Under the pieces are notes generated by a model that saw only the letters and a list, made by a program, of their open reading frames with translations, searched no databases and was not told the origin of the DNA. A stretch of 64,000 bases of DNA. Origin: Acidimicrobiales bacterium (GTDB lineage: Bacteria; Actinomycetota; Acidimicrobiia; Acidimicrobiales; CADCSY01). The position numbers were made by a program, and so were the translations under genes. Below are positions 1 to 64,000 of this stretch, piece after piece. The stretch lies in contig DATKDW010000083.1 in the NCBI GenBank assembly GCA_035512495.1, positions 6,045-70,044 on the forward strand. The letters are read 5' to 3'. How positions within the stretch are numbered: position 1 is the first letter of the stretch; each line of letters starts with the position of its first letter.

Positions 1-1
1 T

Positions 2-454
2 CTCGGCGTCGCCGCCATGGGGGCCTTCATCGAGCGAGCGGCTGAGTCCGGAAGCTGCCTGCTCGTCGTGACTCGGTCGTCGAACATCGAGGGACGCTCG
101 GTTCAGGCATCGATCGGCAGCGGGGGCCGCTCGGTGGAGCAGTCATTGCTCGACGCGATCCGCGAGCTCAACGCTGAGCTTGCGCCCGGAGAGATCGGAC
201 CGGTCGGCGCGGTGATCGGGCCGACGCACATGGACCCCCGCCTGGATTTGGCTGCACCGAACGCGCTGTACCTGGCGCCGGGCGTCGGTCAGCAGGGAGC
301 GACTCCGGACGATGTGGCCCGTGTCTTCAGCTCGTGTCCGGACCGAGTGTTCCCGAGCGCGTCGCGTTCGCTGCTCACCACCGCGGATCCTTCTCGGCTG
401 CGCGACGACGTTGGGGAGCTCGCCGCCGAGTTCCGCCAGCTCCTCGGAGGCTGA
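2..454 (+). CDS. pyrF: orotidine 5'-phosphate decarboxylase, C-terminal part (5' end lies outside the window)
   Basis: The frame of ORF 17..454 stays open to the window edge. GPVGAVIGPTH and LYLAPGVGQQGATPDDV resemble the C-terminal region of type-2 (actinobacterial) OMP decarboxylases. Confidence 0.65.
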   Translation, partial: LGVAAMGAFIERAAESGSCLLVVTRSSNIEGRSVQASIGSGGRSVEQSLLDAIRELNAELAPGEIGPVGAVIGPTHMDPRLDLAAPNALYLAPGVGQQGATPDDVARVFSSCPDRVFPSASRSLLTTADPSRLRDDVGELAAEFRQLLGG

Positions 455-645
455 CCAGCGCACTGGGGAAAGCGACAACTCACCGGGTCAGCCAGCGATG
501 TGAGGTGTCCGCAAAGTGCCGGTGGCCGCGTGGAGGCCGAGCCGCCCCCGGTAGGCGTCCCAGAAGGCCCGACGATTGGGTGATTCGTTCCGACGTTGGT
601 GGCAGCACAGGTTGTTGTCGTTGCTGTTCTGGAACGTCTCGCAGG

Positions 646-1371
646 GTGCGGCCGTCTACGTTCTTCACCGTGCCGGGCGAGTGGGACGACGAGACCGAGA
701 ACTGGCTGCGGTGGGCCAGGACCCCCGGCTTCGACGCGTACTGGTACTACCGGGACGCGTTCTTCGACTCGCTTCTTCCCACTCCTCGCGGACGCACGCT
801 CGAGATCGGGTGCGGTGAAGGACGGGTCGCTCGCGACCTTGGTGAACGGGAACACCAGGTCACAGCGCTCGACTCGGCAGGTGCCCTCGTCCAACACGCG
901 CGCGACGCAGACACGCAAGGCCTCTATCTCGTGGGCGAGGGGGCTCGGCTACCGGTGAGAGACCGCTCCTTCGACCTCGTCGTCGCGTACAACGCCTTGC
1001 AAGTGGTCGATGACATGGCCCAGACGGTGGTCGAGAGCGCCAGAGTGCTTCGCCCAGGTGGTCATCTGTGCTTCTGCGTCGCCCATCCCGTTACCGACAT
1101 GGGACAGTGGATCCATGCGCACGAGACGTCGAGCCTCGCACTGCGAGTCCCGTACTTCGAGAGCACTCGAGTCGAGGACACGGTCGAGAAGGACGGTCTG
1201 CGAATGACCTTCCGCGGTTGGACCTACACGCTGGAGGACTACGCGGTGGCGCTTGAAGACGCCGGCTTCGCGATCGAAGCCATCCGAGAGCCGAAGCCAG
1301 TCGGCGACGACCGCTACCAGCAGTGGGGGGACCTGCCGTTGTTCATGAACGTCCGGGCTGTCAGGCGGTAG
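646..1371 (+). CDS. class I SAM-dependent methyltransferase
   Basis: Taken from ORF 334..1371. SAM motif I is LEIGCGEGRVARDL, followed by DLVVAYNALQ and LRPGGHL. The start is set at in-frame GTG 646 because the upstream part of the ORF is R/P-rich and probably not coding. Confidence 0.8.
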   Translation: MRPSTFFTVPGEWDDETENWLRWARTPGFDAYWYYRDAFFDSLLPTPRGRTLEIGCGEGRVARDLGEREHQVTALDSAGALVQHARDADTQGLYLVGEGARLPVRDRSFDLVVAYNALQVVDDMAQTVVESARVLRPGGHLCFCVAHPVTDMGQWIHAHETSSLALRVPYFESTRVEDTVEKDGLRMTFRGWTYTLEDYAVALEDAGFAIEAIREPKPVGDDRYQQWGDLPLFMNVRAVRR

Positions 1372-1518
1372 TCGTCGGGAGCGTCTCCGGCCTGAGGCAG
1401 CATGCTCGCGGGCATTCCGAGAGCCGTGAGCTCTCAACCACGGGTCTCTCCCAGAACGTGCCGGCCTATCGGCATGGGGCATGGCCCCGAGGTGCCCGTG
1501 CGCAGCGCATAGATCACC

Positions 1519-1620
1519 CGCCCCATAATCCCGACTTCGGTCGATGCCGAGCGTCCCTAACGGCGTGTCGCGAGCGCACGGACGGGCCCGCGCGGCGACC
1601 GCGAACTCAGAATCGCAGTG
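1519..1620 (+). repeat. long-form copy of the intergenic repeat family (degenerate)
   Basis: Begins with CGCCCCATAATCC, one mismatch from the 13-mer CGCTCCATAATCC found at 1981 and 13506. A GC-rich block follows (GCGAGCGCACGGACGGGCCCGCGCGGCGACCGC) that loosely resembles the repeat core. Confidence 0.35.
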
Positions 1621-1969
1621 GCGGATCGTGACGCGGAATCGTGCTTGGTCGGCCCGCGAGCCACCGCAAGAGATCCCCATTGCTTGCCGTACGGTCAACG
1701 AGTGTCGTTCCGAGCGCCTTGCGCTGGTACCGCAGCATGAAGGTGAGCGCCTCGGTGAGAGTTGCTGGCTCGTCTGGCGGCTCCAGACCGTTCGCTCGCC
1801 GAAGGTCGTCGTGATGAAGCCAAACCTCGGCGAGAGACACTGCTCCCACGCCGCCGCGAGCGAGCAGTCGAGGTGCTGGCGTTCGGAGTGCCTCGACGGC
1901 CACATCGAAGGGCAGGCGTCTGAATGCGCGGATCGCAGCTCGCCCTAATTGGCAGAGACCCGAGGGCAC
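1607..1969 (-). pseudogene. mycothiol-dependent maleylpyruvate isomerase / DinB-like family, C-terminal fragment only
   Basis: The 120-aa ORF contains EVWLHHDDLRRANG, typical of the TIGR03085-like family (usually about 200 aa). An in-frame stop lies 3 codons upstream of the GTG. No N-terminal domain fits in the 160 bp before the next gene. Confidence 0.45.
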
Positions 1970-1980
1970 CGCCGATCAGC

Positions 1981-2075
1981 CGCTCCATAATCCAAACGAC
2001 CACACTCCAACACCTCTCGGATATTGGCGCATACGCGGGCCCGCTGCTCAGTCCCAGTCGGCGCGGCGGAGGATC
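1981..2075 (+). repeat. long-form copy of the intergenic repeat family
   Basis: Has the exact 13-mer CGCTCCATAATCC. About 28 nt later comes GGCGCATACGCGGGCCCGCTGC...GGCGCGGCGGAGGATC, related to the cores at 4441, 13547 and 15824. Confidence 0.4.
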
Positions 2076-2130
2076 TCGACTGCAACGTCGCGCACTCGTC
2101 TTACGTCGAGCCGGCCACGGCCTGATGGCA

Positions 2131-2907
2131 TCACGATCGCACTGTCCAAGCGGGGAGGTGTCCGGTGGTGTCGTTGCCGAGCGCAGCCTCGACCTCCGCA
2201 AGATTGGGGATCTGGCCGTAGGTCGATGGGCGGGCTTGGCGGACCGACTCGGACAGGAAGTGGTCAACGGCGGCGTCGTTGACGGGCTCGAGGTCGAGGA
2301 AGGACCAGAGGTCGCTCATGACTGCCCGGGCGTCGCCCGGCGACGACTCGTACAGGTCCTCGTAGTCGACGCTCATCAGTCGATCCGGTCCGAGGCCAGC
2401 GACCGCCGCGTCGACGCGGGCCGTCTCGCCGCAGGTCCACTCCATGCGACTGGCCACCTCCGCGACATCGAGGGCCGGATGGCCCCTGTAGTAGTCGGCG
2501 AGGTCCCTCTCCGCGTCCCACGTCTTCCACAACCCCGTGCGCTCAGCGACCACCTGCGAGACGGCGGTTTGCAGCACATTGCGCCGCCGTAACGCGACGA
2601 CCTTCACCTCTGGCCGGCCCACGAGTGCCGCCAGCGCCGCGTCGTCGATCTGGTAGCTGAGCTCCTTGAGCCCCGTGAAGGCGGCGAACAGCTCGTCGAG
2701 CAGGCCCTCGAACAACTCACCGTTGCCGAGCCGGGCCACATAGTCCGGGTTGCTCGCATCCCAGCTTGCGAAGTTCTCGTTGAACGGCTCGTTCACGATC
2801 GACACCTGTGGATGCCGGTCGAGTATCTCGACCAGGCTGTTGCTGCCACTGCGCGGGTGGGCGAGCACGACCACCCGCCATGGCCACCTGGCTCCCCCAT
2901 TCGACAT
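2131..2907 (-). CDS. sulfotransferase family protein (Stf0-like)
   Basis: From ORF 2131..2961. The PAPS-binding loop is VVLAHPRSGSNSL near the N-terminus. The start is moved to ATG 2907 (MSNGGARW). Confidence 0.7.
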   Translation of the reverse strand: MSNGGARWPWRVVVLAHPRSGSNSLVEILDRHPQVSIVNEPFNENFASWDASNPDYVARLGNGELFEGLLDELFAAFTGLKELSYQIDDAALAALVGRPEVKVVALRRRNVLQTAVSQVVAERTGLWKTWDAERDLADYYRGHPALDVAEVASRMEWTCGETARVDAAVAGLGPDRLMSVDYEDLYESSPGDARAVMSDLWSFLDLEPVNDAAVDHFLSESVRQARPSTYGQIPNLAEVEAALGNDTTGHLPAWTVRS

Positions 2908-3055
2908 CGCGGCGCACCCTACGGCCGCCGTGGTGACAGAGCACGAGACTTTCGGCCCCATGGCCGACGTGGTCCGGCCCGAACCCGGCTGGTCTCAGCG
3001 AGGCGTACAGAACGCCGACCGTCGGCGCGGCAAGAAGTGACGTGCGGACGCTGGC

Positions 3056-3595
3056 TTGAGGACGGAGACTCGCGTCGTGGGTGATGCGGACTACGAGGAG
3101 ATTCGGCGGTGCATTGCGAGCGGCACCGCTCGCCTCGAGGTCCGGGCGCTCAGTCCCGACCATCTTGTCGCCATCACTTGGTCCGGGAACCCCACCCACA
3201 TCGAGAACGTGGCGCGCCAGCTCGAACGAGTACCTTCGGGCGAGGTCCAGTACTTGGCCGTCTTCGTCGACGGAGAACCGGTATCGAAGGGCGGTGTCGA
3301 CTTCGCGAAGGAGCCTGGCGCCGGCACCATCTGGCAGCTGGCTACCCACCCTCGGCTCGAAGGTCTCGGGCTCGCCACGACGCTCATCGGAGAGCTCGAG
3401 CTCCGGGCAGCACAGCGCGGCATCACCAACTTGCGGCTAGGTGTCGAGCCAGACAACGAACGCGCCCTCCGTCTCTACGAGCACTTGGGCTACCGCAGGA
3501 TCGGTGAGTCCGAAGCTTCCTGGGAAGCTGAACGCAGTGACGGTTCGCGTTTCCTCCACACGACGAGGATCGCCGAAATGTCAAAGCCAGCCTGA
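3056..3595 (+). CDS. GNAT family N-acetyltransferase
   Basis: The acetyl-CoA motif is LATHPRLEGLGLATTLI, followed by NERALRLYEHLGYR. The start is uncertain: TTG 3056 or GTG 3077. Confidence 0.8.
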   Translation: MRTETRVVGDADYEEIRRCIASGTARLEVRALSPDHLVAITWSGNPTHIENVARQLERVPSGEVQYLAVFVDGEPVSKGGVDFAKEPGAGTIWQLATHPRLEGLGLATTLIGELELRAAQRGITNLRLGVEPDNERALRLYEHLGYRRIGESEASWEAERSDGSRFLHTTRIAEMSKPA

Positions 3596-3622
3596 GTCGG
3601 AGCTGGACCGCACGGAAGGCAC

Positions 3623-3643
3623 CCGAACCAGGCTCGGGTTCGG
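3623..3643 (+). terminator. hairpin downstream of the GNAT gene
   Basis: CCGAACC-aggctcg-GGTTCGG is a 7-bp perfect stem followed by TTG. It lies 28 nt after stop codon 3595. Confidence 0.35.
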
Positions 3644-3736
3644 TTGCAACAGAACGCGCGTCCCGAATGCCACCGTCTCGACCCCAAGACGCGCAAGAGA
3701 ACGGCGCATCGCGCGCACGCTCCGTGCCGGAGCCGA

Positions 3737-4369
3737 TTAGTTCTCGCGCGGGCAGCCAGCTTCGAAGGGAACGCAGTCGAGCAGCGACCCGCCGGCTGCG
3801 GTCCATTGCTGCTCATCGACGGCAACGAGGTGCGCAGCGAGCTCGTTGAGATCGACGCCGACGTCGTATGTCAGCAACGTCGTGGTGTAGTCGGCCGTCA
3901 CTTCGAGGATCACGACCGCCGGATTGCCGTCGACCGCGGCCGACACCAGCGCCGGTTGCCCGTCGACGACCTCCGATCGGAGCTCGAAGCCCGGGAGTTG
4001 ACCGCGCCGCCGTTCGAGACCTGTCCTGTGACCGAAAGTTGTGACGTGCGGGATCGTGTACGAGCCATCGGCGTTGTCCCTGCGAGGTCCGTCGTACTCC
4101 GCGAACCAGTCAACATCCGGGTCCCGCGCCTCAAGTGCGCCGAGGCCTGCCCGGTAGTCGACCGCCTCCGTCAGCTGCCACGTCGGCTCGCCGAGCAGCA
4201 TGAGATGGACTTCGTCTGCCGTTGACTCGGTGCGAGACGTCGAGGTTGCGCTCGCGCTCGGTTGGCTGCTGCCGTCCGTACCGGTGTCATCGCCGCAGGA
4301 GCCAACGACCATGAGCGCGGCTGCAGTCACCAGCCCGGCTCGTGCTCTCGGAGCGCGCCGTCGCCTCAC
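3737..4369 (-). CDS. putative lipoprotein, unknown function
   Basis: The N-terminus MRRRRAPRARAGLVTAAALMVVGSCGDD has a positive n-region, a hydrophobic core and a lipobox-like VGSC. A Ser/Thr-rich linker follows. Confidence 0.65.
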   Translation of the reverse strand: MRRRRAPRARAGLVTAAALMVVGSCGDDTGTDGSSQPSASATSTSRTESTADEVHLMLLGEPTWQLTEAVDYRAGLGALEARDPDVDWFAEYDGPRRDNADGSYTIPHVTTFGHRTGLERRRGQLPGFELRSEVVDGQPALVSAAVDGNPAVVILEVTADYTTTLLTYDVGVDLNELAAHLVAVDEQQWTAAGGSLLDCVPFEAGCPREN

Positions 4370-4382
4370 CGAGACATCCTAG

Positions 4383-4409
4383 TCGCGAGCGCCAAACGCG
4401 CGCTCGCGA
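4383..4409 (-). terminator. perfect 9-bp hairpin between the GNAT (4518) and lipoprotein genes
   Basis: TCGCGAGCG-ccaaacgcg-CGCTCGCGA, read directly from the sequence. Confidence 0.35.
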
Positions 4410-4440
4410 ATCCGGCTTCCGGTCACGGCAGAGCCGCACA

Positions 4441-4512
4441 GACCGGCGCTTCTCCAGCGACGAGCGGGTTGCCGACTGGCGACCAGGAGCGCCGTCCCGA
4501 GCGGCACTTCGG
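4441..4512 (+). repeat. intergenic repeat family, copy A
   Basis: GACCGGCGCTTCTCCAGCGACGAGCGGG...GAGCGGCACTTCGG aligns block-wise with 13547-13625. The CGGCACTTCGG end sits 6 nt from the stop of the minus-strand GNAT gene (4518). Confidence 0.6.
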
Positions 4513-4517
4513 TACGG

Positions 4518-5222
4518 CTACCGATGCGCGTCCTCTGCCAACTCTCGAAGGGACCTCCGTTGACCGCCTCCCTCAACGAAGTTGTCTGCGGACAGCCAAT
4601 TCTTGAAGGCGGGACGGAGCTTTTCCCAGTCAGCATCGGTGATGGCGAACCAGGCGGTGTCGCGGTTGCGGCCCTTGTAGTGCGTCGCCTGCCGGAACGT
4701 TCCCTCGTAGAGGAAGCCGAGTCGCTCGGCGGCCGACCGTGACGGGGCGTTCAAGTCATCGCATTTCCACTCGCAGCGTCGATAACCGAGGTCGAAGCAG
4801 TGGTCGATCATGAGGTAGAGAGCTTCGGTCGCTGCTGTGGTTCGTTGCAGCGACGGAGAGAAGGCGATCGAGCCGATCTCGAGAACACCGCTTTGTTGGT
4901 CGACTCGGAGGTAGCTGGCGAAGCCGACAGGTTTGCTGTCAAGGGTGATGGCGTACGGCTGCCGGTCTGAGTGTCCTGTCATGGCATCGAGTGCGCTTGT
5001 CAGCTCCTCCGGGTTCTGGAACGGGCCGATGGCCATGTAGGTCCAGAGGGATGGGGACGCCTCGGCGAAGGCGGCGAACAGACCGTCGGTGTGCAGCCGC
5101 CTGTCGAGTGGCTCCAATTGAACGAGGTCTCCGGTCAGACCGGTGGGCGATGGCATCGCCGGCGGGGCCCATGCGCCGAGGGCGACGCCGACCGGCTGAC
5201 CGAACTGGTTGACGTCGTGCAC
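4518..5222 (-). CDS. GNAT family N-acetyltransferase (RimJ/RimL-like, about 230 aa)
   Basis: Contains LEIGSIAFSPSLQRTTAATEALYLMIDHCFDLGYRRCEWKCDDLNAPSRSAAERLGFLYEGTFR. Confidence 0.85.
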   Translation of the reverse strand: MHDVNQFGQPVGVALGAWAPPAMPSPTGLTGDLVQLEPLDRRLHTDGLFAAFAEASPSLWTYMAIGPFQNPEELTSALDAMTGHSDRQPYAITLDSKPVGFASYLRVDQQSGVLEIGSIAFSPSLQRTTAATEALYLMIDHCFDLGYRRCEWKCDDLNAPSRSAAERLGFLYEGTFRQATHYKGRNRDTAWFAITDADWEKLRPAFKNWLSADNFVEGGGQRRSLRELAEDAHR

Positions 5223-5698
5223 CTCATGACGGTAGCGACGGTGACTTCGCTGGCAGGTGCGCTTTCCGGCCGTTCCGGGATACTGCGGGCACTGAACCGC
5301 AGCCGCACTCGCCCACGGTCGACGTGGGCGACGCCTAGTCGAACCGGACCGCCGCCGACGACGAGGCCAGCCTCGACGACGGGTGATCGTCCGCTCCGAC
5401 AGTTGGGCACGCGGACAAAAGACGCCTTCCGCCGCAGATGTCGTTCAACCTCTGGCGGTGACGAAGTTGAGGAGATGGTTGGGCACAGAGGGCAGGCAGG
5501 CCTCGCTGTGACGCAGCGAACATCCGCACCGAACGCCCGACGCCGCCCGAACACCGTGGAACGGCTCGCTGCAGCCGCCCAGAACGCGCGCTCCAGAACA
5601 CGGTCATGCCGATCGGGCAAGCCGAGCAGCACTGCGCTTCGCCGAAGCGCTGCGTAGCCGGCGATCTGGGCAGGTCACGGCATCGTTTATCGGTGAGA

Positions 5699-6673
5699 AT
5701 GGGCTTGGTGGAACGACCTCCAGATGCAGATCGGAGAGCGCCTCGGCCGGTGTCGGAGCCGACGCCGAGGGCTGTCGCAGACGTACTCGCTGGGCTCCTC
5801 CCCGGGGTCGACTCAACCGTTGTCGACTGGGGTCAGTGGGACACCGACGGCGATCCCCGGTACCACCGGCGCGGCGTCCTGCTCGCAGGAGGCGAGCTCT
5901 TCGCCAAGTTCGCGTGGTCGGAGGAGGCCGCCGACCCGATCGCACGCGAAGGCCGCATCCTGGAGATCCTCGGACGCACGTCGTTTCCCGCTCCGGAGAT
6001 CGTTGCCGTCCACCCCGACAAGGCTCTGTTCGTGACTCGCCTCGTGCCGGGCGGGCCCGTGACCCCAGCGGGCCTCGGTCAACTGAGCCCGAGGGGCCTC
6101 GACCGCTTCGCCGGCCAGCTCGTCGAGGCCCTCGTGGAGCTTCGCTCCCCCGGGCTGCGAAACGACCTCGTCGCACTCGCCGACCCGAAGCCGCCCAGGG
6201 CCCAGGCAGACCCCGAGGAGCTCCGGGCCGACCTCGAACCGATGATTCGTCCCGATCAGTGGCGTCGCGTGCTCGCACTGCTTGAACGGGTCGAGCTCGT
6301 CCTCGCAACACCAGGGCCTGATCCGGTCGTCCTGCACGGCGACCTGCACGGCTACAACCTCGTCTGGGACGGAGAGCATCTGGCGGCGGTGTGCGACTTC
6401 GAGAGCCTCGCAGTCGGTGACCCTTCCTTCGAGGTCCGGTATTTGCCGGACAACGCCCCCAAGCAGACCTACGTCCGTGCGGTGCTCGACGGGCTTCGCC
6501 GCGCCGGTCACGACGACGATCTGGAGCGCGCACTTGCCTGGCATGTGCTGACTCGTCTGGGCGATGCCCGTTGGCGGACGCTGGCCGGGGTCGATCTCCC
6601 GGGCGGCGGGACGCCTGCGCAGTGGGTCGACGAGCTGTTCGCAGTCCTGGCCGAACACGCTGCCCTCATCTGA
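5699..6673 (+). CDS. aminoglycoside/choline-kinase-type phosphotransferase (APH family)
   Basis: The catalytic loop is VVLHGDLHGYNLVW, with CDFESLAVGDPSFEVRYL (the DFE corresponds to DxG/DFD). The start is placed at ATG 5699. The upstream part of ORF 5606 overlaps repeat-like sequence. Confidence 0.75.
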   Translation: MGLVERPPDADRRAPRPVSEPTPRAVADVLAGLLPGVDSTVVDWGQWDTDGDPRYHRRGVLLAGGELFAKFAWSEEAADPIAREGRILEILGRTSFPAPEIVAVHPDKALFVTRLVPGGPVTPAGLGQLSPRGLDRFAGQLVEALVELRSPGLRNDLVALADPKPPRAQADPEELRADLEPMIRPDQWRRVLALLERVELVLATPGPDPVVLHGDLHGYNLVWDGEHLAAVCDFESLAVGDPSFEVRYLPDNAPKQTYVRAVLDGLRRAGHDDDLERALAWHVLTRLGDARWRTLAGVDLPGGGTPAQWVDELFAVLAEHAALI

Positions 6674-6710
6674 ACAGAGAGTTCGCTCGTTCCGTTCGGG
6701 CGAATGCCGC

Positions 6711-7346
6711 TCAGGGGGCGTCCCATCCGTCGGGCAGTTCAGTTGGTTCGAGCATCTCGTCGGGGACCCCACGGGTCCAGGTCGCCTCATCGAACGGCCA
6801 CGTCCGGTCGCGGATGTCCGCAATGGCTAACTCGGCGGTGGCGTGAATCGATCGAGCTTCGGTGGAGCCGAACAGGCCGACCTCGACTGCGAACTCGAGT
6901 TCGTCGGCGTCCTTCAGCCGCCACTCGTCCAAGTCCGCAGAGACCGTGACATCGAGGACGTCATCACGCGAGTCGAAGCCGACCGTGGTACGGGCCCAAG
7001 GCTGTTCGAGGTTGACGTACCACCCCACGAACCGATTCTCCGTGACATCCCAGGTTCGGATTACCGAGTAGCTGCGGCCGACGGGATGGAGGCGTACGCA
7101 GGGCGGACGGTCCCAGGTGTCGTGGCGTCTCGACCCATCCCATGTGCCCGGCAGGAACGACCTGCCGCGCGGTCCGCCGCGCTCGGCAATTCGCCGCACG
7201 ATCGGCGAGCCAGTCGGCTGGACGACCGCAGCGACGTCGGGCTCATCAAGCAGGACCCGACACCCGAAGACATACCCGACGTCACCACCCGGGCGGGATC
7301 GCCACACCACCTGGGTTCCCGAGGAGAACGGTCGGTCACGACGCAT
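6711..7346 (-). CDS. DUF402 domain protein (FomD-like nucleotide phosphatase fold)
   Basis: WYVNLEQP...DDVLDVTVSADLDEWRLKDADELE is characteristic of DUF402. The start is moved to ATG 7346. Confidence 0.6.
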   Translation of the reverse strand: MRRDRPFSSGTQVVWRSRPGGDVGYVFGCRVLLDEPDVAAVVQPTGSPIVRRIAERGGPRGRSFLPGTWDGSRRHDTWDRPPCVRLHPVGRSYSVIRTWDVTENRFVGWYVNLEQPWARTTVGFDSRDDVLDVTVSADLDEWRLKDADELEFAVEVGLFGSTEARSIHATAELAIADIRDRTWPFDEATWTRGVPDEMLEPTELPDGWDAP

Positions 7347-7494
7347 GCGTCGAGTCTGCACCGGATGCGGAGAGCACCTCTCCCCAAGTGCCAGTAATTG
7401 GCACCAGCTATCAGCCGCTCCGAAATCCGTCACCCTTACCCGACCGGGAACTACCTATCGCCGCGTATTCGGTGATCGAGAGCAGACTGACATT

Positions 7495-8028
7495 GTGAGA
7501 AGGGTTGCCGTAGTCGGAGGTCCCGGGTCTGGGAAGTCGACCGTCGCTCGCCTCATCGCCGACCGACTGGACGCCCCGCTGGTCGAGCTCGACGCCCTGT
7601 GGTGGCAGCCGGACTGGGTGCCGACTGACCTCACCCAGTTCCGCAGCGACGTCCGGACCGTCTCCAACACGCCAGCGTGGGTCATCGAGGGCAACTACCT
7701 CGACGAGGTTGGTCGCGACATCGTCTTGCCGCGGGCCGACACGCTCGTGTGGCTCGATCCGCCCCGCCGGATCGCGATCGGTCGCGCCCTTCGTCGGAGC
7801 GTGGGTCGCCTCGTCCGACGCACCGAGCTCTGGGACACGAACCGGCAAGGGATCTCGACGTTGAGCCCAGCCTCTGTCGTGCGGCTGATCAAGAGATGGC
7901 CGGGCTACTCGAAGCTCATCGAGGAGACGCTCGCCAGCGGCCAGTACCCGCACCTGTCCGTGCACCGTTTGCGCAACGACCGAGAGTTCACCGCCTGGCT
8001 CGATCTCGACGGTCACCAGCACAGATAA
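7495..8028 (+). CDS. small P-loop NTPase/kinase (adenylate-kinase / topology-modulation-like)
   Basis: The Walker A motif is VVGGPGSGKSTVARLIA at the N-terminus when started at GTG 7495. The upstream part of ORF 7117 overlaps the DUF402 gene in antisense. Confidence 0.7.
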   Translation: MRRVAVVGGPGSGKSTVARLIADRLDAPLVELDALWWQPDWVPTDLTQFRSDVRTVSNTPAWVIEGNYLDEVGRDIVLPRADTLVWLDPPRRIAIGRALRRSVGRLVRRTELWDTNRQGISTLSPASVVRLIKRWPGYSKLIEETLASGQYPHLSVHRLRNDREFTAWLDLDGHQHR

Positions 8029-8050
8029 CGTCGACCGAGGCCAGCACGGG

Positions 8051-8488
8051 TCAGGTGTTCGGCCCATGTTGGACTGCGAAGAAGGCGTCAGCCGCGTCGA
8101 TCGAGGAGGGTGTGAAGCGGCACATCCTTGTCGTCGGGAGATCTAGCGATGGCACGAACCGCGGATCCCACGCGGATTGGTCGGCGCCGAGGTACCTCGC
8201 AAACGTCCTCATGGCTCGGCCACGGACCACGGGGATGATCTCGGACCTGCCTCGGGCGCGGACGTGGACTACCTCCCCGGTGACGATGTCGCAGACGTCG
8301 ACGACGACTACGAGTCGCTCGCCGGCGCTGACGAGCCGGTGAAGTACGTTCGCGGTGTCTGTGAGCCAGTAGAACGTTCGCTCCTCATACAAGTACCAGA
8401 CGGGGCGCAAGGTCGGTCCATTCGTGGCCACCCTGGCAACGAGTGATCGTTGAAGGAAGGCGTTGATGTCGACCTGGTCCCCTCGCAC
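8051..8488 (-). CDS. pyridoxamine 5'-phosphate oxidase family protein
   Basis: LVARVATNGPTLRPVWYLYEERTFYWLTD is a typical PPOX split-barrel N-terminus. GTG 8488 is chosen because the longer ORF overlaps the next gene. Confidence 0.65.
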   Translation of the reverse strand: MRGDQVDINAFLQRSLVARVATNGPTLRPVWYLYEERTFYWLTDTANVLHRLVSAGERLVVVVDVCDIVTGEVVHVRARGRSEIIPVVRGRAMRTFARYLGADQSAWDPRFVPSLDLPTTRMCRFTPSSIDAADAFFAVQHGPNT

Positions 8489-8552
8489 ACGCGGATCGTC
8501 GCACGCGGCACGCGTGGACCTCAAAGTCGAACGGGTCAGCTCTTGAGGTGGG

Positions 8553-9035
8553 TCACGTCGGTGGGTCGTAGGTCGCCAGCTCTTCGTCCGAGGGCGCCTC
8601 GTAGCTACCGCACCACTCGTCGAGTTCCGCACGAGCGATCGAGCGCGACGCCCACTTCCCTTCGAGGTCGCGTTCGACGATCCGCCTCCACAGCTCCTCA
8701 ACCGGAGCCGTGACATAGCGCAACTCGACGAGGGCGCCGACGGAGCGGGCGGAGTCCCGTAGAGCCTCCCTCTCCTCACGCGCCCAGACACCCCATTCGA
8801 TGACCACGTTCTCTCCAGCAGAAAGGAGTGTGAGAGCGAGCTCCAACTGGAACTGCTCGATGCGGGCCCGGGCGTCGGCGTCCCAGAGGTCGATCCCAGA
8901 CGCCATCATCCAGTCGTCCGGGCACATCCGAGCCGCAGGCATCGACGCTGCCAGTTCAAGAGCGAGACTGGTCTTGCCGCTGCCAGGAAGCCCGGTGATC
9001 ACCACGAGTCGTCCCACGCCTGACCTGCTGTCCAC
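8553..9035 (-). CDS. AAA_33 / zeta-toxin-like P-loop kinase
   Basis: The Walker A motif is VVITGLPGSGKTSLALELA. The protein is about 160 aa. The start is uncertain; several GTG codons occur at 9035-9041. Confidence 0.6.
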   Translation of the reverse strand: MDSRSGVGRLVVITGLPGSGKTSLALELAASMPAARMCPDDWMMASGIDLWDADARARIEQFQLELALTLLSAGENVVIEWGVWAREEREALRDSARSVGALVELRYVTAPVEELWRRIVERDLEGKWASRSIARAELDEWCGSYEAPSDEELATYDPPT

Positions 9036-9292
9036 CACGAGGACCACGATTGCACAGCGGAGGATGCGGGACTCAGGCCCTTGTGCTGGCGCGACGCCGA
9101 GGCGCTCTCCCTCCGACTCGCTCGAGCCCTCGCCACCTTGGCACCGCACCGATCGTGCGTACCGAACGCCGTCGCAGTGACCCGTCAGCGGCCTCGGTGC
9201 CACGTTCGTCCCGCCGGCAATCGGCGCTGCCTGGCAGGCGCCCAAGCCAGAAATCGACGGGCATCTGCTATTGGACCAGGAAAGATAGGGAT

Positions 9293-10321
9293 GTGGCCCC
9301 TGAGTACGTCATCACCAGGCACGACCCTGCCGAGTTCACTGATCAAGAACTTGCTGCGGGCGTTCGTCTCTACAACACCGTTGAGGCTGAGGTGTGGCCC
9401 GAGGATCCGGTCACGCCCGTGGGCGATGCGATCGCCAGATCACGCGCCGTTCCCTCGACGGTTGGGCGTACAGCGTTCCGTGCTTGGTCCGACGGAACGT
9501 TGGTTGGAGAGGTCGAGGTCGCGGTCGACTCAGAACACGACGACAACCCGGACTTGTTGACGTGCCAGATCATCGTCCGAGGCGAATACCGCCGACAGGG
9601 TGTCGGGACGGGTCTGCTGGAACGCGTGACGGAGTTCGCTCGGAGTCATGGTCGCCGACGCCTCGTCGGGAAGACCTACTCGCGAGTTCCCGATGGCGCG
9701 CAGTTCGCTCGACGAGTTGGCGCTGTCCAGAAGAGCGAGTCTCACACCAACCACCTGCCGTTGGCTGAAGTTGACCGAGCACTCTTGGAGTCGTGGGTAC
9801 GCGACGGCTCGCAGCGAGCCCACGGCTATGAGCTGTTGTCATGGGACGACACCGTCCCCGACGAACACCTTGGGGCGTTCCTCGACCTTCTCCTCGTGAT
9901 GAACGATGCCCCGACCGATGACCTCGAACTCAACGACTTCACGATCTCTCCTGGACAGTGGCGAGACGTTCAAGCCCAAGCTGCGGCGGTCGGACAGCAG
10001 CGATGGTTCCTGGTGGCGCGCCGGTCGAGCGACGGCGCGCTCGCCGCACTCCACGATCTCGCATGGGTCCCAGCATTCCCGCAGGTGATGTGGACCGGCT
10101 CCACCGGAGTGCGGCGAGAGGACAGGGGCCACGCTCTCGGCAAGTGGTTGAAGGCATCCATGACACTGCGCGTCCTCGCGGAGCGGCCCGGCGTCTCCGA
10201 CATCCGAACAGACAACGCGACAAGCAACGAAGCCATGCTCTCCATCAACCACGCCATGGGCTATCGGCCCCTGTTCGCGATTCGCCACTGGGAGCTACTG
10301 GTGGAGAAGAGTCAAGCCTAG
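9293..10321 (+). CDS. tandem (two-domain) GNAT acetyltransferase
   Basis: Two GNAT-like halves are present: IIVRGEYRRQGVGTGLLERV, and a C-terminal VRREDRGHALGKWLKA...NEAMLSINHAMGYR. GTG 9293 follows AGGGA. Confidence 0.7.
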   Translation: MAPEYVITRHDPAEFTDQELAAGVRLYNTVEAEVWPEDPVTPVGDAIARSRAVPSTVGRTAFRAWSDGTLVGEVEVAVDSEHDDNPDLLTCQIIVRGEYRRQGVGTGLLERVTEFARSHGRRRLVGKTYSRVPDGAQFARRVGAVQKSESHTNHLPLAEVDRALLESWVRDGSQRAHGYELLSWDDTVPDEHLGAFLDLLLVMNDAPTDDLELNDFTISPGQWRDVQAQAAAVGQQRWFLVARRSSDGALAALHDLAWVPAFPQVMWTGSTGVRREDRGHALGKWLKASMTLRVLAERPGVSDIRTDNATSNEAMLSINHAMGYRPLFAIRHWELLVEKSQA

Positions 10322-10423
10322 CTTTTCCCTTCTCACAACCCGCCGCGAGGGCTTCGCTCGGTCTCGAACCTGCGGCCCTCGCCAGAGACCAGTCCGAGCC
10401 CGTAGCCCCGGCACCGAACCAAG

Positions 10424-10538
10424 CCCCGACGTGCCGATCACCAGCGAGCCTCCGGCCGGGACCGCTCCGGGGAGCGACCGCTCCGATCATCCACTCCCGC
10501 TGGCCTCGACGGTGCGCGAGCCGGCAATCGGCGCGGGT
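10424..10538 (-). repeat. intergenic repeat family, copy E (reverse orientation relative to copies A and B)
   Basis: The reverse complement ends in GATCGGCACGTCGGGG and contains CCAGCGGGAGTGGATGATCGGAGCGG, matching A and B block-wise. It is about 85% identical by eye to copy F over about 95 nt. Confidence 0.6.
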
Positions 10539-10599
10539 CCGAGTCACCAGCGCGCATGGCGCGCGTGACAGCGTCGGGCCCGACGGGCACCATGCGGTC

Positions 10600-11139
10600 A
10601 TGGCTCATCTGGTCGTACTCGTCGGGCCGGTCGGCGCCGGCAAGAGCACGGTCGCCGGTCGGCTTGCGCAGCTTGTGAGGCAGAACGGCATGACCGCGGC
10701 AGACGTCGACATGGACGACGTCGCATTCATGCAGTGCGGCGGCGACGATGTGGAGGAGTTCTGGCGGCGGGCGGCAGTCGCGACGGCCGGGCTCATTCGG
10801 GCATGGTTCGACGCCGGCGTCGACGTTGTCATCACACACGGCCCGTTCTTCGAGTCCGGTGGGTTCGAGATCCTCCGGCACGCGCAACCGGTCGAAGTCG
10901 ACGTCCACCACATTCTGCTCCGCGTCACAGCCGAGGTCGCCATCACCCGTGTCCAGAGCGATCCGACCCGAGGCATTTCGAAGGATCCGACGTTTGTCCG
11001 GGACTCGAACGATCGGCTGCGAGGGCTCAGCGACCTGCTCCCGGTCATGAACCTCGAGCTCGACACGACTCAACGCGGCCCCGACGAGATCGCAGCCGAC
11101 GTGATGGCTGCCGTCACCGCTCCGACGCAACACGCCTGA
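10600..11139 (+). CDS. small P-loop kinase (AAA_33 / chloramphenicol-phosphotransferase-like size)
   Basis: MAHLVVLVGPVGAGKSTVAGRLA is a Walker A motif at the N-terminus. The rest of ORF 9958.. overlaps the previous gene and repeat E. Confidence 0.7.
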   Translation: MAHLVVLVGPVGAGKSTVAGRLAQLVRQNGMTAADVDMDDVAFMQCGGDDVEEFWRRAAVATAGLIRAWFDAGVDVVITHGPFFESGGFEILRHAQPVEVDVHHILLRVTAEVAITRVQSDPTRGISKDPTFVRDSNDRLRGLSDLLPVMNLELDTTQRGPDEIAADVMAAVTAPTQHA

Positions 11140-11238
11140 GTGCCAGCGGGCTGCCGCCGGGACCGCTCCGGGGGAGACCGCTCCGATCATCCAGTCGCGC
11201 TGGCCGTGACGGCGCGCGAGCCGGCAATCGGCGCGCCG
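11139..11238 (-). repeat. intergenic repeat family, copy F (direct repeat of copy E)
   Basis: CCAGCGGGCTGCCGCCGGGACCGCTCCGGGGGAGACCGCTCCGATCATCCAGTCGCGCTGGCCGTGACGGCGCGCGAGCCGGCAATCGGCGCG matches 10441-10535. It starts at the kinase stop codon. Confidence 0.65.
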
Positions 11239-11386
11239 GGAGCTGTTCGACGAGCTGAACGTTCTGCTGCGCTCAAGGGAGTTGCCTGGCATCGACTCGC
11301 ACATGAGGAATAGGTAACGGCCGGGCCGCGGCGCGTGCTCCTGGGACGGCGCCGCCGACGGGTGCTCCTACGGACCGCTGATCGGG

Positions 11387-11743
11387 CTAGCGGAAGAAGC
11401 CCCCGAATGGGCCGAAGTAGGTGGCCCCGAAGCCGTCGAGGACGCCCTTGACCTCGTCGCTCGGCGTTCCGAACACCTGCAGACTCACCGGATCGACGCA
11501 TGCCAGGAACCGCTCCGCGAAGTTGGCTCCGAAGTTCCCGAGGTGCACCATCGTCGCGGCGGAATCGGAGTATCGCTCGTAGATCGCGAGCTTGCCTTCG
11601 GCTTCATCGATGAACCACTCGTAACCCAAGGCGCCCGACTCGTCCTTCGTAGACGACACCATGTCGGCCATGAGCGACCGAAGGTTGTCGAGCTCGCCGT
11701 TCTTCACAGCGACCTGAATCACCCACGAGACTTCGTCTGCCAT
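11387..11743 (-). CDS. ABM-domain (antibiotic biosynthesis monooxygenase-like) protein
   Basis: 118 aa, with WVIQVAVKNGELDNLRSLMADMV...YEWFIDEAEGKLAIYERYSDSAATMVH, the typical ferredoxin-like ABM pattern. Confidence 0.65.
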   Translation of the reverse strand: MADEVSWVIQVAVKNGELDNLRSLMADMVSSTKDESGALGYEWFIDEAEGKLAIYERYSDSAATMVHLGNFGANFAERFLACVDPVSLQVFGTPSDEVKGVLDGFGATYFGPFGGFFR

Positions 11744-11990
11744 TGCAAACCTCCTCGACTGTCTGGGTCAGTCGATTCCCACCCGACGGAACAAGACAGG
11801 ACCCGAGCGACTGCCTCGCCTTAGATCCGGGCTGGGAACACGGATCGCAACGCAACCTAGCCGACGCACCTCTCCTCGCACCGAGAACGCAGACTGCTTC
11901 CTTCCGCGAGCGCGACCGATCGACGGTTCCAGCAGCTCCGCGCCGAGGCCGCACCGAGCGGGCAAGCAGAACGCGCCGACCGATCCCGGC

Positions 11991-12170
11991 GAGGCCGCGG
12001 AACAGATCCTGTTCGTTGGCGACAACCTGCACGACGACATCGGCGGAGCAACCAGGTCCGGCCTGCCGTCAGTCCACATGGATCGAGACGGGTCCTGCCA
12101 GGCTGACGACCACGCCGACATCGCGAGTTGCGTCAGAGACCTCAGATCGCTGCTGGCGTGGCTTGGCTGA
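11991..12170 (+). pseudogene. HAD-superfamily hydrolase, C-terminal remnant
   Basis: A frame not listed in the ORF track reads EAAEQILFVGDNLHDDIGGATRSGLPSVHMDRDGS...LAWLG*. This is HAD motif IV (VGDxxxDIxGA). No start codon or motifs I-III were recognisable upstream. Confidence 0.5.
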
Positions 12171-12285
12171 GCAGCACCGATCACCCGCGCAATGGACCCG
12201 GGCCTCGCGTGCTCCAATCCGTACCGATCGGCGCGTAGCGCGCCGCCGCCCACGAGATGGCATCTGACACCAGAGGGATGGCGGC

Positions 12286-12582
12286 TCAGGCGTCAGGGGC
12301 GGGCTGCCGGAGTGCGTGGCTATCGAGCTCCATTTGGTAGATGCGCTTGAAGTCCTCGATTGCTGCCAACGCTCGCTTCCCATGCGGGCTTGCCGCCATC
12401 TCGCCCTCCTGTCCTTTCACGGGTTCGAAAGAGTGCAGGACGATCTTTTCGAGGAGCTGTCCGAGGGTGAGTCCTTCGAGCTCGGCGAGCGCCTTCAGGA
12501 CCTTCACCATGCTCCGCTCCATCCGGACGCCGATTTGGACGCGATCGACGCGCGTCGGAGCATTCCGTTGGGTCGGGACCAT
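12286..12582 (-). CDS. ribbon-helix-helix (CopG/antitoxin-like) small protein
   Basis: RVQIGVRMERSMVKVLKALAELEGLTLGQLLEKIVL has the beta-strand plus two-helix RHH pattern. 98 aa. Confidence 0.5.
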   Translation of the reverse strand: MVPTQRNAPTRVDRVQIGVRMERSMVKVLKALAELEGLTLGQLLEKIVLHSFEPVKGQEGEMAASPHGKRALAAIEDFKRIYQMELDSHALRQPAPDA

Positions 12583-12622
12583 GGGACCAAGTTACCGTAG
12601 TCCCACCGACCTAGGAGAGACC

Positions 12623-13447
12623 ATGTCCGATCCGTACGCGCTCGCGGTGCACAGCTCCTTCGACGAAGTCGAACCGCAGTTCCATGCCGTGCTGGAAGCG
12701 AGCCTTGACCCCCGTGGTCCAGATGCGCTCTTCGACATCGTCGCTGGGCTCGGACTCGAGAGCGGCGCGGTCGTGCTCGACGCCGGGTGCGGCCGCGGGC
12801 GACAGTCACTGGAGCTGGCGCGGCGATTCGGCTTCGACGTGCTCGGCGTCGACCCCGTCGACCGGCACGCGCCAATCGACAAACAGCTCGCCGAGCGACC
12901 CCTGACGGCCGGATCGGTGCGCTTCACCGAGGGGAGATTCGAGCAGCTGCCAGTCGAGGACTCCTCGATCGACCTGATCTTCTGCCGTGACTCGATCATG
13001 TTCGGTGACCTCGCCGTGACGGCAACCGAGTTCCACCGCGTCTTGCGTCCCGGCGGCCGAGGTCTCGTCTACCTCGTCCTCACCGGTCCACTGATGAGCG
13101 AGCCCGAGGCCGACCACTTCGACCATCTCATGCGCGGCCGAACGCTTCGCCCGGCCGAGATCGACGCAGCACTTGAACGCAACGGTCTCACTGTCAACGA
13201 CCGCATCGACTACAGCGGCGAGTGGGCGGAACGATCCCAGGAGCAGGACGGAGAACCTGCTCGACGACTCCTGTTCGCATCTCGACTACTGAGAAGGCCC
13301 GATCACTACATCCAGAAGTTCGGACAAGACCACTACGACATCATGCTCGGCGACTGCCTCTGGCACGTCTACCGCATGATCGGGAGACTCTCCGGCTACG
13401 CCTGCACCTTCACGCGACCGTTGGCTGCTTCTCCGCCGCCCGAGTAG
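12623..13447 (+). CDS. class I SAM-dependent methyltransferase
   Basis: ATG 12623 is preceded by AGGAGA. Motif I is VVLDAGCGRGRQSLELA, followed by IDLIFCRDSIMF and LRPGGRGLV. Confidence 0.85.
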   Translation: MSDPYALAVHSSFDEVEPQFHAVLEASLDPRGPDALFDIVAGLGLESGAVVLDAGCGRGRQSLELARRFGFDVLGVDPVDRHAPIDKQLAERPLTAGSVRFTEGRFEQLPVEDSSIDLIFCRDSIMFGDLAVTATEFHRVLRPGGRGLVYLVLTGPLMSEPEADHFDHLMRGRTLRPAEIDAALERNGLTVNDRIDYSGEWAERSQEQDGEPARRLLFASRLLRRPDHYIQKFGQDHYDIMLGDCLWHVYRMIGRLSGYACTFTRPLAASPPPE

Positions 13448-13505
13448 AGCCGCCATTGATCGCCAAGGTCGGCGAGACCGAGCAACTGATGCCGCACCGA
13501 GCGCG

Positions 13506-13625
13506 CGCTCCATAATCCGCATCGGCTCCTGCACTTGACCCGAGCAGAACGGCGCTTCTCCAGCGGCGATCGGGACGGCGGGTGCTAGCCAGGCGAGTCC
13601 TCGCGATCGGCACTTCGGCTGCGGG
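13506..13625 (+). repeat. intergenic repeat family, copy B (long form, with the 13-mer)
   Basis: CGCTCCATAATCC is followed 28 nt later by GAACGGCGCTTCTCCAGCGGCGATCGGGACGG...GCGATCGGCACTTCGGCTGCGGG. The CGGCAC end faces the stop (13642) of a minus-strand ORF. Confidence 0.6.
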
Positions 13626-13641
13626 ACCGAGATCAGTCGAT

Positions 13642-14022
13642 CTAGATGAGATGGCCCTCAAAGAACTCGGAGACGTTGTCGAAGCCGGCGGCGGTCAACA
13701 TGCGCTCCTCCTGGGGTGCTGGGTCGGGTGCGGCATCCCGGGTGACGACCGCCAGCACAGCACCTGCGGCTTCGGCCTCAGCTACCGCTCGCACTGCCAC
13801 CTCCGAGTCGATGTTTCCGAGGATGCAGACCGGTCCGCCAGGCGCATAGACCGGCGGCGCAGGCACGAGCATCGCCGTGACCCCTGCGAGCTCCACCTCG
13901 GCAAAACCGACCTCCGCTGGCTGGGAAGGGTCCAGAGGACACACCCACCAACGCGAGACAACGGTCAGTCCGAGGTCCGACAGCATCTGACGCTTTGCGG
14001 TGTCCTGGCGCGCGGTCACCAC
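13642..14022 (-). CDS. hypothetical protein (possibly the chimeric 3' part of a decayed gene)
   Basis: A 126-aa ORF with no recognisable motif. It overlaps the out-of-frame tail of the APH-like ORF 13778..14374. Confidence 0.3.
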   Translation of the reverse strand: MVTARQDTAKRQMLSDLGLTVVSRWWVCPLDPSQPAEVGFAEVELAGVTAMLVPAPPVYAPGGPVCILGNIDSEVAVRAVAEAEAAGAVLAVVTRDAAPDPAPQEERMLTAAGFDNVSEFFEGHLI

Positions 14023-14058
14023 CCGGACTCGGACCGGTCGGGCGAGGGGCTACGGGCC

Positions 14059-14374
14059 AGGGGAAGGGGTACGCCTCGCAAGGGTTGCCCATGGCGACTG
14101 CCTCGGGGATGGCCAGCGGCAACTGGGGGCGTGCCCAGTCGAGCCAGCGGTGGTGGGCTTCGATCGCCTCGTAGCTCGACGCGAAGCTCGGCGCCCGAGG
14201 AAGCCGTAGGACCAAGTCATGACCGAGCCGGAAGATGGCGTTCACGGTCCCGGACGACCGGAGACGCCGCAGCGGCAGCCCTCGCCAGCGAGGGAACTGG
14301 GTGTCGACGAGAGAGCGCGCGAGGGAGTCGTCGATGGGAACCTCGTCGCCGTGGAGGGGAGTGTGATCGGTCAT
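14059..14374 (-). pseudogene. APH-family phosphotransferase, N-terminal lobe only (frameshifted or truncated)
   Basis: The first 105 or so aa of ORF 13778..14374 (SGTVNAIFRLGHDLVLRLPR...LPLAIPEAVAMGNPCEAYPFPW) look like an APH N-lobe. After that the frame turns to G/R/P-rich nonsense, and no HxDLxxxN catalytic loop appears in any frame. Confidence 0.45.
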
Positions 14375-14396
14375 AGACTGGCCTACAGCACCGGTG

Positions 14397-14855
14397 TCAC
14401 CGAACAGGGCTCCCGGCGCTCTCGACCGTTCTGAGGAAGGTCAGGCTCGGCCAATCGATCGTGAGTCCCTCGCCATCATCAAGCGCCACCCACCGACCGG
14501 CGTAGAAGTTGAGAACCTCCGCACACGGGGTCGGTTCCCCGTGCGTCCAGCGGCGAAGGTGCTCTCCGACCACGTGCTCAGCCCTGTCGATGCCGCCGCG
14601 GTTCTGCGCGATCACCGCGCGACCGGGCTTGGTCCGCTTGCGACCGGTGCTCCTGAAGGTCGCCCCCGCGGCGACGCTGCCCCAGAAGCCATCATCGATG
14701 CCGACGGTACCTTCGACCAGCAACTGGAGGAGGTCGTGCGGCATGCCGCCGCGGCCGAGGGCCATCGGGGTGCCGGGGATCCTGGTTCGCTTCCCTCGAA
14801 CTGCCTCCCAGTACGAAAGGCGGTCCTCCACCATCTTGAAGAAGGTGATGCGCAC
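14397..14855 (-). CDS. hypothetical protein
   Basis: A 152-aa ORF of normal composition with a GTG start. No family was recognised. Confidence 0.45.
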   Translation of the reverse strand: MRITFFKMVEDRLSYWEAVRGKRTRIPGTPMALGRGGMPHDLLQLLVEGTVGIDDGFWGSVAAGATFRSTGRKRTKPGRAVIAQNRGGIDRAEHVVGEHLRRWTHGEPTPCAEVLNFYAGRWVALDDGEGLTIDWPSLTFLRTVESAGSPVR

Positions 14856-14901
14856 GAACCGCCACCGTAGGAGCGACTACCTATCACCGACACCAAATAT
14901 C

Positions 14902-14952
14902 GAACGCGGCCGCCTCTCCGGCGAGAAGGATCGGCGCGTCGCGAGCGGTCAA
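14902..14952 (+). repeat. intergenic repeat family, short copy I
   Basis: GAACGCGGCCGCCTCTCCGGCGAGAAGGATCGGCGCGTCGCGAGCGG shares the GAACGSSGC...CTCC.GCG...GATCGGC blocks. It lies 3' of the GT2 gene (stop 14961). Confidence 0.4.
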
Positions 14953-14960
14953 GTCTTCTG

Positions 14961-15749
14961 TCAGGTCGGAGGTGACTCGCAAGCGGCGATCAGAGACGGC
15001 CCGTCGAGCGCTCCCACCTCAGATCGGAAGCGGGTCAGGATCGACTCGTATCTCTCGCGGGCACCTGGGATGCCTCCGAAGTGGGGTGCGTGATGCTCGA
15101 GGGCCCACTCGTAGAGCGGGTGAGAGCGATCATCGCTGGTCACGACGCCCGCGAGGCTTGCCCTGCCCCGGTGAATGAGATACCCGTCGGCTGCGAAAGG
15201 GAAGTTCTCGGCAGCAAGGCCAGCCTGCTGGGCGGCTGCGAGGAGCTCGAACGACGGGTCACCATCGTCCCGGAAGGTGGGTGCACCAGGGTGCCAGATC
15301 TGCATGGGATCGATGAGCAGGCTGTACAGCTCCAAGCGGTGCATCTCATGCCATGGATCCCAGTGGCGCTCGCCGACGATCGCGGCGCCGCTCCCAGCGA
15401 CGGCCAGTGCCTCACGGAGCACGTCGCCACGGCGTATGACCACATCGGAGTCGAGGATCCACACGTAGCGGGGCGGTGTCGGTTGCTCGACAAGCTCTCC
15501 CATCGCCTGGTTCAGGGCTGGGCCGTGGTGAGTGTTCTCGTCGTTGGCGAGCAGTCGGCAGAGGCCTGCCTCGGACGCTTCGGCGAGCAGCCGACCTGAC
15601 CCGTCGCTCGAGCCGTTGTCCACCACAACCACCTCGACGTCATCGTCGAGGACGCGGTGTAGCGACCAAAGAAGCAGCGCGGTGAACTCGATGGTGTTGA
15701 ACGACACGGTGACGACGCTGACCCGGCCTTGACCGATGCTCCCGGACAC
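14961..15749 (-). CDS. glycosyltransferase family 2
   Basis: VSVVTVSFNTIEFTALLLWSL...VVVVDNGSSDGS is the classic GT2 N-terminus. A DSD motif occurs in WILDSDVV. Confidence 0.8.
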   Translation of the reverse strand: MSGSIGQGRVSVVTVSFNTIEFTALLLWSLHRVLDDDVEVVVVDNGSSDGSGRLLAEASEAGLCRLLANDENTHHGPALNQAMGELVEQPTPPRYVWILDSDVVIRRGDVLREALAVAGSGAAIVGERHWDPWHEMHRLELYSLLIDPMQIWHPGAPTFRDDGDPSFELLAAAQQAGLAAENFPFAADGYLIHRGRASLAGVVTSDDRSHPLYEWALEHHAPHFGGIPGARERYESILTRFRSEVGALDGPSLIAACESPPT

Positions 15750-15823
15750 AGAACGAGTATCGACGACGATCGCACCTATCGGGCACTCAGTATCCCCACG
15801 AGCTGGCGCATCGCCTCCGCCCC

Positions 15824-15880
15824 GATCGGCGCATCTCCAGCGTCGATCAGGACGGATGGCGGCTAGGAATCCTGGGCCAG
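15824..15880 (+). repeat. intergenic repeat family, copy C (not adjacent to a gene 3' end)
   Basis: GATCGGCGCATCTCCAGCGTCGATCAGGACGGATGGCGGCTAGG matches the 5' half of copy B (GGCGCTTCTCCAGCGGCGATCGGGACGGCGGGTGCTAGCC). Confidence 0.5.
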
Positions 15881-15997
15881 CCGCGTGTCTGAGTGATGGT
15901 CTCGAGCACGCCGGAGCGCTCTGCCCGCTCAGCAGATCGACGTGCGGATCCGTCGGTGCGAGACTGGGACGACACGGCCATGGATCAGGAGCGCACC

Positions 15998-16393
15998 ATG
16001 TCGGGCCTCGCCATCATCACCGAAGCGTGCATCGGCGTGAAGGACCGTGCGTGTGTCGACGTGTGCCCGGTCCAGTGCATCTACGAGCTCGATCAGGCCA
16101 AGGGTGTGTTGTTCTCCGAGGACGAAGCCGGCAGCGGCGAGATCGAGAACACCCACGCGCCCGACCCGGACTCCATCGGGGTGTTCGGGGACAGCCTGCT
16201 GTACGTGAACCTGGAGGAGTGCACGTCGTGCACCGCCTGCTACCAACCCGACGTCTGCCCTGTCGGTGCGATCTATACCGAGGAAGCCGTGCCCGACGGC
16301 ACCGATCCCAAGGCCTACAACGCCGAGGACCCGCACAAGGGCCACGACCACACCTTCTTCATTCAGCTCAGCCGCGACGTCTTCGCCGACTGA
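15998..16393 (+). CDS. ferredoxin, two Fe-S cluster motifs separated by an unusually long insertion
   Basis: MSGLAIITEACIGVKDRACVDVCPVQCIY carries the Cx7Cx3CP motif. About 50 aa later comes CTSCTACYQPDVCPVGAIY. ATG 15980 is an alternative start. Confidence 0.75.
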   Translation: MSGLAIITEACIGVKDRACVDVCPVQCIYELDQAKGVLFSEDEAGSGEIENTHAPDPDSIGVFGDSLLYVNLEECTSCTACYQPDVCPVGAIYTEEAVPDGTDPKAYNAEDPHKGHDHTFFIQLSRDVFAD

Positions 16394-16688
16394 CGGTGCC
16401 GGCCCGCCATGAGCGGAAACCGGGCAGCCTGGGGGCGGTGTGCCCCGAAGCGAGCGCGATCGCCGGCATCCGATGCGTCGTGTCGACCCCCCTTGAGACC
16501 GAGAGCAGCAACCTCGACGAGGTGTCGCTGTCGCCTCCAGCTGGCCCACGGCTTGACCGTGACGGAAGACGGGCGTTGATCACGGGCCTCCTGTCGGCGA
16601 TGCCAGGCCACTCGGCGGGCCGTCTGAGCAGGACGCCACACGCCTCTGGGCGATGTCTACCGATCGCGGAAGCCTCAAATGCGGACGC

Positions 16689-16745
16689 CTATCGGCGGCA
16701 CCGATCTCCAGAGCGCGTGGTCAGCACGCCGGCACTGCCGCGGTG
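16689..16745 (+). repeat. intergenic repeat family, degenerate copy D
   Basis: CTATCGGCGGCACCGATCTCCAGAGCGCG...CGCCGGCACTGCCGCGG lies 3' of the minus-strand relE (stop 16766), in the same gene-relative orientation as copies A, B and I. Confidence 0.4.
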
Positions 16746-16765
16746 AGCCTCTCCGCGCCGACTGG

Positions 16766-17029
16766 TCAGGATCTGTAGACGTCTCGGCGGTGACCCACGC
16801 TCACCACGAGCACGACGAGGCGACGGTCGTGCACCTCGTAGATGATCCGATAGTCACCGACCCGAACTCGGTAGGCGCGCTCCTCGCCCTTGAGGGCCAC
16901 ACACCCCGGCGGACGAGGCTCGTCTGCCAGCAGGTCGATCGCAGCTCGGATCCGCTGCTGCTCACGCCTGGGCAAACGGGCAAGCGACTTCACCGCTCGA
17001 CGCGCGATGTGGACCTCATAGCGGCTCAC
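16766..17029 (-). CDS. relE: type II toxin, RelE/ParE superfamily
   Basis: 87 aa, with YRVRVGDYRIIYEVHDRRLVVLVVSVGHRRDVY. It overlaps the upstream antitoxin gene by 4 bp. Confidence 0.85.
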   Translation of the reverse strand: MSRYEVHIARRAVKSLARLPRREQQRIRAAIDLLADEPRPPGCVALKGEERAYRVRVGDYRIIYEVHDRRLVVLVVSVGHRRDVYRS

Positions 17030-17277
17030 GCCAAGCCCAGGTCCGCCTTGACCTCATCCCAAGGCACGTAGTCGTCCTCTTCCCGAGCGGCTTCGAGCTC
17101 GTATCGATCGATCGCGTCCTCAGCCGCCTCGACGACCTGGTCGTACAGGTCGGCGTCGAGGATCACGGCCACGCGTCGACCTCGCCGCGTGACATAGACG
17201 GGCTCGCGTGATCGCCTCGCCTCGTCGATGATCTCGGCAAGCCGGCTCCTCGCTTCGCTCACGGCGATATCGCTCAT
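17026..17277 (-). CDS. type II antitoxin, Phd/YefM family
   Basis: MSDIAVSEARSRLAEIIDEARRSREPVYVTRRGRRVAVILDADLYD has an acidic C-terminus. ATG 17292 is an alternative start. Confidence 0.85.
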   Translation of the reverse strand: MSDIAVSEARSRLAEIIDEARRSREPVYVTRRGRRVAVILDADLYDQVVEAAEDAIDRYELEAAREEDDYVPWDEVKADLGLA

Positions 17278-17335
17278 GTACGAATCGTACATGAAGCCTC
17301 GGCGGGGGCGCCTCCTCGGGCTCGGGCGCCTTCCA

Positions 17336-17374
17336 CGGCAGAGGTCAGGGGTTCGAGTCCCTTTGCGCCCACCA
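17336..17374 (+). other. tRNA 3' remnant (variable loop, T-arm, acceptor 3' strand, encoded CCA); not a complete tRNA
   Basis: CGGCAGAGGTC-AGGGG-TTCGAGT-CCCTT-TGCGCCC-A-CCA. The T-loop TTCGAGT and stem AGGGG/CCCTT are canonical. No D-arm or intact anticodon arm lies upstream. Confidence 0.6.
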
Positions 17375-17394
17375 CGCGCCTGCGCCTTCCGGCG

Positions 17395-18453
17395 CTAGAT
17401 CGCCAGCTCGCTCTTGGTGCGGCCCTGGCGGGACCAGTAGGAGTCGGTGCGCCCGAGGCGGAAGTGTGCGGGCTTCTCGTCGTCGGCCAGCAGCTCGGTC
17501 TCCAACCACAGGCGCTTGAGGTGGCGGACCTTGCCGCTGGCGCGGTCGTCCTCGTAGCCCTTGCGGGCGTGGAGCACGTGGTAGTTGTTGATGAACTGCA
17601 TGTCGCCCGGCTGCAGAACCATGCTCACGTGGTGCTTCGGGTCGGCGCACATCTCGTCGACTCGGTCGAGGGCTTCCCGGGCCCGGTCGGAGATCAGCGG
17701 GGCATCCTCGTGGCGGGTCACCGAGTCGATGTACGGGCGGATGTAGCGCACGAAGAGCCGGGCGCCCTTCCGGCTGCAGATCGGCATCAGGTACCAGCTC
17801 TTCCCTCCTGGCGGCTGCTCGCCTCGGAGGTCGTAGGGATAGGGCTGGTAGAGCTCGGCGGCCAGCTCCGGGTCGGTGCGCACCAGCTCGTTGTGGATGG
17901 TGACGATGTTGGCCACCAAGCTGGCACCGCCTCGCAGGCCGGGGTCGAGGCAGAACAGCCCGACGAGGTCGGAGCCGTCGGAGTGGAAGGGGAACGGCAC
18001 ACCGCCGATCTCGTTGCCCCGTGAGGTCCCGTCGGTGTAGCTGCGTCCCTGGTCGGTCACATCGCCGAGCAGGTGGCCCTTGGCGTTCTGCGGCCAGGGC
18101 GCACCGAGGTGGGCACCGACGCCCCAGTAGATCGTCGACGCCCGCTCCTTCGAGTAGCGCTCCATGGGCAGACCGCGGATCAGCGTGACCCCCCGGCCGT
18201 TGATGAGCTCGTCGGTGATGCGGGCCAGCTCGGGGCCGAGGGTCGGGAGGGGGAAGTGGTCCTTGGTGACGTCGAGCACGTCGTCGCAGCGGCGCTCGGC
18301 TTCGTGGAGGGCGGCGTCGAGCTCGGACACGTGCTCGTCGCTGAGGTGGAAGACGTAGCTCTCGCCGAGGTCGTCACGGCGCCACTCGCACTGCTCCTCC
18401 AGCGGCTCGAGGTCGGACGGGTCGACGGCGGTGCTGGTCTCGGTCGTGGTCAT
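17395..18453 (-). CDS. TauD/TfdA-family Fe(II)/2-oxoglutarate dioxygenase
   Basis: The start at ATG 18453 is preceded by GGAGG. FPFHSDGSD carries the HxD iron ligands, and NNYHVLHARKGYED is present near the C-terminus. Confidence 0.8.
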   Translation of the reverse strand: MTTTETSTAVDPSDLEPLEEQCEWRRDDLGESYVFHLSDEHVSELDAALHEAERRCDDVLDVTKDHFPLPTLGPELARITDELINGRGVTLIRGLPMERYSKERASTIYWGVGAHLGAPWPQNAKGHLLGDVTDQGRSYTDGTSRGNEIGGVPFPFHSDGSDLVGLFCLDPGLRGGASLVANIVTIHNELVRTDPELAAELYQPYPYDLRGEQPPGGKSWYLMPICSRKGARLFVRYIRPYIDSVTRHEDAPLISDRAREALDRVDEMCADPKHHVSMVLQPGDMQFINNYHVLHARKGYEDDRASGKVRHLKRLWLETELLADDEKPAHFRLGRTDSYWSRQGRTKSELAI

Positions 18454-18487
18454 CGGGAACCTCCGGTGGTGGGCGGGTCGTGCTCGC

Positions 18488-19552
18488 TCATGCGGGAGCT
18501 GCCTCGCGCAGTGCCGGGAGCACCTCGGTGCGCACCAGTCGGTCGGCCAAGCGGGATGCCTCACGGTCACCCCCGAACGTCGGTCCCGTGAGGACGAAGC
18601 GGTCGAGCCCGAGGCGAGCGAGCCCCTCGAGCCGCTCGACGCAGCGATCGGGCTTGCCGACGACGGCGAAGCGGTCGACGAAATCCGGCTCGAGGACGTC
18701 GGTGTGGGCGGCGTCGTTGCGCAGGTGCTGGTGGCTGTCGTAGCGATGCCCCACCTCGGCCACGACCGCCTTGTCCCTCTCGGCCAGGCCCGCCCCGGTG
18801 GAGCCCGGCATGGACGAGAAGTGGGCGAACGCGGCGACGCCGCCGGCGATCAGAGAGCGAGCCGTCTCTGCGTCGGGATGGCAGCCGATGTTGACGTAGG
18901 CGCCGAACGCCACCGCACCGGGCTCCCGGCCCGCGTCGGCCACGGCCGAGCGGGCAAGCTCGATGGCCCAGGCGAGCCGGTCGGGGTCGGCGCCGACGGC
19001 GAAGGTGATGCGGTCGGCGACGCGAGCGGCAAGGTCGATCACCTTCGGCCCGGACGCGGCCACGTCGAGGGGGACCTTCGCCTCCCGTGTCCGGTCCAGC
19101 CACCGGAGCCGGCTCGCGAACCCGTTCAGCTCCACCGAGCCACCCCGCAGGTAGGTCTGCAGCTCCTGCAACCGCTCGCCGAACGGGGCGACCGGCATGG
19201 GCGTGCGGCCCAGATGGAACAGGGCGGTGTCGCCCCGGCCGACGCCCAGCAGGAACCTCCCGCCCGACTCCTCCTGCACGGTGACGGCCACGTTGGCGAG
19301 AGCAGCGGGGTGGCGGGTGGCGAGGTTGGTCACGGCCGTGGCGAAGCGCAGCCTCTCCGTCACCCGGGAGGCGAGCGCCACGGCCACGAACGGGTCGCCG
19401 ACCAGGTTCTGTGAGTCGGTGAAGGTGATGCCGTCCCATCCCGCCAGCTCGGCCCGCTCGGCCTGGCCCTCTGCGGTGCGCACCTCGGGGGTGCGGGTGC
19501 TCCACAGCTCCACGTCAGCGCTCCTCCCGGGGCGAGGACGGCGATCGGTCAT
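18488..19552 (-). CDS. LLM-class (luciferase-like) flavin/F420-dependent oxidoreductase
   Basis: WDGITFTDSQNLVGDPFVAVALAS...FLLGVGRGD...FVLTGPTF is a typical LLM pattern. GTG 19513 is an alternative start. Confidence 0.75.
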   Translation of the reverse strand: MTDRRPRPGRSADVELWSTRTPEVRTAEGQAERAELAGWDGITFTDSQNLVGDPFVAVALASRVTERLRFATAVTNLATRHPAALANVAVTVQEESGGRFLLGVGRGDTALFHLGRTPMPVAPFGERLQELQTYLRGGSVELNGFASRLRWLDRTREAKVPLDVAASGPKVIDLAARVADRITFAVGADPDRLAWAIELARSAVADAGREPGAVAFGAYVNIGCHPDAETARSLIAGGVAAFAHFSSMPGSTGAGLAERDKAVVAEVGHRYDSHQHLRNDAAHTDVLEPDFVDRFAVVGKPDRCVERLEGLARLGLDRFVLTGPTFGGDREASRLADRLVRTEVLPALREAAPA

Positions 19553-19665
19553 CGCCGTCGGCGCGACGGTAGCGCGCCGGCCCGTCCCGCATCCTCGTGA
19601 CCGCCCGCTCGACAGGTGCCGCGGACCGACGCCCGAGGAGAGGCCAGCGGCGTAGGGTCACGGCC

Positions 19666-20226
19666 ATGAGCACCCACCCTTCGGCCCCTCGTCTCACCCC
19701 CTTGACCCTCGACGAGATGACCGACGACCAGCGCGAGCTGGTGGGCGCGGCGGGCCAGAGCCGACCGCTGAACATCTTCGCCACGCTGGTGCGTGCTCCA
19801 GGCCTCTACCGGCGGTGGTCGACCTTCGCCGGGAAGCTGCTACGAGGCGGCAAGCTGCCCGAGCGCGACCGCGAGCTGGTGATCCTGCGCACCGCGCTCC
19901 GCTGCGCCGCCGCCTACGAGTGGGGCCAGCACATCTCGATCGCCCGTGATGCCGGCCTCAGCGACGAGGAGATCCTCCGGGTCGCCGAAGGCCCGTCGGC
20001 CGACGGATGGAGCGACCACGACCGTGCCCTCGTCACCGCGGTCGACGAGCTCCACGATGCGCACTGCCTCGGCGACGCGACCTGGCAGGCGCTCGCATCG
20101 AGCTACACCGACCAGCAGATGATCGAGCTGACCTTCCTGTCCGGTCACTACGCCATGCTGGCCGGGGCGCTGAACTCCTTTGGCGTGCAACCCGAGGGGC
20201 CGCTCCCCGGCCTGGGCGAGGTCTGA
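19666..20226 (+). CDS. carboxymuconolactone decarboxylase (AhpD-like) family protein
   Basis: ERDRELVILRTALRCAAAYEWGQHISIA carries the CMD-family ExxxH-like core. Start at ATG 19666. Confidence 0.7.
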   Translation: MSTHPSAPRLTPLTLDEMTDDQRELVGAAGQSRPLNIFATLVRAPGLYRRWSTFAGKLLRGGKLPERDRELVILRTALRCAAAYEWGQHISIARDAGLSDEEILRVAEGPSADGWSDHDRALVTAVDELHDAHCLGDATWQALASSYTDQQMIELTFLSGHYAMLAGALNSFGVQPEGPLPGLGEV

Positions 20227-20227
20227 G

Positions 20228-21025
20228 GTGAGCGACGGGGGACGGCTGGCGGGCAAGACGGCGGTGGTCGTCGGTGCCGGCCAGACTCCGGGCGAGACGG
20301 TGGGCAACGGCCGCGCCACCGCCCTCACGTTCGCTCGCGAGGGCGCCCGCGTCTTCGCGGTCGACCGCGACAGGGAGTCGCTCGACGAGACCGTCGCCAT
20401 GATCCGCGAGGCGGGCGGTGAGGTGACGGCGCACGTGGCATCCATCGGGCCCGAGGAGGTGTGCCGCAGGATGATCGAGGCGGCCCACGCCGCGCTCGGC
20501 CGGATCGACATCCTCCACAACAACGTGGGCATCGGGGCAGGCGACGCTGGAGTCTCGTCGCTCGAGGAGCGGGCCTGGGACCGGATCATGGACGTCAACC
20601 TCAAGGCCATGTGGCTGACCTGCAAGCACGTGCTGCCGGTGATGCGGGACCAGCGGGCCGGGGCCATCGTCAACATCTCGTCCATCGCCGCGATCGAGGT
20701 GCCGGGCAATCTCGTGGCTTACAAGATCTCCAAGGCCGGTGTGAACGCCCTGACGCAGTCCCTCGCCGCCAGCAACGCCCGGTTCAACATCCGTGCCAAC
20801 GCCATCATGCCGGGGCTGATGGACACGCCCATGGCAGTCGACGCCGCAGCACGTGCCTCGGGCCGGACCCGCGACGAGATCGCCGCCGCCCGGGCCGCGG
20901 TCGTGCCGCTCGGCCACCAGGGGACCGCGTGGGACGTCGCCAACGCCGCCCTGTTCCTCGCGTCGGACGAGTCGGCCTTCGTGACCGGGGTGCTCCTCTC
21001 TGTCGACGGCGGCCAGTCGCTCTGA
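20228..21025 (+). CDS. SDR family oxidoreductase
   Basis: GKTAVVVGAGQTPGETVGNGRA is the cofactor-binding motif. NISSIAA...YKISKAG provides the catalytic S-YxxxK. GTG 20228 lies 2 nt after the previous stop. Confidence 0.85.
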   Translation: MSDGGRLAGKTAVVVGAGQTPGETVGNGRATALTFAREGARVFAVDRDRESLDETVAMIREAGGEVTAHVASIGPEEVCRRMIEAAHAALGRIDILHNNVGIGAGDAGVSSLEERAWDRIMDVNLKAMWLTCKHVLPVMRDQRAGAIVNISSIAAIEVPGNLVAYKISKAGVNALTQSLAASNARFNIRANAIMPGLMDTPMAVDAAARASGRTRDEIAAARAAVVPLGHQGTAWDVANAALFLASDESAFVTGVLLSVDGGQSL

Positions 21026-21039
21026 CCCGCTGCCGACGA

Positions 21040-22539
21040 TCAGTCGGTGGTGGCACGCGACCTGCGCCGCATGGTGACCACCGACAGCGCCAGGACCACC
21101 GGATAGATCTCCAGGCGGCCGAGGAGCATCTGGAGCATGGTGACGAGGCGGGCCGTCCACGGCAGCGCCAGGTAGTCCCCCGCCGGGCTCACGGCGCCGA
21201 GGCCCGGGCCGACGTTGCCGAAGCTGGAGGCCGACGCCGAGAACGAGGTGATCATGTCGGGCCCGGTGAGGGCGATCAGCACGGCACCGCCGCCAAAGAT
21301 CACCAGCGCCAGGATCATGAAGCCGACGATCCGCGTGGCGATCTCCTCGGGGATGGCGCGGTCGCCGACGCGCACCGGGCGCACGAGGCGAGGGTGGAGC
21401 TGGCTGAGGGCAGCGCGATGTGCGTAGCTGGCGACAGCGAGGAGCCGGACGATCTTCACCCCGCCGGCGGTCGAGCCGGCCATCGCCCCGAGGGGCAGCA
21501 GCACCATGACGATGAGCTGCGCCCCCTGGCTCCACCCTCCGAAGTCGGCCGTGGCGTAACCGGTCGTCGAGACGACCGACGTGATCGAGAACAGCGAGGC
21601 GCGAGCGTGCTCCCCCATGGGCGATTCGACGTCGGCGACGACGAACACCACGCCTGACGCGATCAGCACCAGCGCGGCATAGGCGCGGAACTCGGTCGAG
21701 CGGAGCAGCGGGCTCGGGCGGCCGCGCAGCGCCCGGTAGTAGAGGGCGAAGCTGCCACCAGCCAGGAACATGGCCGTGATGGCGATCCACTCGACCGCTG
21801 CCGATTCGAAGTGCGCGAGCGACGCGTCGTGCGGTGAGAACCCGCCTGTCGACACGGTCGTGAAGGCGTGGGCGACGCCGTCGAAGATGCTCATCCCGGC
21901 GGCCAGGTAGGCGACGGCGACCACCGCCGTGAACCCGGCGTAGACCGACCAGAGGTTGCGCGCCGTCTGACGGACCTTCGGCGTCAAGCGCTCGCCGGGT
22001 GGGCCGGGTGCTTCGGCGGTCATGAGGCTCATCGCCCCGCTGCCGACGGTGGGCAGGACCGCGATGACCAGCACGATCACCCCCATGCCCCCGATCCACT
22101 GGGTCATCGCCCGGTAGAGCAGCAGCCCCTGTGACGTCTCCGAGATCGGCCGCAAGATCGTGGCGCCGGTCGTGGTGAAGCCGGAGATCGACTCGAACAG
22201 CGCCTGGTCGAACGACGTGAGGCGACCCGACACCAGATACGGTGCGGCGCCGACGACGGCGAGGGCGACCCAGGCCATGGTGACGGTCAGGAAGACCCCG
22301 AGGCTGCGCACCTCCTTCGGGACGACGGTGCTGCGCCAGACCACCAGGCCGATGACCGTCGTGGGAACGCCGCACACGGCGAGGGCGGCGACATCGGGCC
22401 CGCCGTCGATCCGGTCGACCATCGCGGCGATCATCATGGCCACCCCGGCCACCGTGGCCGACAGCGCGGCGACGTGGATGGGCAGGGACGGGCGCGGCTG
22501 GGATGGCACCAACCAGCCCCTGGCGCCCTCCAGGATCAT
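21040..22539 (-). CDS. trkH: TrkH-family potassium uptake permease
   Basis: A 499-aa polytopic membrane protein with TrkH-like repeats (GFTTTGATIL, VSTGGFSPH, VSTTGYAT). Its start overlaps the trkA stop (ATGA). Confidence 0.85.
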   Translation of the reverse strand: MILEGARGWLVPSQPRPSLPIHVAALSATVAGVAMMIAAMVDRIDGGPDVAALAVCGVPTTVIGLVVWRSTVVPKEVRSLGVFLTVTMAWVALAVVGAAPYLVSGRLTSFDQALFESISGFTTTGATILRPISETSQGLLLYRAMTQWIGGMGVIVLVIAVLPTVGSGAMSLMTAEAPGPPGERLTPKVRQTARNLWSVYAGFTAVVAVAYLAAGMSIFDGVAHAFTTVSTGGFSPHDASLAHFESAAVEWIAITAMFLAGGSFALYYRALRGRPSPLLRSTEFRAYAALVLIASGVVFVVADVESPMGEHARASLFSITSVVSTTGYATADFGGWSQGAQLIVMVLLPLGAMAGSTAGGVKIVRLLAVASYAHRAALSQLHPRLVRPVRVGDRAIPEEIATRIVGFMILALVIFGGGAVLIALTGPDMITSFSASASSFGNVGPGLGAVSPAGDYLALPWTARLVTMLQMLLGRLEIYPVVLALSVVTMRRRSRATTD

Positions 22540-23882
22540 GCGGTGAGGTGCTGACTGGCCTTGTGCAGGTCGCTGGCGCGGGCGAACACCACGACCTTGT
22601 CACCGGCGACCAGCCTCGTCGGACCGCGCACGATCTCCACCGTGCCGTCAGCGTGCACCGCGGCACCCAGGAGGACCGAGCGCGATACGTGGAGATCCGC
22701 CACGACGGCGCCGTCGGCGGGGCTCCCCGGAGCGACGGTGAACTCGTTGACCTCCACGTCGCTCTCCAGGAACGTGGCCACCGAGCCGCCACCGCCGCGC
22801 ATCTCGCGCAGAACCGCGTTCGCCGACGCCGTCCGGGGGCTGAGGGTCGCGTCGATCCCGAACTTGCCCACAAGGGGCAGCAGCGCCAGCCGGTGCATCA
22901 CCGCGACGGTGAAGCCGGACCCCTCCGCGGCGGCGTAGGCGCAGGCGAGCACGTTGGCGGTGTCCTCGCCAGAGGTCGCGACCACCACGTCCATCGTCGC
23001 GATCGACTCCTCGGACAGCAGCGCCACGTCGGTGATGTCGCCGTGGATGACCCGCACCTTCGGCGACGCGGCTGCGAGGTGCTGTGCCCGGACGAGGTCG
23101 CGCTCGATGATCACCACCTCGGCACCCTCGGCCGACATGGCCGTGGCGACCATCGACCCCACCGCGCCCCCGCCGAGGATCATCAAGCGACGCACCCGCC
23201 GGCTGACGGCGCCGATCAGCTGCAGGGTCTCGCGGCGAGCGACCTTGGTGGTCAGCACCCGCACGTGGTCACCGACCTCGAGCACCTCGTCGCCCCGGGG
23301 GATGATGGTCTCACCACCTCGGGTCACCGCCCCGAAGAGGAACTGCCAGTGCGGCTCGAACTCCGCCCCGACCTCGCTCAGCCGACGGCCGGCCACCGCC
23401 GAGCCCGACCGGATGACCGCACCGATGACCACCAGCTCCCCACCGACCATGGGGTAGACCTCGTCGGCGCCGGACAGGTGGGCGAGCTCGAGGATCTCCT
23501 CGGCCGTGTCGGCGTCGGGGTCGATCACCACGTCGGCCCCGACAGCCAACAGCAGCTCCCGCCCCGCCGGACCCCGCAGCTCCTCGGTCTGGACCCGCAC
23601 GACCGTCTTCGGGACGCCCGCGCCCTTGGCGAGGAGCGAGGCGATGAGGTTGACCTCGTCGCTCTGGGTCACCCCCGCCAGCAGCGAGGCGCGCTCGATG
23701 CCCGCCTCGGCCAGCACCGAGGGGTGGCACCCGTTCCCCACGATGACCTGGATGTCGAGGTCCTCACCGATGGCGCTCGCCGTGGACTCGTCCTGCTCGA
23801 TCACGACCACGTCGTGCTCGGTGCCCAGACGCTCCGCCAGGTACCACCCAACCTCACCGGCTCCGACGATGACCACGTGCAC
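22536..23882 (-). CDS. trkA: Trk system NAD-binding subunit TrkA (two RCK units)
   Basis: Two Rossmann motifs are present: VVIVGAGEVGWYLAERL and LMILGGGAVGSMVATAM. GTG 23882 is preferred, though the ORF is open to 23927. Confidence 0.85.
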   Translation of the reverse strand: MHVVIVGAGEVGWYLAERLGTEHDVVVIEQDESTASAIGEDLDIQVIVGNGCHPSVLAEAGIERASLLAGVTQSDEVNLIASLLAKGAGVPKTVVRVQTEELRGPAGRELLLAVGADVVIDPDADTAEEILELAHLSGADEVYPMVGGELVVIGAVIRSGSAVAGRRLSEVGAEFEPHWQFLFGAVTRGGETIIPRGDEVLEVGDHVRVLTTKVARRETLQLIGAVSRRVRRLMILGGGAVGSMVATAMSAEGAEVVIIERDLVRAQHLAAASPKVRVIHGDITDVALLSEESIATMDVVVATSGEDTANVLACAYAAAEGSGFTVAVMHRLALLPLVGKFGIDATLSPRTASANAVLREMRGGGGSVATFLESDVEVNEFTVAPGSPADGAVVADLHVSRSVLLGAAVHADGTVEIVRGPTRLVAGDKVVVFARASDLHKASQHLTA

Positions 23883-23984
23883 CGCCGCAGTCTTGCGGGT
23901 AGGAGGGGGTACCGGGCGCCATGCCACGGGAAGGACTCGCCCGGGGCTCCCGCCGGCGTCGTGCCGCCCTCGTAGGATCAGGGC

Positions 23985-25772
23985 ATGAGCATCGACCTGC
24001 CGCCCCGCTGGGACGTGAGCGACGTCTTCCCCGATCTCGGCTCGCGCCAGTTCGCCGCCGCCCGTGAGGAGCTCGGCGCCGAGCTGACCCGGCTGTCAGG
24101 CCTCTACGACGAGCACGACGTGCGGGGTGGTGAGACCCGCCCCGTCGACGAGGTGACCGTGGAGGCCTTCGAGTCCGTGCTGGACGCGACCAACGACGTG
24201 CTCGAGCGGGTGCGCGTCCTGTACGCCTTCATCTCGTCGTTCGTCACCACCGACGCGCGCCACGACCTCGCCCAGGGAGAGCTGTCGTCGTTGCAGGCCG
24301 AGCTGGCGGAGCTGTCCAAGCTGCGGAGCCGCTTCGACGCATGGGTCGCCGTACTCGGCGACGAGGAGCTCACGAAGCGCTCCCAGCTCGCCGCCGACCA
24401 CGCCTACCCCCTCGAGCGGGCGACGGTGCGCTCCACCCACCAGATGACCGAGCCCGAGGAAGCCCTCCAGGCCGACCTCTCCCTCACCGGCTCCAGCGCG
24501 TGGCAGCGGCTCTACACCACCTTCACCTCCCAGCTCACCGCCGCCGTAGCCGGCGAGGAGCTGCCGATGAGCCAGGTGCGCGGCCTCGCATACGACGCCG
24601 ACACCGAGCGGCGACGGGAGGCCTTCGACGCCGAGCTGGGAGCCTGGCGGGCCAGCTCGGTGCCCGTCATCGCCGCCCTCAACGCCATCAAGGGGGAGGC
24701 GTCGACCCTGAACCGCAGGCGAGGGTTCGCCGACGACCTCGAGCCCGCCCTGCTCTCCAACGGGGTCGACCGCCAGACCCTGGAGGCCATGCAAGGCGCC
24801 TGCGTCGATGCCTTCCCCGACTTCCGCCGCTACCTGCGTACCAAGGCCGGGATCCTCGGCCACGAGGGTGGTCTGCCGTGGTGGGACCTGTTCGCGCCGG
24901 TCGGCGGCGAGCCGTCGCAGACGTGGTCGGAGGCCACCGCCGCGGTCACCTCCTCGTTCGGCTCCTACTCACCGCAGCTCGAGCGCCTCGCCCGCCGGGC
25001 CGTCGACGAGCGGTGGATCGACGCCGAACCCCGCGACGGCAAGCGCGACGGTGCCTTCTGCATGGGCTTCGACGGCGACCGGTCGCTCGTGCTCATGAAC
25101 TTCGACGGCTCGGCGCGCGACGTCTCGACCCTCGCCCACGAGCTCGGCCACGCCTACCACAACGTGACGCTCGCAGACCGGACGCCGATGCAACGCCAGC
25201 TCCCCATGGCCCTTGCCGAGACGGCCAGCATCTTCTGCGAGACCATCCTCATGCAGGACGGCCTCGCCGCCGCGACCGGCGACGAGCGCCTCGGCCTGAT
25301 CGAGGGCGACCTCCAGGCCTCGTGCCAGATCGTCGTCGACATCCACAGCCGCTTCCTGTTCGAGCGCGCCTTCGGCGAGGCACGCGCCAAGCGGACGGTG
25401 TCGGCCGACGAGGCGTGCGCCCTCATGGCCGAGGCCCAGGAGGCCACCTACGGCGACGGCCTCCACGACGAGCACCGCCACCCGTGGATGTGGGCGGCCA
25501 AGCCGCACTACTACTCCAGCGCCTTCTACAACTGGCCGTACACGTTCGGGCTGCTGTTCGGTCTCGGCCTCTACGCCCGCTACCAGGCCGACCCGGAGCG
25601 GTTCCGGGCCGGCTACGACGACCTGCTCTCGTCCGTCGGCCTCGCCGGAGCCGCCGACCTCGCCGCCCGGTTCGACATCGACGTGCGCGACCGTGCCTTC
25701 TGGGACGCCAGCCTCGACGTCATCCGGACCCGCATCGACGACTTCGAGAAGCTCGCCGCGCTGCCTACCTGA
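23985..25772 (+). CDS. pepF: M3-family oligoendopeptidase F
   Basis: 595 aa with the zinc motif TLAHELGHAYHN (HExxH) and a downstream ETASIFCE. Confidence 0.85.
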   Translation: MSIDLPPRWDVSDVFPDLGSRQFAAAREELGAELTRLSGLYDEHDVRGGETRPVDEVTVEAFESVLDATNDVLERVRVLYAFISSFVTTDARHDLAQGELSSLQAELAELSKLRSRFDAWVAVLGDEELTKRSQLAADHAYPLERATVRSTHQMTEPEEALQADLSLTGSSAWQRLYTTFTSQLTAAVAGEELPMSQVRGLAYDADTERRREAFDAELGAWRASSVPVIAALNAIKGEASTLNRRRGFADDLEPALLSNGVDRQTLEAMQGACVDAFPDFRRYLRTKAGILGHEGGLPWWDLFAPVGGEPSQTWSEATAAVTSSFGSYSPQLERLARRAVDERWIDAEPRDGKRDGAFCMGFDGDRSLVLMNFDGSARDVSTLAHELGHAYHNVTLADRTPMQRQLPMALAETASIFCETILMQDGLAAATGDERLGLIEGDLQASCQIVVDIHSRFLFERAFGEARAKRTVSADEACALMAEAQEATYGDGLHDEHRHPWMWAAKPHYYSSAFYNWPYTFGLLFGLGLYARYQADPERFRAGYDDLLSSVGLAGAADLAARFDIDVRDRAFWDASLDVIRTRIDDFEKLAALPT

Positions 25773-25778
25773 GGGCAG

Positions 25779-26321
25779 TCAGCAGCGGCTGGGCGCGGTG
25801 CCCGGACCGGGCCCGGCCCGTGCAGGCAGCTCACCGCCGGTGGTGGTCGGCGGCGATGATCGGGTCCGCGCACCGTCCGGCGAAGGCTGCGGTGTGGGTG
25901 CGAAGCGTCGTTCGGCGAGGGGGTCGTACTTCGCCATGCGCTTGGCGACGCTTCGGCGTAGGGGTTGGACGGTGGTGGTCACCGCGGTCCCCCACTGGTT
26001 GAAGAACGTCAGGGTGGCGTTGGGGTCGCCGCTGATGCGCCACCCGTGGTTGTGGATGTTGTTGTGGCAGGTCCAGCACAACGCCACCAAGTTGTCGAGG
26101 TCCGTCGGTCCGCCTCGTGACCAGTGCCAGAGGTGGTGGATCTGGTGGATGGGCCCGCCGCAGCAGCGGCAGCGACCGTCACGCCGCGTCACCAGCCGGC
26201 GCAGCCAGCGGGGAACCACCCGCTCGGCGCGCCCGACCCCGACCGCTTCGCCGTTGATCGTCATCACGAACTGCACCCGACCGCCGCACGCGAACCGCAA
26301 GAGCACGCAGTTGTGCTGCAC
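25779..26321 (-). CDS. HNH endonuclease domain protein, corresponding only to the C-terminal part of the actinobacterial DUF222-HNH family
   Basis: RRLVTRRDGRCRCCGGPIHQIHHLWHWSRGGPTDLDNLVALCWTCHNNIHNHGW is an HNH motif. The usual 250-aa or so DUF222 N-terminal region is absent. The tail is P/T/G-rich. Confidence 0.6.
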   Translation of the reverse strand: MQHNCVLLRFACGGRVQFVMTINGEAVGVGRAERVVPRWLRRLVTRRDGRCRCCGGPIHQIHHLWHWSRGGPTDLDNLVALCWTCHNNIHNHGWRISGDPNATLTFFNQWGTAVTTTVQPLRRSVAKRMAKYDPLAERRFAPTPQPSPDGARTRSSPPTTTGGELPARAGPGPGTAPSRC

Positions 26322-26354
26322 ACCCCAGGTAGGAACGAGCTGCGCACCGCTCGG

Positions 26355-26660
26355 TCAGTCGTCCTCGAAGCCGATGAGCGGGGCATCGCCCTCGCAGTGA
26401 CGGGAGGTCGCGCCCCTAAGGTCATCCCCCTCGGGATGGTCGTCAAAGGGATCACCCAGCCACTGCAGCCGCTCGTAGCAGGTGGCCCGCTGCTGTTCCA
26501 CGATGAGGGAATCCGTCCGGTCGATTAGCTGACCGAGTCGAACAACGCCGACGACGGCGAGCACTGCCAGGACCGCGAGAAGGGCAACGGCCACCCACGT
26601 GGGTGAGAGCCCGGCGCTTCGCTCGAGCGAGAGCTCGGTCTGATCGTCCGGCAGGTTCAC
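26355..26660 (-). CDS. small single-pass membrane protein, unknown function
   Basis: A TM segment (WVAVALLAVLAVLAVVGVV) is followed by a Cys-containing acidic tail. The start is uncertain because the ORF is open to 26774. Confidence 0.4.
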   Translation of the reverse strand: MNLPDDQTELSLERSAGLSPTWVAVALLAVLAVLAVVGVVRLGQLIDRTDSLIVEQQRATCYERLQWLGDPFDDHPEGDDLRGATSRHCEGDAPLIGFEDD

Positions 26661-26737
26661 CCGGTGATCGTACGTCGGCGCCTTGAGATGACCTGCGAGG
26701 ATGGGGCCGTCGCCGGATGCTGAGGGATGGACAGGCC

Positions 26738-27130
26738 ATGGAGCTTCGACCGTCCACGCCGGGAGATGCGGCATCGTTGTCGTTGGTGCATGCCGCGACG
26801 TGGAGGGCCACCAACGTCGGTCAGGTGCCCGAAGTGCTGGCGGAGGAGCGAGTCGTGAAGGCGCGGAACAGGACTGGGTCAGCTACACCGAGAAGCGTGT
26901 CGCCGCTGGTGGAGGCGTCTTGGTGGTCGCCGACGAACACGATGTCGTCGGGTTCTGCGAGTACGGACCGACCGAGGACGCCCCACTCTCATGGCGGTTC
27001 CTTCCACTCCCTGGCCCGCGGCGGTCGTGAAACGCAAGGAATCGCCACGAGAACCTGGGGACGGGCGTTTGGTCGCGGGCCTGTGGGACGACGGGCTAGC
27101 CGGCAGCAGGAGCGGGGTGGCCCATTTCGG
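26738..27130 (+). pseudogene. GNAT acetyltransferase disrupted by frameshifts
   Basis: Frame 1 reads MELRPSTPGDAASLSLVHAATWRATN. Frame 2 continues WVSYTEKRVAAGGGVLVVADEHDVVGFCEYGPTED. The motif A region is scattered over frames (FHSLA..RETQGIAT / GRLVAGLWDDGLAG). Confidence 0.55.
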
Positions 27131-27155
27131 GCCATTGGTGGCTAGGATCGGGCCG

Positions 27156-27317
27156 ATGGCGAACGTCGAACTCGAACGGGTCGAGGCGCTGGAGCTGCTC
27201 GGGATGGTGTTGGCACACCTGAACGACGCTGAGGCTCGACGCGAGATGTCGGCAAGGGTTCCGATGCTGATGGGCATCCGGAACAAGTTGGCTGCATCGC
27301 TCCGGGAGGAACAATGA
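27156..27317 (+). CDS. small helical protein (53 aa), unknown function
   Basis: MANVELERVEALELLGMVLAHLNDAEARREM... Its stop overlaps the next ATG (ATGA). Confidence 0.35.
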   Translation: MANVELERVEALELLGMVLAHLNDAEARREMSARVPMLMGIRNKLAASLREEQ

Positions 27318-27571
27318 CCTACAGCGAGGCCCAGGTGACCGCGGCGAACACCGCGATCGACAAGTACCGCTCCGGGGAGGAAGGAGAGGTTGGCGCCGCG
27401 CTTGCGGTGGTCGGTCTCAGCGCCGAGCGAGCCGCACGCGAAGCCGCCATCCGCGATGACATGATCCGGGTCGCTCATCGAGCCGGGGCATCTCTGCGTC
27501 AGCTCGCCGAGGTGTCCGGGCTCAATCGCAAGACGGTGACGACCATCGTCGAGGCCGACGTCTCGGCCTGA
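27314..27571 (+). CDS. small protein with a C-terminal helix-turn-helix (85 aa)
   Basis: ASLRQLAEVSGLNRKTVTTIV is HTH-like. It is translationally coupled to the preceding small ORF. Confidence 0.45.
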   Translation: MTYSEAQVTAANTAIDKYRSGEEGEVGAALAVVGLSAERAAREAAIRDDMIRVAHRAGASLRQLAEVSGLNRKTVTTIVEADVSA

Positions 27572-27609
27572 CCGGCAGGGGCGCATTGGCGCCTCGCAGG
27601 TGGCTCGGT

Positions 27610-28194
27610 CTACGCCGGGTCGACGCTCGCGCCGCCGTCTTCGCCCGCCAGGGCGGTGGCGGGCGTGGAGGCGAGGGCGCCGGTCTCGATCAGCTCGCGC
27701 ACCGCCGGCACCGGGTCGGGGTCGGAGAAGAGACGGCGGTCGCCATAGTCGGCGTCGCGGCCGGTCGGGTCGATGACCCACCACGAGGCCTCGAGGGCGA
27801 TGCCGTTCGGGTCGGTGAAGTAGATGGAGCGCACGAAGACGTGGTCGACGACATCGGTGACGGCGCACCCGTGGGCCTTGAGGCGGGCGGCGAGCTCCTC
27901 GAGGGCGTGCTCGTCGGCGAGGTTGAACGCCAGGTGGTCGAACTGCGCCGCTCTCGGGTCGGGGACCCCGGCGGGCTTCGAGAACGGCTCGATCTTGGCG
28001 TTGCGGTACTCGAAGAAGGCCACGGTCTGCTCGGGGCCGAAGTCGAAGAAGTAGTGCCGGAAGCTGGCAGCGCCGATGGTGGTCACGAGCCTGGCTCCCA
28101 GCACGCCGTGCCAGAAGCGGACCGTGGCATCCATGTCGGTCGTCACCAGCGCCAGGTGGTTGATGCCCCGCCAACGGGGCTGCACGGAGGTCAT
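27610..28194 (-). CDS. VOC (glyoxalase/bleomycin-resistance/dioxygenase) family protein
   Basis: INHLALVTTDMDATVRFWHGVLG...FDHLAFNLADEHALEELAARL...SIYFTDPNGIALE. Confidence 0.8.
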   Translation of the reverse strand: MTSVQPRWRGINHLALVTTDMDATVRFWHGVLGARLVTTIGAASFRHYFFDFGPEQTVAFFEYRNAKIEPFSKPAGVPDPRAAQFDHLAFNLADEHALEELAARLKAHGCAVTDVVDHVFVRSIYFTDPNGIALEASWWVIDPTGRDADYGDRRLFSDPDPVPAVRELIETGALASTPATALAGEDGGASVDPA

Positions 28195-28270
28195 GGCTCC
28201 ACGGTACGGCCCGATCGGCCACCTTGCTCCGCCCAGCGGAGCAGGTCGGATGGCGCGGCGGCTCCCTCGC

Positions 28271-28666
28271 TCAGACGGGGCTCCCGTACCGGGCGACCAA
28301 TTCGGGGATCCGGGGAAGGAAGCTGACCTTGTCGAAGCAGGCAGTGGCGCCTCGCCGCCGGGTCTGCTCGAACACGTCGACCGGCGCCTGCCCGCTCACC
28401 ACGAGCACCACGGCATGCGGGCAGCGACGTCGGAGCTCGGGCAGGGTCGCCATGCCGTCGCGCTCGGGCATGAAGAGGTCGAGGATGACGACGTCGGGCG
28501 TGTGGCGCTCGACGCAGGCGATGCAGTCGTTGCCATCGACGGCCTCGACCACCTCGGCGCCCTCGTCCTCGAAGGCCATCCGGAACAGGGTGCGGATGGG
28601 CGCCTCGTCGTCGCAGATGAGGACAAGCACACCTCCAGGTAAGCAACAGCGCTGCGTGCCGACCAT
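28271..28666 (-). CDS. stand-alone response-regulator receiver domain (CheY-like)
   Basis: VLVLICDDEAPIR...PDVVILDLFMPERDGMATL...VVLVVSG. No output domain is present and no histidine kinase occurs in the window. Confidence 0.75.
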   Translation of the reverse strand: MVGTQRCCLPGGVLVLICDDEAPIRTLFRMAFEDEGAEVVEAVDGNDCIACVERHTPDVVILDLFMPERDGMATLPELRRRCPHAVVLVVSGQAPVDVFEQTRRRGATACFDKVSFLPRIPELVARYGSPV

Positions 28667-28769
28667 GGCCCGTTCGGGTGGTCGTGCGGAGTGGTTGACC
28701 ATCTGCGACATCGGCGCGACGATCGACCTACCGGCTCGTGAACAGATTCACGAGCGATGGAGGTACCAC

Positions 28770-29186
28770 GTGACCGAGCGCAAGCCGCCGGGGGTCCGGT
28801 GGGAGGGGTGGGTCGACCGCATCGTCCGGGAGGGCCGCGAGCGGGGCGACTTCGACGACCTCCCCGGGACGGGCAAGCCCCTCCCCGACCTCGACCGCCC
28901 TCGTGACGAGATGTGGTGGGTCAAGCAGCTGCTCCAACGTGAGCAGGTGACCGTGACCCCGCCGACGATCGCCGTCCGCCGGGAGCTCGAGGAGGCACGG
29001 GCGCTGATCGCCGGGCTGGACGACGAAGGCCGGGTCCGGGAGGTCGTCGAGGCCATCAACACGCGGATCCGGGGCGTCAACCGCCTCGCCTCCAGCGGAC
29101 CGCCCTCCACCCTCATGACCCTCGACGTCGAGGAGACGGTCGAGCACTGGCGCACCACCCGCCAGGAGCTCAGCGGCAGCTGCTGA
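28770..29186 (+). CDS. DUF1992 (DnaJC28-like) domain protein
   Basis: WVDRIVREGRERGDFDDLPGTGKPLPDL...WWVKQLLQRE. GTG 28770 follows GGAGG. Confidence 0.7.
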   Translation: MTERKPPGVRWEGWVDRIVREGRERGDFDDLPGTGKPLPDLDRPRDEMWWVKQLLQREQVTVTPPTIAVRRELEEARALIAGLDDEGRVREVVEAINTRIRGVNRLASSGPPSTLMTLDVEETVEHWRTTRQELSGSC

Positions 29187-29826
29187 GCGCCGGCTCCGGG
29201 GCCCGCAGGGGGGCGCGCAGGGTCGAGGTGAGCCCCACGGGGTGGCGCGCCGGCCGCAGGACCAGGCGCATGCTCGTGAGGTGCGCGCCCGGGTGCACTC
29301 CGGCGATCCCGGCAAGTGGGTCGGCGGCCGGCGCCACCAAGCGGACCGACGCCACGTGGGCGCGCCCACGGAGCCGCCCCGGTGCCACGACGGGGCCGTC
29401 TGCCCGGCGCTGCAGGGCCCGCAGGGGGAACAGCCCCGGCAGTGGGACGCCATGGGGCTGGCCACGGACGACGATGTCGCGCTCGGCCCAGCGCAGCTCG
29501 CGCTCGTCACCGTCGCGACGCCAGGTGAGCCGGCCGACCTCCTTCGGCAGCCCCCAGCTGATGCGTCCGGCCCGCCGGGACTCGGGCGAGTCGACCACCA
29601 TGGTGGTGAAGCACCAGCCGGGCCGCAGGCCCAGGCGGGCCGGCTCGCCCACGGCCAGCTCGAGGTACGGCCCCACCGGGGAGGACTCGTAGCAGGCCCC
29701 GACGATGAGCAGCGGGCCCGGCAGGCGGTGCAGGCCCATCGGCAGCGCGGGAGACGAGCTCGGTCGCCGGGCCAGGGCGACGAGCGCCTCGCCGCCGAGG
29801 GTCCACGGCGCGTCCGGGGTGGTCAT
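29170..29826 (-). CDS. acetoacetate decarboxylase-like family protein
   Basis: YESSPVGPYLELAVGEP...WGLPKEVG pattern. Start at ATG 29826. The assignment is moderate. Confidence 0.5.
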   Translation of the reverse strand: MTTPDAPWTLGGEALVALARRPSSSPALPMGLHRLPGPLLIVGACYESSPVGPYLELAVGEPARLGLRPGWCFTTMVVDSPESRRAGRISWGLPKEVGRLTWRRDGDERELRWAERDIVVRGQPHGVPLPGLFPLRALQRRADGPVVAPGRLRGRAHVASVRLVAPAADPLAGIAGVHPGAHLTSMRLVLRPARHPVGLTSTLRAPLRAPEPALSSCR

Positions 29827-29975
29827 CGGCGCTCCCCCCGCGTCGGGGGTGCGCCGCCGCACCGCTCCACGCGCGCCCTGTCGGCCACGGTGCCGATCGT
29901 ACGCCTCCCCGCCTGGGACCGGGCGGGCCGAGGCGCGAATTTCGCCCCGTGGCGGGTGGCGGCGATGATCGACCG

Positions 29976-30770
29976 GTGATCACGAGCATCGACCTCGACC
30001 ACGTCGCCGTCGCCGTCGAGCGCCACGTCGACGCCTGGCCCCGCTACGTCGGCGACCTCGGCGGCCGCTGGCTCTCGGGCGGCGACAGCATCGGCTTCGC
30101 CGCCGCCCAGGTGAGCTACGCCAACGGCATGAAGCTCGAGGCCCTCCAGCCGGCGTCGGTCGACCGCAACGACTTCCTCCGACGCTTCCTCGACGCCAGC
30201 GGCCCGGGCGTGCACCACCTCACGTTCAAGGTGGCCGACATCAGCGCCGCGCTGGCCGCCGCCGAAGGAGCCGGCATCCAACCCGTCGGCGTCGACCTCC
30301 GCGACGCCGACTGGAAGGAGGCCTTCCTCCACCCCAAGGCGGCGCGGGGCGTCGTGGTCCAGCTCGCCCAGTCGATGGGCAGCTGGAGCAGCCCCCCGCC
30401 GCCCGACCTCCCCGAGGCGGCGCGAGGCCCCGCCGCGCTGGCCCACGTGACCCACGCCGTGGCGGACCTCGACGACGGGCTGGTGCTCTTCGCCGACCTC
30501 CTCGGCGGCGAGCGCACCGAGGAGGGTCACGGACCCGACGGCCGGTGGGTCGAGCTGGCCTGGCCCGGCCCTGGCAGGGTCCGACTGCTGGAGCCCGTCG
30601 ACGAGCTCCGGCGGTGGCTGGGCGGGCGTCCCGGCCGGGTGCACCACCTCGCGTTCGAGCTCGACGACCCGGGGGCCGTCACCGGCGCCCGGGCGCTCGG
30701 CGAGGACTCGTGGGAGGTCGCGCCCGAGGACAACCTCGGCGTGCGCCTCCGCCTCACCGCCACCGGGTGA
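29976..30770 (+). CDS. VOC family protein, two-module
   Basis: LDHVAVAVE...GVHHLTFKVADI forms one module and LAHVTHAVADL...VHHLAFELDD the second. Confidence 0.7.
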   Translation: MITSIDLDHVAVAVERHVDAWPRYVGDLGGRWLSGGDSIGFAAAQVSYANGMKLEALQPASVDRNDFLRRFLDASGPGVHHLTFKVADISAALAAAEGAGIQPVGVDLRDADWKEAFLHPKAARGVVVQLAQSMGSWSSPPPPDLPEAARGPAALAHVTHAVADLDDGLVLFADLLGGERTEEGHGPDGRWVELAWPGPGRVRLLEPVDELRRWLGGRPGRVHHLAFELDDPGAVTGARALGEDSWEVAPEDNLGVRLRLTATG

Positions 30771-30815
30771 GCCACGGCGGGGAATCATCGGGCGGCCGAG
30801 CGCGTTGGGCAAGAC

Positions 30816-31466
30816 ATGGCTGACGTCGACTTCTTCTGGGACCCGGTGTGCCCCTGGGCATGGATCACCTCGCGGTGGATCGAGGAGGTGGCGAGCCAGA
30901 CCGAGCTCCACGTCGACTGGCGATTCATCTCCCTTCGCATCGTCAACGAGGACCGCGACTACGGCTCGAAGTTCCCCCGCGGGTACCCGGAGGCCCACGG
31001 CGCCGGCCTCAGCCTCCTGCGGGTGGCGGCGCGCGTGCGCGCCGAGCACGGCCGCGAGCACCTCGGTCCGCTCTACACCGCCCTCGGGACCCGCCTCCAC
31101 GTCGAGCGGGAGGGCCTCGACATCCGCACGCCGGAGGGTGTGGCCGGCCTCCTGGGCGAGGTGGGGCCCATGCTCGAGCGCCTCGGCCTCGACCCGGCCA
31201 TCGCCTCCGCCGCCGAGGACGACTCGTGGGACGACGACGTCCGTGCCGACACCACAACCGCCCTCGAGCGGGCCGGCAAGGAGGTCGGCACCCCGGTGAT
31301 CACCTTCGAGCCGCCCGACGGGCCCTCGTTCTTCGGGCCGGTCATCTCCCGCATCCCCCGAGGGGACAAGGCCGTCGAGCTGTGGGATGCGGTGACCAAG
31401 ATCGCCGGATGGCCCGGCTTCGCCGAGCTCAAGCGGGCCATCCGGGAGCGACCCGCCACGTCCTGA
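30816..31466 (+). CDS. DsbA-family thiol:disulfide oxidoreductase (FrnE-like)
   Basis: The N-terminus FFWDPVCPWAWITSRW carries a CxxA/CxxC-type active site. GTPVITFEP is present near the C-terminus. Confidence 0.7.
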   Translation: MADVDFFWDPVCPWAWITSRWIEEVASQTELHVDWRFISLRIVNEDRDYGSKFPRGYPEAHGAGLSLLRVAARVRAEHGREHLGPLYTALGTRLHVEREGLDIRTPEGVAGLLGEVGPMLERLGLDPAIASAAEDDSWDDDVRADTTTALERAGKEVGTPVITFEPPDGPSFFGPVISRIPRGDKAVELWDAVTKIAGWPGFAELKRAIRERPATS

Positions 31467-31491
31467 CAGGACGCACCTACTCCGCCGCCGC

Positions 31492-32100
31492 TCAGGGGGC
31501 GTTGGCGTCGCGCAGGCAGAGCCACACGCCGTCGGCGGCCATCGGGGTGGCCGACGAGTCGCTCGGGCAGCGCGAGGAGCGGTGCACCACCAGGTCGACC
31601 CTCCCCTCGTTGGGCTCGGTGCACGGCACGGCGACCACGTCGGCACCTCGCTGCACCTGGACGCATCCACCGACGAGGTCGGACGGCCGCACCCGCTCGT
31701 CACCGTCGCCCGAGCCCCCGGCAAACGCGGTGAACACGAAGATGATCCCGAGCACGAGGAGGGCGACGATCCACGGCAGCCCCCGGACGAACGACAGCCC
31801 GACGTCGCCCGGGACGGCCTGCCGGCCGACGTAGGGGCGATCGACGTCATCGGCGTCCCGGGGCCCGCCCATGGGCGCGGCGGCCACGTCGAGCGAGCGG
31901 TCGTAGGCGGCCCGCCGGACCGGGTCGCCCAGGACGCGCCACGCCTCGTTGACGTCTTGCATCGCCCGCGGGGTCGCCGTCTCGCCCTGCGCCGCGGCAC
32001 GGTCGGGGTGCAGCGCGCGAGCCCGGTGCAGGTACGCCTGGCGCACCTCGCCGGCGGTGGCCCCTCGGCCGACGCCGAGGGTCTGGTAGTGCGTGGCCAC
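31492..32100 (-). CDS. J-domain (DnaJ-like) membrane protein
   Basis: HYQTLGVGRGATAGEVRQAYLHRARALHPDR carries the HPD motif. A TM helix (LPWIVALLVLGIIFVFTAF) and a Cys-containing C-terminal domain follow. Confidence 0.75.
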   Translation of the reverse strand: MATHYQTLGVGRGATAGEVRQAYLHRARALHPDRAAAQGETATPRAMQDVNEAWRVLGDPVRRAAYDRSLDVAAAPMGGPRDADDVDRPYVGRQAVPGDVGLSFVRGLPWIVALLVLGIIFVFTAFAGGSGDGDERVRPSDLVGGCVQVQRGADVVAVPCTEPNEGRVDLVVHRSSRCPSDSSATPMAADGVWLCLRDANAP

Positions 32101-32129
32101 GATGCCGAGGCTACGGGCGCCGCGGGTGC

Positions 32130-33044
32130 TCAGTACCCGAGGTCGAGGTCGACGAGGCCGACCAGGTCCTCCCCTGCCCCGAACCGCCGGACGTTCTCGG
32201 TGATGCGGGCCTCGACGTGAGGTCGCGCCATCGCGAGGGTGTTGGCGGTGTGGGGCGTGATGATGCAGCGGGGCTCATCCCAGAGGGGGTGACCCTCGGG
32301 CAGCGGCTCCGGGTCGGTGACGTCGATGCCGGCACCGCCGATGCGCCCCTCTCTCAGGGCGACCGCCAGGTCGTCGGTGACGACGTGAGCGCCCCGGGCA
32401 ACGTTGACCAGCCAGGCGTGCCCCTCCATCTGGTCGAGCTGGGCGGCGCCCACCAGCCCGGCCGTCTCGGGGGTCAGGGCCAGCGCCAGGACCACCAGGT
32501 CGGCGCCGGGCAACGCGTCGTCGAGGTGCTCGGACCCCAGCACGCGGGCCGCCCCGGGCACCGAGTCGGGGTGGCGGCGCACCACCGTGACCTCGCAGCG
32601 GAACGGGGCGAGGAGCGCCAGGAGGGCTTCGGTGATCCCACCGCCGCCCACCACGGTGACCCGTCCGTCGATCAGCGTCCGGCCACCCTGGCGACCCCAC
32701 GACGTGGCGCGGGCTCGCTGCGGCAGGCCACGTAGGCCGGCGAGGCCGAGGGCCAGGGCGTGCTCGGCCACCGGCTCGGCGTAGACGCCCTTGCCGCACG
32801 TCCATGTGCGGTCGGGCGTGAGCAGCCCGACGTACGGCTCGATGCCGGCCCAGGGCAGCTGCACCCACGACGCGCCGGTGGCCTCGGCCAGCACCGGCTC
32901 GAGGCCGTCGGGGTCCGGGGGACCGAACCACACCAGGGCCTCGGCCTCGGCGGGAGCAACGAGCTCGCCACCCCCGGCGACGATGGCCTCGGCGACCCAG
33001 GGAGGGACGCCGGCGGGGGCGAGGGCGACGCGCGGTGCGGGCAC
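32130..33044 (-). CDS. D-isomer-specific 2-hydroxyacid dehydrogenase family protein
   Basis: The NAD motif is VTVVGGGGITEALLALL, with NVARGAHV and ITPHTAN. GTG 33044 is chosen as the start. Confidence 0.8.
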   Translation of the reverse strand: MPAPRVALAPAGVPPWVAEAIVAGGGELVAPAEAEALVWFGPPDPDGLEPVLAEATGASWVQLPWAGIEPYVGLLTPDRTWTCGKGVYAEPVAEHALALGLAGLRGLPQRARATSWGRQGGRTLIDGRVTVVGGGGITEALLALLAPFRCEVTVVRRHPDSVPGAARVLGSEHLDDALPGADLVVLALALTPETAGLVGAAQLDQMEGHAWLVNVARGAHVVTDDLAVALREGRIGGAGIDVTDPEPLPEGHPLWDEPRCIITPHTANTLAMARPHVEARITENVRRFGAGEDLVGLVDLDLGY

Positions 33045-33100
33045 CAGCCCACGGTACCGCCGGGCGCGGAGAGGTTTGGTTGGCCTCTGCAACCTCTATC

Positions 33101-34426
33101 GTGCGACCGGTGCGAGCGTTGCGACGGCGGCAACCCATCATCACTGAGGAGCACGAGGAGGTCCCCACCTCCGGCGACTCCCCCTTCGCCCCTGGCACAG
33201 CGCGCGCGGCACTGGCGCACCGTGAGTTCCGCATCGTCTGGAGCGGGTCGTTCGCCTCCAACATCGGCAAGTGGATGCAGAACGTCATCCTCGGCGCCTA
33301 CGCCTACGAGCTCACCGGCTCGGCGCTGTTCGTGAGCCTGATCTACGTCGCCCAGCTGGGTCCCATGCTGCTGCTCTCGATCGTCGGCGGAGCGCTCGCC
33401 GACCTCGTCGACCGCCGCCGCCTGCTGCTGATCGCACAGGTGGAGCAGGCGGCAGCCTCGGTGGTCCTCGCCGTGCTCGTCCTCGCCGGCGACCCACCTC
33501 AAGTCGCCCTGCTCGCCGTCGTGGCGGCGATCGGCATCGGCAACGCCATCAACGCCCCCGCCTACACCGCCGTCCTGCCCCTCCTCGTGGGTCGGCGCGA
33601 CATGGCCGGCGCCATCGCCCTCAACTCCACCCAGATGAACGCCTCCCGGGTCATCGGGCCCGCCCTCGGTGGCCTCGCCTTGCCACTGATCGGCGCCGCC
33701 GGCGTCTTCTTCGTCAACGCCGCCACCTACGCCTTCGTCATCGCCGCCCTGCTGGTCATCCGCCTCCCGGCCACCGAGCCGGACCCCACCGGCGCCAAGG
33801 GCTGGCGGCGGCTGGTGGCGGGGCTCACCATCGCGCGTCGGGGCCCGCTGGTGCGCCGGTGCCTGATCACCATGTCGGTGTTCTCGCTGCTCTGCCTGCC
33901 CTTCATCGGTCAGCTGCCCACCCTGGCGGCACGCAACCTCGGCATGGACGTCGAGAGCACCGCCTACGGCCTCCTGTACTCCTGCTTCGGCCTCGGCGGC
34001 GTGATGGGCGCAATCTCGGTCGGCACCTTCCTCTCCCGCTTCGACCGCATGCGCACTGTGCGCGGCGGCCTCCTGGCGTTCGCCGTCGCCCTCACCACCT
34101 TCGCCCTGTTGCGCTCGCCGTGGCCCGCCTACCCCGTCGTGGCGGTGGTGGGGTTCTGCTACATGAGCACGGTGGTGTCGCTGTCGACCATCCTCCAGGA
34201 GCACATCCCGGACAGCGTGCGGGGTCGGGTCATGGCGCTGTGGATCATGGCCTTCGGCGGCACCGTGCCCATCGGCCTCCTCATCGCCGGTCCGCTCATC
34301 GAGCTCACCTCGGTCACGGCAGTGGTGCTCTACGGCGCCGTGGCCGCCGTGGGGCTGGCCTGGTACGCCGATCTCCGCAGCGCCGCCGAGCAGCCCGCGT
34401 CCCAGGCCCTCGCCGCCGGCCTCTAG
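33101..34426 (+). CDS. MFS transporter (EntS/MFS_3-like)
   Basis: REFRIVWSGSFASNIGKWMQNV, with about 12 predicted hydrophobic segments. The start is one of GTG 33101, GTG 33110 or TTG 33119. Confidence 0.75.
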   Translation: MRPVRALRRRQPIITEEHEEVPTSGDSPFAPGTARAALAHREFRIVWSGSFASNIGKWMQNVILGAYAYELTGSALFVSLIYVAQLGPMLLLSIVGGALADLVDRRRLLLIAQVEQAAASVVLAVLVLAGDPPQVALLAVVAAIGIGNAINAPAYTAVLPLLVGRRDMAGAIALNSTQMNASRVIGPALGGLALPLIGAAGVFFVNAATYAFVIAALLVIRLPATEPDPTGAKGWRRLVAGLTIARRGPLVRRCLITMSVFSLLCLPFIGQLPTLAARNLGMDVESTAYGLLYSCFGLGGVMGAISVGTFLSRFDRMRTVRGGLLAFAVALTTFALLRSPWPAYPVVAVVGFCYMSTVVSLSTILQEHIPDSVRGRVMALWIMAFGGTVPIGLLIAGPLIELTSVTAVVLYGAVAAVGLAWYADLRSAAEQPASQALAAGL

Positions 34427-35742
34427 TAACCCTCCACCAAGCGCTCGGCGAGGACCTCCAGGCCGGCGACCCGGCTGCCTTTGACGAGCACGGCGTCCCC
34501 CTCGGTCAGCGTCCCGAGGTGGGCCACCGCTCCCTCGATGTCGGCCACGTCGAGCACCCCGTAGGCGGGCTCGCCCACCGCCAGCACCTCGATCCCGAGC
34601 TCCGCGGCCAGCTCAGCCACGGCCCGGTGTTCGCGCTCGGCCACGTCGCCGAGCTCGGCCATGGTGCCGAGCACCGCCACCCGCCGTCGGGCCGGGAGGG
34701 CGGCGAGCGAGCGCAGCGCCGCCGCCACCGAGACCGGGTTGGCGTTGTACGAGTCGTTGACCACCAGCGCGCCGACGGGCGTGCGGACCAGCTCCATCCG
34801 CCACGGCGAGAGAGCGGCGTCGGCCAGCCCGGCGACGGCGTCGTCGACGACGACGCCGCAGGCCACCGCGCCCGCGACCGCGGCGAGTGCGTTGGCCACC
34901 TGGTGGTGGCCCCGGACCGCTAGGCGCACCTCTGCGTCACCCCACGGGCTGCGGAGGCGGAACGATGGCCGCAGCTCGTCGTCGACCACGATCGCCTCGG
35001 CCACGACGTCGGCCAGCGACCCGGGGTGGGCGAGGCCGTAGCGGACCACCGTGGCCGGGGTGACCGACGCCATGGCGGCGACCCGCTCGTCGTCGGCGTT
35101 GAGCACAGCTGTGGCGGTCGCCGGCAGGTCGGCCACCAGCTCGCTCTTGGCCCGGGCCACCGCCTCCAGCGACCCGAAGGTCTCGGTGTGGACCAGGCCC
35201 ACCGCGGTGACCACCCCCACCGTCGGCCGGGCGATGTCGCAGAGGAGCCGGATGTGGCCCGCCCCGCGCGCGCCCATCTCCACCACTGCCGCGTCGCACC
35301 CCTCCGGGGCGGCGAGGAGGGTGAGGGGGACGCCGAGCTCGTTGTTGAAGGACCGCTCGCTGGCCACCACGGTGAGGGTCGAGCCGATGGCCGCGGCCAT
35401 CAGGTCCTTCACCGACGTCTTGCCCACCGACCCGGTGATGCCGACCACGCGCTCGGGCAGGCGGTCGCGCGCGGCGCGGCCGAGCGCCGTGAGGGCGGCG
35501 GTGGTGTCGTCGACCACCACGGCGGTGCCGCCGACGGGAGGTCGCGAGGTGAGGTAGGCGGCGGCGCCGGACTCGAGCGCCCCGCTGATGAAGTCGTGGC
35601 CGTCGCGCTCGGCCACCAGCGGCACGAACAGCTCGCCGCCCACGACCAGGCGCGAATCGATGACCGCACCGTCGATCGCCACGTCGGGCCCGACCACCCG
35701 GCCCCCGGTCGCGGCCGCCACCTCTGTGGTCAGGAAGCGCAC
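34423..35742 (-). CDS. murF: UDP-N-acetylmuramoyl-tripeptide--D-alanyl-D-alanine ligase
   Basis: The last 439 aa of the fused ORF 34423..37491 contain VVGITGSVGKTSVKD (P-loop), NNELGVPLTLL and NDSYNANP. GTG 35742 gives an exact in-frame length of 1320 nt. Confidence 0.85.
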   Translation of the reverse strand: MRFLTTEVAAATGGRVVGPDVAIDGAVIDSRLVVGGELFVPLVAERDGHDFISGALESGAAAYLTSRPPVGGTAVVVDDTTAALTALGRAARDRLPERVVGITGSVGKTSVKDLMAAAIGSTLTVVASERSFNNELGVPLTLLAAPEGCDAAVVEMGARGAGHIRLLCDIARPTVGVVTAVGLVHTETFGSLEAVARAKSELVADLPATATAVLNADDERVAAMASVTPATVVRYGLAHPGSLADVVAEAIVVDDELRPSFRLRSPWGDAEVRLAVRGHHQVANALAAVAGAVACGVVVDDAVAGLADAALSPWRMELVRTPVGALVVNDSYNANPVSVAAALRSLAALPARRRVAVLGTMAELGDVAEREHRAVAELAAELGIEVLAVGEPAYGVLDVADIEGAVAHLGTLTEGDAVLVKGSRVAGLEVLAERLVEGY

Positions 35743-35766
35743 GTCGGTCGCCGGGGTGTCGCCGTC

Positions 35767-36948
35767 ATGGGCGGTACCGTGCCACAACCCCGCCCCCTCC
35801 GCGATCGAGGAGCCGTGACCGGACACGACGCCCCCGCACCGAGCACCGCCGACCTCCCCGAGCGGGTTCGCCTCGTGGTGCTCTTCGGGGGCCAGTCGGC
35901 CGAGCACGAGGTCTCGTGCACCTCGGCCGCCTCGGTGCTGGCCGCCGCCGACCCCGACCGCTACGACCTCCAGCCGGTGGGCATCACCCCCGACGGGCGA
36001 TGGGTCCTGGCCGAGGACGCCATCGCCGCCCTCGCCGCTGGTGCATCGGGCCTCCCGTCTGCCCTCACCGCCGCCGGCCCCGAGCTCGACCCCCTCCCCA
36101 CGGTGGCCGCTCGGCGCGGCCCCGGTGGCGGCAACGACGTCCCCACCGTGGTCCTGCCCCTCCTCCACGGTCCCCTCGGCGAGGACGGCACCATCCAGGG
36201 GATGCTCGAGCTCGCCGGGGTCCCCTACGTGGGCTCGGGCGTGCTGGGCTCGGCGCTGTGCATGGACAAGGCCAAGGCCAAGGAGGTGCTGGCCCACCAC
36301 GGCGTGGCCCAACCCCGCTGGATCGCCCGTCGCGACACGGGCATCGAGGCCGACCTCGTCGACCGGGTCACCGCCGAGCTCGGGTGGCCGGTGTTCGTGA
36401 AGCCGGCCAACCTCGGCTCGTCGGTCGGCATCTCGAAGGTCGCCGACCCCTACGGGCTCGCCGCCGCGGTCGAGGAGGCCCTGCGCTTCGACGAGTGGGT
36501 GGTCATCGAGGAGGCGATCGTCGGCCGGGAGATCGAGTGCGCCGTGCTCGGGGGGGCCGACCCCATCGCCTCGGTCCCCGGCGAGATCCTGCCGTCGGCC
36601 GAGTTCTACGACTACGACGACAAGTACTCGGGTGACGGGGCCGACCTCGCCGTGCCCGCCGACCTCCCCGACGACGTCACCGCCGAGGTGCAGCGGCTGG
36701 CCCTGACCACCTTCGCCGCCCTGCGGGCGGATGGGTTCGCGCGGGTGGACCTCTTCTACGAGGAGGCCGGCCGGGGGCTGCTCGTCAACGAGGTCAACAC
36801 CATCCCCGGCTTCACCCCGCACTCGATGTACCCCCGGCTGTGGGCCGCCTCCGGGCTGCCCTACGACCTGCTCATCGACCGCCTCGTCGCCCTTGCCCTC
36901 GAGCGCCGCGCCCACCGCGCCGCCAAGGTCGGCCGCCCGCGCGACTGA
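35767..36948 (+). CDS. ddl: D-alanine--D-alanine ligase
   Basis: VLFGGQSAEHEVS, LHGPLGEDGTIQG, FVKPANLGSSVGI, EFYDYDDKY and NEVNTIPGFT are all present. Start at ATG 35767 or GTG 35815. Confidence 0.85.
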   Translation: MGGTVPQPRPLRDRGAVTGHDAPAPSTADLPERVRLVVLFGGQSAEHEVSCTSAASVLAAADPDRYDLQPVGITPDGRWVLAEDAIAALAAGASGLPSALTAAGPELDPLPTVAARRGPGGGNDVPTVVLPLLHGPLGEDGTIQGMLELAGVPYVGSGVLGSALCMDKAKAKEVLAHHGVAQPRWIARRDTGIEADLVDRVTAELGWPVFVKPANLGSSVGISKVADPYGLAAAVEEALRFDEWVVIEEAIVGREIECAVLGGADPIASVPGEILPSAEFYDYDDKYSGDGADLAVPADLPDDVTAEVQRLALTTFAALRADGFARVDLFYEEAGRGLLVNEVNTIPGFTPHSMYPRLWAASGLPYDLLIDRLVALALERRAHRAAKVGRPRD

Positions 36949-37012
36949 CACCGCGGCACCAGCCCCCGGGGGACCGCGAGCAGGCGCGGCGCCAGGGGCC
37001 AGGAGGGCGCAG

Positions 37013-39400
37013 ATGCCCGCCGTCCTCGGCACCTCCACTAGACAGGGGGCCGTGATCGCCGACGCGCTGGCCGGCAAGCGCCTCTTCGTCACCGGCTCGA
37101 CCGGCTTCCTCGGCACCGCGCTGGTGGAGCGGCTGCTGCGCTCCGTGCCGGGCTGCGAGCTGGTGCTCCTGATCCGCCCGGGCCGACAGCGAACCGTCGA
37201 GCAGCGCCTCGCCCGCGAGCTCATCCGCAACGATGCCTTCGACCGCCTCCGCGCCGAGCTGGGCGAAGGCTTCGACGACGAGGTGGCTCGCCGGGTGCAA
37301 GTGGTGGCCGGCGACGTGAGCAGCGACGGGCTCGGGCTCGACGACGCCGGAAGAGAGCTGCTCGCCACGTGCGACACGGTCATCCACTCCGCCGCCACCG
37401 TCGCCTTCGACTCGCCCCTCGACCGCGCCGTGGAGGTCAACCTCCTCGGACCCTCCCGCATCGCCACCACCCTCAACGAGATCGGGTCCACCGCCCACCT
37501 CGTCGCCGTCTCGACCTGCTACGTGGCCGGGAACCGTCGGGGGCGGGCGCCCGAGCTGCCGCTGCTCGACCAGCCGTTCACCCCCGACGTCGACTGGCGG
37601 GCCGAGGTGGCGGCTGCCCGCCGCACCCGAGCCGACGTGGAGGCAGCCAGTCGCACCCCAGCGATGCTCGCCCGCTTCCGCAAGGAGGCTCGTGGCGAGC
37701 TCGGTGCCGCCGGCACGCCGCTCCTGGCCTCCAAGGGCGAGAAGCGGCGCGACGCCTGGGTGGCCAGCGAGCTGGTCGAGGCGGGCAGGGCACGTGCCCG
37801 GTCCCTCGGCTGGCCCGACGCCTACGCCTACACCAAGGCGCTCGGCGAGCAGGCCCTGCTCGAGACGCGCGGTGCGGTGCCGGTCACCATCGTGCGTCCC
37901 TCGATCATCGAGTCGGCCCTCGCCGAACCCAGCCCGGGCTGGATCCGAGGCTTCCGCATGGCCGAACCGGTCATCATCAGCTACGCCCAGGGCCTGCTGA
38001 AGGAGTTCCCCGGGATCCCCGAGGGCGTGGTCGACGTCATCCCCGTCGACCTGGTCGTCGCCGCGGTCATCGACGCTGCCGCCCGGGGCCCCGAGGAGCA
38101 GCCCGCCGTGGTGCAGGTGGCATCCGGCTCCGCCAACCCGCTCGGCTACCGCCACCTCGTCGACCTGGTGCAGGGCTGGTTCTCGGAGCACCCCCTCTAC
38201 GACGCCAAGGGCCAGCCGATCCTCGTGCCGGAGTGGACCTTCCCCGGCCGCGGTCGCGTGCAGAAGCAGCTGGAGCGGGCCTCGTCGATCATGGACCGCG
38301 CCGAGAAGGCCCTCGCCACCCTCCCGCTGCGGGGCACCCAGGCCCGGTGGTCGGCCACCCTCGACGACAAGCGGGCCGACGTCGACCGTGCCCTCACCTA
38401 CGTCGAGCTCTACGGCGCCTACGCCGAGACCGAGGCCGAGTTCTCCGTCGACCGCCTCCTCGAGCGCTTCCGCTCGCTCGACGACGACGACCGTGCCACG
38501 TTCTGCTTCGACCCCGGAGTTGTCGACTGGGACCACTACGTCACGTCGATCCACCTCCCGTCGGTGGTGGCCCACGCACGGGTCAAGACCACGCCCGGCG
38601 CCACCAACCGCGAGAGCCGCAGCTCCCGCCTGCGCCGCCAGGTGCTGGCACCCGAGCGCCACCTCGCCGCCTTCGACCTCGAGAACACCCTGATCGCCTC
38701 GAACGTGGTCGAGTCGTACTCCTGGCTGGCGACCAGGCGGCTGGGGCCCGACGACCGCCTCCGCTTCGTGCTCAAGACGCTCCGCGAGGCACCGGGGCTG
38801 CTCGCCCTCGACCGCAAGGACCGGGGCGACTTCCTTCGCCACTTCTACCGGCGCTACGAGGGCGCGCCGGTCCGCCAGCTCGACGAGGACGCCGCCGAGC
38901 TGTTCAGCCGCCTGATCCTCACCAAGTCGTTCCCCGCCGGCTTCCGGCGTGTCCGGGAGCACCGGGCGCTCGGCCACCGCACGGTGCTCATCACCGGTGC
39001 GCTCGACATCGTGGTGGAGCGCAACCTCGCCCCCCTCTTCGACGACATCGTGTGCGCCCGCATGGGCGTGGTCGACGGGCGCTACACCGGCGAGCTCACC
39101 TCGGCGCCCCCCACCGGCGAGGCGCGCGCCCAGGCCATGGCCGACTACGCCGAGGCCGAGGGACTCGAGCTCGAGCAGTCGGTCGCCTACGCCGACTCGG
39201 CCAGCGACCTGCCGATGCTCGAAGCCGTCGGCTTCCCGGTGGCGGTCAACCCCGAGACCCGCCTGTCGGCCATCGCCCGCAAGCGGGGCTGGCTGGTCGA
39301 GGACTGGACCAAGGCCCCGGGCGCCCCCCGACCCCTGCTCCCCATCGGCCCGATGACCCGCCGCACGTCGTTCCGCCGCCCCGCCGGGGCACGACGATGA
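37013..39400 (+). CDS. fusion protein: fatty acyl-CoA/ACP reductase (NAD_binding_4 plus FAR_C-like) fused to a HAD-IB hydrolase domain
   Basis: AGGAGG lies 6 nt before ATG 37013. LFVTGSTGFLGTALVERLL and YAYTKALGEQ (YxxxK) mark the reductase. The C-terminal HAD-IB part has AAFDLENTL (motif I as DxE) and YADSASDLPML. Confidence 0.75.
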   Translation: MPAVLGTSTRQGAVIADALAGKRLFVTGSTGFLGTALVERLLRSVPGCELVLLIRPGRQRTVEQRLARELIRNDAFDRLRAELGEGFDDEVARRVQVVAGDVSSDGLGLDDAGRELLATCDTVIHSAATVAFDSPLDRAVEVNLLGPSRIATTLNEIGSTAHLVAVSTCYVAGNRRGRAPELPLLDQPFTPDVDWRAEVAAARRTRADVEAASRTPAMLARFRKEARGELGAAGTPLLASKGEKRRDAWVASELVEAGRARARSLGWPDAYAYTKALGEQALLETRGAVPVTIVRPSIIESALAEPSPGWIRGFRMAEPVIISYAQGLLKEFPGIPEGVVDVIPVDLVVAAVIDAAARGPEEQPAVVQVASGSANPLGYRHLVDLVQGWFSEHPLYDAKGQPILVPEWTFPGRGRVQKQLERASSIMDRAEKALATLPLRGTQARWSATLDDKRADVDRALTYVELYGAYAETEAEFSVDRLLERFRSLDDDDRATFCFDPGVVDWDHYVTSIHLPSVVAHARVKTTPGATNRESRSSRLRRQVLAPERHLAAFDLENTLIASNVVESYSWLATRRLGPDDRLRFVLKTLREAPGLLALDRKDRGDFLRHFYRRYEGAPVRQLDEDAAELFSRLILTKSFPAGFRRVREHRALGHRTVLITGALDIVVERNLAPLFDDIVCARMGVVDGRYTGELTSAPPTGEARAQAMADYAEAEGLELEQSVAYADSASDLPMLEAVGFPVAVNPETRLSAIARKRGWLVEDWTKAPGAPRPLLPIGPMTRRTSFRRPAGARR

Positions 39401-40587
39401 AGGCACTGCGCTTCGAGCGCTCGGTCCCGCGCTTCGCCGCCGCCCGTCTCGCCGGGTCGCTGGCCCATGGCCGGGGCGCCACGGTCGGACCCCTGCGCCT
39501 CCGCGATGTCGACCTTCCCGACCTCCCCGGCCCCGGCTGGCAGCGCGTGAGGCCCCGTCTCGCCGGCATCTGCGGCTCCGACCTCGCCACCATCGACGCC
39601 ACCTCGAGCCGCTGGTTCGAGCCCATCGTCAGCTTCCCCTTCGTTCCGGGCCACGAGGTCGTGGGCGACCTCGACGACGGCACGCGTGTGGTGCTCCAAC
39701 CCGTGCTCGGCTGCGCCGCTCGCGGCATCGAGCCGCCGTGCGATGCGTGCACCTCGGGCCAGGTGGGGCGCTGCGCCAACATCGCCTTCGGCCACCTCGA
39801 TCCCGGCCTGCAGACCGGCTACTGCGCCGCCACCGGCGGAGGCTGGTCCACCGCCCTCGTGGCCCACGACAGCCAGCTGCACCGGGTGCCCGACGCCCTC
39901 AGCGACGAGGCAGCGGTGATGGTGGAGCCCACCGCCTGCGCCGTGCGTGGCGCGTTCCGAGCCGGCACCGACGCCACCACCGTGGCCGTCATCGGCGCCG
40001 GCACCCTCGGCCTGTGCACCATCGCCGCCCTGCGCCGGCTGGTGCTCACCGACGACCAGCACATCGTCGCCGCCGCCAAGCACCCCGAGCAGCGGGCCCT
40101 CGCGCGCGAGCTCGGGGCCACCACCGTGGTCGAGCCCGACCAGCTCGACCGGGTGGCCCGCCGCCTCACCGGCTCCATGGCCACCGGCGACGGCGAGATC
40201 GGACGCCTCACCGGCGGCGTCGACGTCACCGTCGACTGCGTGGGCAGCGCCGACAGCCTGGCCCAGGCCCTCGCCGTCACCGCTCCCGGCGGCCGCATCG
40301 TGATGGTCGGCATGCCCGGCCGGCTCACCGTCGACCTCACCCCGCTGTGGCACCGCGAGATCGAGCTGGTCGGGGCCTACGCCTACGGCGTGGAGCCCAC
40401 CGGCCGACCCACCTTCGACCTCGCATTCGAGCTGGTGGCCGACGCCGGCCTCGAACGCCTCGTCTCGGCCACCTACCCCCTCGATCGCTTCACCGACGCC
40501 ATCGCCCACGCCGCCGAGGCAGGTCGCCGCGGCGCGGTCAAGATCGCCTTCGACCTCCGCACCGAGAAGGAAAGAGACCGACTGTGA
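39397..40587 (+). CDS. zinc-type medium-chain alcohol dehydrogenase family protein
   Basis: ATGA overlap with the previous stop. GICGSDL and PFVPGHEVVG are the Zn ligands. The Rossmann motif is VAVIGAGTLGL. Confidence 0.8.
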   Translation: MKALRFERSVPRFAAARLAGSLAHGRGATVGPLRLRDVDLPDLPGPGWQRVRPRLAGICGSDLATIDATSSRWFEPIVSFPFVPGHEVVGDLDDGTRVVLQPVLGCAARGIEPPCDACTSGQVGRCANIAFGHLDPGLQTGYCAATGGGWSTALVAHDSQLHRVPDALSDEAAVMVEPTACAVRGAFRAGTDATTVAVIGAGTLGLCTIAALRRLVLTDDQHIVAAAKHPEQRALARELGATTVVEPDQLDRVARRLTGSMATGDGEIGRLTGGVDVTVDCVGSADSLAQALAVTAPGGRIVMVGMPGRLTVDLTPLWHREIELVGAYAYGVEPTGRPTFDLAFELVADAGLERLVSATYPLDRFTDAIAHAAEAGRRGAVKIAFDLRTEKERDRL

Positions 40588-42182
40588 CTCGTAAGACGGC
40601 ACGGCCAGGCTTCGTGCTGGAGGTCGACCGCTCGACCCCGCCGACGATGTTCATGGACGGTGAGGGCTTCCGCCTCGAGCGCCTGCCAGTGGGGCGCAGC
40701 CGGATCATCTACCCCGGCGAGCCGCTGCCGACCCTGCGCGACCCCGAGGCCGCCATCCGTCACGCCCTGCTGAACCCGGTGGGCCAGGACCCGCTGCCGG
40801 CCCAGCTCTTCCCCGGCATGAAGCTCACGATCGCCTTCGACGACATCTCCTTGCCCCTGCCGAAGATGCGCCGGCCCGACATCCGCCAGCGCGTGATCGA
40901 GGCGGTGCTCGACCTGGCCGCCGAGGCCGGCGTCGACGACGTCCACATCATCGCCGCCCTGGCGCTGCACCGGCGCATGACCGAGGCCGAGCTGCGCCAC
41001 TGCCTCGGCGACCGCATCTACGACGCCTTCTCCCCCGACGGCACCCTCTACAACCACGACGCCGAGGACCCCGACGGCATGGCCCACCTGGGCGAGACCG
41101 AGCAGGGCGAGGAGGTCGAGATCAACAAGCGGGCCGCCGAGTCCGACCTGCTGGTCTACGTCAACATCAACCTCGTCTCGATGGACGGCGGCCACAAGTC
41201 CACCGCCACCGGGCTGGCGTCGTACAAGAGCCTGCGCCACCACCACAACGTCAAGACCATGCGCCACAGTCGGTCGTTCATGGACCAGCACCGCTCCGAG
41301 CTGCACTCCTCCAACTGGCGCATGGGCGAGGTGATCCGCAAGGCGGGCATCAAGATCTTCCAGATCGAGACCACCCTCAACAACGACACCTTCCCGGCCC
41401 CATTCGACTTCCTCCAGAAGCGGGAGTGGGAGTGGACGGCACGTGACCGCGTGACCTTCGTGGCAGCCAAGAAGGGACTCGACACGCTGCCCATGAGCGC
41501 TCGCCGGGCGATCTTCCAGTCGATCGAGGCGCCCCACGACATGACGGGCATCACCGCCGGCGACATCGAGGAGGTCCACGCCATCACCACCCAGCGGGTG
41601 TGGGACCAACAGCTCGTCCAGGTGGAGGGCCAGACCGACATCCTCACCATGGGGCTGCCGTACCTGTGCCCCTACAACGTGAACTCGATCATGAACCCGA
41701 TCCTGGTGGCCTGCCAGGGGCTCGGGTACTTCTTCAACCTGTACCGCAACAAGCCCCTGGTGCGCGAGGGCGGCGTGGTGATCATGACCCACCCCACCCC
41801 CTGGGACTTCCACCCGGTCCACCACCCCAGCTACATCGACTTCTTCGAGCAGGTGCTGGCCGAGACCACCGACCCGGTCGAGATCGAGAAGCGCTTCGAG
41901 ACGTCGTTCGCCGAAGACGAGTGGTACCGCCACCTCTACCGGACGAGCTACGCCTACCACGGCGTGCACCCGTTCTACATGTGGTACTGGTGCGCACACG
42001 CCCTCCAGCACCTCGGCGCGGTGATCATCGTCGGCGGCGACGCCAGGGCGGTGCGCCGCCTCGGCTTCCGCCCCGCCTCCACCATGCGAGACGCGCTCGA
42101 GATGGCCGAGGACACCGTGGGGCGCGACCCATCGGTCACCCACCTCCACGCCCCGCCGCTCCTGGTGGCCGAGGTCAGCTGA
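40584..42182 (+). CDS. LarA-like (lactate racemase N-terminal domain, DUF2088) protein
   Basis: GTGA overlap with the previous stop. LTIAFDDISLPLP, VNINLVSMDGGHKSTATG (a GGxKS-like lysine motif) and about 530 aa in length. Assigned from memory of LarA-family motifs. Confidence 0.6.
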   Translation: MTRKTARPGFVLEVDRSTPPTMFMDGEGFRLERLPVGRSRIIYPGEPLPTLRDPEAAIRHALLNPVGQDPLPAQLFPGMKLTIAFDDISLPLPKMRRPDIRQRVIEAVLDLAAEAGVDDVHIIAALALHRRMTEAELRHCLGDRIYDAFSPDGTLYNHDAEDPDGMAHLGETEQGEEVEINKRAAESDLLVYVNINLVSMDGGHKSTATGLASYKSLRHHHNVKTMRHSRSFMDQHRSELHSSNWRMGEVIRKAGIKIFQIETTLNNDTFPAPFDFLQKREWEWTARDRVTFVAAKKGLDTLPMSARRAIFQSIEAPHDMTGITAGDIEEVHAITTQRVWDQQLVQVEGQTDILTMGLPYLCPYNVNSIMNPILVACQGLGYFFNLYRNKPLVREGGVVIMTHPTPWDFHPVHHPSYIDFFEQVLAETTDPVEIEKRFETSFAEDEWYRHLYRTSYAYHGVHPFYMWYWCAHALQHLGAVIIVGGDARAVRRLGFRPASTMRDALEMAEDTVGRDPSVTHLHAPPLLVAEVS

Positions 42183-43106
42183 GTGGCCGGCCGCCGCCTG
42201 CCCGACCCGGTCCGCCGGCTCCTTCGACCCGGCTTCCCCTGGTCGGCGCCCACCACCCCACTCGGCATCGAGCCGCTCGAGCAGGAGCCCACCACCGGCG
42301 CCCACTACGCCACCGGCTGGGCCCGTCGCCAGCCGGCGCGCTACGCCCGCTTCTTGGTGGTCGAGGGACCCATGAAGGCGGTGGTCCGAGCCCTCGCCGC
42401 GCCCACGGTCCACGGCACCGACCGCCTCGCCGCCCTCGAGGGGTCGGTGATCTTCGCCGCCAACCACCAGAGCCACCTCGACGCGCCGCTCATGCTCACG
42501 ACCATCCCCGAGCCCTGGCGGCACCGCATGGTGGTGGGGGCGGCAGCCGACTACTTCTTCACCAGCCGTGCCCGCTCCGCCCTCTCGGCCCTGGCCATGG
42601 GCGCCTTCCCGATCGAGCGCAGCAAGGTGACCCGCCGCTCGGCCGACCAGGCCGCCGAGCTGCTCGGCAAGGGGTGGAGCCTGCTGATCTTCCCCGAGGG
42701 CGGCCGCAGCCCCGACGGGTGGGCCCAGGACCACCGCGGCGGCGCCGCCTACCTGTCGTCGCGCTGCGGCGTCCCGGTGGTCCCGGTGCACCTCCAGGGC
42801 ACGGGCCGCATCTTCGGCCGGGGCGACACGCGCCCGCGCCCGGGCACCACAAGGGTCACCTTCGGCTCGCCCATGCGGCCCGAGGAGGGCGAGAACGCCA
42901 CTCGGTTCGCCCAGCGGGTCGAGCGGGCCGTCGACGCCCTCGCCGACGAAGCGTCCACCGACTGGTGGTCGGCGCGCCGTCGGGCGGCCAGCGGGGCGAC
43001 ACCCTCGCTCTCGGGACCAGCGACGAGCGGTTGGCGCCGGTCGTGGGCCCTCGGTGACCGCAAGGGCCGGCCGTCTCGCACCCGCCGGCCTTGGCCTGAT
43101 CTGTAG
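42183..43106 (+). CDS. lysophospholipid (1-acyl-sn-glycerol-3-phosphate type) acyltransferase
   Basis: GTG 42183 directly follows the TGA. The HX4D motif is ANHQSHLD, and FPEGGRS is present. Confidence 0.8.
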   Translation: MAGRRLPDPVRRLLRPGFPWSAPTTPLGIEPLEQEPTTGAHYATGWARRQPARYARFLVVEGPMKAVVRALAAPTVHGTDRLAALEGSVIFAANHQSHLDAPLMLTTIPEPWRHRMVVGAAADYFFTSRARSALSALAMGAFPIERSKVTRRSADQAAELLGKGWSLLIFPEGGRSPDGWAQDHRGGAAYLSSRCGVPVVPVHLQGTGRIFGRGDTRPRPGTTRVTFGSPMRPEEGENATRFAQRVERAVDALADEASTDWWSARRRAASGATPSLSGPATSGWRRSWALGDRKGRPSRTRRPWPDL

Positions 43107-43259
43107 GAGCAGCGTCCGGCTGAGACCCCCGATCGGTTCTTCGCTCGCCGGGGACGGCAGGTACGATCGTCCCTCGCACGACCGGGGCCATGGGCAACGA
43201 CGCCTCCCCTGCTTCAACGAGGAAGCGTCCCGGTCATCCCCCCGACGGAGGAGAGCCCC

Positions 43260-46200
43260 ATGCGCCCCCTGACCGAACGTGACGCCTGTGGCATCGGCTT
43301 CGTGGCCGACGCCCACGGTCGCTCCAGCCGGGAGATCGTCACCGCCGCCCTCGGGGGCCTCGCCTGCGTGAAGCACCGCGGCGCCGTCGCCGCCGACGCC
43401 CGCTCGGCCGACGGTGCCGGCGTGCTCGTCCCCATCCCCGCCGCCATCTTCGGCGAGGGCAACGGCGTCGCGAGCCTCTTCGTGCGCGGCGACGTCGACC
43501 CCCGTCCTGCCATCGAGGCTGCCGCCACCGAGGAGGGTCTTGCCATCGTCGACTGGCGGGAGCCGCCGACCGACGACGCCCACCTCGGCGACCAGGCCCG
43601 CCGGGCCCGCCCGGCCATGCTCCAGGCCACCTTCACCTCGCCCGGCGACACCACCGACCGGGCCCACGAGATCGCCGCCTACCGCTTCCGCCGGCGCATG
43701 GGCACCACCGAGGGCGTCTACGTGGTGTCGTGCTCGTTCCGCACCGTCGTGTACAAGGGCCTCGCCGCCGCCGACGCCGTCGGCGACTTCTACCTCGACC
43801 TCGCCGACGAGCGCTTCGCCGCGCCCTTCACGATCTTCCACCAGCGCTTCTCCACCAACACCGCGCCGTCGTGGGAGCGGGCCCAGCCGTTCCGGATGAT
43901 CTGCCACAACGGCGAGATCAACGCCATCCAGGGCAACCACCATCGCATGCTCGCCCGGGCCGAGCTCGGGACCGAGGCGGCCGGGCTCGGGGCCGAGGGG
44001 CTCTTCCGGCCGCTGCTCGACCCCGAGGACTCCGACTCCGGCATGCTCGACGCCGCCGTCGAGCTGCTGGTGCGCGCAGGCCGCGACCCCCGCCACGCCG
44101 TGGCCATGCTCGTGCCGGAGGCGTGGGAGAACACCCGTGACCTCGACCCCGACGTCCGAGGGTTCTACCGCTACCACTCCGCCCTCATGGAGCCCTGGGA
44201 CGGGCCGGCCGGGCTCGTGTTCACCGACGGCCTCGGGGTCGGTGCTTCGCTCGACCGCAACGGCCTCCGACCGCTGCGCTACGCCGCCTGCGAGGACGGC
44301 TTCATCGCCGTGTGCTCCGAGGTCGGCGCCGTCGACGTGTCGGGCCACGGAAGCGTCACCCGGGGGCGCCTCGGACCCGGCCAGATGCTCTTCGTCGACC
44401 CCGCCAGAGGGCTGCAGCTCGACGCCGAGATCAAGGTGCGCATCGCTGCAGGCTCGTACGCCCGCTGGGCCGCCGACGGCTTCCGGGACCTCTCCCGCGG
44501 GGCGCCACTCGTCGACACCCCCGGGCCCGACGAGCTCGCCCGCCGCCAGGCGGCCCACGGCTACACCAAGGAGGAGCTGGCCATGGTGCTCAAGCCCATG
44601 GCCTCCGACGCCCACGAGCCCACCTTCTCCATGGGCGACGACTCCCCGCTCCCCCACCTGTCCGACCGCCCGCGACCGGTGCAGCACTACCTTCGACAGC
44701 GCTTCGCCCAGGTCACCAACCCGCCGATCGACCCGGTGCGCGAGCGCCGCGTCATGACGCTGCGCACGCTGCTCGGGCCCCGTCAGCCGATCCTCACCGA
44801 GAGCGCCGACGCGGCCCGGATCCTCACCCTGCGGTCGTTCTTCCTGTACCCGAGCGGTGTCGACCAGCTCTACGACGAGGACCGCTGCCCGTTCATCACC
44901 ATCCCCCTCGACGCCACCTTCCCCGTGGCCGACGGACCCGCGGGCCTCCGGTCGGCCGTGGAGCGGATGTGCGACAACGCCGTCGCCGCCGTCCGCGGCG
45001 GGACGGGCATCCTCATCATCGACGACAGCGCGGTCGGCCCAGAGCGTGCCGCCGTCCCGTCGATCCTCGCCTCCGGCGCCGTGCACCAGCGCCTCATCGC
45101 CGAGAAGCTGCGGTCGCGCACGAGCCTGGTCGTCGTCAGCGACAGCGCCCGCGAGACCCACGAGTTCGCGGCACTGCTCGGCTACGGCGCCGACGCCATC
45201 TGCCCCCGCCTGGCGCTGCAGACCGTGGCCTCGGAGGCCGACGCCGACGACAGCGGCGACGTGGTCAGCCCCGAGGCCCAGCACCGCTTCCAGTCGGCCA
45301 TCGAGGAGGGGGTGCTCAAGATCCTGTCGAAGATGGGGATCTCGACCATCGACTCCTACCGCGGCGCCCAGATCTTCGAGGTCATCGGCCTCGGCGCCGA
45401 GGTGGTCGACGTGTGCTTCACCGGCTCGGCATCCGTCGTCGGGGGCGTCGGCTGGGACGACCTCGGCGCCGACTCCCTCACCAACCACGCCGCCGCCTTC
45501 CCGGCCGACGCCGAGACCGCCGTCGAGCTCACCTCCCCCGGCTTCTACCGGGTGCGCAAGAACGGCGACTACCACGGCAAGAGCAAGGAGGTCGTCGACG
45601 CCCTCAACGACCTGTCGCTGGTCAAGGAGACCGAGGAGATGGCGGCCGCCCACCTCCTCCAGCGCGCCATCAAGGGCGACGACTACGACCTGTACGAGCG
45701 CTTCTCGACCATGGTCAACGAGCGGCCGGCGACCGAGCTCGCCGACCTGCTCGAGCTGGTCCCCCTCGAGACCGGTCCCGTCCCCGTCGACGACGTCGAG
45801 CCGGCATCGGAGATCGCCAAGCGCTTCTCCACCGGCGCCATGTCGCACGGCGCGCTGTCCAAGGAGGCCCACGAGACCCTCGCCGAGGCCATGAACCTCA
45901 TCGGCGCCAGCTCCAACTGCGGCGAGGGTGGCGAGGCCCCCGAGCGCTTCCGCACGCGGGGCCAGGCCACCGGCGACAAGAACTCCAAGATCAAGCAGAT
46001 CGCCTCCGGCCGCTTCGGCGTGACCCCGGAGTACGTGGCCTACGCCGACGAGCTCCAGATCAAGATGGCCCAGGGCTCCAAGCCCGGCGAGGGCGGCCAG
46101 CTGCCGGGCCACAAGGTCTCGGAGGAGATCGCCCGCCTCCGCCACACCCAGCCGGGCGTGGCGCTCATCTCGCCACCGCCGCACCACGACATCTACTCCA

Positions 46201-47693
46201 TCGAGGACCTCGCCCAGCTGATCTACGACCTCAAGCAGGTCAACGGGGCCGACGTCTCCGTGAAGCTCGTCGCCGGCGACGGCGTGGGCACCATCGCTGC
46301 CGGCGTGGTCAAGGCGCTGGCCGATGTCGTCCACATCTCCGGTGCCAACGGCGGCACCGGCGCCTCGCCGCTCTCGTCGATCAAGCACGCCGGCATGCCG
46401 TGGGAGATCGGCCTGGCCGAGATCCAGCAGGTGCTGGTGGCCAACCAGCTGCGCGACCGGGTGCGGGTCCGGGTCGACGGCGGGTTCATGACCGGGCGCC
46501 ATGTCGCCATCGCCGCCCTCCTCGGCGCCGACGAGTACTCCTTCGGCACCGCCGCCATGATCGCCGAGGGCTGCATCATGCTCAGGGCGTGCCACCGCGA
46601 CACCTGCAAGCCGGGCATCGCCACCCAGCGCCCCAACCTGCGGGCCAACTTCACCGGCACCCCTGAGGGGGTGGCCGCCTACTTCCTGTACATCGCCGAC
46701 GAGGTCCGCCACCTGCTGGCCTCACTGGGGCTCCGGTCGCTCGACGAGGCCATCGGGCGCGTCGAGTGCCTCCGCCAGCGCGCCGTGGGCGATGCCCGCG
46801 CCGATTCCGTCGACCTGGCTCCTCTGCTCGAGGCGCCGGAGGACCTCGAGGCGGTCCGCCACTTCGTGGCCACCGACCCCATCCAGAAGGCCCGGTCCGA
46901 CCTCGGCGACCGGCTGCTCGCCGACGCCTTCCGCGCCATCTGGGACGGCGACGACATCGAGCTCGAGTACGAGATCCGCAACGCCGACCGCGCCATCGGA
47001 GCCGCCCTCGGAGGTGCCGTGGCCCTCGAGTACGGCGAGCTGTCGCCTCGGGGCACCGCCGCCGTGCGATTCCGTGGCTCGGCCGGTCAGAGCCTCGGCG
47101 CCTTCCTCACCAACGGCGTCGAGATCGAGCTCGTCGGCGAGGCGAACGACTACGTCGGCAAGGGCATGGGCGGTGGCCGGATCGTGATCATCCCGCCGTC
47201 CGACGACGCCGGCGACCCCGTGCTCGCCGGCAACACCTGCCTCTACGGCGCCACCGGCGGCGACCTGTTCATCGCCGGCGCCGCCGGCGAGCGCTTCGCC
47301 GTCCGCAACTCCGGCGCCACCGCCGTGGTGGAGGGCACCGGTGACCACTGCTGCGAGTACATGACCGGCGGGACCGTCGTCGTCCTCGGCGAGGTCGGCT
47401 ACAACCTCGGCGCCGGCATGACCGGCGGGGAGGCGTTCGTCTTCGACCCCAACACCCAGCTCATGTCCCGGCTCAACGCCGCCCTCGTCGAGGCCGAGCG
47501 ACCCGATGCCGAGTCGCTGACCGAGCTGCGCTGGCTCGTGGAGCGCCACGCCGAGCTCACCGGCTCCACCCGGGCGGCCGAGCTGCTCAAGGACTGGGAC
47601 GCGGCCGAGGAGCACTTCTGGCACGTCCTGCCCGTCGACCGCGTCCGCCGCATCGAGCAGCAGTCCGCCGTCCGGGTGGCCTCCACCAGCTGA
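43260..47693 (+). CDS. gltB: glutamate synthase large subunit
   Basis: 1477 aa. The N-terminal amidotransferase is RDACGIGFVA (Cys1 after processing). The FMN/Fe-S region and the C-terminal GXGXG domain are present. GGAGGAG lies before the ATG. Confidence 0.95.
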   Translation: MRPLTERDACGIGFVADAHGRSSREIVTAALGGLACVKHRGAVAADARSADGAGVLVPIPAAIFGEGNGVASLFVRGDVDPRPAIEAAATEEGLAIVDWREPPTDDAHLGDQARRARPAMLQATFTSPGDTTDRAHEIAAYRFRRRMGTTEGVYVVSCSFRTVVYKGLAAADAVGDFYLDLADERFAAPFTIFHQRFSTNTAPSWERAQPFRMICHNGEINAIQGNHHRMLARAELGTEAAGLGAEGLFRPLLDPEDSDSGMLDAAVELLVRAGRDPRHAVAMLVPEAWENTRDLDPDVRGFYRYHSALMEPWDGPAGLVFTDGLGVGASLDRNGLRPLRYAACEDGFIAVCSEVGAVDVSGHGSVTRGRLGPGQMLFVDPARGLQLDAEIKVRIAAGSYARWAADGFRDLSRGAPLVDTPGPDELARRQAAHGYTKEELAMVLKPMASDAHEPTFSMGDDSPLPHLSDRPRPVQHYLRQRFAQVTNPPIDPVRERRVMTLRTLLGPRQPILTESADAARILTLRSFFLYPSGVDQLYDEDRCPFITIPLDATFPVADGPAGLRSAVERMCDNAVAAVRGGTGILIIDDSAVGPERAAVPSILASGAVHQRLIAEKLRSRTSLVVVSDSARETHEFAALLGYGADAICPRLALQTVASEADADDSGDVVSPEAQHRFQSAIEEGVLKILSKMGISTIDSYRGAQIFEVIGLGAEVVDVCFTGSASVVGGVGWDDLGADSLTNHAAAFPADAETAVELTSPGFYRVRKNGDYHGKSKEVVDALNDLSLVKETEEMAAAHLLQRAIKGDDYDLYERFSTMVNERPATELADLLELVPLETGPVPVDDVEPASEIAKRFSTGAMSHGALSKEAHETLAEAMNLIGASSNCGEGGEAPERFRTRGQATGDKNSKIKQIASGRFGVTPEYVAYADELQIKMAQGSKPGEGGQLPGHKVSEEIARLRHTQPGVALISPPPHHDIYSIEDLAQLIYDLKQVNGADVSVKLVAGDGVGTIAAGVVKALADVVHISGANGGTGASPLSSIKHAGMPWEIGLAEIQQVLVANQLRDRVRVRVDGGFMTGRHVAIAALLGADEYSFGTAAMIAEGCIMLRACHRDTCKPGIATQRPNLRANFTGTPEGVAAYFLYIADEVRHLLASLGLRSLDEAIGRVECLRQRAVGDARADSVDLAPLLEAPEDLEAVRHFVATDPIQKARSDLGDRLLADAFRAIWDGDDIELEYEIRNADRAIGAALGGAVALEYGELSPRGTAAVRFRGSAGQSLGAFLTNGVEIELVGEANDYVGKGMGGGRIVIIPPSDDAGDPVLAGNTCLYGATGGDLFIAGAAGERFAVRNSGATAVVEGTGDHCCEYMTGGTVVVLGEVGYNLGAGMTGGEAFVFDPNTQLMSRLNAALVEAERPDAESLTELRWLVERHAELTGSTRAAELLKDWDAAEEHFWHVLPVDRVRRIEQQSAVRVASTS

Positions 47694-47711
47694 CCTTCGG
47701 TCGGCGCCGGT

Positions 47712-48314
47712 TCAGGCGCTGGAGGGCGTGAGGGTGGTGACGGGGAGGCCGCTGCGGTGCTCGAGGCGCTTGGGCAGGTCGACGTCGAGCCACCGCGACA
47801 GTGCCGGGGGCAGCGTGGACAGCACGATCTCGTCGAACTCCTCGTCGGCCAGGAGCCGGGTGACGGCCACGAACGGATCGGGGTGCCCGATGCGGCCGTC
47901 GGCGTCGATGCCGGCATCGTGCAGGCGGTCGAGCGTGGTGCGGAGCCTCCAGCGGGCGGTGGCGAGGCCGACATCGTCGCCGGCAGCGGCACTCTCGGGA
48001 GGCGGCACCGTCCCGCTCGGCGGCGAGGCATGGTGGGCGGAATGGGTGGCGGGCACGAGGACCGTGAGGCGCACCGGCCCCGCCTGGGCGCGGGCGCGCA
48101 CCTCGTCGACCAGCCGCTCGTCGCCCAGCGTCTGGTTGGCCACGAGGAGGATGCGCTGGCGATCGGTGTCGACGCGGGCGGATCGGGCCGGGTAGCGGTA
48201 GCGGTCGAAGGTGTCCGGGTCGGCATGGTGATCGCGCCCGAAGTGGTCGCGCAGCTCGGCGCTGTTGGCGAAGCGGAGCTCGCAGCGTGGGCACTGGTGC
48301 ACATCGATCGACAT
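47712..48314 (-). CDS. C2H2 zinc-finger N-terminus fused to a USP-like (adenine-nucleotide alpha-hydrolase-like) domain
   Basis: CPRCELRFANSAELRDHFGRDH fits C-X2-C-X3-F-X5-L-X2-H-X4-H. The following RILLVANQTLGDERLVDEV...VRLTVLVPA...DEIVLSTLP resembles a USP-like fold. Confidence 0.6.
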   Translation of the reverse strand: MSIDVHQCPRCELRFANSAELRDHFGRDHHADPDTFDRYRYPARSARVDTDRQRILLVANQTLGDERLVDEVRARAQAGPVRLTVLVPATHSAHHASPPSGTVPPPESAAAGDDVGLATARWRLRTTLDRLHDAGIDADGRIGHPDPFVAVTRLLADEEFDEIVLSTLPPALSRWLDVDLPKRLEHRSGLPVTTLTPSSA

Positions 48315-48367
48315 GAGCGATCACCTCCGCCCGTCAGGATACTGATCCCGCCGGCCGGTGAGCATGG

Positions 48368-49105
48368 CTACTCGACGAGGCGGATCCCCGTGGGGGCGAT
48401 CGACGGCGCCGAGGTCGACAGCTCGACCACGAACTCGGTGCGATGCGCCGGGAAGACGTGCTCGCTGACCAGCACCGGCTCCCCCGACACCGAGGTGGTG
48501 ACCCGCCAGCACCGCAGCAGCGGCGAGCCCGCCGGCACCTCGAGCACGGCGGCGTCGTCAGCTGGGGCTGCCACCGCTCCGATCACCTGGCTGGCGCCGC
48601 CCAGCTCGATGCCGAGCAGCTCGTAGAACGGCGAGCGCTCCACGTCGGCCCTCGACAGCTCGGCGCCGAGCGCCTCCGGGCACCACACCGTCACCCGGGC
48701 GAAGGGGTTCCCGTCGGCCAGGTTCACCCGACGGACCTGGAGCACCGGCCCTTCCCCCAGCACGGCCGCCACCGGCGCGGGGGCGGCGACGAAGGCGAAA
48801 CCGAGCACGCGCCGCTCGGGCACGACACCCGAGGCCGCGAGCTGGGCCTCGATGGTGCCGAGCCGCCCCAGTGACTGGCGGAGGGGGTCGACGGCGGCGA
48901 ACCACCCGAAGCCCTGGCGGGAGTCGACCAGGCCGGCGGTGCGCAGGTGCTCGAGCGCTCTGCGGACCGTGACGCGGCTGGCACCGTAGGCTGCGGAGAG
49001 CTCGGACTCGCTGGGCAGGAGGCGCCCGGCGGGGAACTCACCCGCGAGGAGCCTGGCCGACAGCTCGTCGGCGATCTCCCGGTACCGCACCCGTCGCGCC
49101 TCCAC
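48368..49105 (-). CDS. GntR-family transcriptional regulator, HutC/UTRA subfamily
   Basis: [31 protein letters not shown] is the winged HTH. The C-terminus is UTRA-like. Confidence 0.85.
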
Positions 49106-49127
49106 TTGTCCTATACTTGTCTACATT
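49104..49127. promoter_or_regulatory. AT-rich tandem GT-N-AC type motif; candidate GntR operator and -10 region
   Basis: ACTTGTCCTATACTTGTCTACATT has two copies of CTTGTC(C)TA(T/C)A at the GntR start codon, 46 nt upstream of the aconitase ATG. It is the most AT-rich stretch in this neighbourhood. Confidence 0.4.
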
Positions 49128-49172
49128 CGGGTCGGACGCAACGCCGGCAGCACAGACCACGAGGAGCACACC

Positions 49173-51449
49173 ATGGCCGTGACCGCAGGGACGCCGATCG
49201 AGCTGATCGAACAGGTCTACGGGACCCTCGACGAGCGCGTGGCCGCCGGGCGGGAGCGCCTCGGCCCGCTCACACTGACCGAGAAGATCCTCGTCAACCA
49301 CCTGAGCGACCCCGGCCAGGAGATCGAGCGGGGCCGCTCCTACGTCGACTTCCAGCCCGACCGCGTGGCCATGCAGGACGCCACCGCCCAGATGGCGCTG
49401 CTCCAGTTCATGACCGCCGGCCTGCCCGAGGTGGCGGTGCCCTCCACCGTGCACTGCGACCACCTCATCCAGGCCCGCACCGGCGCAGGCGACGACCTCG
49501 CCTTCGCCCTCGACGTCAACTCCGAGGTCTACGAGTTCCTGCGCACCGTGTCGGCCAAGTACGGCGTGGGCTTCTGGAAGCCCGGCAGCGGGATCATCCA
49601 CCAGGTCGTGCTCGAGAACTACGCGTTCCCCGGCGGCATGATGATCGGCACCGACAGCCACACCCCCAACGCCGGGGGCCTCGGCATGGTCGCCATCGGC
49701 GTTGGCGGCGCCGACGCCGTCGACGTCATGACCGGGTTCCCGTTCAACGTGCGGGCCCCCCGAGTCATCGGCGTGCACCTCACCGGCGAGCTCAGCGGCT
49801 GGGCCTCGGCCAAGGACGTGATCCTCAAGGTGGCCGACGTCCTCACCGTCGCCGGCGGCACCGGCGCCATCGTCGAGTACATCGGCCCCGGCGCCGCCAC
49901 CATCAGCGCCACCGGCAAGGCCACCATCTGCAACATGGGCGCCGAGATCGGCGCCACCACCTCGCTGTTCGGCTACGACGCCGCCATGGCCCGCTACCTG
50001 AAGTCCACTGGCCGCGAGGAGATCGCCGACCGGGCCGACGCGGTGGCCCACCACCTCCGACCCGACGACGAGGTGCTGACCGAGCCGGCGAAGTTCTACG
50101 ACCGGGTGGTCGAGATCGACCTCTCCACCCTCGAGCCGGCCATCAACGGCCCCCACACCCCCGACCTGCGCCACACCGTCAGCGAGATCGGCGCGGCCGC
50201 CAAGGAGGCAGGCTGGCCCCTCACCATCAGCAGCGCCCTGGTGGGTAGCTGCACCAACAGCTCCTACGAGGACATCACCCGGGCAGCCAGCCTCGCCCGC
50301 CAGGCATCGGCCCGCGGCCTGCGGTCCCGCACCCCGCTGCTCATCACCCCCGGCTCCGAGCAGGTGCGCGCCACCATCGAACGCGACGGCCTGCTGGCCG
50401 ACCTCGAGGCCATCGGCGCCCAGGTGCTGGCCAACGCCTGCGGGCCGTGCATCGGCCAGTGGGACCGCACCGACGTCGCCGAGGGCGAGGTCAACGTCAT
50501 CATCAACAGCTACAACCGCAACTTCCCGAAGCGCAACGACGGCAACGCCGCCACCCTCGCCTTCGTGACCTCACCCGAGACGGTCGTGGCCTATGCCCTC
50601 GCCGGCACCCTCGACTTCAACCCCATGACCGACCCGATCCCCGACGCCGACGGCGGCGAGGGCACGCTCCTCGACCCGCCCGTGGGCGAGGAGCTCCCCT
50701 CGGCCGGCTTCGACGCCGGTGAGTCGGGCTTCATCGCCCCCTCGGCGCTCGGCGCGTCCGTCGCCGTGGCCGTCGACCCCGAGAGCGACCGCCTCCAGCT
50801 CCTGCAGCCCTTCGAGGCGTGGGACGGCAACGACTACCTCGACCTGCCCGTACTGGTGAAGGCCCAGGGCAAGTGCACCACCGACCACATCTCGGCGGCC
50901 GGTCCGTGGCTGAAGTACCGCGGCCACCTCGAGAACATCACCGGCAACCTGTTCCTCGGGGCGGTCAACGCCTTCACCGGCGAGGCCGGCGTGGGCAAGG
51001 ACCAGCTCGACGGCGAGCTCCGTCCGTTCCCCGAGATCGCCAAGCGCTACCACGAGGCCGGCCAGCCCTGGGTGGCCGTCGGCGACCAGAACTACGGCGA
51101 GGGCTCGTCGCGCGAGCACGCCGCCATGGAGCCGAGGTACCGCAACGGCAAGGTGGTCTTCGCCCGCTCCTTCGCCCGCATCCACGAGACCAACCTCAAG
51201 AAGCAAGGCATGCTCGGCCTCACCTTCGCCGACCCGGTCACCTACGACCAGATCGGTGAGGACGACCGCATCTCGGTGCTCGGCCTGGCCGACCTGGCCC
51301 CCGACGTGGCGGTGCGGTGCCGCATCACCAAGCCCGACGGCACCACCGTCGACTTCGAGGCCACCCACACCCTCTCCCCCGACCAGATCGAGTGGTTCCG
51401 GGCCGGCAGCGCCCTCAACGTCATCCGCCGGCGCGTGGCCGACGCGTAG
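49173..51449 (+). CDS. acn: aconitate hydratase (about 758 aa, short mitochondrial-like type)
   Basis: [41 protein letters not shown] and [10 protein letters not shown] (cluster cysteines), plus [16 protein letters not shown] lies before the ATG. Confidence 0.9.
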
Positions 51450-51482
51450 CGGGGCCCGTCACCTGCCGAGTCCTGTTGCCTG

Positions 51483-52904
51483 TCAGTCGGTGCCCGGGCG
51501 GCGGGTCGTCTCGTCGGACGACCCGTCGTGGCCCGCCGGCAGCGCCCGGCGGATCTCCTCGTCGGTCGGCTCCCGGGCCACGTGGGCCTCGGGCGGGAGG
51601 AGCGCGGTGATGGCCGCCATGATCGACTTGGTGTCGACGTCGACATCGTCGCCGGCCACGTGGAACGGCGCGCCGGCTCGCACCGTCACCAGCGGCGGGC
51701 TGGTGAGGTTGAGCACGTTTGGCACCCGGGCGCTGCGGGGCCACACCCGCTCGGTGCCCCACAGCCCGAGCGGCACGATCGGTGCGCCCGACATGGCGGC
51801 GAGGCGGGCCGCCCCCCAGCGGCCGTGCAGCTCGGTGTCGTAGAAGGCCCGGCCCCGCGGGATGGTGCCTTGGGGCATCATCGCCACCAGCTCACCGGCG
51901 GCCAGGGCGCGGGCTGCCTCCACCAACGGCTCGTCGGAGCCGGTGCCCCGCTCGACGCGGATGCCGCCCATGGCACGTGCCAGCTGGCCCACGACCGGGG
52001 CGTCGAAGACCTCCTTCTTGCCGAGGAAGCGCAGCGGCCGCCCCGACCGGGCGACGGCCAGCGCCACCGCGGCGGTGTCGAAGTAGCTGCGGTGGTTGGC
52101 CACCACGATGGCGGGACCCTCGGTGGGGATGTGGTCGGTGCCGTCGATGTCGAAGCGGGCGAAGGGGAAGGCCTCCGGGCGCATGAAGGGCCGCAGCGCC
52201 TGGAACGGCTCGACCCCTGCGAGCTTGGGGACCCCGGGCGGCACGTCGAGGTGGAGCGTCGGCCAGCGGCGCACCGCGGCCAGGATCCGCAGCCGGGGGT
52301 CGGGGTTGACGGCGGTGGGGTGACCCACGGCGGAGAGGAGCGGCGTGTCGTAGATGCTGTCGGAGTACGCCCAGCTCTCGCGCAGGTCGACGCCGTGCTC
52401 CTCGGCCCACGCCCGCACCGCCGCGAGCTTGCCCGGGCCCCACACGAAGCTCCCCACGATCGATCCGTCGTAGAGGCCCTCCGGCGTGCGGCCGTACCTC
52501 GTGGCGATGACGTCGTCGAGACCCAGCGCGTCGGCGAAGGGCTTCACCATGTCGAACGGCGAGGTGGTGGCCAACACCACCGGCCGGCCGGCGAGGCGGT
52601 GCTCGTCCATGATCTCCCTGGCATAGGGCTGCACCGCCCCGGTGAGCACCTTGGCCGCCTCGGTGGCCGCCGCCACCACGGCGTCGGCAGACCATCCGGA
52701 GGCGAAGGAGGCGGCGGCCCGGGCCAGGCCCATGCCCGGCAGGGTCTCGCCCACCGCGTCGAAGAACTTGTAGATCAGGTTCTCGCCCGGGATGTCGCGG
52801 TCGGGCACGACCCCCGCCTGCTTGAGCGCGGCGGTGATGACCGGCCCGCTGGCGCCCTTGAGGATGGTCCGGTCGAGGTCGAAGAACGCTGCACCTGTGG
52901 CCAT
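51483..52904 (-). CDS. fusion protein: HAD-IB hydrolase plus lysophospholipid acyltransferase (PlsC-like)
   Basis: The N-terminus is AAFFDLDRTIL (DxD), followed by YSDSIYDTPLL. The C-terminal half has VANHRSYFD (HX4D) and MPQGTIP. Confidence 0.8.
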   Translation of the reverse strand: MATGAAFFDLDRTILKGASGPVITAALKQAGVVPDRDIPGENLIYKFFDAVGETLPGMGLARAAASFASGWSADAVVAAATEAAKVLTGAVQPYAREIMDEHRLAGRPVVLATTSPFDMVKPFADALGLDDVIATRYGRTPEGLYDGSIVGSFVWGPGKLAAVRAWAEEHGVDLRESWAYSDSIYDTPLLSAVGHPTAVNPDPRLRILAAVRRWPTLHLDVPPGVPKLAGVEPFQALRPFMRPEAFPFARFDIDGTDHIPTEGPAIVVANHRSYFDTAAVALAVARSGRPLRFLGKKEVFDAPVVGQLARAMGGIRVERGTGSDEPLVEAARALAAGELVAMMPQGTIPRGRAFYDTELHGRWGAARLAAMSGAPIVPLGLWGTERVWPRSARVPNVLNLTSPPLVTVRAGAPFHVAGDDVDVDTKSIMAAITALLPPEAHVAREPTDEEIRRALPAGHDGSSDETTRRPGTD

Positions 52905-52929
52905 GGCCCGACGCTACCTCTCACCTCTC

Positions 52930-52946
52930 CATGACCGACGGTCATG
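52930..52946. promoter_or_regulatory. perfect 17-bp palindrome upstream of the HAD-PlsC gene
   Basis: CATGACCG-A-CGGTCATG lies 26-42 bp upstream of start codon 52904. Confidence 0.35.
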
Positions 52947-53107
52947 CCGGACGCGGTGCGCCGTCAGGCCACGACGCTCCGTGATCGTGTCGTAAGTGTT
53001 CCCACGCTTCGTGGTATCACGCCCGACGGGTGGTGTTAGAACCCGCGCCAGCGGGCATAGTGGGACAAGTCCGCGAGTCGCGTGCTTCACACAAATCGGA
53101 GACCCCC

Positions 53108-54028
53108 ATGAACAGAGTCCAACGAACCACGACCAGAGCCGGTGGCCTCCGGGCGCGGGTTGGCGTGGCCCTCACCGGCCTCGCCGCCATCGCCCTCTTG
53201 GCGGCACCCATGGCGAACGCTGACCCGATCGATTCCGGCTCGGCCGCCGGCTTCGGCGCCGAGATCATGCTCTCCGACACCGACGTGACCCGCGAGCCCG
53301 TCGCCGAGGTCACCGCGGTGGCCGGCGACGACGAGAGCACGGTCATCGACATCCCCGCCGACCCCCTTGCGGTCAGCGGCACGCTCACCGCGCGGGCCAA
53401 CGTGCACGTGGAGAGCGACATCGAGAGCGGCCTGACCGTGAACGACCACACCGTCGAGGGCCCCTACAACGCCCGCGGCCTCGGTGAGATCGAGAACGCC
53501 CAGGTCCTCATGGACGCCGCCGGCGAGGATGTTCCCCTCCTGTCGGCCGCCCTCATCCGGGCCGAGGCCGTCGCCGTCTGCACAGCCGACACCGTGCAGT
53601 ACTCCGCCAACTCCGAGCTCGTCGACCTCCAGATCGGTGGCGAGGCGGTCCCCCTCGACAGCCCGCTGTCCGACATCATCGACGGGATCAGTACGGTCCT
53701 CGCCGAGTCCGGCCTCGACGTCCTGGTCAACGTCGAGCGCAACGTCATCGCCGAGACCGAGGGCGGTGGCATCGAGGTCGACGCCCTGGTGGTCACCGTG
53801 CTGTCAGCCGTAGGCGACGTCCCGCTCGGTCAGGTGACCCTGGCCCACGGTGAGGTCGGCCCCATCACCTGCGCCGCCGCCCCGGCCGCGGAGCTGCCCC
53901 AGCAGTTCGAGCCGGAAGAGACCCGGGCGCTGCCGGCCACCGGTGGCAGCGCCGCCAGCCTCCTCGGCGCCGGCCTGTTGGCCGCCGCCCTCGGCGGTCT
54001 GGCACTGCGACGCAGGTTCGCCGCCTGA
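53108..54028 (+). CDS. secreted LPXTG-type cell-wall-anchored protein, unknown function
   Basis: The signal peptide is ...ALTGLAAIALLAAPMANA/DP. The C-terminus has LPATGGS, a hydrophobic stretch and RRRFAA. Confidence 0.8.
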   Translation: MNRVQRTTTRAGGLRARVGVALTGLAAIALLAAPMANADPIDSGSAAGFGAEIMLSDTDVTREPVAEVTAVAGDDESTVIDIPADPLAVSGTLTARANVHVESDIESGLTVNDHTVEGPYNARGLGEIENAQVLMDAAGEDVPLLSAALIRAEAVAVCTADTVQYSANSELVDLQIGGEAVPLDSPLSDIIDGISTVLAESGLDVLVNVERNVIAETEGGGIEVDALVVTVLSAVGDVPLGQVTLAHGEVGPITCAAAPAAELPQQFEPEETRALPATGGSAASLLGAGLLAAALGGLALRRRFAA

Positions 54029-54049
54029 TCGCAGCGTCGCCTGCACCAC

Positions 54050-54081
54050 CACCACCCCGCCGCCACCGCGACGGGGTGGTG
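54050..54081 (+). terminator. 10-bp perfect hairpin 22 nt after the LPXTG gene stop
   Basis: CACCACCCCG-(12 nt)-CGGGGTGGTG. No U-tract follows, which is common in high-GC actinobacteria. Confidence 0.5.
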
Positions 54082-54166
54082 TCGCGTCCGGCTCCACTCG
54101 CGCGGCCGCGGCCCTGGCGTCGGGCGTCGGGTGTCGAGCGACACCAACCGCGAACCGGGTGCAAAA

Positions 54167-54209
54167 CGAGGAGAGACTGGCCCGGGGGGGGATGGGCCAG
54201 TCTCTCTCG
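54167..54209. other. long hairpin (13 perfect bp, extendable to about 17) with a G8-containing loop
   Basis: CGAG-G-AGAGACTGGCCC-ggggggggat-GGGCCAGTCTCT-CTCG lies in the 300-bp spacer before the LysR gene. Confidence 0.45.
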
Positions 54210-54326
54210 TGTGCGAAGCGGTCGGCGAGTGGACCGGGGGGGAGGTCAGCTCACCGCCGCTGAGGACCAGTGTGGCGGGGCCGACGGCATCTGTCCAACA
54301 CATGTTGTCGATGTGTGCCATCATCG

Positions 54327-55250
54327 ATGGTGATGGACCTCCGACAGCTGGCCGCCCTCACCGCGGTCGCCGACACTGGCACCTTCTCCGCCGCGGCCGA
54401 CGTGCTCCACACGGTCCAGTCCAACGTCTCCACCCACGTGGCCCGCCTGGAGCGCGAGCTCGGGGCCACCCTGGTCGACCGGTCCGCCGGACGCCTCACC
54501 GAAGAGGGTGAGGTGGTCGTGGCCCGGGCCCGACGCATCGCCGCCGAGCTCGACGCCCTGGCGGCCGACGTGGCCTCGCTGCGCGACGAGGTTGCCGGTC
54601 ACGTGCGCCTCGGCGTCATCGGCACGACCGGCCGCTGGCTGATGCCACCGCTGCTCACCGCCATGGGCGTCACCCACCCCAAGGTCGAGGTGGCGGTCCT
54701 CGAGGGCAACACCACCTCGCTCCTCCCCCAGCTCGCCAGCGGTGCGGTCGACCTGGCGGTGGTCAACCTGCCCGTCGACGACCCCGACATCGCCGTCGAA
54801 CCGATCTTCGAGGAGGACCTCATCGTGGTGGCGCCCACCTCACACCCCCTCGCCGCACTCGACGTCGCCGACATCGCCGACCTCGCCAGCCACGAGCTGC
54901 TCCTCACCCCGCCCGGCAACTCGATCCGCACCGAGCTCGACAAGGCGGCGGCGGCCGCCGGCGTCGAGCTGAAGGCCAAGGCCGAGCTCGACGGACTTCG
55001 TCTCATCGCCTCGCTCACCTTCGAGGGCTTCGGGGCGGCGGTGCTGCCGGCCAGCGCCGTGCCCCGGTGGCTCACCGGTGAGTGGCGGCGCATCCCGATC
55101 ACCGGTCTCGGCCGTCGCCAGGTCGGCGTAGCCCGCCGGCGGCGCGGCCTCCTGTCGGCGCCCGCCCGCGCCCTGCAGGAGGTCCTGGCGGAGGTGGTCA
55201 CTGAGCAGTCGAAGATCCAACCCGGCCTCGACCCCCTCACCGACCGATGA
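54327..55250 (+). CDS. LysR-family transcriptional regulator
   Basis: MDLRQLAALTAVADTGTFSAAADVLHTVQSNVSTHVARLEREL is followed by a substrate-binding domain. Confidence 0.9.
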   Translation: MVMDLRQLAALTAVADTGTFSAAADVLHTVQSNVSTHVARLERELGATLVDRSAGRLTEEGEVVVARARRIAAELDALAADVASLRDEVAGHVRLGVIGTTGRWLMPPLLTAMGVTHPKVEVAVLEGNTTSLLPQLASGAVDLAVVNLPVDDPDIAVEPIFEEDLIVVAPTSHPLAALDVADIADLASHELLLTPPGNSIRTELDKAAAAAGVELKAKAELDGLRLIASLTFEGFGAAVLPASAVPRWLTGEWRRIPITGLGRRQVGVARRRRGLLSAPARALQEVLAEVVTEQSKIQPGLDPLTDR

Positions 55251-56599
55251 CCTCCCGACCCACCACGACCCTTCGGGGGCACGTGCCGGGAACGGCGACC
55301 GCCGAGGTCACCGAGCTCGACGGACGCCGCGTCGTCCTCGCCCGCGTCGACCCGACCACCCGGCGGGGCGCGCTCGACCTCACCAGCGGGGAGACCCTGG
55401 CCGCCGCCGCCCGTGCCGCCCTCGATGCCCGCCTGCCCCTCGTGGGTGTGATCTCCTCGAGCGGCGCCGACGTGCACGACGGCGTCGCCGCGCTCCACGG
55501 CTGGGGCGGCGCCGCCCGCGCCATCGCCGCCTGTGGCGGCACGGTGCCGGTCCTGCTGGCGGTGACGGGGCCTACGGTGAGCGGGCCCGCTCTCCTCCTC
55601 GGGATGGCCGACGTCGTGGTGGCCACCGAAGCCGCCTCCGCCTACGTCGTCGGCCCCGGCGCCGTGGCCTCCTTCACCGGCGAGCGCCTCACGGCGCGCG
55701 AGCTCGGCGGTGCCGACGCCCTCGCCCGCCACAGCGGGGTGGCCGCCGCCGTGGTCGCCGACGAGGAGGCGGCCCTGTCGTGGCTGTCGGCCGTCCTCAC
55801 CCACCTCCCCGACAGCTGCGACGACGAGCCGCCGTCCTGGGCCACCGACGACCCCCCCGACCGGCCGACCCCCGAGGCCGGGGCCCTGATGCCCGCCACC
55901 GCCACCGGGAGCTACGACGTCCGCCACATCGTCGCCGCCGTGGCCGACGAGGGCGAGCTGCTCGAGCTCTGGTCGGCCTGGGCGCCCAACCTCGTCACGT
56001 GCCTCACGACGATCGGCGGCTACACCGTCGGGGTGGTGGCCAACCAACCCATGTCGCTGGCCGGCACCCTCGACATCCCCGCCAGCCAGAAGGGCGCCCG
56101 CTTCGTGTCGATGTGCGACGCCTTCAACGTGCCGCTGCTCACCCTGGTCGACACGCCCGGGTTCTTCCCCGGCAAGGACCTCGAGTGGCGGGGCATGATC
56201 CGCCACGGTGCCCAGCTGGTGGGTGCCTACGCCCGGGCGACGGTGCCGCGGATCTGCATCGTCCTTCGCAAGGCGTACGGCGGCGCCTACATCGTCATGG
56301 ACTCGAAGAAGATGGGCAACGACCTGTGCCTGGCCTGGCCGTCGGCCGAGCTGGCCGTGATGGGCGCCAAGGGCGCGGTCGAGATCCTCCACCGCCGGGC
56401 CACCCCCGAGGTGCGGGCCGCGGCGGAGGCCGACTACGCGGCCACGCTCCTCACCCCGTGGGTGGCCGCCGAGCGGGGCTATGTCGACGCCGTGATCGAC
56501 CCCGCCGAGACCAGGGAGGCGGTGACCTCGGCACTGGACGTGCTGCGGTCGAAGCGCGAGCACCTCGGCCGCCGGAACCACGACAACCTTCCGCTCTGA
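55247..56599 (+). CDS. acyl-CoA carboxylase carboxyltransferase (beta) subunit, short AccD6-like form
   Basis: ATGA overlap with the LysR stop. VANQPMSLAGTLDIPASQKGARFV, LVDTPGFFPG and RKAYGGAYIVM are present. Confidence 0.8.
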   Translation: MTSRPTTTLRGHVPGTATAEVTELDGRRVVLARVDPTTRRGALDLTSGETLAAAARAALDARLPLVGVISSSGADVHDGVAALHGWGGAARAIAACGGTVPVLLAVTGPTVSGPALLLGMADVVVATEAASAYVVGPGAVASFTGERLTARELGGADALARHSGVAAAVVADEEAALSWLSAVLTHLPDSCDDEPPSWATDDPPDRPTPEAGALMPATATGSYDVRHIVAAVADEGELLELWSAWAPNLVTCLTTIGGYTVGVVANQPMSLAGTLDIPASQKGARFVSMCDAFNVPLLTLVDTPGFFPGKDLEWRGMIRHGAQLVGAYARATVPRICIVLRKAYGGAYIVMDSKKMGNDLCLAWPSAELAVMGAKGAVEILHRRATPEVRAAAEADYAATLLTPWVAAERGYVDAVIDPAETREAVTSALDVLRSKREHLGRRNHDNLPL

Positions 56600-56855
56600 T
56601 CCAGCGCGAGACCCGGGGCCGCTCTCAGCGGGCCTCGTCGGGCTCGTGGGGGTACTCGTCGTGGGGCTCGAGCACGGTGATGACGCTACGGTCGTCCATG
56701 ACCGAGACCCTAGGGCGAGCTCCCACGTAGCCGAAGAGCTGACTCGCTCCTTCCACATCGATGGCCGAAGCGACGGCTCCGTGAACCCACGGTTGGCCCG
56801 CCGACTAGAAAGGGGAGGGCACACAGAGCGCACGCGACGAGAGTGACGGGAGCCA

Positions 56856-58124
56856 GTGAGCGAGACGATCACCATCACCGATGACCGGACGGGCAAGTCG
56901 GTCACCGTCCCCATCGAGCAGGGCACCTTCCCGGCCTCGGCCATCCGCGAGCTCGATCCGAACCTCTACGTCTACGACCCGGCCTTCATGTCCACGGCCA
57001 GCTGCGCCAGCGAGATCACCCTCGTCGACGGCGAGGCCGGCATCCTGCGCTACCGGGGCTACCCGATCGAGCAGCTCGCCGAACGGTCGACCTTCCTCGA
57101 GGTCGCCTACCTGCTGATCCACGGCGAGCTGCCCACCAAGGACCAGGGCGAGGCGTGGCGCCACGAGGTCACGGTGCACACCTACGTGCACGAGAACGTG
57201 AAGCACTTCATGCGCCAGTTCCACCACGACGCCCATCCCATGGGGATGCTGGTCTCGACCACCGCGGCGCTCTCGACCTTCTACCCCACGGCCAAGGACA
57301 TCGGCGACGAGGACACCCGCCAAAAGCAGGTCGTCCGCCTCATCGCCAAGATGCCGACGCTGGCCGCGTTTGCCTACCGCTTCAGCGTGGGCCAACCCTT
57401 CGTCTACCCCGACAACAGCCTCGACTACGCGTCCAACTTCCTGTCGATGATGTGGAAGATCGCCGAGCCCCGCTTCGACGCCAACCCGGCGCTGGCCCGA
57501 GCACTCGACGTGCTGTTCATCCTCCACGCCGACCACGAGCAGAACTGCTCCACCACCGCGATGCGCACCGTGAGCTCCAGCCAAGCCGACCCCTACTCGG
57601 CCACGGCCGCCGCCTGCGCCGCCCTCTACGGTCCCCTGCACGGCGGCGCCAACGAGGCCGTCATCCACATGCTCCAGCGCATCGGCAGCGTCGACCAGGT
57701 CCCCGCGTTCATCGAGTCGGTGAAGCAGGGCGAGGGCCGGCTCATGGGCTTCGGCCACCGGGTCTACAAGAGCTACGACCCCCGGGCCACGATCGTGAAG
57801 CGCACCGCCGACGAGGTGTTCCAGATCACCGGCTCGAACCCCCTGCTCGACATCGCGCTCAAGCTCGAGGAGGCCGCTCTCTCCGACGACTACTTCACCG
57901 AGCGCAAGCTCTACCCCAACATCGACTTCTACTCGGGGCTGATCTACCAGGCCATGGGCTTCCCCCTGGAGATGTTCACCGTCCTCTTCGCCATCCCCCG
58001 CACGGCGGGGTGGCTGGCGCACTGGCTCGAGCTGCTCGACGACGAGGAGCAGCGCATCGCCCGCCCCCGCCAGCGCTACATCGGCGAGGGGGCCCGCGAC
58101 TACGTGCCCCTCGGCGACCGCTAG
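56856..58124 (+). CDS. gltA: citrate synthase (type II)
   Basis: GILRYRGYPIEQLA, LHADHEQNCSTT, GPLHGGANE and GFGHRVYK. The GTG start is preceded by GGGAG. Confidence 0.95.
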   Translation: MSETITITDDRTGKSVTVPIEQGTFPASAIRELDPNLYVYDPAFMSTASCASEITLVDGEAGILRYRGYPIEQLAERSTFLEVAYLLIHGELPTKDQGEAWRHEVTVHTYVHENVKHFMRQFHHDAHPMGMLVSTTAALSTFYPTAKDIGDEDTRQKQVVRLIAKMPTLAAFAYRFSVGQPFVYPDNSLDYASNFLSMMWKIAEPRFDANPALARALDVLFILHADHEQNCSTTAMRTVSSSQADPYSATAAACAALYGPLHGGANEAVIHMLQRIGSVDQVPAFIESVKQGEGRLMGFGHRVYKSYDPRATIVKRTADEVFQITGSNPLLDIALKLEEAALSDDYFTERKLYPNIDFYSGLIYQAMGFPLEMFTVLFAIPRTAGWLAHWLELLDDEEQRIARPRQRYIGEGARDYVPLGDR

Positions 58125-58137
58125 GACTCCGGCCCGC

Positions 58138-59121
58138 TCAGGCGGGCGCCACGTCGACGACGATCTTGCCCACGTTGGCGTTGGACTCCATGTGGCGGTG
58201 CGCGTCGGCGATGTCGGCGAGGGCGAAGCGGCGGTCGATGACCGGTCGGGCCAGCCCGGCGTCGAAGAGGGGCAGCACCTCGCGCCCGAAGCGCTGGGTG
58301 ACGGCGATCTTCTCCTCGAGGGGCCGCGCCCGCAGCACCGTGCCCCTCAGGGTGGCTCGCTTGGGGAGCAAGAGCCCGAGCGGGAAGGTCGCCATGGCGT
58401 CACCCATGACGCCCACCTGGACGATGGTGCCGCCCACCCGCAGCGCATCGAGGTTGCGGGCGAGGTAGTCGCCGCCGATCACGTCGAGGACCACGTCGAC
58501 CCCGGCACCCCCGGTGGCCGCCTTGGCCGCGGGCACGAAGTCGTCGCTGGTGTAGTCGACCGCCACGTCGGCCCCGAGGTCGAGGCAGGCCGCCACCTTG
58601 GCGCTCGAGGCGGTGACCACGACCCGGGCGCCGATGGCCTTGGCCACCTGGGTGGCGGCGGTGCCCACGCCCGACGCGCCGGCGTGGACGAGCGCCACTC
58701 GACCCGAGGTGAGGCCGCCCTGGAGCACCAGCGCATCCCAGGCGGTGATCCACACCTCGGGGATGGCCGCCGCGTCGGCCACGCCGACAGAAGCGGGCAC
58801 GGCCATGAGCTGGCGCTCGTGAACGGCGATGCGCTCGGCGTAGGCCCCGCCGCCGACGATGCCCATCACCTCGTCGCCGGCCGACCACGCCCGCACCCGT
58901 TCCCCCGCCGAGACGACCCGGCCGGCGAGCTCCATGCCCGGGATCTCGTGGGGCATCGGGGGGCCCGGGTACCGGCCCAGCCGCTGGAGGAGGTCGGCCC
59001 GGTTGAGGGCCGTGGCCACGACCTCGACCACCACCTCCTCGGGCCCCGCCACTGGGTCGGGCACCTCCCGGATGGTGAGCACCTCGGGACCGCCATGGGA
59101 CTCCAGCACGACTGCACGCAT
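58138..59121 (-). CDS. qor: NAD(P)H:quinone oxidoreductase (zeta-crystallin-like MDR)
   Basis: MRAVVLESHGGPEVLTIREVPDP, ATALNRADLLQRLGRYP and VHAGASGVGTAA. ATG 59121 gives 984 nt in frame. The longer ORF 58138..60147 is an antisense artefact over the acyl-CoA dehydrogenase gene. Confidence 0.85.
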   Translation of the reverse strand: MRAVVLESHGGPEVLTIREVPDPVAGPEEVVVEVVATALNRADLLQRLGRYPGPPMPHEIPGMELAGRVVSAGERVRAWSAGDEVMGIVGGGAYAERIAVHERQLMAVPASVGVADAAAIPEVWITAWDALVLQGGLTSGRVALVHAGASGVGTAATQVAKAIGARVVVTASSAKVAACLDLGADVAVDYTSDDFVPAAKAATGGAGVDVVLDVIGGDYLARNLDALRVGGTIVQVGVMGDAMATFPLGLLLPKRATLRGTVLRARPLEEKIAVTQRFGREVLPLFDAGLARPVIDRRFALADIADAHRHMESNANVGKIVVDVAPA

Positions 59122-59181
59122 GCCCGAGAACCTACGCGCCGGGCGCCCGCCGCCCCACCGGGGCCGCCGTAGGCTGGGCCC

Positions 59182-60282
59182 ATGGACTTCGCCCTGCCGG
59201 ACGAGCTGGAGAAGCTGCGCCTCGAGGCCGAGGAGGTGGCGGTGGCCGCCGCCGCCGACCTCGAGATCAAGGAGGACAGCTGGATCAACAGCCACGACCG
59301 CGCCTTCTCCGAGGAGCTCGGCGACCGCGGGTGGCTGGGCATGACGTGGCCAAAGGAGTACGGCGGCGGCGAGCGCACCGCCCTGGAGCGGTTCCTCGTG
59401 TTCGAGGCCATGATCGCCAACGGGGCGCCGATCGCCGCCACCTGGTTCTGCGACCGCCAGATGGGCCCGTCGCTGCTGGCCTTCGGCACCGAGGACCAGA
59501 AGCGCCGCTTCCTGCCCGACATGATCGCCGGCAAGGCCGCCTGGTGCATCGGGATGAGCGAGCCCGACTCCGGCTCCGACCTGGCGTCGCTGCGCACCAG
59601 GGCCGAGCGCGACGGCGACGACTTCGTGATCAACGGCCAGAAGGTCTGGACCTCCTTCGCCGCCCTGGCCGACTACTGCTACCTGATCTGTCGCACCAAC
59701 CCCGAGGGAAAGGCCCACCAGGGGCTCTCCGAGCTGATCGTGCCCATGGACACGCCGGGCATCGAGGTGCGGCCCATCACTGACATGACCACCAACTCGC
59801 ACTTCTGCGAGGTGATGTTCGACGACGTGCGGGTGCCGGCGTCCAACCTCGTGGGCGAGCTCAACGGCAGCTGGAAGCAGACGATGAGCCAGCTCGAGCA
59901 CGAGCGGGGCGGCATCGACCGCCTGCTCAGCAACCGGGCGCTCTACCGCGACTCGCTCCCCCGCGCCGACATGGCCGACCCGCGCATCCGCCAGGAGGTC
60001 GCCGCCCTTGAGTCGTTCTACCGGATCGGCCGCCACCTCATCCTGCGCGAGGTGCTGGGCCAGGCCCCCAAGGGCTGGTCGGCGCTGACCAAGACCGCCG
60101 CCACCACCTTCGAGCAGCGGGTGGCCGAGTTCTGCGCCCGGGTCCACGGCCCCGAGACCATGCTCTGGAACCGGGTGTCGCGAGCGGTCTGCTACGCCCC
60201 CGCCTACACGATCATGGGCGGCACCAACAACGTGCTGCGCAACATCATCGGCGACCGCATGCTCGGCCTCCCGAGGGGCTGA
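59182..60282 (+). CDS. acyl-CoA dehydrogenase family protein
   Basis: WCIGMSEPDSGSDLASLRTRAERDGDDFVINGQKVWTS is present, and the C-terminus has IMGGTNNVLRNIIG. Confidence 0.85.
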   Translation: MDFALPDELEKLRLEAEEVAVAAAADLEIKEDSWINSHDRAFSEELGDRGWLGMTWPKEYGGGERTALERFLVFEAMIANGAPIAATWFCDRQMGPSLLAFGTEDQKRRFLPDMIAGKAAWCIGMSEPDSGSDLASLRTRAERDGDDFVINGQKVWTSFAALADYCYLICRTNPEGKAHQGLSELIVPMDTPGIEVRPITDMTTNSHFCEVMFDDVRVPASNLVGELNGSWKQTMSQLEHERGGIDRLLSNRALYRDSLPRADMADPRIRQEVAALESFYRIGRHLILREVLGQAPKGWSALTKTAATTFEQRVAEFCARVHGPETMLWNRVSRAVCYAPAYTIMGGTNNVLRNIIGDRMLGLPRG

Positions 60283-60355
60283 GCACTAGGTTGCACCGCA
60301 TCGAGGAACCCTCCGGCGCCACGCCGGCGACCGCCCACCGAGGAGAACCGCCCAC

Positions 60356-60439
60356 ATGAGCCACTGGGGCTTCGACACCCGCCAGGTCCACACCGGCGCC
60401 GAGGCGATGCTGGGCCTCACCGCGGCGAGGGGTGCCTGA
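60356..60439 (+). pseudogene. 27-codon relic matching the N-terminus of O-acetylhomoserine sulfhydrylase (MetY-like PLP enzyme)
   Basis: MSHWGFDTRQVHTGAEA... resembles the conserved HW(S/G)F(E/D)T(K/R)Q(I/V)H(A/T)G start of MetY/MetC-type enzymes. It is preceded by GAGGAG. Its TGA overlaps the ATG of the usp gene. Confidence 0.45.
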
Positions 60440-60885
60440 TGGCCCGGATCCTGCTCGCCACCGACGGCTCCGATCTCGCCACCCACGCCGCCAAGACGGC
60501 CACCGAGCTGTTCGGCCCCGCCCACGACTACACCGCCATCGTCGTCGTGCCCCCGCCGCCGGCCGCGGTGCCGGTCGGCGAGGCCGGGGTGGCCCCCATG
60601 GTCGACCCCGCCGTCAGCGAGGAGCAGACCGCAGCGCTGGCCCACGAGGCCGAGGTCGTCCTCCAGCTGGTCGACGACGCCACCGCGGTGCCGCTGCGGC
60701 CCAAGGTGGTCCACGGCGACCCGGGGCGGACCATCTGCGAGGTGGCCCGCGACTTCGACGTCGTGGTGGTCGCCTCCCACGGCACCGGGTTCTTCAAGCG
60801 GCTGCTGATCGGCTCGGTCAGCAACCACGTGCTGCACCACGCCCCCTGCCCGGTCTTCGTGGTCCGGGAGAAGAACCAGGACTGA
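60439..60885 (+). CDS. universal stress protein (UspA family)
   Basis: ARILLATDGSDLATHA...DVVVVASHGTGFFKRLLIGSVSNHVLHHAPCPVFVV. Confidence 0.9.
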   Translation: MARILLATDGSDLATHAAKTATELFGPAHDYTAIVVVPPPPAAVPVGEAGVAPMVDPAVSEEQTAALAHEAEVVLQLVDDATAVPLRPKVVHGDPGRTICEVARDFDVVVVASHGTGFFKRLLIGSVSNHVLHHAPCPVFVVREKNQD

Positions 60886-60913
60886 CGACGCTCACCGAAG
60901 GATCTCCTCCGGT

Positions 60914-62419
60914 TCAGACCTCGTCGAGGTGTCCCTGGCGGAGCTCCTCTTCGCGCTGCTTCTGCTCCTGCATCGCCGTGAGCACGGCCTCGAAGATCTT
61001 GGCGGTGTCGGCCTCGAGGTGCTTGCGGGCCGAGAACAGCAGGGCGGCGCCGAGGAACACCGGAAAGCTGATGATCACGAAGGCGGTGCGCAGGTTGTCG
61101 TCGTAGGCGTTCGACAGGAACGACACGACCAGCGGGGCGGCCGCCTGGCCGAAGAGCACCGAGGCCAGGTTGAAGGCGCCGAACCCGGCGCCGCGGAGGT
61201 TGGCGGGCACCGCGTCGGACAGGCCGGCCCGAAGCGCCGGGATCGACATGGTGAGCGCGAAGATCCCCACCAGCTGGAGCAGGTAGGTGGGCAGCACCGC
61301 CAGGCGTGCGTACGACACCATGAAGAAGAGGTTCCCGATGAAGATGCACATGGCAGGGATGGCCATGCGCCCGCCCTGGATCCGGGTGACGTACTTGTCG
61401 GCGACCTTGCCGCCGTAGAGGACGCCGGGAATCCCGCCGAGGATGAGCAGGGAGCCGACGAGGAGCTGGGCCGTGCCACCCGCGACGCCCAGCTGGCGCT
61501 CGTAGAACGACGGGAGCCACACGCTGATGCCGGTGACGGTGAACAGCAGCACCCCGACGCCGACGAGGGCGTAGCGCATGGTGCGGATCCGCGAGATCGT
61601 CTTCATGTCGGCGACCAGCCCGCGGGCCATCTCCCGGAAGAACACCCGGAGGCCCTCGTCGAGCAAGTTCGGGCCGAGGCCGTCGTCGTCCTCGTCGCTC
61701 TCGCTGACCCCGGCGTGCATGCGGTCGGCGGCGCCGCGCCTGGGCTCGCGGAGGCGGTAGACCATGAAGGCCACGACGACGCTCGGGCTGCCGACGATCA
61801 GGAACGCCCAGCGCCAGCCGAGGGTGGCGCCGACGAGGCCACCGAGGCCGAGTCCGATGCCCATGCCGACCATGCCCATGACCTGCTGGATGGAGAACGC
61901 CTTGCCGCGCTCCTCGAGCGGGTAGTAGTCGGCGACCAGGCTGTTGGCCGACGGCTCGGTGATCGCCTGGCCGAAGCCGAGCGCCGAGCGCACCGCCACG
62001 AGGAAGCCGTAGTTCGGTGCCGCTGCGGTGATGGCGGTGATGCCCGACCACAGCAACATCGTGTGGCCCACCGTCCGGGTGCGGTTCCAGCGGTCGGCGA
62101 GGTAGCCGGCGGGGATGGTGATGAGGCCGTTCACCAGGATGAAGCAGCTGGCGAGCAGGCCGAGCTGGGGGTCGGAGAGCCCGAACTCGGCGCGCAGCTG
62201 CTCGAGCACGCCGCGCAGGATGCTCTGGTCGATCTGGTCGGTGAGGACCACGAAGCCGAGGACCCACATCGGCCACGAGTCGGAGCCCTTTCGGGTGGCC
62301 GAGGGCGGGATCACCGGAGAGGAGTCGGCCGATGCCGCCGCCGCCGACGCCGCCGGATCGGGCACCGCGCCCAGCGTCCTCGGATCGGGGACCGCGCTCG
62401 TCTCGACGTCATCGCTCAT
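60914..62419 (-). CDS. MFS transporter (Spinster-like)
   Basis: PAGYLADRWNRTR and multiple TM segments. ATG 62419 is preceded by AAGGGAAG, though the ORF is open to GTG 62491. It lies 78 bp downstream of selD on the same strand. Confidence 0.8.
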   Translation of the reverse strand: MSDDVETSAVPDPRTLGAVPDPAASAAAASADSSPVIPPSATRKGSDSWPMWVLGFVVLTDQIDQSILRGVLEQLRAEFGLSDPQLGLLASCFILVNGLITIPAGYLADRWNRTRTVGHTMLLWSGITAITAAAPNYGFLVAVRSALGFGQAITEPSANSLVADYYPLEERGKAFSIQQVMGMVGMGIGLGLGGLVGATLGWRWAFLIVGSPSVVVAFMVYRLREPRRGAADRMHAGVSESDEDDDGLGPNLLDEGLRVFFREMARGLVADMKTISRIRTMRYALVGVGVLLFTVTGISVWLPSFYERQLGVAGGTAQLLVGSLLILGGIPGVLYGGKVADKYVTRIQGGRMAIPAMCIFIGNLFFMVSYARLAVLPTYLLQLVGIFALTMSIPALRAGLSDAVPANLRGAGFGAFNLASVLFGQAAAPLVVSFLSNAYDDNLRTAFVIISFPVFLGAALLFSARKHLEADTAKIFEAVLTAMQEQKQREEELRQGHLDEV

Positions 62420-62497
62420 CCACTTCCCTTTCGGCGCCGTAACGCTTTTCTCCTGCTTCTCAGGGAGATGATCAGGCGTGGCATCGGTCACCTCGGC

Positions 62498-63535
62498 TCA
62501 GGTGAGCCGGATCCGTCCCTCGCCGGCCCTGGCCGCGCCGACCACGGCGGCGGCGTGGCCGCTCGAACGTAGCGTCTCCACCATCCCCGGGGCGGCCTCG
62601 GGCGCCAGCCCCACCAGCAGCCCACCCGACGTCTGGGCGTCGGCCAGGAGGGTGACGGTGACATCGTCGACGCCACCACGGTCGAGGCGGTCCTCGACCC
62701 ACTCGAGGTTCCGTCCCGTGCCCCCCGGCACCACGCCGGCCTCGGCCAGGGCGCGGGCTCCGGGCAGGAGGGGCACCGCCGGGCTGTCGATGACCACGTC
62801 GACCCCCGACTCGTCGGCCATGCGCCGGAGGTGGCCGAGGAGGCCGAAGCCCGTCACGTCGGTGGCGCCGGTGGCGCCGGCCTCGACCGCCAGGCGGGCG
62901 GCCACGTCGTTGAGGCGCACCATCGAGGCCACCGCCGCTTCGACCGAGGCGGGGTCGGCCCCGTCGCGCTTGATGGCGGTGGTGATCACCCCGGTCCCGA
63001 GCGCCTTGGTGAGGACCAGGGCGTCGCCGGGTCGCAGCCCGGCGTTGGTGAGGAGGTGGTCGGGGTGGACCTCGCCCACCACGGCCAGGCCGTACTTGGG
63101 CTCGGGGTCGTCGACGGTGTGACCGCCCGCGATGACGAAGCCGGCCGCGGACGCCACGTCGGCGCCGCCCGCCAGCACCTCACCGAGCAGGTCGGTGGAC
63201 AGCTCGTCGACGTTCCACCCCACGAGGTTCAGCGCCAGCAGCGGCCGGCCGCCCATGGCGTAGACGTCGGAGACGGCGTTGGTGGCGGCGATGCGGCCCC
63301 AGGTGCGCGCGTCGTCGACCACCGGCGTGATGAAGTCGGCGGTCACCACCAGGGCGCGGTCGTCGGCGACGCGCCAGACGGCGGCGTCGTCACCCGTGGC
63401 GGCGCCCACGAGGAGGTCGGGGTGGTCGATCGGGGCCATGCGGCGCAGCACCTGCGCCAGCTCGCCGGGGGCGAGCTTGCCCGCTCAACCAGCCCCGTGG
63501 CTGAACTCGGTCAGCCGACGGCTGTGGCGGTCCAC
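62498..63535 (-). CDS. selD: selenide, water dikinase (selenophosphate synthetase) with an in-frame UGA (predicted selenocysteine) at codon 17
   Basis: The ORF track starts at 63451. The same frame upstream reads VDRHSRRLTEFSHGAG-TGA-AGKLAPGELAQVLRRM, matching the E. coli SelD N-terminus (RLTQYSHGAGCGCKISP). The TGA (63485-63487) falls at the catalytic Cys17 position. GTG 63535 follows GGAGGGGAG. Total length is 1038 nt in frame. Confidence 0.8.
63455..63487 (-). promoter_or_regulatory. candidate bacterial SECIS hairpin immediately 3' of the selD UGA
   Basis: The mRNA reads UGA GCG GGC AAG CUC GCC CCC GGC GAG CUG GCG. CAAGCUCGCC pairs with GGCGAGCUGG (8 contiguous bp, one mismatch, then 2 more bp) around a CCC loop. 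Confidence 0.45.
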
Positions 63536-63630
63536 GCTCCCCTCCCCTCGTCCGGACGGCGTGCTGGCGGTCGCCCCGGATGCTAACGGTGCCGGACGCG
63601 AGGCGAGCCAGCCTGGGTAGGGTCGCTCGC

Positions 63631-64000
63631 ATGGCCGCCAGCACCGTCCAGGTCGACGTCCACCTCGGACCCGCCGACCTCACCGCCGCCCTCCTCGAGG
63701 AGGCCCGGGTGGGGCTGGGGTCCCAGCCGAAGGCCCTCTCCCCCAAGTGGCTCTACGACGAGCGGGGCTGCGACCTGTTCGACCAGATCACCCGCCTCGA
63801 CGAGTACTACCCCTTCCGTCGCGAGCGCTCAATCCTCCAGGCCCGGGCCGCCACGATCGCCGAGGCCACCGGCGCCGACACCCTTGTCGAGCTGGGCTCG
63901 GGGACCTCGGAGAAGACCCGGCTGCTGCTCGACGCGCTGGCCGGCGCCGGCACCCTCGAGCGCTTCGTGCCCTTCGACGTGAGCGAGCCCACGCTGCGGG
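63631..64000 (+). CDS. egtD: L-histidine N-alpha-methyltransferase (hercynine synthase), N-terminal 123 codons; continues beyond the window
   Basis: Not in the ORF track because there is no stop in the window. The translation ...LSPKWLYDERGCDLFDQITRLDEYYPFRRERSIL...ADTLVELGSGTSEKTRLLLDAL...FVPFDVSE closely matches my recollection of mycobacterial EgtD. Confidence 0.8.
   Translation, partial: MAASTVQVDVHLGPADLTAALLEEARVGLGSQPKALSPKWLYDERGCDLFDQITRLDEYYPFRRERSILQARAATIAEATGADTLVELGSGTSEKTRLLLDALAGAGTLERFVPFDVSEPTLR

What the first reader, a model, noticed from the sequence alone, without database searches (positions are those of the whole stretch)
37013..43106. A tightly coupled four-gene operon: acyl reductase-HAD fusion, Zn-ADH, LarA-like protein, PlsC acyltransferase
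All junctions are overlapping or abutting: ATGA at 39397, GTGA at 40584 and TGA-GTG at 42180-42185. This argues for one translationally coupled unit.

The domain set combines four functions.
- Fatty acyl-thioester reduction (FAR-type NAD_binding_4 with YxxxK).
- A phosphatase-type HAD-IB domain.
- A Zn alcohol dehydrogenase.
- A glycerolipid acyltransferase with HX4D.

This predicts synthesis or remodelling of an unusual lipid, for example a fatty alcohol/aldehyde-derived, ether-type or wax-type glycerolipid. The LarA-like member has no obvious role in any textbook lipid pathway. I am not aware of a characterised pathway with this composition.
Basis: partly seen in the sequence, partly recalled or inferred. 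Interest (0 to 1): 0.75.

Follow-up and report, generated by a model that had tools for sequence, protein, structure and literature searches.

The report
Likely ether-lipid operon with nickel-enzyme homolog
This conserved four-gene operon of an Acidimicrobiales bacterium is the actinobacterial counterpart of the myxobacterial 'elb' ether-lipid genes, and its odd lactate-racemase-like member matches the never-explained ElbC protein, which suggests a nickel-cofactor enzyme works in bacterial ether-lipid synthesis.

Summary
Four + strand genes (37013-43106) with overlapping or abutting junctions encode a FAR-HAD fusion, a Zn-ADH, a LarA homolog and a PlsC acyltransferase, and every domain call passes HMM tests.

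The order FAR-HAD > [ADH] > LarAH > PlsC is kept in all evaluable loci from 80 Acidimicrobiia species. PlsC is present in 72/72, FAR+HAD in 58/58 and ADH in 55/71.

That is not correct.
- The LarA homolog belongs to LarAH group 14, whose PlsC/HAD/ADH/reductase context was already tabulated in 2020 as 'unknown function'.
- Its sister group 15 includes MXAN_1529, which is elbC of the Myxococcus xanthus ether-lipid operon elbABCDE.
- The window's FAR, HAD, LarAH and PlsC are 35-49% identical to the ElbD N-terminus, ElbB, ElbC and the ElbD acyltransferase domain of an Anaeromyxobacter elb cluster.
- Rubrobacter, whose membranes are dominated by ether/ester lipids, carries PlsY > FAR-HAD > ADH > LarAH.

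The best reading is a split elb-type pathway for 1-O-alkylglycerol lipids. The role of the single-histidine LarA homolog is untested. I propose transient C2 oxidation that enables ether-bond formation. It is a new member of a known kind and a useful lead.

The parts
37001..37007 (+). Shine-Dalgarno-like AGGAGGG, 5 nt upstream of the g1 start codon
   Evidence: Read directly from the sequence.
37013..39400 (+). g1, a 795-aa fusion. The N-terminal part is a fatty acyl-CoA reductase-like domain (aa ~12-534; GSTGFLG at 28, YAYTK at 271). The C-terminal part is a HAD-IB domain (aa ~550-765; motif I FDLENT at 554, DSASD at 728). It corresponds to the ElbD N-terminal domain plus ElbB.
   Evidence: Pfam and NCBIfam. 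PDB 7eoz fatty acyl-CoA reductase, E=4e-62 over residues 12-534. The FAR part is 39% identical to the Anaeromyxobacter ElbD-like N-terminus and the HAD part 37% to the ElbB-like protein. They are 40% and 43% identical to the Rubrobacter FAR-HAD fusion.
39397..40587 (+). g2, a 396-aa Zn-dependent medium-chain dehydrogenase of the polyol/ketose-reductase type. It is an accessory member of the operon.
   Evidence: Pfam. The nearest PDB entries include a ketose reductase, sorbitol, xylitol and threonine 3-dehydrogenases. It is 47.5% identical to the Rubrobacter operon ADH. It is present in 55/71 evaluable loci.
40584..42182 (+). g3, a 532-aa single-histidine LarA homolog (LarAH group 14, ElbC-like). 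D87, H129, K205 and H221 are retained. The loop carrying the second catalytic His is deleted.
   Evidence: NF052592 at 910 bits. Alignment to PDB 9q2u. AF2 model with pLDDT 89.5 and TM-scores to 9q3k of 0.76 (query-normalised) and 0.84 (target-normalised). It is 66% identical to Afer_1430 and YM304_22240, 59% to Frankia LarAH14 and 49% to the Anaeromyxobacter ElbC-like protein. It is the most conserved operon member, with 39% invariant columns.
42183..43106 (+). g4, a 307-aa PlsC/AGPAT-family acyltransferase (NHQSHLD at 94, FPEGGRS at 170). It corresponds to the ElbD C-terminal acyltransferase domain.
   Evidence: Pfam PF01553. PDB 5kym PlsC, E=6e-12. It is 35% identical to the ElbD-like acyltransferase domain. 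It is present downstream of LarAH in 72/72 evaluable loci.

Best explanation
The operon is the Actinomycetota (LarAH group 14) version of the elb-type aerobic ether-lipid pathway. Its likely product is 1-O-alkyl-glycerol(-phosphate), the building block of mixed ether/ester lipids.

Shown:
- Homology of three of the four genes (four protein parts) to the elb components. The FAR domain matches the ElbD N-terminus, HAD matches ElbB, LarAH matches ElbC, and PlsC matches the ElbD acyltransferase domain.
- Strict synteny in Acidimicrobiia.
- The same operon in Rubrobacter, which is rich in ether lipids.

Inferred steps:
1. The FAR domain reduces acyl-CoA or acyl-ACP to fatty aldehyde or alcohol.
2. 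The acyltransferase (PlsC here, PlsY in Rubrobacter) acylates the glycerol-3-phosphate backbone.
3. The LarA homolog, holding a nickel-pincer nucleotide on K205/H221, abstracts the C2 hydride with its single catalytic His129. This transiently creates the 2-keto (DHAP-like) intermediate that ether-bond chemistry needs, as in AGPS-type acyl-for-alkyl exchange. The hydride is then returned to the same face, so no second histidine is needed.
4. The polyol-type Zn-ADH acts as an auxiliary ketoreductase for alkyl-DHAP, or as an aldehyde reductase. It is dispensable in some lineages.
5. The HAD domain removes the phosphate to give alkyl(acyl)glycerol.

Step 3 is a hypothesis, at about 0.2-0.25. The overall pathway assignment is the claim scored here.
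For: - elbABCDE corresponds to MXAN_1531 through MXAN_1527, and elbD is MXAN_1528. MXAN_1529, which is therefore elbC, is listed as a LarAH Group 15 member.
- The elb operon is described as NAD-epimerase / HAD / unknown / FAR-ACS-ACP-AGPAT / NAD-epimerase, and elbD disruption abolishes alkyl and vinyl ether lipids.
- Anaeromyxobacter oryzae has exactly this architecture, with a Lar_N protein in the ElbC position.
- The window proteins are 39%, 37%, 49% and 35% identical to the corresponding parts.
- Window g3 and groups 14/15/16 fall in one NCBIfam equivalog.
- Rubrobacter radiotolerans carries PlsY > FAR-HAD > ADH > LarAH, at 40-57% identity to the window proteins. Rubrobacterales have about 46% ether-linked core lipids.
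- The same four genes occur in a further lineage, L087, and in 80 Acidimicrobiia species.
- The LarAH keeps the NPN-binding Asp, Lys and His and one catalytic His. By its group 14 signature it lacks the hydroxyacid carboxylate binders.
- The Frankia homolog showed no activity on the seven hydroxyacid reactions assayed.
- The nearest structures are single-His LarAHs thought to bind phosphorylated polyol-like ligands in a triose-phosphate gene context.
- The ADH is of the secondary-alcohol/ketose type.
Against: - I found no lipid data for any Acidimicrobiia.
- ElbD homologs do not always predict ether lipids. Pontiella is an example.
- The operon lacks the ACS and ACP domains and the SDRs ElbA and ElbE.
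- elbC has never been tested on its own, and the elbB phenotype was attributed to polarity.
- No larB, larC or larE is present in the 64-kb window, so cofactor supply is unverified.
- The HAD motif I here is DxE, not DxD.
- To my knowledge, other group-14 carriers (Frankia, Kribbella, Nocardioides) are not reported to make ether lipids.
- Some elb-like clusters contain only elbD and elbB homologs.
Confidence: 0.65

Rival explanations
1. A neutral-lipid (wax ester or triacylglycerol) module. FAR makes fatty alcohol for wax esters. PlsC plus HAD act as a Kennedy-pathway acyltransferase and phosphatidate phosphatase. The LarA homolog and ADH serve an unrelated or auxiliary redox function.
For: The FAR domain resembles a solved fatty acyl-CoA reductase. 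Acidimicrobiia such as Ilumatobacter and Microthrix carry several WS/DGAT genes, and AGPAT-HAD fusions have been proposed to supply diacylglycerol. A separate HAD-PlsC fusion lies in the same window.
Against: No WS/DGAT gene is in the operon or among its conserved neighbours. The LarA homolog is the most conserved member and was the query defining every locus; FAR, HAD and PlsC accompany it in all evaluable loci. The homologous elb operon controls ether lipids, not wax esters. Rubrobacter, with the same operon, is dominated by ether/ester lipids.
Confidence: 0.12
2. The LarA homolog is a true C2 epimerase of the glycerol backbone, or of another 2-hydroxy lipid intermediate. The operon then makes lipids with unusual stereochemistry (sn-glycerol-1-phosphate type) or an unusual backbone such as long-chain diols.
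For: Every characterised LarA homolog inverts a C2 stereocentre bearing a hydroxyl group. A single-His enzyme has been suggested to act as a unidirectional epimerase. The stereochemistry of Rubrobacter ether lipids is undetermined, and Myxococcus TG-1 is named as 'rac'.
Against: One of the two bases needed for inversion is deleted and no Asn replaces it. No evidence exists for G1P-type lipids in these taxa. M. xanthus VEPE and AEPE are named as sn-glycero-3-phosphoethanolamines in the review.
Confidence: 0.1
3. The LarA homolog acts on a soluble substrate (a hydroxyacid or sugar phosphate), as its database name 'NPN-dependent hydroxyacid isomerase' says. Its place in a lipid operon would then be an accident of conserved synteny.
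For: The NCBIfam name. The nearest solved relatives sit in a glycolytic gene context. The region is a syntenic core-genome stretch with ddl, murF, gltB and acn nearby.
Against: The linkage with HAD, FAR and an acyltransferase recurs in two phyla with different gene orders and fusions. That is hard to explain by inherited synteny. Carboxylate-binding residues are absent, and the Frankia enzyme was inactive on the seven hydroxyacid reactions assayed.
Confidence: 0.05

Closest known systems
Myxococcus xanthus elbABCDE ether-lipid biosynthesis operon (MXAN_1531-1527; Lorenzen et al. 2014), and the identical cluster in Anaeromyxobacter oryzae
   Same: It has the same functional set. This comprises a FAR-like reductase, a HAD phosphohydrolase, a single-His LarA homolog (ElbC, LarAH group 15) and an AGPAT-like acyltransferase, all on one strand. 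Pairwise identities to the window proteins are 35-49%.
   Different: In myxobacteria the reductase and acyltransferase are ends of one 1593-aa protein that also holds acyl-CoA synthetase and ACP domains, and two SDR genes (ElbA, ElbE) flank it. Here the reductase is fused to the HAD, the acyltransferase is free-standing, there is no ACS or ACP, and a Zn-ADH replaces the SDRs.
Rubrobacter FAR-HAD / Zn-ADH / LarAH operon. From my memory of the abstract of Sinninghe Damste et al. 2023, Syst Appl Microbiol 46:126404, this is the putative 1-O-alkyl glycerol phosphate operon.
   Same: It has the same FAR-HAD fusion, Zn-ADH and group-14 LarAH in the same order, at 40-57% identity. The host order has about 46% ether-linked core lipids.
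   Different: Rubrobacter has PlsY upstream and no PlsC downstream. Its HAD motif I is the canonical DVDGT, whereas the Acidimicrobiia have DLENT. I could not read that paper, so its gene-level description is unverified here.
LarA / nickel-pincer-nucleotide racemase superfamily, especially the single-histidine LarAHs LarA_Sp and LarA_Bw (PDB 9q2u, 9q3k, 9q3j)
   Same: It has the two-domain LarA fold, with TM-scores of 0.76 (query-normalised) and 0.84 (target-normalised) to 9q3k. The NPN-tethering Lys, the Ni-binding His, the ribose Asp and one catalytic His are conserved. The protein is long, about 500-530 aa.
   Different: The second catalytic position is deleted rather than replaced by Asn. 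The Arg/Lys at the LarA R75 position is Leu. The gene context is lipid rather than glycolytic. Sequence identity is only about 24%.
Eukaryotic and myxobacterial FAR / GNPAT / AGPS / alkyl-DHAP reductase route to ether lipids
   Same: The logic is a fatty alcohol supply, a PF01553-family acyltransferase on a C3 phosphate backbone, and a need for a C2 keto intermediate plus a ketoreductase (for the pathway outline; the AGPS chemistry is from my own knowledge).
   Different: The operon has no AGPS flavoenzyme homolog. A LarA homolog occupies the unexplained slot.

Membership tests
elb-type ether-lipid gene cluster | ElbC-type protein (LarAH group 14/15/16) | tested here: met
   NF052592 at 910 bits against a cut-off of 740. 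49% identical to the A. oryzae ElbC-position protein. MXAN_1529 is both elbC and a Group 15 member.
elb-type ether-lipid gene cluster | HAD phosphohydrolase (ElbB) | tested here: met
   The g1 C-terminal domain is 37% identical over 211 aa to the ElbB-like protein. TIGR01490 scores above its cut-off.
elb-type ether-lipid gene cluster | FAR1-like reductase and AGPAT-like acyltransferase (the ends of ElbD) | tested here: met
   39% identity over 370 aa and 35% over 204 aa to the ElbD-like protein. Here they are separate polypeptides.
elb-type ether-lipid gene cluster | Acyl-CoA synthetase (AMP-binding) and ACP domains of ElbD, and the SDR ElbE | tested here: not met
   No AMP-binding, PP-binding or SDR gene is in the operon or among the most frequent conserved neighbours (the top cluster representatives were inspected, not all annotated). 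A Zn-ADH is present instead.
elb-type ether-lipid gene cluster | The product is an alkyl ether glycerolipid | not testable with these tools
   This needs lipid analysis. The only support is indirect, from the Rubrobacter and Myxococcus phenotypes.
LarA / NPN-dependent isomerase superfamily | Two-domain LarA fold | tested here: met
   AF2 model with pLDDT 89.5. Foldseek E=7e-34 to 9q3k, with TM-scores of 0.76 (query-normalised) and 0.84 (target-normalised).
LarA / NPN-dependent isomerase superfamily | NPN-binding residues: Asp (LarA D72), tethering Lys (K184) and Ni-binding His (H200) | tested here: met
   D87, K205 and H221 are invariant in 18 sequences of groups 14 and 15.
LarA / NPN-dependent isomerase superfamily | Two catalytic histidines (H108 and H174) | tested here: not met
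   H129 is present. The H174-equivalent loop is deleted (alignment; group 14 signature).
LarA / NPN-dependent isomerase superfamily | 2-hydroxyacid carboxylate binders (R75, Q295, K298) | tested here: not met
   The R75 position is L90. The group 14 signature shows I/L, a gap and N at these positions.
LarA / NPN-dependent isomerase superfamily | NPN biosynthesis genes larB, larC and larE in the same genome | not testable with these tools
   None was found in the 64-kb window.
Alcohol-forming fatty acyl-CoA reductase (FAR) | NAD_binding_4 Rossmann domain with GxxGxxG and YxxxK, plus a C-terminal 'Sterile' domain | tested here: inconclusive
   NAD_binding_4 scores 198 bits, with GSTGFLG and YAYTK present. 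The Sterile domain scores only 25.2 bits against a cut-off of 35.4. PDB 7eoz aligns over residues 12-534.
HAD-IB phosphatase | Catalytic motif I DxDxT | tested here: not met
   Motif I is FDLENT, with Glu at D+2, invariant in 70 Acidimicrobiia. Rubrobacter and Anaeromyxobacter have DVDGT. The overall family score passes.
PlsC/AGPAT acyltransferase | HX4D and FPEGxR motifs | tested here: met
   NHQSHLD at 94 and FPEGGRS at 170. PF01553 at 71.5 bits.

The most novel reading that the evidence does not exclude
ElbC/LarAH14 is the missing ether-bond-forming enzyme of the aerobic bacterial pathway. It would be a nickel-pincer-nucleotide enzyme that works on a lipid (lysophosphatidate-type) substrate rather than a hydroxyacid. 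It would use transient C2 oxidation, or hydride shuttling to the fatty aldehyde, to swap an acyl for an alkyl chain. Membrane-lipid synthesis in Acidimicrobiia, Rubrobacteria and myxobacteria would then depend on nickel.
Probability: 0.2. Interest if true: 0.85.

Novelty: new member of a known kind. Interest (0 to 1): 0.6.

Why it matters
Three things follow if the reading is right.

1. Acidimicrobiia would be predicted producers of 1-O-alkylglycerol ether lipids. This class is abundant in seawater, freshwater, soils, activated sludge (Microthrix) and sponges (Ca. Poriferisocius). The sources of these environmental biomarkers are debated. Current gene screens use ElbD, Agps and Ger as markers and would miss this split operon.

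2. How the ether bond is made in the ElbD pathway has been unknown since 2014. What single-histidine LarA homologs do is also unknown. These two open questions become one experiment: test ElbC/LarAH14 with the nickel-pincer cofactor on lysophosphatidate plus fatty alcohol or aldehyde.

3. The database name 'NPN-dependent hydroxyacid isomerase' for this family is probably wrong.

Tried and rejected
- A tblastn of the LarA homolog against plasmids gave one weak Streptomyces hit with no annotation.
- Rfam and tRNA scans of the window found nothing.
- The promoter and terminator consensus scan over 36.5-43.6 kb found nothing. It is not suited to this GC content, so the transcription start and any co-transcription with ddl remain open.
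- I looked for larB, larC and larE across the called ORFs of the window and found none.
- I could not read Sinninghe Damste et al. 2023.
- Literature searches linking NPN/LarA with acyltransferase, lipid or FAR returned nothing. ElbC appears in only one searchable paper, as 'unknown function'.
- The 'LarAH15' of the 2024 JBC paper is a Phytophthora gluconate epimerase. It appears to be numbered per protein, not per 2020 group, so it does not inform this family.
- An Archangium group-15-like homolog sits without elb partners, and another lineage has only HAD plus LarAH together. The four-part linkage is therefore not universal.
- I considered a long-chain 1,2-diol pathway and a G3P/G1P racemase. 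I kept them only as low-probability rivals.


Full report
**Observation**

The window is high-GC (about 73% around the locus). I called genes by third-position GC. A frame plot shows four consecutive + strand coding frames between 37.0 and 43.1 kb.
- ddl ends at 36948. An AGGAGGG ribosome-binding site precedes the ATG at 37013.
- ATGA at 39397, GTGA at 40584 and TGA-GTG at 42180-42185 join the genes.
- TAG at 43104-43106 ends g4. A 153-nt gap follows before gltB.

HMM searches confirm every domain.
- g1 has NAD_binding_4 plus a HAD-IB domain.
- g2 is a Zn-dependent medium-chain dehydrogenase.
- g3 has Lar_N and scores 910 bits on NCBIfam NF052592 'LarAH14/15/16' (cut-off 740).
- g4 is a PlsC-type acyltransferase.

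None of the four proteins has a convincing transmembrane segment.

**Conservation**

A scan of one genome per species found at least 597 genomes that encode a relative of g3. The best 80 hits are almost all labelled Acidimicrobiia or unclassified Actinomycetota, at 72-81% identity. An identical protein comes from an Acidimicrobiales MAG. In those 80 loci the order FAR-HAD > [ADH] > LarAH > PlsC on one strand is invariant wherever the contig is long enough.
- PlsC is present in 72/72 evaluable loci.
- FAR and HAD, always fused, are present in 58/58.
- ADH is present in 55/71.

The core is therefore FAR-HAD + LarAH + PlsC, and the ADH is accessory. The LarA homolog is the most constrained member, with 39% invariant columns. 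The FAR and HAD domains have 24-25%, the ADH 19% and PlsC 11%.

The neighbours are housekeeping genes: ddl, a Mur ligase, gltB, aconitase and citrate synthase. In 35 loci a divergent TetR regulator lies immediately upstream. It is absent from this window.

**What was already known about the LarA homolog**

Desguin et al. 2020 split LarA homologs into 25 groups. Group 14 contains Acidimicrobium ferrooxidans, Ilumatobacter, Frankia, Kribbella, Nocardioides and Rubrobacter. Their Table S1 lists its gene context.
- PlsC (COG0204) in 88% of cases.
- HAD (COG0560) in 88%.
- Zn-ADH (COG1063) in 88%.
- Thioester reductase (COG3320) in 50%.
- The function is given as 'Unknown function'.

Window g3 is 66% identical to the two Acidimicrobiia members. 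It is 59% identical to the Frankia protein, which was purified, supplied with cofactor and found inactive in the seven hydroxyacid isomerisation assays run.

The group signature keeps D72, H108, K184 and H200 (L. plantarum numbering). It lacks H174 and the carboxylate binders R75, Q295 and K298. In the window protein the retained residues are D87, H129, K205 and H221. The loop that would carry the second histidine is deleted.

The closest solved structures are the single-histidine LarAHs of Gatreddi et al. 2025. These are NPN-loaded octamers of unknown function in a triose-phosphate gene context. That paper states that groups 14 and 15 lack the His174-equivalent histidine and that none of the LarAHs lacking the second catalytic histidine has been characterised. 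An AlphaFold model (pLDDT 89.5) matches them best, with TM-scores of 0.76 (query-normalised) and 0.84 (target-normalised).

**The link to ether lipids**

Group 15 is the myxobacterial sister group, 52% identical to g3. In Anaeromyxobacter oryzae its gene lies in a five-gene cluster.
- An SDR.
- A HAD.
- The LarAH.
- A 1593-aa protein with NAD_binding_4/Sterile, AMP-binding, PP-binding and Acyltransferase domains.
- A second SDR.

This is exactly the published architecture of the Myxococcus xanthus ether-lipid operon elbABCDE. [quoted passage not shown] The locus tags settle the identity.
- elbA to elbE are MXAN_1531 to MXAN_1527.
- elbD is MXAN_1528.
- MXAN_1529, and Stigmatella STAUR_2303, are listed as Group 15 LarAHs.

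ElbC is therefore a single-histidine LarA homolog.

The window proteins match the Anaeromyxobacter cluster part for part.
- The FAR domain is 39% identical over 370 aa to the ElbD N-terminus.
- HAD is 37% identical to ElbB.
- LarAH is 49% identical over 521 aa to ElbC.
- PlsC is 35% identical to the ElbD acyltransferase domain.

Only one searchable paper mentions ElbC. No searchable paper connects the nickel-pincer cofactor with lipids or acyltransferases.

**A phenotype within the same phylum**

Rubrobacter radiotolerans carries PlsY > FAR-HAD (752 aa) > Zn-ADH > LarAH. Identities to the window proteins are 40%, 43%, 47.5% and 57%. [quoted passage not shown] 2023, as cited). From memory, that paper's abstract also mentions a putative operon for 1-O-alkyl glycerol phosphate that resembles the elb operon. 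I could not obtain the paper. A further unplaced lineage has the same four genes as the window.

**Mechanism**

The gene-level assignment is a split, rearranged elb-type pathway that makes 1-O-alkylglycerol lipids. It rests on homology, on synteny in two phyla and on two phenotypes. I put it at about 0.65. The steps below are inferred.
- The FAR domain supplies fatty aldehyde or alcohol. In Myxococcus an elbD-dependent aldehyde was seen, but no alcohol.
- The acyltransferase loads the glycerol-3-phosphate backbone. In Rubrobacter a PlsY gene occupies the acyltransferase slot; PlsY enzymes make 1-acyl-G3P (established knowledge). This hints that 1-acyl-G3P is the precursor.
- For the LarA homolog I propose transient hydride abstraction from C2 by the nickel-pincer cofactor. 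This would give the 2-keto intermediate that acyl-for-alkyl exchange requires in AGPS chemistry (own knowledge). The hydride would return to the same face.
- That proposal would explain why one histidine suffices, why the carboxylate binders are gone, why the partner most often linked to it is a phosphatase-type HAD (88-100% in groups 14-16), and why the nearest relatives seem to bind phosphorylated polyols.
- A variant is intermolecular hydride shuttling from the backbone to the fatty aldehyde. This reaction type was recently shown for another NPN enzyme family.
- The ADH belongs to the sorbitol/ketose/threonine dehydrogenase type, which acts on secondary alcohols. It fits an alkyl-DHAP reductase better than a fatty aldehyde reductase. 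It is missing in 16 of 71 evaluable loci.
- The HAD domain would release alkyl(acyl)glycerol. In Acidimicrobiia its motif I is an invariant D-x-E rather than D-x-D.

I rate the specific LarAH mechanism at about 0.2-0.25.

**Caveats**
- I found no lipid data for Acidimicrobiia.
- ElbD homologs do not always predict ether lipids.
- elbC has not been tested genetically on its own.
- The operon has no ACS or ACP domain.
- NPN biosynthesis genes are absent from the window, and I could not check the rest of the genome.
- The four-part linkage is not universal in myxobacteria.

**Verdict**

The locus is a new member of a known kind.

Its value is the cross-link it exposes. The orphan LarAH groups 14-16 and the orphan ElbC are the same protein family. 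This yields a direct, testable hypothesis for the unknown ether-bond step. It also marks Acidimicrobiia, including sponge symbionts and Microthrix, as likely ether-lipid producers that ElbD-based screens overlook.

Noticed in passing
window 51486-52913 (-): A second, separate HAD-IB + PlsC acyltransferase fusion (476 aa) with a canonical DxD motif. It is the type discussed as an AGPAT-HAD 'PlsC-like' protein in Rhodococcus and marine Actinomycetota. A homolog lies a few kb downstream of the operon, on the opposite strand, in 9 related loci.
   Followed up: partly
window 38672-38689 (g1 aa 554-559): HAD motif I is FDLENT, with Glu instead of the second Asp, and this is invariant in 70 Acidimicrobiia. 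The motif III Lys position is Arg. Rubrobacter FAR-HAD and Anaeromyxobacter ElbB have DVDGT. From memory, enolase-phosphatase E1 is an active HAD with DxE, so this need not mean inactivity.
   Followed up: partly
window 40584-40616: The public annotation of the identical protein (P0001, 522 aa) starts 10 codons downstream. The conserved N-terminal RPGFVLEV motif of homologs lies upstream of that start, so the GTG at 40584 that overlaps the ADH stop is the better start.
   Followed up: yes
L001-L080, immediately upstream of the FAR-HAD gene; window 36949-37012: In 35 related loci a divergently transcribed TetR-family regulator abuts the operon. This window has none. Here ddl ends 64 nt upstream on the same strand, so regulation or co-transcription may differ.
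   Followed up: partly
window 1-17000: A lower-GC stretch (about 0.66 against 0.72-0.75) with weaker codon bias. It encodes two class I methyltransferases, a sulfotransferase-like protein, two GNAT acetyltransferases, an APH-type kinase and a GT2 glycosyltransferase. It may be an acquired surface-modification island.
   Followed up: no
L009, L010, L014, L015 (Ca. Poriferisocius and uncultured Acidimicrobiales); L067 (Ca. Microthrix) and related L053, L057, L065, L075: Sponge-associated and Microthrix-type lineages carry the operon without the Zn-ADH. A recent sponge ether-lipid survey that used ElbD, Agps and Ger as queries does not mention Acidimicrobiia.
   Followed up: partly
L082 10001-11602 (Archangium sp.): A group-15-like LarA homolog stands without HAD or ElbD partners. 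It sits next to a fatty-acid desaturase, an amine-oxidase-type flavoprotein, a metallophosphoesterase and an RND efflux system.
   Followed up: no
NCBIfam NF052592 (hit on window 40584-42182): The family name 'NPN-dependent hydroxyacid isomerase, LarAH14/15/16' is not backed by any activity. The one tested member was inactive on hydroxyacids. 'LarAH15' in the 2024 JBC paper appears to be a different protein, a Phytophthora gluconate epimerase.
   Followed up: yes
window 25782-26321 (-): A small HNH endonuclease-domain ORF (180 aa) sits between an M3 peptidase gene and a stretch with no called gene.
   Followed up: no

Follow-up and report, generated by a model that had tools for sequence, protein, structure and literature searches.

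The window analyzed here, a 64-kb stretch of an Acidimicrobiales genome (contig C83), carries four adjoining genes on its forward strand (Table 1). They encode a fatty acyl-CoA/ACP reductase fused to a phosphatase (FAR-HAD), a Zn-dependent dehydrogenase (ADH), a LarA homolog (LarAH), and an acyltransferase (PlsC). The stop codon of FAR-HAD overlaps the start codon of ADH (ATGA), the stop codon of ADH overlaps the GTG start of LarAH (GTGA), and the TGA stop of LarAH abuts the GTG start of PlsC. The four genes form a translationally coupled operon, with LarAH in third place. FAR-HAD begins with the ATG at 37013, preceded by a Shine-Dalgarno-like AGGAGGG; a promoter and terminator scan of positions 36400 to 43400 (72% GC) detected nothing. 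FAR-HAD matches Pfam NAD_binding_4 (2.3e-58) and HAD PF12710 (1.9e-28), and it exceeds the cut-off of the HAD-IB model TIGR01490. The top NCBIfam matches of ADH are scyllo-inosose, idonate, and threonine dehydrogenases, all well under cut-off, and PlsC carries the HX4D motif as HQSHLD at residue 95.

Table 1. Genes of the operon and active-site features of LarAH, in positions of the window
Feature	Position	Strand	Basis
Fatty acyl-CoA/ACP reductase (NAD_binding_4 + Sterile) fused to HAD-IB phosphatase, 795 aa	37013..39400	+	Pfam, TIGR01490
Zn-dependent medium-chain dehydrogenase (polyol/secondary-alcohol type), 396 aa	39397..40587	+	Pfam ADH_N, ADH_zinc_N
LarA homolog of group 14 (ElbC-type), 532 aa	40584..42182	+	Gene under study
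His129 codon (within ALHRR), matching catalytic His108 in LarA of L. plantarum	40968..40970	+	Alignments to 9q2u, 9q3j, 6d6z, 9eia
Asn194-Ile195-Asn196 loop at the site of the second catalytic His (His174), without histidine	41163..41171	+	Alignments
GGHKS motif, Lys205 equivalent to cofactor-tethering Lys184	41187..41201	+	Alignments
Codon of His221 (Lys205+16), equivalent to nickel ligand His200	41244..41246	+	Alignments
PlsC-type acyltransferase, 307 aa	42183..43106	+	Pfam Acyltransferase 7.5e-20

We compared the operon across related genomes. FAR-HAD, LarAH, and PlsC are kept in all 42 tabulated Acidimicrobiia loci wherever the flanking sequence suffices; 10 of the 42 have no ADH, and several of these carry the name Microthrix. 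Of the four proteins, LarAH varies least (72 to 76% identity), compared with 60 to 74% for FAR-HAD, 49 to 67% for ADH, and 49 to 64% for PlsC. Clustering of open reading frames over 80 related loci revealed no additional conserved lipid gene, and the only other conserved neighbors across these loci were ddl and murF, both upstream.

The LarAH reading frame is open throughout, with a GC3 of 0.96. In the public collection, automatic annotation places the start 10 codons further downstream, for a protein of 522 aa; the earlier start is supported because homologs keep the N-terminal RPGFVLEVD. LarAH matches Pfam Lar_N (PF09861) with E = 2.8e-40 and 138.2 bits (gathering score 23.3), and NCBIfam NF052592 (LarAH_14_15_16) with 909.8 bits, where 740 bits is the curated cut-off, over profile positions 1 to 519 of 520. 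The Pfam LarA_C match has E = 0.19, and phmmer aligned C-terminal residues 347 to 521 to 9q2u (1.4e-9). The top PDB matches of an AlphaFold model of LarAH (pLDDT 91.4) were the single-His LarAs 9q3k and 9q3j (TM-score 0.72 to 0.85); classical LarAs came next, with 9eia and 5huq matched over the whole length. The model thus predicts the two-domain LarA fold, including its C-terminal domain. We conclude from the profile matches that the frame encodes a genuine member of the lactate-racemase-like (nickel-pincer cofactor) family, in a known but uncharacterized subgroup. The original prediction, made from the DNA alone, had described a LarA-like protein in a lipid operon, between an alcohol dehydrogenase and an acyltransferase; the family profiles place LarAH in the LarA family above their cut-offs, its neighbors are a Zn-dependent medium-chain dehydrogenase upstream and a PlsC-type acyltransferase downstream, and the operon, with FAR-HAD at its head, is of lipid type.

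The subgroup is LarAH group 14, listed with "Unknown function" by Desguin et al. (2020, Sci Rep 10:18123). Its members Afer_1430, YM304_22240, Rxyl_2107, and Franean1_4168 share the active-site signature of the window protein (D, L, H, a gap at His174, K, H), and the gene neighbors that Desguin Table S1 gives for the group (COG0204, COG0560, COG1063, COG3320) are those of LarAH in the window. The profile that LarAH matches over its full length, NF052592, is titled "NPN-dependent hydroxyacid isomerase, LarAH14/15/16 family." By these comparisons the window protein is a further Acidimicrobiales member of group 14, with nothing essential different. Groups 14 to 16 together comprised 465 cluster representatives at E <= 1e-30 among 1.84 billion proteins.

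In alignments to 9q2u, 9q3j, and 9eia, D87, K205, and H221 of LarAH correspond to Asp72, Lys184, and His200. GGHKS spans residues 202 to 206, and His221 closes a run of three histidines (HHH, residues 219 to 221). D87, H129, K205, and H221 are invariant across 36 intact family members. The likeness of GGHKS to the cofactor-lysine region and the presence of several His residues had both been predicted, and K205, H129, and H221 are indeed retained in the LarA alignment. LarAH has no equivalent of the second catalytic histidine, His174, and the alignments place no other histidine there; the loop at this site reads V-N-I-N-L-V, with Ile195 at Lys205 minus 10. Among the same 36 proteins, N194 is invariant and N196 is present in at least 90%. 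HMMER aligned Asn196 with Asn187 of 9q3j (a single alignment) and with His173 of 9eia, and the 9q2u alignment puts the loop Asn of LarAH inside an insertion. The carboxylate-binding Arg75 is replaced by Leu90 in the alignment. For Gln295 and Lys298, we took the status of LarAH from the group-14 rows of Dataset S2 of Desguin et al. (2020), where Gln295 is a gap, Lys298 is Asn, and there is a gap at His174.

Compared with L. plantarum LarA (5huq), LarAH has the same fold and keeps the equivalents of Asp72, His108, Lys184, and His200, whereas it lacks those of His174, Arg75, Gln295, and Lys298 and is about 100 residues longer. Lactate is very unlikely as its substrate. More broadly, a hydroxy acid is disfavored and not supported as substrate: R75, Q295, and K298 are replaced, and Frankia LarAH14, the one group-14 protein assayed so far, showed no activity on any of seven hydroxy acids.

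These residues also bear on the role that the original prediction favored, inversion of a hydroxyl stereocenter on a lipid precursor. LarAH would then be a racemase or epimerase that converts sn-glycerol-3-phosphate to sn-glycerol-1-phosphate, or that inverts a 2-hydroxy-acyl chain. All characterized LarA homologs invert a C2 hydroxyl, LarAH keeps H129, K205, and H221, and the gene context suggests glycerol phosphate. However, the second acid/base histidine, which would be required for returning the proton from the opposite face, is missing, with no other histidine aligned in its place, and Gatreddi et al. (2025) consider a two-way racemase impossible for one-His homologs. Considering also the replaced carboxylate binders (Leu90 for Arg75, and the changes at Gln295 and Lys298) and the inactivity of the Frankia protein, we judge stereo-inversion to be decidedly unlikely. 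The same evidence is better accounted for by the fallback in that prediction, a function other than that of a racemase.

Other LarAs with a single histidine offer a comparison. Group 17 includes LarAs from Streptococcus plurextorum and Blautia wexlerae (Gatreddi et al. 2025; PDB 9q2u, 9q3k, 9q3j) and provides both the top sequence match of LarAH (E = 5e-38) and the top structural match (TM-score 0.77/0.85). Proteins of both kinds are about 500 aa long with an extended C-terminal domain, and both keep the catalytic His, the Lys, and the Ni-His while lacking the second catalytic His. Among the group-17 active-site residues, Tyr307 and His401 align with the conserved Y364 and H462, and His306 aligns with Pro363; identity to the group-17 proteins is only 22 to 25%. 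Apart from this low identity, group 17 differs in that the Asn-bearing loop is shorter in LarAH, and group-17 genes lie among glycolytic and sugar genes, whereas LarAH lies among lipid genes.

L. plantarum LarA depends on larB, larC, and larE. As the original prediction had noted, none of these cofactor-synthesis genes occurs within the 64-kb window; a search of the whole genome found all three on other contigs, larB and larC on C40 and larE on C82, with 239, 407, and 287 bits for larB, larC, and larE, respectively, each above its curated cut-off. Because the three genes occur elsewhere in the genome, the original prediction is not refuted by a lack of cofactor genes. LarAH differs from L. plantarum LarA in lying away from the lar genes. 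Around larB-larC and around larE lie unrelated genes, encoding flavoproteins, a permease, a GGDEF protein, and prephenate dehydratase, and no AKR-type NphT candidate lies beside either locus. LarAH is the sole Lar_N gene of its genome. Of 301 genomes from the phylum, 73 carry LarAH14-16, and 67 of these have larC, compared with 147 of the remaining 228 (Fisher p = 2.6e-6); within the class to which the source organism belongs, larC is present in all 12 LarAH carriers and in none of 10 non-carriers.

Some genomes depart from this pattern. Six near-complete genomes, all from one family of the phylum, encode a LarAH with all ten key residues intact and have neither larB nor larC, so LarAH may act without NPN in some lineages. 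Many group-16-like relatives, moreover, lack His129, Lys205, or His221 and are nevertheless linked to PlsC and HAD genes, a persistence that would fit a structural role. Both observations speak for a further explanation, in which LarAH would serve the reductase and acyltransferase as a structural or lipid-binding subunit that needs no cofactor, with a LarA fold and no nickel-pincer chemistry. For the protein in the window, we give this explanation only a slight chance: its cofactor residues are all kept and are invariant in the intact clade, its genome holds larB, larC, and larE with LarAH as their only Lar_N client, and the co-occurrence of LarAH and larC is perfect within its own class.

The closest characterized gene cluster is the elb operon of Myxococcus xanthus, cited here after two reviews (PMC9131029, PMC13012113) of the work of Lorenzen et al. 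(2014). LarAH is 50% identical to MXAN_1529 over 523 aa. The genes elbA to elbE are MXAN_1531 to MXAN_1527 (PMC13012113), and elbD is MXAN_1528. By this numbering, MXAN_1529 is ElbC of the elbABCDE ether-lipid operon, and LarAH is its counterpart. MXAN_1529 sits between a HAD gene and a gene for a 1470-aa protein with NAD_binding_4, AMP-binding, PP-binding, and Acyltransferase domains, and the locus is flanked by two Epimerase-family genes. The other genes correspond as well: the N-terminal part of FAR-HAD aligns with the reductase domain of ElbD (29% identity, 2.5e-46), its C-terminal part with ElbB (36%, 7e-33), and PlsC with the acyltransferase domain of ElbD (34%, 1.8e-18). ElbC, which belongs to LarAH group 15, shares with LarAH the cofactor residues, the N-x-N loop, and the adjoining HAD, reductase, and acyltransferase functions.

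The two operons differ in how these functions are packaged. Reductase and acyltransferase reside in the single 1470-aa protein of M. xanthus and in separate genes in the window; ElbD also carries acyl-activating (AMP-binding) and ACP domains, which are found in none of the four operon genes. The HAD protein is separate and has a DxD motif in Myxococcus, whereas it is fused to the reductase, with DxE as motif I, in the window, where a Zn-dependent MDR dehydrogenase takes the place of the SDR-type ElbA and ElbE. The mutants described in the reviews are those in elbA, elbB, elbD, and elbE only (PMC9131029, PMC13012113), and in PNAS (2026), the legend of a figure on this operon gives ElbC no function. 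Because several elb-like clusters of sponge symbionts contain only elbD and elbB homologs (preprint 10.64898/2026.06.23.733905), ElbC is not universal in such clusters; that preprint on sponge ether lipids mentions neither Acidimicrobiia nor LarA.

Related genes also occur in Rubrobacter radiotolerans, in the order PlsY, FAR-HAD, ADH, LarAH; the last three are 40%, 48%, and 57% identical, respectively, to their equivalents in the window. The abstract of a 2023 paper on Rubrobacterales lipids reportedly describes a putative operon resembling elb. Mixed ether/ester lipids are reported as dominant in Rubrobacterales membranes (Sinninghe Damste 2023). That an organism rich in ether/ester lipids shares the operon lends indirect support, by analogy, to an ether-lipid product here.

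Given these comparisons, LarAH most likely carries out a non-racemizing, redox-neutral nickel-pincer step in the synthesis of 1-O-alkylglycerolipids; we infer the reaction, its substrate, and the ether-lipid product of the source organism from the homologies above. In the proposed scheme, the reductase would convert a fatty acyl thioester to a fatty aldehyde or alcohol, and the acyltransferase and phosphatase would act on glycerol-phosphate intermediates. For LarAH, a glycerol-phosphate-type substrate had been suggested in the original prediction and would fit the elb/PlsY/PlsC context. In such an intermediate, LarAH with NPN would transiently remove hydride at the sn-2 hydroxyl, with His129 as the sole base. 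Removal of the hydride could activate the neighboring carbon, or the hydride could be passed on, leading to the sn-1 alkyl ether bond; this step would be the counterpart of the alkyl-DHAP synthase step in the other aerobic route. Because configuration would not be inverted, one histidine would suffice. Non-racemase NPN chemistry has a precedent in the hydride shuttling of NphT (PMC13524815). Several observations given above count against this scheme: the LarAH carriers that have neither larB nor larC, the relatives with degenerate cofactor residues, the elb-like clusters with only elbD and elbB, and, in the operon itself, the missing AMP-binding and ACP domains and the MDR dehydrogenase in place of ElbA and ElbE. 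Taken as a whole, an ElbC-type LarAH that performs NPN chemistry in an elb-like ether-lipid route is, in our estimation, the probable explanation, if by a modest measure.

The same enzymes could instead make fatty alcohols, wax-type esters, acylated long-chain diols, or another lipid that is not an ether, with LarAH as a nickel-pincer hydride shuttle between fatty aldehyde and alcohol (for example, G3P + aldehyde to DHAP + fatty alcohol). FAR domains with a Sterile C terminus mostly yield fatty alcohols, and the NPN-dependent reaction of NphT is a hydride transfer between molecules; in Myxococcus, fatty aldehyde was detected and fatty alcohol was not. We nonetheless regard a non-ether product as unlikely, since elb, the closest characterized cluster, is genetically linked to ether lipids, these lipids abound in Rubrobacter, which shares the operon, and the PlsY and PlsC partners suggest glycerol-phosphate acceptors. 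Two further roles for LarAH, in 1,2-diol lipids of the Thermomicrobium type and in inositol epimerization, were considered and dropped, as we found nothing that supported them.

The gene family and its context were tabulated as of unknown function in 2020 (Desguin et al.). Our text searches of a literature library found no paper in which elbC occurs with either DUF2088 or lactate racemase; MXAN_1529 was not mentioned in any. The gene joins two questions: the role of one-His LarA homologs, and the formation of the ether bond, with the role of ElbC, in the ElbD pathway. With its ElbC counterpart in the LarA family, LarAH is therefore a testable candidate for an unassigned step of bacterial ether-lipid synthesis. 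If this link holds, nickel-pincer chemistry would reach from hydroxy-acid racemization into membrane-lipid synthesis, nickel would be a requirement of ether-lipid membranes, and environmental alkylglycerol biomarkers would have a widespread actinobacterial class as a further source. A bolder and more tentative proposal, which we think possible but less likely than not, is that ElbC-type LarA homologs are the missing ether-bond-forming enzymes of the AGPS-independent aerobic pathway, acting by a "borrowed-hydride" NPN reaction on a glycerol-phosphate intermediate. In that case, the Acidimicrobiia that abound in soil, water, sludge, and sponges would make 1-O-alkylglycerol lipids, unrecognized so far, and their membranes would depend on nickel.

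The gene of the LarA homologue (LarAH) is the third of four translationally coupled genes: a fatty acyl reductase/HAD-IB fusion gene (FAR-HAD), a Zn-dehydrogenase gene, LarAH, and an acyltransferase gene (PlsC). The original prediction had recognized a LarA-like protein between a dehydrogenase and an acyltransferase, and both points were borne out, the upstream neighbor being a Zn-dependent medium-chain dehydrogenase and the downstream one PlsC-type. Within a window of ~72% GC, the reading frame has a third-position GC of 0.96, the signature of real genes in this genome, and its product has 532 residues. The product matched Pfam Lar_N (E=2.8e-40) and, along its entire length, model NF052592 of NCBIfam, titled "NPN-dependent hydroxyacid isomerase, LarAH14/15/16 family" (909.8 bits, curated cutoff 740). 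The GGHKS segment and several histidines noted earlier are indeed present (GGHKS, residues 202-206; HHH, residues 219-221). Public annotation places the start 10 codons further downstream; we favor the earlier, originally predicted start because the RPGFVLEVD N-terminus is conserved in relatives.

Features of the LarAH operon and its surroundings (window positions)
Feature	Position	Strand	Remarks
Lower-GC segment	1-18000		GC ~66% vs ~72% in remainder
FAR-HAD fusion	37013-39400	+	ATG start, AGGAGGG just before
FAR-HAD motif I	38672-38689		FDLENT
Zn-dehydrogenase	39397-40587	+	ATGA overlap with FAR-HAD
LarAH	40584-42182	+	GTGA overlap with dehydrogenase
PlsC	42183-43106	+	GTG start immediately after LarAH TGA stop
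gltB (glutamate synthase large subunit)	43260-47693	+	153-base gap 3' of operon
Separate HAD-IB/PlsC fusion	51483-52904	-	473 aa, 8 kb downstream; FDLDRT

In FAR-HAD, a fatty acyl reductase, made up of NAD_binding_4 and a C-terminal Sterile domain, is fused to a HAD-IB hydrolase. The Zn-dehydrogenase is closer to polyol/secondary-alcohol than to fatty-alcohol dehydrogenases, with every match far below the family cutoff. Motif I of the HAD part reads DxE instead of DxD, and FDLE[NHQ]T was found in all 71 readable Acidimicrobiia loci (among L041-L120 of our comparison set), whereas Myxococcus ElbB and the Rubrobacter fusion have DxD. The separate downstream HAD-IB/PlsC fusion, a paralogue, has the canonical DxD. 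Its presence means that HAD-IB and PlsC functions are encoded twice in the window, in differing fusion arrangements. The position of gltB beside the operon is not conserved, such adjacency occurring in only a few relatives, and no glutamate synthase small-subunit gene was found among the downstream window ORFs scanned with Pfam. The lower GC of the window's first 18 kb suggests an acquired segment.

Judged by its sequence, LarAH is an additional member of a known, uncharacterized family. Neither the family nor its lipid-type context is new, because Desguin et al. 2020 tabulated both: proteins of Acidimicrobium ferrooxidans, Ilumatobacter coccineus, Rubrobacter xylanophilus, and Frankia form their "Group 14, unknown function" (supplement), with acyltransferase COG0204 (88%), HAD COG0560 (88%), COG1063 (88%), and thioester reductase COG3320 (50%) as neighbors, and groups 15 and 16 have similar gene contexts. 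Purified Frankia LarAH14, supplied with cofactor, had no activity on seven hydroxy acids.

We mapped active-site residues through alignments to solved LarA structures (numbering after Gatreddi et al. 2025). Relative to L. plantarum LarA, the cofactor-binding (ribose) Asp72 corresponds to Asp87 in LarAH, the first catalytic histidine His108 to His129, the cofactor tether Lys184 to Lys205, and the nickel ligand His200 to His221. None of these four positions varies among 36 aligned intact relatives, which come from Acidimicrobiia, Rubrobacter-like actinobacteria, and Myxococcota. By contrast, the alignment gave no equivalent of the second catalytic histidine (His174): the loop reads V-N-I-N-L-V, the residue ten before Lys205 is Ile195, and in one HMMER alignment Asn196 lies opposite the Asn that substitutes for His174 in 9q3j. 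The carboxylate binder Arg75 is Leu90 in LarAH, and Gln295 and Lys298 are replaced in all group 14 rows of Desguin et al. 2020 (Dataset S2). Tyr364 and His462 match the active-site Tyr307 and His401 of S. plurextorum LarA, but its His306 is Pro363 in LarAH. The structures most similar to the AlphaFold model (pLDDT 91.4, pTM 0.91) are the single-histidine ones, 9q3k and 9q3j (TM-score 0.72-0.85), followed by the classical racemases. Because the cofactor residues are kept while His174 and the carboxylate binders are missing, LarAH looks like a cofactor-competent LarA homologue that could not act as a two-base racemase and would lack the carboxylate pocket. The suggested inversion of a hydroxyl stereocenter is for the same reasons unlikely.

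LarB, LarC, and LarE make the nickel-pincer nucleotide cofactor. As originally predicted, their genes are absent from the window; a search of the genome found all three above curated cutoffs, larB and larC side by side on contig 40 and larE on contig 82, each among unrelated genes. LarAH is this genome's sole Lar_N gene. In a 301-genome sample of the phylum, 73 genomes carried a LarAH14-16 gene above cutoff, and larC occurred in 67 of these vs 147 of the 228 others (Fisher p=2.6e-6); within the window's own class the link was perfect in this sample, larC occurring in 12/12 carriers and 0/10 noncarriers. What argues most against a strict need for the cofactor is a set of six near-complete genomes of a single family (G014, G074, G116, G183, G222, and G287; loci L125-L130). 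Their LarAH14-type gene is intact and keeps all ten key residues, yet neither larB nor larC was found in them, even at relaxed thresholds. Sister genera in that family have both.

LarAH has more than 597 relatives in species-representative genomes. The best 80 share 72-81% identity and are nearly all labeled Acidimicrobiia, Acidimicrobiales, or simply Actinomycetota, including Microthrix, Ilumatobacteraceae, Aquihabitans, and the sponge symbiont Candidatus Poriferisocius. LarAH is the best-conserved gene of the operon, and the order FAR-HAD, LarAH, PlsC is kept in all 42 tabulated loci wherever the flank reaches. The Zn-dehydrogenase is absent from 10 of these Acidimicrobiia loci, several named Microthrix (L088, L093, L095, L096, L100, L106, L107, L110, L113, and L115), where LarAH directly follows FAR-HAD. 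No further lipid gene was consistently linked to the operon in related loci. Among 1.84 billion cluster representatives there were 465 matches at E<=1e-30, and a sample of these held intact members and degenerate ones without His129, Lys205, or His221. Many 50%-cluster representatives of the LarAH branch likewise lack the catalytic His, cofactor Lys, and/or nickel His (alignment A1; proteins P0249, P0252, P0254, P0262, P0265, P0273, and others). These look like pseudo-enzymes from their residues, and resemble Desguin's group 16, whose genes remain linked to PlsC and HAD genes.

The lipid connection of the original prediction became stronger and more specific through the Myxococcus xanthus ether-lipid operon elbABCDE. 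This operon spans MXAN_1531 to MXAN_1527 (PMC13012113), with the key gene elbD being MXAN_1528; MXAN_1529, placed in group 15 by Desguin et al. 2020 (Dataset S2), is therefore elbC. In Myxococcus DNA, the Lar_N gene is flanked by a HAD gene and a 1470-aa multidomain gene (NAD_binding_4, Sterile, AMP-binding, PP-binding, Acyltransferase), and two Epimerase-family genes border the group. LarAH and ElbC share 50% identity across 523 residues, and the neighbors of LarAH match too: the HAD part of FAR-HAD with ElbB (36%, E=7e-33), the reductase part with the ElbD reductase domain (29%, E=2.5e-46), and PlsC with the ElbD acyltransferase domain (34%, E=1.8e-18). According to a review (PMC9131029), ElbC is "a protein of unknown function," it is not known by which steps a fatty acid becomes an alkyl ether lipid, and in Myxococcus fatty aldehyde was detected and fatty alcohol was not. 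Our literature text search found no paper that has elbC alongside either DUF2088 or lactate racemase and none that mentions MXAN_1529, and the elb literature searched reports no elbC mutant. Some sponge-symbiont elb-like clusters contain elbD and elbB only (preprint 10.64898/2026.06.23.733905). The Rubrobacter radiotolerans operon (L131, CP007514.1, 3841-9581) runs PlsY, FAR-HAD, ADH (the Zn-dehydrogenase), LarAH, the last three 40%, 48%, and 57% identical to the window genes; unlike the window operon, its first gene is PlsY, an acyl-phosphate:G3P acyltransferase, and LarAH is not followed by PlsC. Rubrobacterales membranes are reported to be dominated by mixed ether/ester lipids (Sinninghe Damste et al. 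2023).

Taken together, LarAH has a complete cofactor site but one base and no carboxylate pocket, its genome encodes cofactor synthesis, and its operon is of the elb type. We propose that it may transiently oxidize a glycerol-phosphate-based intermediate at its sn-2 hydroxyl, with the hydride passing to the nickel-pincer cofactor and His129 taking off the proton. In one version, oxidation-activated substitution, a fatty alcohol could displace an acyl group because the ketone activates C1; return of the hydride to the same face would give 1-alkyl-G3P, so that a single histidine would suffice and a separate ketoreductase would be unnecessary. In the other, G3P and a fatty aldehyde would form a hemiacetal, and the borrowed hydride would be delivered to the aldehyde-derived carbon, yielding 1-alkyl-DHAP for reduction by the dehydrogenase (or ElbE). 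In both, PlsC would acylate sn-2 and the HAD part would remove the phosphate. Both versions seem chemically reasonable; a third, rival possibility, which we consider less likely, is that LarAH simply shuttles a hydride from G3P to the aldehyde. Hydride transfer other than racemization has a precedent in the nickel-pincer enzyme NphT (PMC13524815). LarAH is of interest chiefly because it leads to a testable idea, namely that a nickel-pincer enzyme may participate in bacterial ether-lipid synthesis.

Follow-up and report, generated by a model that had tools for sequence, protein, structure and literature searches.

The gene for selenide,water dikinase, selD, is known in a selenocysteine-encoding form that standard gene callers routinely cut short. 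A gene probably of this kind lies in a 64-kb stretch of DNA (the window) from a high-GC actinobacterium close to uncultured Actinomycetota and Acidimicrobiia, whose best-matching related locus and protein show 76% and 81% identity, respectively. Its reading frame contains an in-frame TGA, and the question is whether this codon ends translation, marks a decayed or misread gene, or specifies selenocysteine (Sec), as an earlier note on this DNA had proposed. Related loci are referred to below by their L numbers.

The selD Gene and Its Start

The full-length coding sequence, defined by its translation and profile matches, occupies positions 62498 to 63535 on the reverse strand. Its translation, V-DRHSRRLTEFSHGAG-*-AGKLAPGELAQVL..., has a single internal stop, TGA, and comprises 345 residues counting Sec, with the terminal stop codon at 62500-62498. 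The in-frame upstream extension described in the earlier note thus holds: 345 codons can be read from the GTG, interrupted only by the TGA at 63487-63485. The extended protein exceeds the cutoffs of both SelD family profiles to which it was aligned, scoring 384.4 bits against TIGR00476 (NCBIfam; cutoff, 125) and 368.5 bits against NF002098 (cutoff, 299). Position 1 of the TIGR00476 profile corresponds to residue 7, which makes the segment before the TGA part of the SelD domain. A phmmer search against the PDB aligned the protein collinearly with Escherichia coli SelD (PDB entry 3u0o; 260 bits; residues 3 to 334), with the motifs DDAAV, TADF, GRIAATNAxSD, and TDVTGFGLLGH all retained, and homologues of the gene carry the Pfam domains PF00586 and PF02769. 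This region encodes SelD, with selenide,water dikinase as the predicted activity.

The GTG at 63533-63535 was assigned as the start codon, as there is no ATG, GTG, or TTG in the selD frame upstream of it, reading back to position 63640, a stretch that already reaches into the start of the divergently oriented neighbor. The syntenic relative L081 has an ATG at the matching codon (M-DRHSRRLTEF...). The strong Shine-Dalgarno sequence mentioned in the earlier note is readily seen as GGAGGGGAG at 63545-63537, with a GGAGG core (63545-63541) and a 5-nt spacer to the GTG; it would be the putative ribosome-binding site, and L081 has GGAGAGGAGG in the same position.

An In-Frame TGA at the Catalytic Position

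The TGA (63485-63487, reverse strand) falls on residue 17, the predicted Sec position. In the phmmer alignment, the segment RLTEFSHGAG[U]AGKLAP is matched to RLTQYSHGAGCGCKISP of 3u0o with identical numbering, so that U corresponds to the E. coli Cys17 and K20 to Lys20, as the earlier note had claimed for the catalytic position. The loop reads HGAG-U-AG-K, compared to HGAG-C-GC-K in the E. coli enzyme, and retains Lys20. Among 80 related genomic loci, the residue-17 codon is TGA in 63 and TGC or TGT in 13; the TGA-bearing loci span Acidimicrobiia, Pseudonocardia, and Gemmatimonadota, and the close relatives L081 and L085 have TGA at this codon as well. All 50 full-length proteins among the 120 closest database homologues have Cys at this position.

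Among the relatives, both flanks of the TGA encode conserved peptide sequence. In the 10 codons upstream of it, pairwise comparisons yield 8578 synonymous versus 2098 nonsynonymous differences, and the residues R, L, T, S, H, G, A, and G are invariant in all 64 Sec-type genes. These ten codons are under purifying selection.

A separate feature of the loop is the residue equivalent to the E. coli Cys19, which is Gly in the window selD. This is a private change, departing from 62 of the 64 Sec-type genes and from all 50 full-length Cys-type homologues; the SelD structure from Aquifex aeolicus has Ala at the equivalent position.

Two Covarying Hairpins Downstream of the UGA

The 71-nt segment that follows the UGA folds with a free energy of -42 kcal/mol (z = -3.2), a value equaled by 1 of 200 shuffled sequences. 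It contains two hairpins, delineated by folding and covariation, both on the reverse strand: H1 (63459-63477), with an 8-bp stem, a CCC loop, and a free energy of -13.2 kcal/mol, and H2 (63442-63458), with a 7-bp stem, a GUG loop (63451-63449), and a free energy of -11.3 kcal/mol. H1 begins 7 nt past the UGA and H2 abuts it without a linker, which places the H2 loop 33 nt past the UGA, close to the upper end of the consensus range. RNAalifold independently predicts both hairpins.

Over H1 and H2 together, 94.5% of the base-pair cells are paired in the 64 Sec-type genes versus 66.7% in 13 Cys-type genes, and slid controls are paired in 29 to 43% of cells. Compensatory changes occur in 8 of the 15 pairs, a level of covariation reached by none of 500 shuffles. 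The two hairpins contribute about equally: H1 is 95.2% paired in Sec-type and 67.3% in Cys-type genes, with double changes in 4 of 8 pairs, and H2 is 93.7% and 65.9% paired, respectively, with double changes in 4 of 7 pairs. Identity at third codon positions in the Sec-type genes is 0.83 at paired versus 0.52 at unpaired sites, compared to 0.65 versus 0.62 in the Cys-type genes, and the minimum free energy of the segment is -20.6 kcal/mol in the former versus -12.9 kcal/mol in the latter (p = 6e-8). L034 and L069, two Cys-type loci whose nearest relatives are Sec-type, have a visibly degraded hairpin structure. H1 and H2 are conserved with covariation only in Sec-type genes.

The published criteria for a bacterial SECIS element (bSECIS; PMC13188914) specify an apical loop of 3 to 9 nt with a G in loop positions 1 or 2 followed by U, a spacing of 16 to 37 nt, and a minimum free energy of -7.5 kcal/mol or lower. 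H2 agrees with all four (GUG loop, 7 bp, 33 nt, -11.3 kcal/mol), and its loop residues G43 and U44 are invariant in 64 of 64 Sec-type sequences, whereas H1 fails the rules for loop G and spacing. The earlier note, which had placed a single stable SECIS hairpin a few nucleotides past the TGA, was right about the presence of structure there, but this structure consists of two adjacent hairpins, of which only the second fits the SECIS consensus. H2 is the likely SelB-binding hairpin. H1 is under Sec-specific selection too and probably acts as a compact spacer that positions H2 at the right distance from the UGA.

A third helix enclosing H1 and H2 (alignment columns 12 to 15 with 58 to 61) was considered and rejected as a general feature because only 48% of its cells are paired across the alignment; in the window, it would couple the private Cys19-to-Gly codon to a compensating GCA-to-GCC change. 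Rfam searches of the whole window at the gathering threshold matched no family to the selD hairpin element, and a permissive search of positions 63380 to 63560 returned only chance-level matches to miRNA and sRNA families. Because Rfam has no such family, the tandem-hairpin alignment, with its 64 sequences and covariation, could seed a covariance model.

Decoding of the UGA and Alternative Explanations

The conservation of the TGA, the constraint on its flanks, and the Sec-specific covarying hairpins all favor the reading of this gene as a Sec-type selD. We consider it very probable, judging from these sequence comparisons, that the gene is intact and has Sec at residue 17. Translation would initiate at GTG 63535, and with the UGA in the ribosomal A site, the SECIS just downstream in the coding sequence would recruit SelB with Sec-tRNA(Sec), leading to Sec insertion in place of termination. 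H2, with its conserved G-U loop, would serve as the SelB site and H1 as the spacer, and the resulting selenide,water dikinase would have 345 residues and carry G-A-G-U-A-G-K as its loop.

Gene prediction programs see this locus differently. The ORF tool lists only a truncated 317-aa ORF starting at GTG 63451, missing the TGA-spanning gene as the earlier note had said, and its prediction that standard gene callers would truncate selD is borne out by the public pipelines, which called 70 of the 120 closest homologues without the catalytic loop. Such calls could be taken to mean that the TGA is a genuine stop and that a functional truncated SelD starts at GTG 63451 or ATG 63439. That product, however, would lack the entire glycine-rich loop, including the equivalents of Cys17 (or Sec) and Lys20, both of which are essential according to mutagenesis of the E. 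coli enzyme. Furthermore, the purifying selection on the codons upstream of the TGA argues against a start downstream of it, and GTG 63451 is a conserved Val codon whose GUG forms the H2 loop. Annotation artifacts would be expected to have scattered starts, which is what the truncated homologues show in their called starts, and we regard a functional truncated enzyme as extremely improbable. A lone in-frame stop is also the usual signature of a pseudogene or of a sequencing error, here for TGC, but the same TGA is found in 63 independent genomes and in L081 to L085, apart from the TGA the gene is intact and keeps every conserved motif, and the RNA structure is selected only in TGA-bearing genes and degraded in the Cys-type L034 and L069. 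The chance of either is close to negligible.

It could also be argued that neither SelB nor Sec takes part in reading through the UGA and that Cys or Trp, for instance, is inserted by near-cognate decoding stimulated by the hairpins. Stable structure past a UGA can promote readthrough, as has been proposed for the SRE and HRE elements of eukaryotic SPS genes (PMC4561486), and the Sec machinery is not seen in the 64-kb window. Against this stand the G-U apical loop of H2, a signature of SelB-dependent SECIS elements that is invariant in all 64 genes, and the presence of selA, selB, or selC next to selD in relatives with the same element. We know of no bacterial precedent for hairpin-stimulated UGA readthrough of this kind that is independent of SelB and Sec, and find it very improbable here.

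Search for the Sec Machinery in the Window and in Related Loci

Searches of the 64-kb window revealed no selA, selB, or tRNA-Sec gene. In Acidimicrobiia-type relatives, these genes are likewise not found within 10 kb of selD, and their absence from the window is therefore uninformative rather than negative. In five Pseudonocardia-type loci whose selD is of the Sec type, by contrast, one or more of the selA, selB, and tRNA-Sec genes are adjacent to it; selA and selB adjoin Sec-type selD in L046, L053, L055, and L057, and the tRNA-Sec gene does so in L046, L055, and L065. Several ORFs in L001 (downstream of selD) and in L055 (flanking selD) that by size could have been selA or selB proved to encode other products, among them a VTT-domain protein, a DUF885 protein, and an amidase. 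With the Sec reading, selA, selB, and selC would be encoded elsewhere in the source genome.

A generic scan of the window for further TGA-interrupted genes gave a weak negative, as its positive control, selD, was missed in both versions of the scan, making it uninformative for N-terminal Sec sites; the relaxed version picked up only neighboring same-frame genes or antisense frames.

Neighboring Genes and a Possible Selenoneine Link

The gene downstream of selD (60914-62491, reverse strand) encodes an MFS transporter (PF07690, 182 bits) with weak similarity to OATP. It starts 6 nt past the selD stop codon, with no terminator-like site found between the two, and these genes are probably cotranscribed. 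A consensus scan for promoters and terminators around selD found nothing, although such a scan has low power in an actinobacterium with 70% GC. On the other side, divergent from selD, lies the 5' part of a gene for an EgtD-family histidine N-alpha-methyltransferase (63631-64000, forward strand; PF10017, 124 bits), cut by the window end. In the syntenic loci L081 to L084, the gene is complete, encodes 325 aa, and has a TetR gene after it, and the order of a divergent egtD followed by selD-MFS is common to the window and these four loci.

This arrangement resembles that of SenC, the selenophosphate synthetase of sen clusters, in that a selenophosphate synthetase gene adjoins an EgtD-family gene. 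Some sen clusters carry a colocalized egtD (bioRxiv 10.1101/2022.04.13.486033), and this optional feature is present in the window. It is conceivable, and compatible with Sec decoding, that this SelD mainly feeds a selenoneine-type pathway, in the role of SenC, coupled to hercynine synthesis by the EgtD-like neighbor and to the MFS transporter. Apart from the conserved gene order, this would be consistent with the selD-egtB-egtD arrangement in L020 and with the neighbors of Sec-type selD in L003 and L022, namely, a SenB-like gene (PDB 8fbx, 146 to 158 bits) and a SenA/OvsA-like gene (203 to 270 bits), close homologues of which also adjoin selD in L012 and L024. However, such neighbors are found in just a handful of about 65 lineages, and the L081 egtD-like gene stands alone, with TetR and methylmalonyl-CoA mutase genes coming next. 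The L020 EgtB, an ordinary type II enzyme (452 bits versus 87 bits for SenA), was rejected as evidence for a sen cluster. When the SenB-like proteins from L003 and L022 were used as tblastn queries, neither the window nor L081 to L085 gave a match. No senA homologue was found either, whether across the 64 kb of the window or up to 10 kb from selD in L081 to L085, and none is present among the called genes and precomputed Pfam assignments of L081 for 10 kb to each side of selD. A sen cluster is operationally defined by an egtB homologue, TIGR04348, and selD within about 5 kb; with senA and senB missing near the window selD and in its syntenic relatives, the locus falls outside this definition, and a sen cluster in the window was rejected. 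We consider the SenC role quite unlikely.

Comparison with Known Systems and Implications

Sec-containing SelD, which the earlier note described as known in some bacteria, accounts for 19% of prokaryotic SelD genes, with Sec always at this position (PMC4561486), and only one bacterial selenoprotein family is more widespread than SelD (PMC5029168; PMC13188914). The window selD belongs to this well-known kind. It shares with these genes the TIGR00476 family, the position of Sec, a predicted SECIS in the coding sequence, and truncation by gene callers, but differs from them in having two hairpins rather than a single stem-loop and, with U-A-G-K in the loop, in missing the second Cys. The similarity to E. 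coli SelD includes Lys20 and the conserved motifs; the differences are the UGA for Cys17, the Gly for Cys19, and the SECIS, which the E. coli gene does not need.

The archetype of the bacterial SECIS is that of E. coli fdhF. In its loop type, N-G-U-N-N, H2 resembles the SECIS of the FdhA-type selenoprotein gene in L059 (6-bp stem, loop GGUCU), as well as the consensus of the bSECISearch model. What sets the window selD apart from this consensus is an extra 8-bp hairpin, H1, which separates H2 from the UGA and is as conserved and covarying as H2 itself. On a broader scale, the tandem H1 and H2 might constitute a distinct class of SECIS in the selD genes of Acidimicrobiia, Pseudonocardia, and Gemmatimonadota, and/or the Sec-type SelDs might double as SenC in selenoneine- or ovoselenol-type metabolism, a combined proposal that we view as unlikely. 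If the SenC part were true, a Sec-dependent enzyme would gate small-molecule selenium metabolism.

The current understanding of Sec decoding is unchanged by these results. Their main consequence is for annotation: the gene is properly described as encoding a full-length 345-residue selenoprotein, as opposed to a fragment of 313 to 317 residues without the catalytic loop. Annotations of uncultured Actinomycetota and Gemmatimonadota make this truncation error systematically, which would bias surveys of selenium use. For the organism itself, this selD is the mark of a probable selenocysteine user, in whose genome further UGA-interrupted genes are worth seeking.

Reading frame and catalytic codon of selD

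The selenide,water dikinase gene selD (62498..63535, minus strand) begins with a GTG codon at 63535-63533, preceded in the sequence by the Shine-Dalgarno-like GGAGGGGAG (63545-63537, minus strand), and ends with a stop codon at 62500-62498. The only break in this frame is a TGA at 63487-63485, which has 16 sense codons before it and 328 after it; the ORF lister returned only a 317-aa ORF starting at GTG 63451. The earlier note was thus correct in describing a TGA-interrupted selD that the ORF track had overlooked, as well as the Shine-Dalgarno sequence ahead of its start. It had also suggested aligning the 345-residue translation to SelD families; with Cys put at the TGA, this translation scores 384 bits against the NCBIfam SelD profile TIGR00476 (cutoff, 125 bits). 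Profile position 1 falls on residue 7, so the part before the TGA lies within the SelD domain. In a phmmer comparison with PDB, residues 3 to 334 are collinear with Escherichia coli SelD (3u0o) in identical numbering, RLTEFSHGAG[U]AGKLAP pairing with RLTQYSHGAGCGCKISP, which places the TGA opposite Cys17 of the SelD loop, as had been proposed. Lys20 and the DDAAV, TADF, GRIAATNAxSD, and TDVTGFGLLGH motifs are conserved.

The loop reads U-A-G-K, with GGC (Gly) at codon 19 (63479-63481, minus strand), the equivalent of E. coli Cys19. This residue is Cys in 62 of 64 genes with TGA at the catalytic codon (Sec type) and in all 50 full-length proteins with Cys there (Cys type). Since the relatives L081 and L085 have TGC at codon 19, the T-to-G change from TGC to GGC is recent and private to the window. 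Mutagenesis has shown Cys19 of E. coli SelD to be dispensable, and the Gly19 enzyme is expected to be active. In the SelD structure from Aquifex aeolicus (2yye), this position is occupied by Ala.

Conservation of the TGA codon

A set of 5.8 billion proteins supplied the 120 closest SelD homologues; 50 of these are complete, all with the GAGC[AG]CK motif. The other 70 have been called at 305 to 331 aa, with scattered start positions and without the catalytic loop, which bears out the prediction that gene callers truncate Sec-type selD. Misannotation of such genes is a recognized problem (PMC4561486), and in the public protein sets of uncultured Actinomycetota and Gemmatimonadota it is systematic.

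In 80 related loci from reference genomes of Acidimicrobiia, other Actinomycetota, Pseudonocardia, and Gemmatimonadota (best identity, 76%), the catalytic codon is TGA in 63, TGC in 11, and TGT in 2, with 4 loci unmatched by the search motif. The closest homologue (81% identity) is found on four metagenome contigs, L081 to L084, that are syntenic with the window; L081 has ATG in place of GTG 63535, followed by the shared DRHSRRLTEFSHGAG-TGA. A further relative, L085, likewise carries the TGA. Immediately 5' of the TGA, ten codons specify R-L-T-x-[FY]-S-H-G-A-G in the 64 Sec-type sequences; 8 of these residues never vary, and third positions are unconstrained. In pairwise comparisons of this stretch, synonymous codon changes outnumber non-synonymous ones (8578 versus 2098), an excess indicating that it is translated in the selD frame.

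These data bear on the other possible readings of the TGA. Neither a sequencing error nor a pseudogene can account for its presence in the related loci and in L081 and L085, taken with the coding constraint. A true start downstream of the TGA, yielding a functional truncated enzyme, was the alternative named in the earlier note; it is contradicted by the homologue pattern, namely the constraint on the upstream codons and the retention of the TGA in relatives. The UGA very probably encodes Sec.

A tandem-hairpin SECIS element

A stable hairpin had been reported just 3' of the TGA, where a SECIS should be. The 71 nt beginning just before the UGA do fold stably (-42 kcal/mol; z = -3.2), but into two hairpins: H1 (63477-63459, minus strand; 8-bp stem, CCC loop, -13.2 kcal/mol) and H2 (63458-63442, minus strand; 7-bp stem, GUG loop, -11.3 kcal/mol), only the latter of which fits the bacterial SECIS model. 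Folding of each locus gave two abutting hairpins in the equivalent segment of all Sec-type genes. RNAalifold recovers both from an ungapped 64-sequence alignment, leaving the innermost H2 pair open. In this alignment, 94.5% of Sec-type cells are paired, falling to 29 to 43% when partners are slid by 1 to 3 columns; 8 of 15 pairs show changes on both sides, and none of 500 shuffles matched the observed covariation. Some compensatory changes alter the protein: A-P-G versus G-P-A in H1 (GCC/GGC to GGC/GCC) and R to S or G in H2 (GGCGC/GCGCC to GGCUC/GAGCC or GGCCC/GGGCC). A third helix enclosing both hairpins was rejected as not conserved (48% paired). Rfam has no model for a tandem-hairpin SECIS.

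Pairing in the same columns drops to 66.7% of cells in the 13 Cys-type orthologues. Third-codon identity is 0.83 at paired and 0.52 at unpaired positions in Sec-type genes, versus 0.65 and 0.62 in Cys-type genes, and the minimum free energy of the 36-nt segment is -20.6 ± 2.9 versus -12.9 ± 2.9 kcal/mol (Mann-Whitney p = 6e-8). Two Cys-type loci whose nearest loci are Sec type, L034 (2272-2337) and L069 (10025-10090), retain partial H1 remnants and a broken H2, which would fit a recent Sec-to-Cys conversion after which the SECIS decayed. They resemble the SECIS-like remnants reported 3' of Cys codons where such conversions have occurred (PMC1794560).

The bacterial SECIS model specifies a 3- to 9-nt apical loop on a 4- to 16-bp stem, a G at loop position 1 or 2 with G or U as the usual next base, a UGA-to-loop distance of 16 to 37 nt, and a minimum free energy of at most -7.5 kcal/mol (PMC13188914). 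H2 agrees in all four respects (loop GUG, spacing 33 nt, -11.3 kcal/mol), whereas H1 departs in two (no G in the loop, spacing 15 nt). The H2 loop reads N-G-U-N-N, and its G43 and U44 columns are invariant in all 64 sequences. In Gemmatimonadota the selD H2 loop is GGUCU, identical to the loop of a 6-bp hairpin that follows the in-frame TGA (motif CNRT-U-HAPS) of an FdhA-type molybdopterin oxidoreductase gene in locus L059 (9354-11972, minus strand). On these grounds we propose that H2 is the SelB-binding element and H1 a compact spacer. Folded on itself and abutting H2 with no linker, H1 would bring H2 nearer the UGA, to a through-space distance probably much below 26 nt. H1 is clearly under Sec-specific selection (95% paired versus 67% in Cys-type genes). 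The triplet that the ORF lister took for the start of the truncated gene, GTG 63449-63451 (minus strand), encodes a conserved Val and makes up the GUG apical loop of H2.

Gene neighborhood and Sec machinery

An MFS transporter gene with weak OATP-like similarity starts 6 nt past the selD stop, with no terminator-like site found between the two. Divergent from selD and cut by the window end is a gene for a PF10017 (EgtD-family) histidine methyltransferase. This arrangement (60914-64000; 8833-12425 in L081) recurs in L082 to L084, and all five share a divergent egtD-like gene followed by selD-MFS-USP-acyl-CoA dehydrogenase-citrate synthase-carboxyltransferase-LysR. In L081 to L084 the egtD-like gene is stand-alone (325 aa), next to a TetR gene; no egtB, egtC, egtE, senA, or senB was found near it in this arrangement.

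From about 17 kb on, the window carries housekeeping genes (glutamate synthase, aconitase, Ddl, Mur ligase, TrkAH) and a mycothiol-type nitroreductase gene that fits an actinobacterial origin. Positions 1-17000 differ in GC content (64 to 67% versus 71 to 75% elsewhere) and third-position GC (about 0.66 to 0.86 versus about 0.9). This segment is rich in GNAT acetyltransferases and SAM methyltransferases, also encodes a sulfotransferase, an APH-type phosphotransferase, and a GT2 glycosyltransferase, and has the appearance of an accessory region or of one gained by horizontal transfer. An HNH endonuclease-domain gene (25779-26321, minus strand), which lies where GC falls locally to 68% (26-28 kb) and is flanked by small ORFs without family matches, may be a mobile-element remnant.

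The 64-kb window contains no tRNA genes and no tblastn matches to the SelA and SelB proteins of L059 (identified by Pfam), and the 55 likely genes and alternative ORFs scanned with Pfam yielded nothing selenium-related. This absence carries no information and does not count as negative evidence, because none of the Acidimicrobiia-type loci has the Sec machinery within 10 kb of selD. Among Pseudonocardia-type loci, Sec-type selD adjoins selA and selB in L046, L053, L055, and L057 and tRNA-Sec in L046, L055, and L065. An L059 ORF with Fer2/Fer4/Molybdop_Fe4S4 domains (6328-7692), whose end abuts tRNA-Sec, could be a gene fragment or an oddity of the assembly.

Selenometabolite clusters in relatives

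In L003 and L022, Sec-type selD adjoins an EgtB-superfamily gene that best matches the selenoxide synthase OvsA (233 to 270 bits; 203 to 211 against the selenoneine synthase SenA). The glycosyltransferase next to it matches the selenosugar synthase SenB/TIGR04348 (146 to 158 bits; PDB 8fbx/8jjn), versus about 25 bits for generic GT1 enzymes. Close homologues of both genes adjoin selD in L012 and L024. The SenB-like, SenA/OvsA-like, and Sec-type selD genes span 7560-11014 in L003, about 7613-11014 in L012, 4320-10972 in L022, and 5981-12633 in L024. bioRxiv 10.1101/2022.04.13.486033 defines a sen cluster operationally as an egtB homologue, TIGR04348, and selD within about 5 kb, and in the passages covered makes no mention of a Sec-containing SenC. 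Judged by sequence similarity, this combination is present beside Sec-type selD in all four loci, which would be complete selenoneine- or ovoselenol-type trios whose SenC equivalent is a predicted selenoprotein. The window has only the optional egtD feature of such clusters; as neither senA nor senB was found within reach there or in L081 to L085, it is not a sen cluster.

L020 has the gene order selD(Sec)-egtB-egtD. Its EgtB was rejected as a SenA, scoring as an ordinary type II EgtB (452 bits against Chloracidobacterium EgtB structures versus 87 against SenA). These genes are followed, on one strand and tightly packed (10001-16012), by genes for an ABC ATPase, a class-V aminotransferase (cysteine desulfurase or Sec-lyase type), and a NifU-like protein, so that an ergothioneine pair and Suf-like genes lie immediately 3' of Sec-type selD.

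Sec is encoded in about 19% of prokaryotic SelD genes, invariably at one position (PMC4561486). Such SelD proteins are textbook knowledge, and the window gene is very probably one more case; the reading of the earlier note is supported. The points of note are the well-supported tandem-hairpin SECIS, which lies outside the Rfam models, how widely selD is annotated as truncated in this clade, and the relatives in which sen-type clusters adjoin Sec-type selD.
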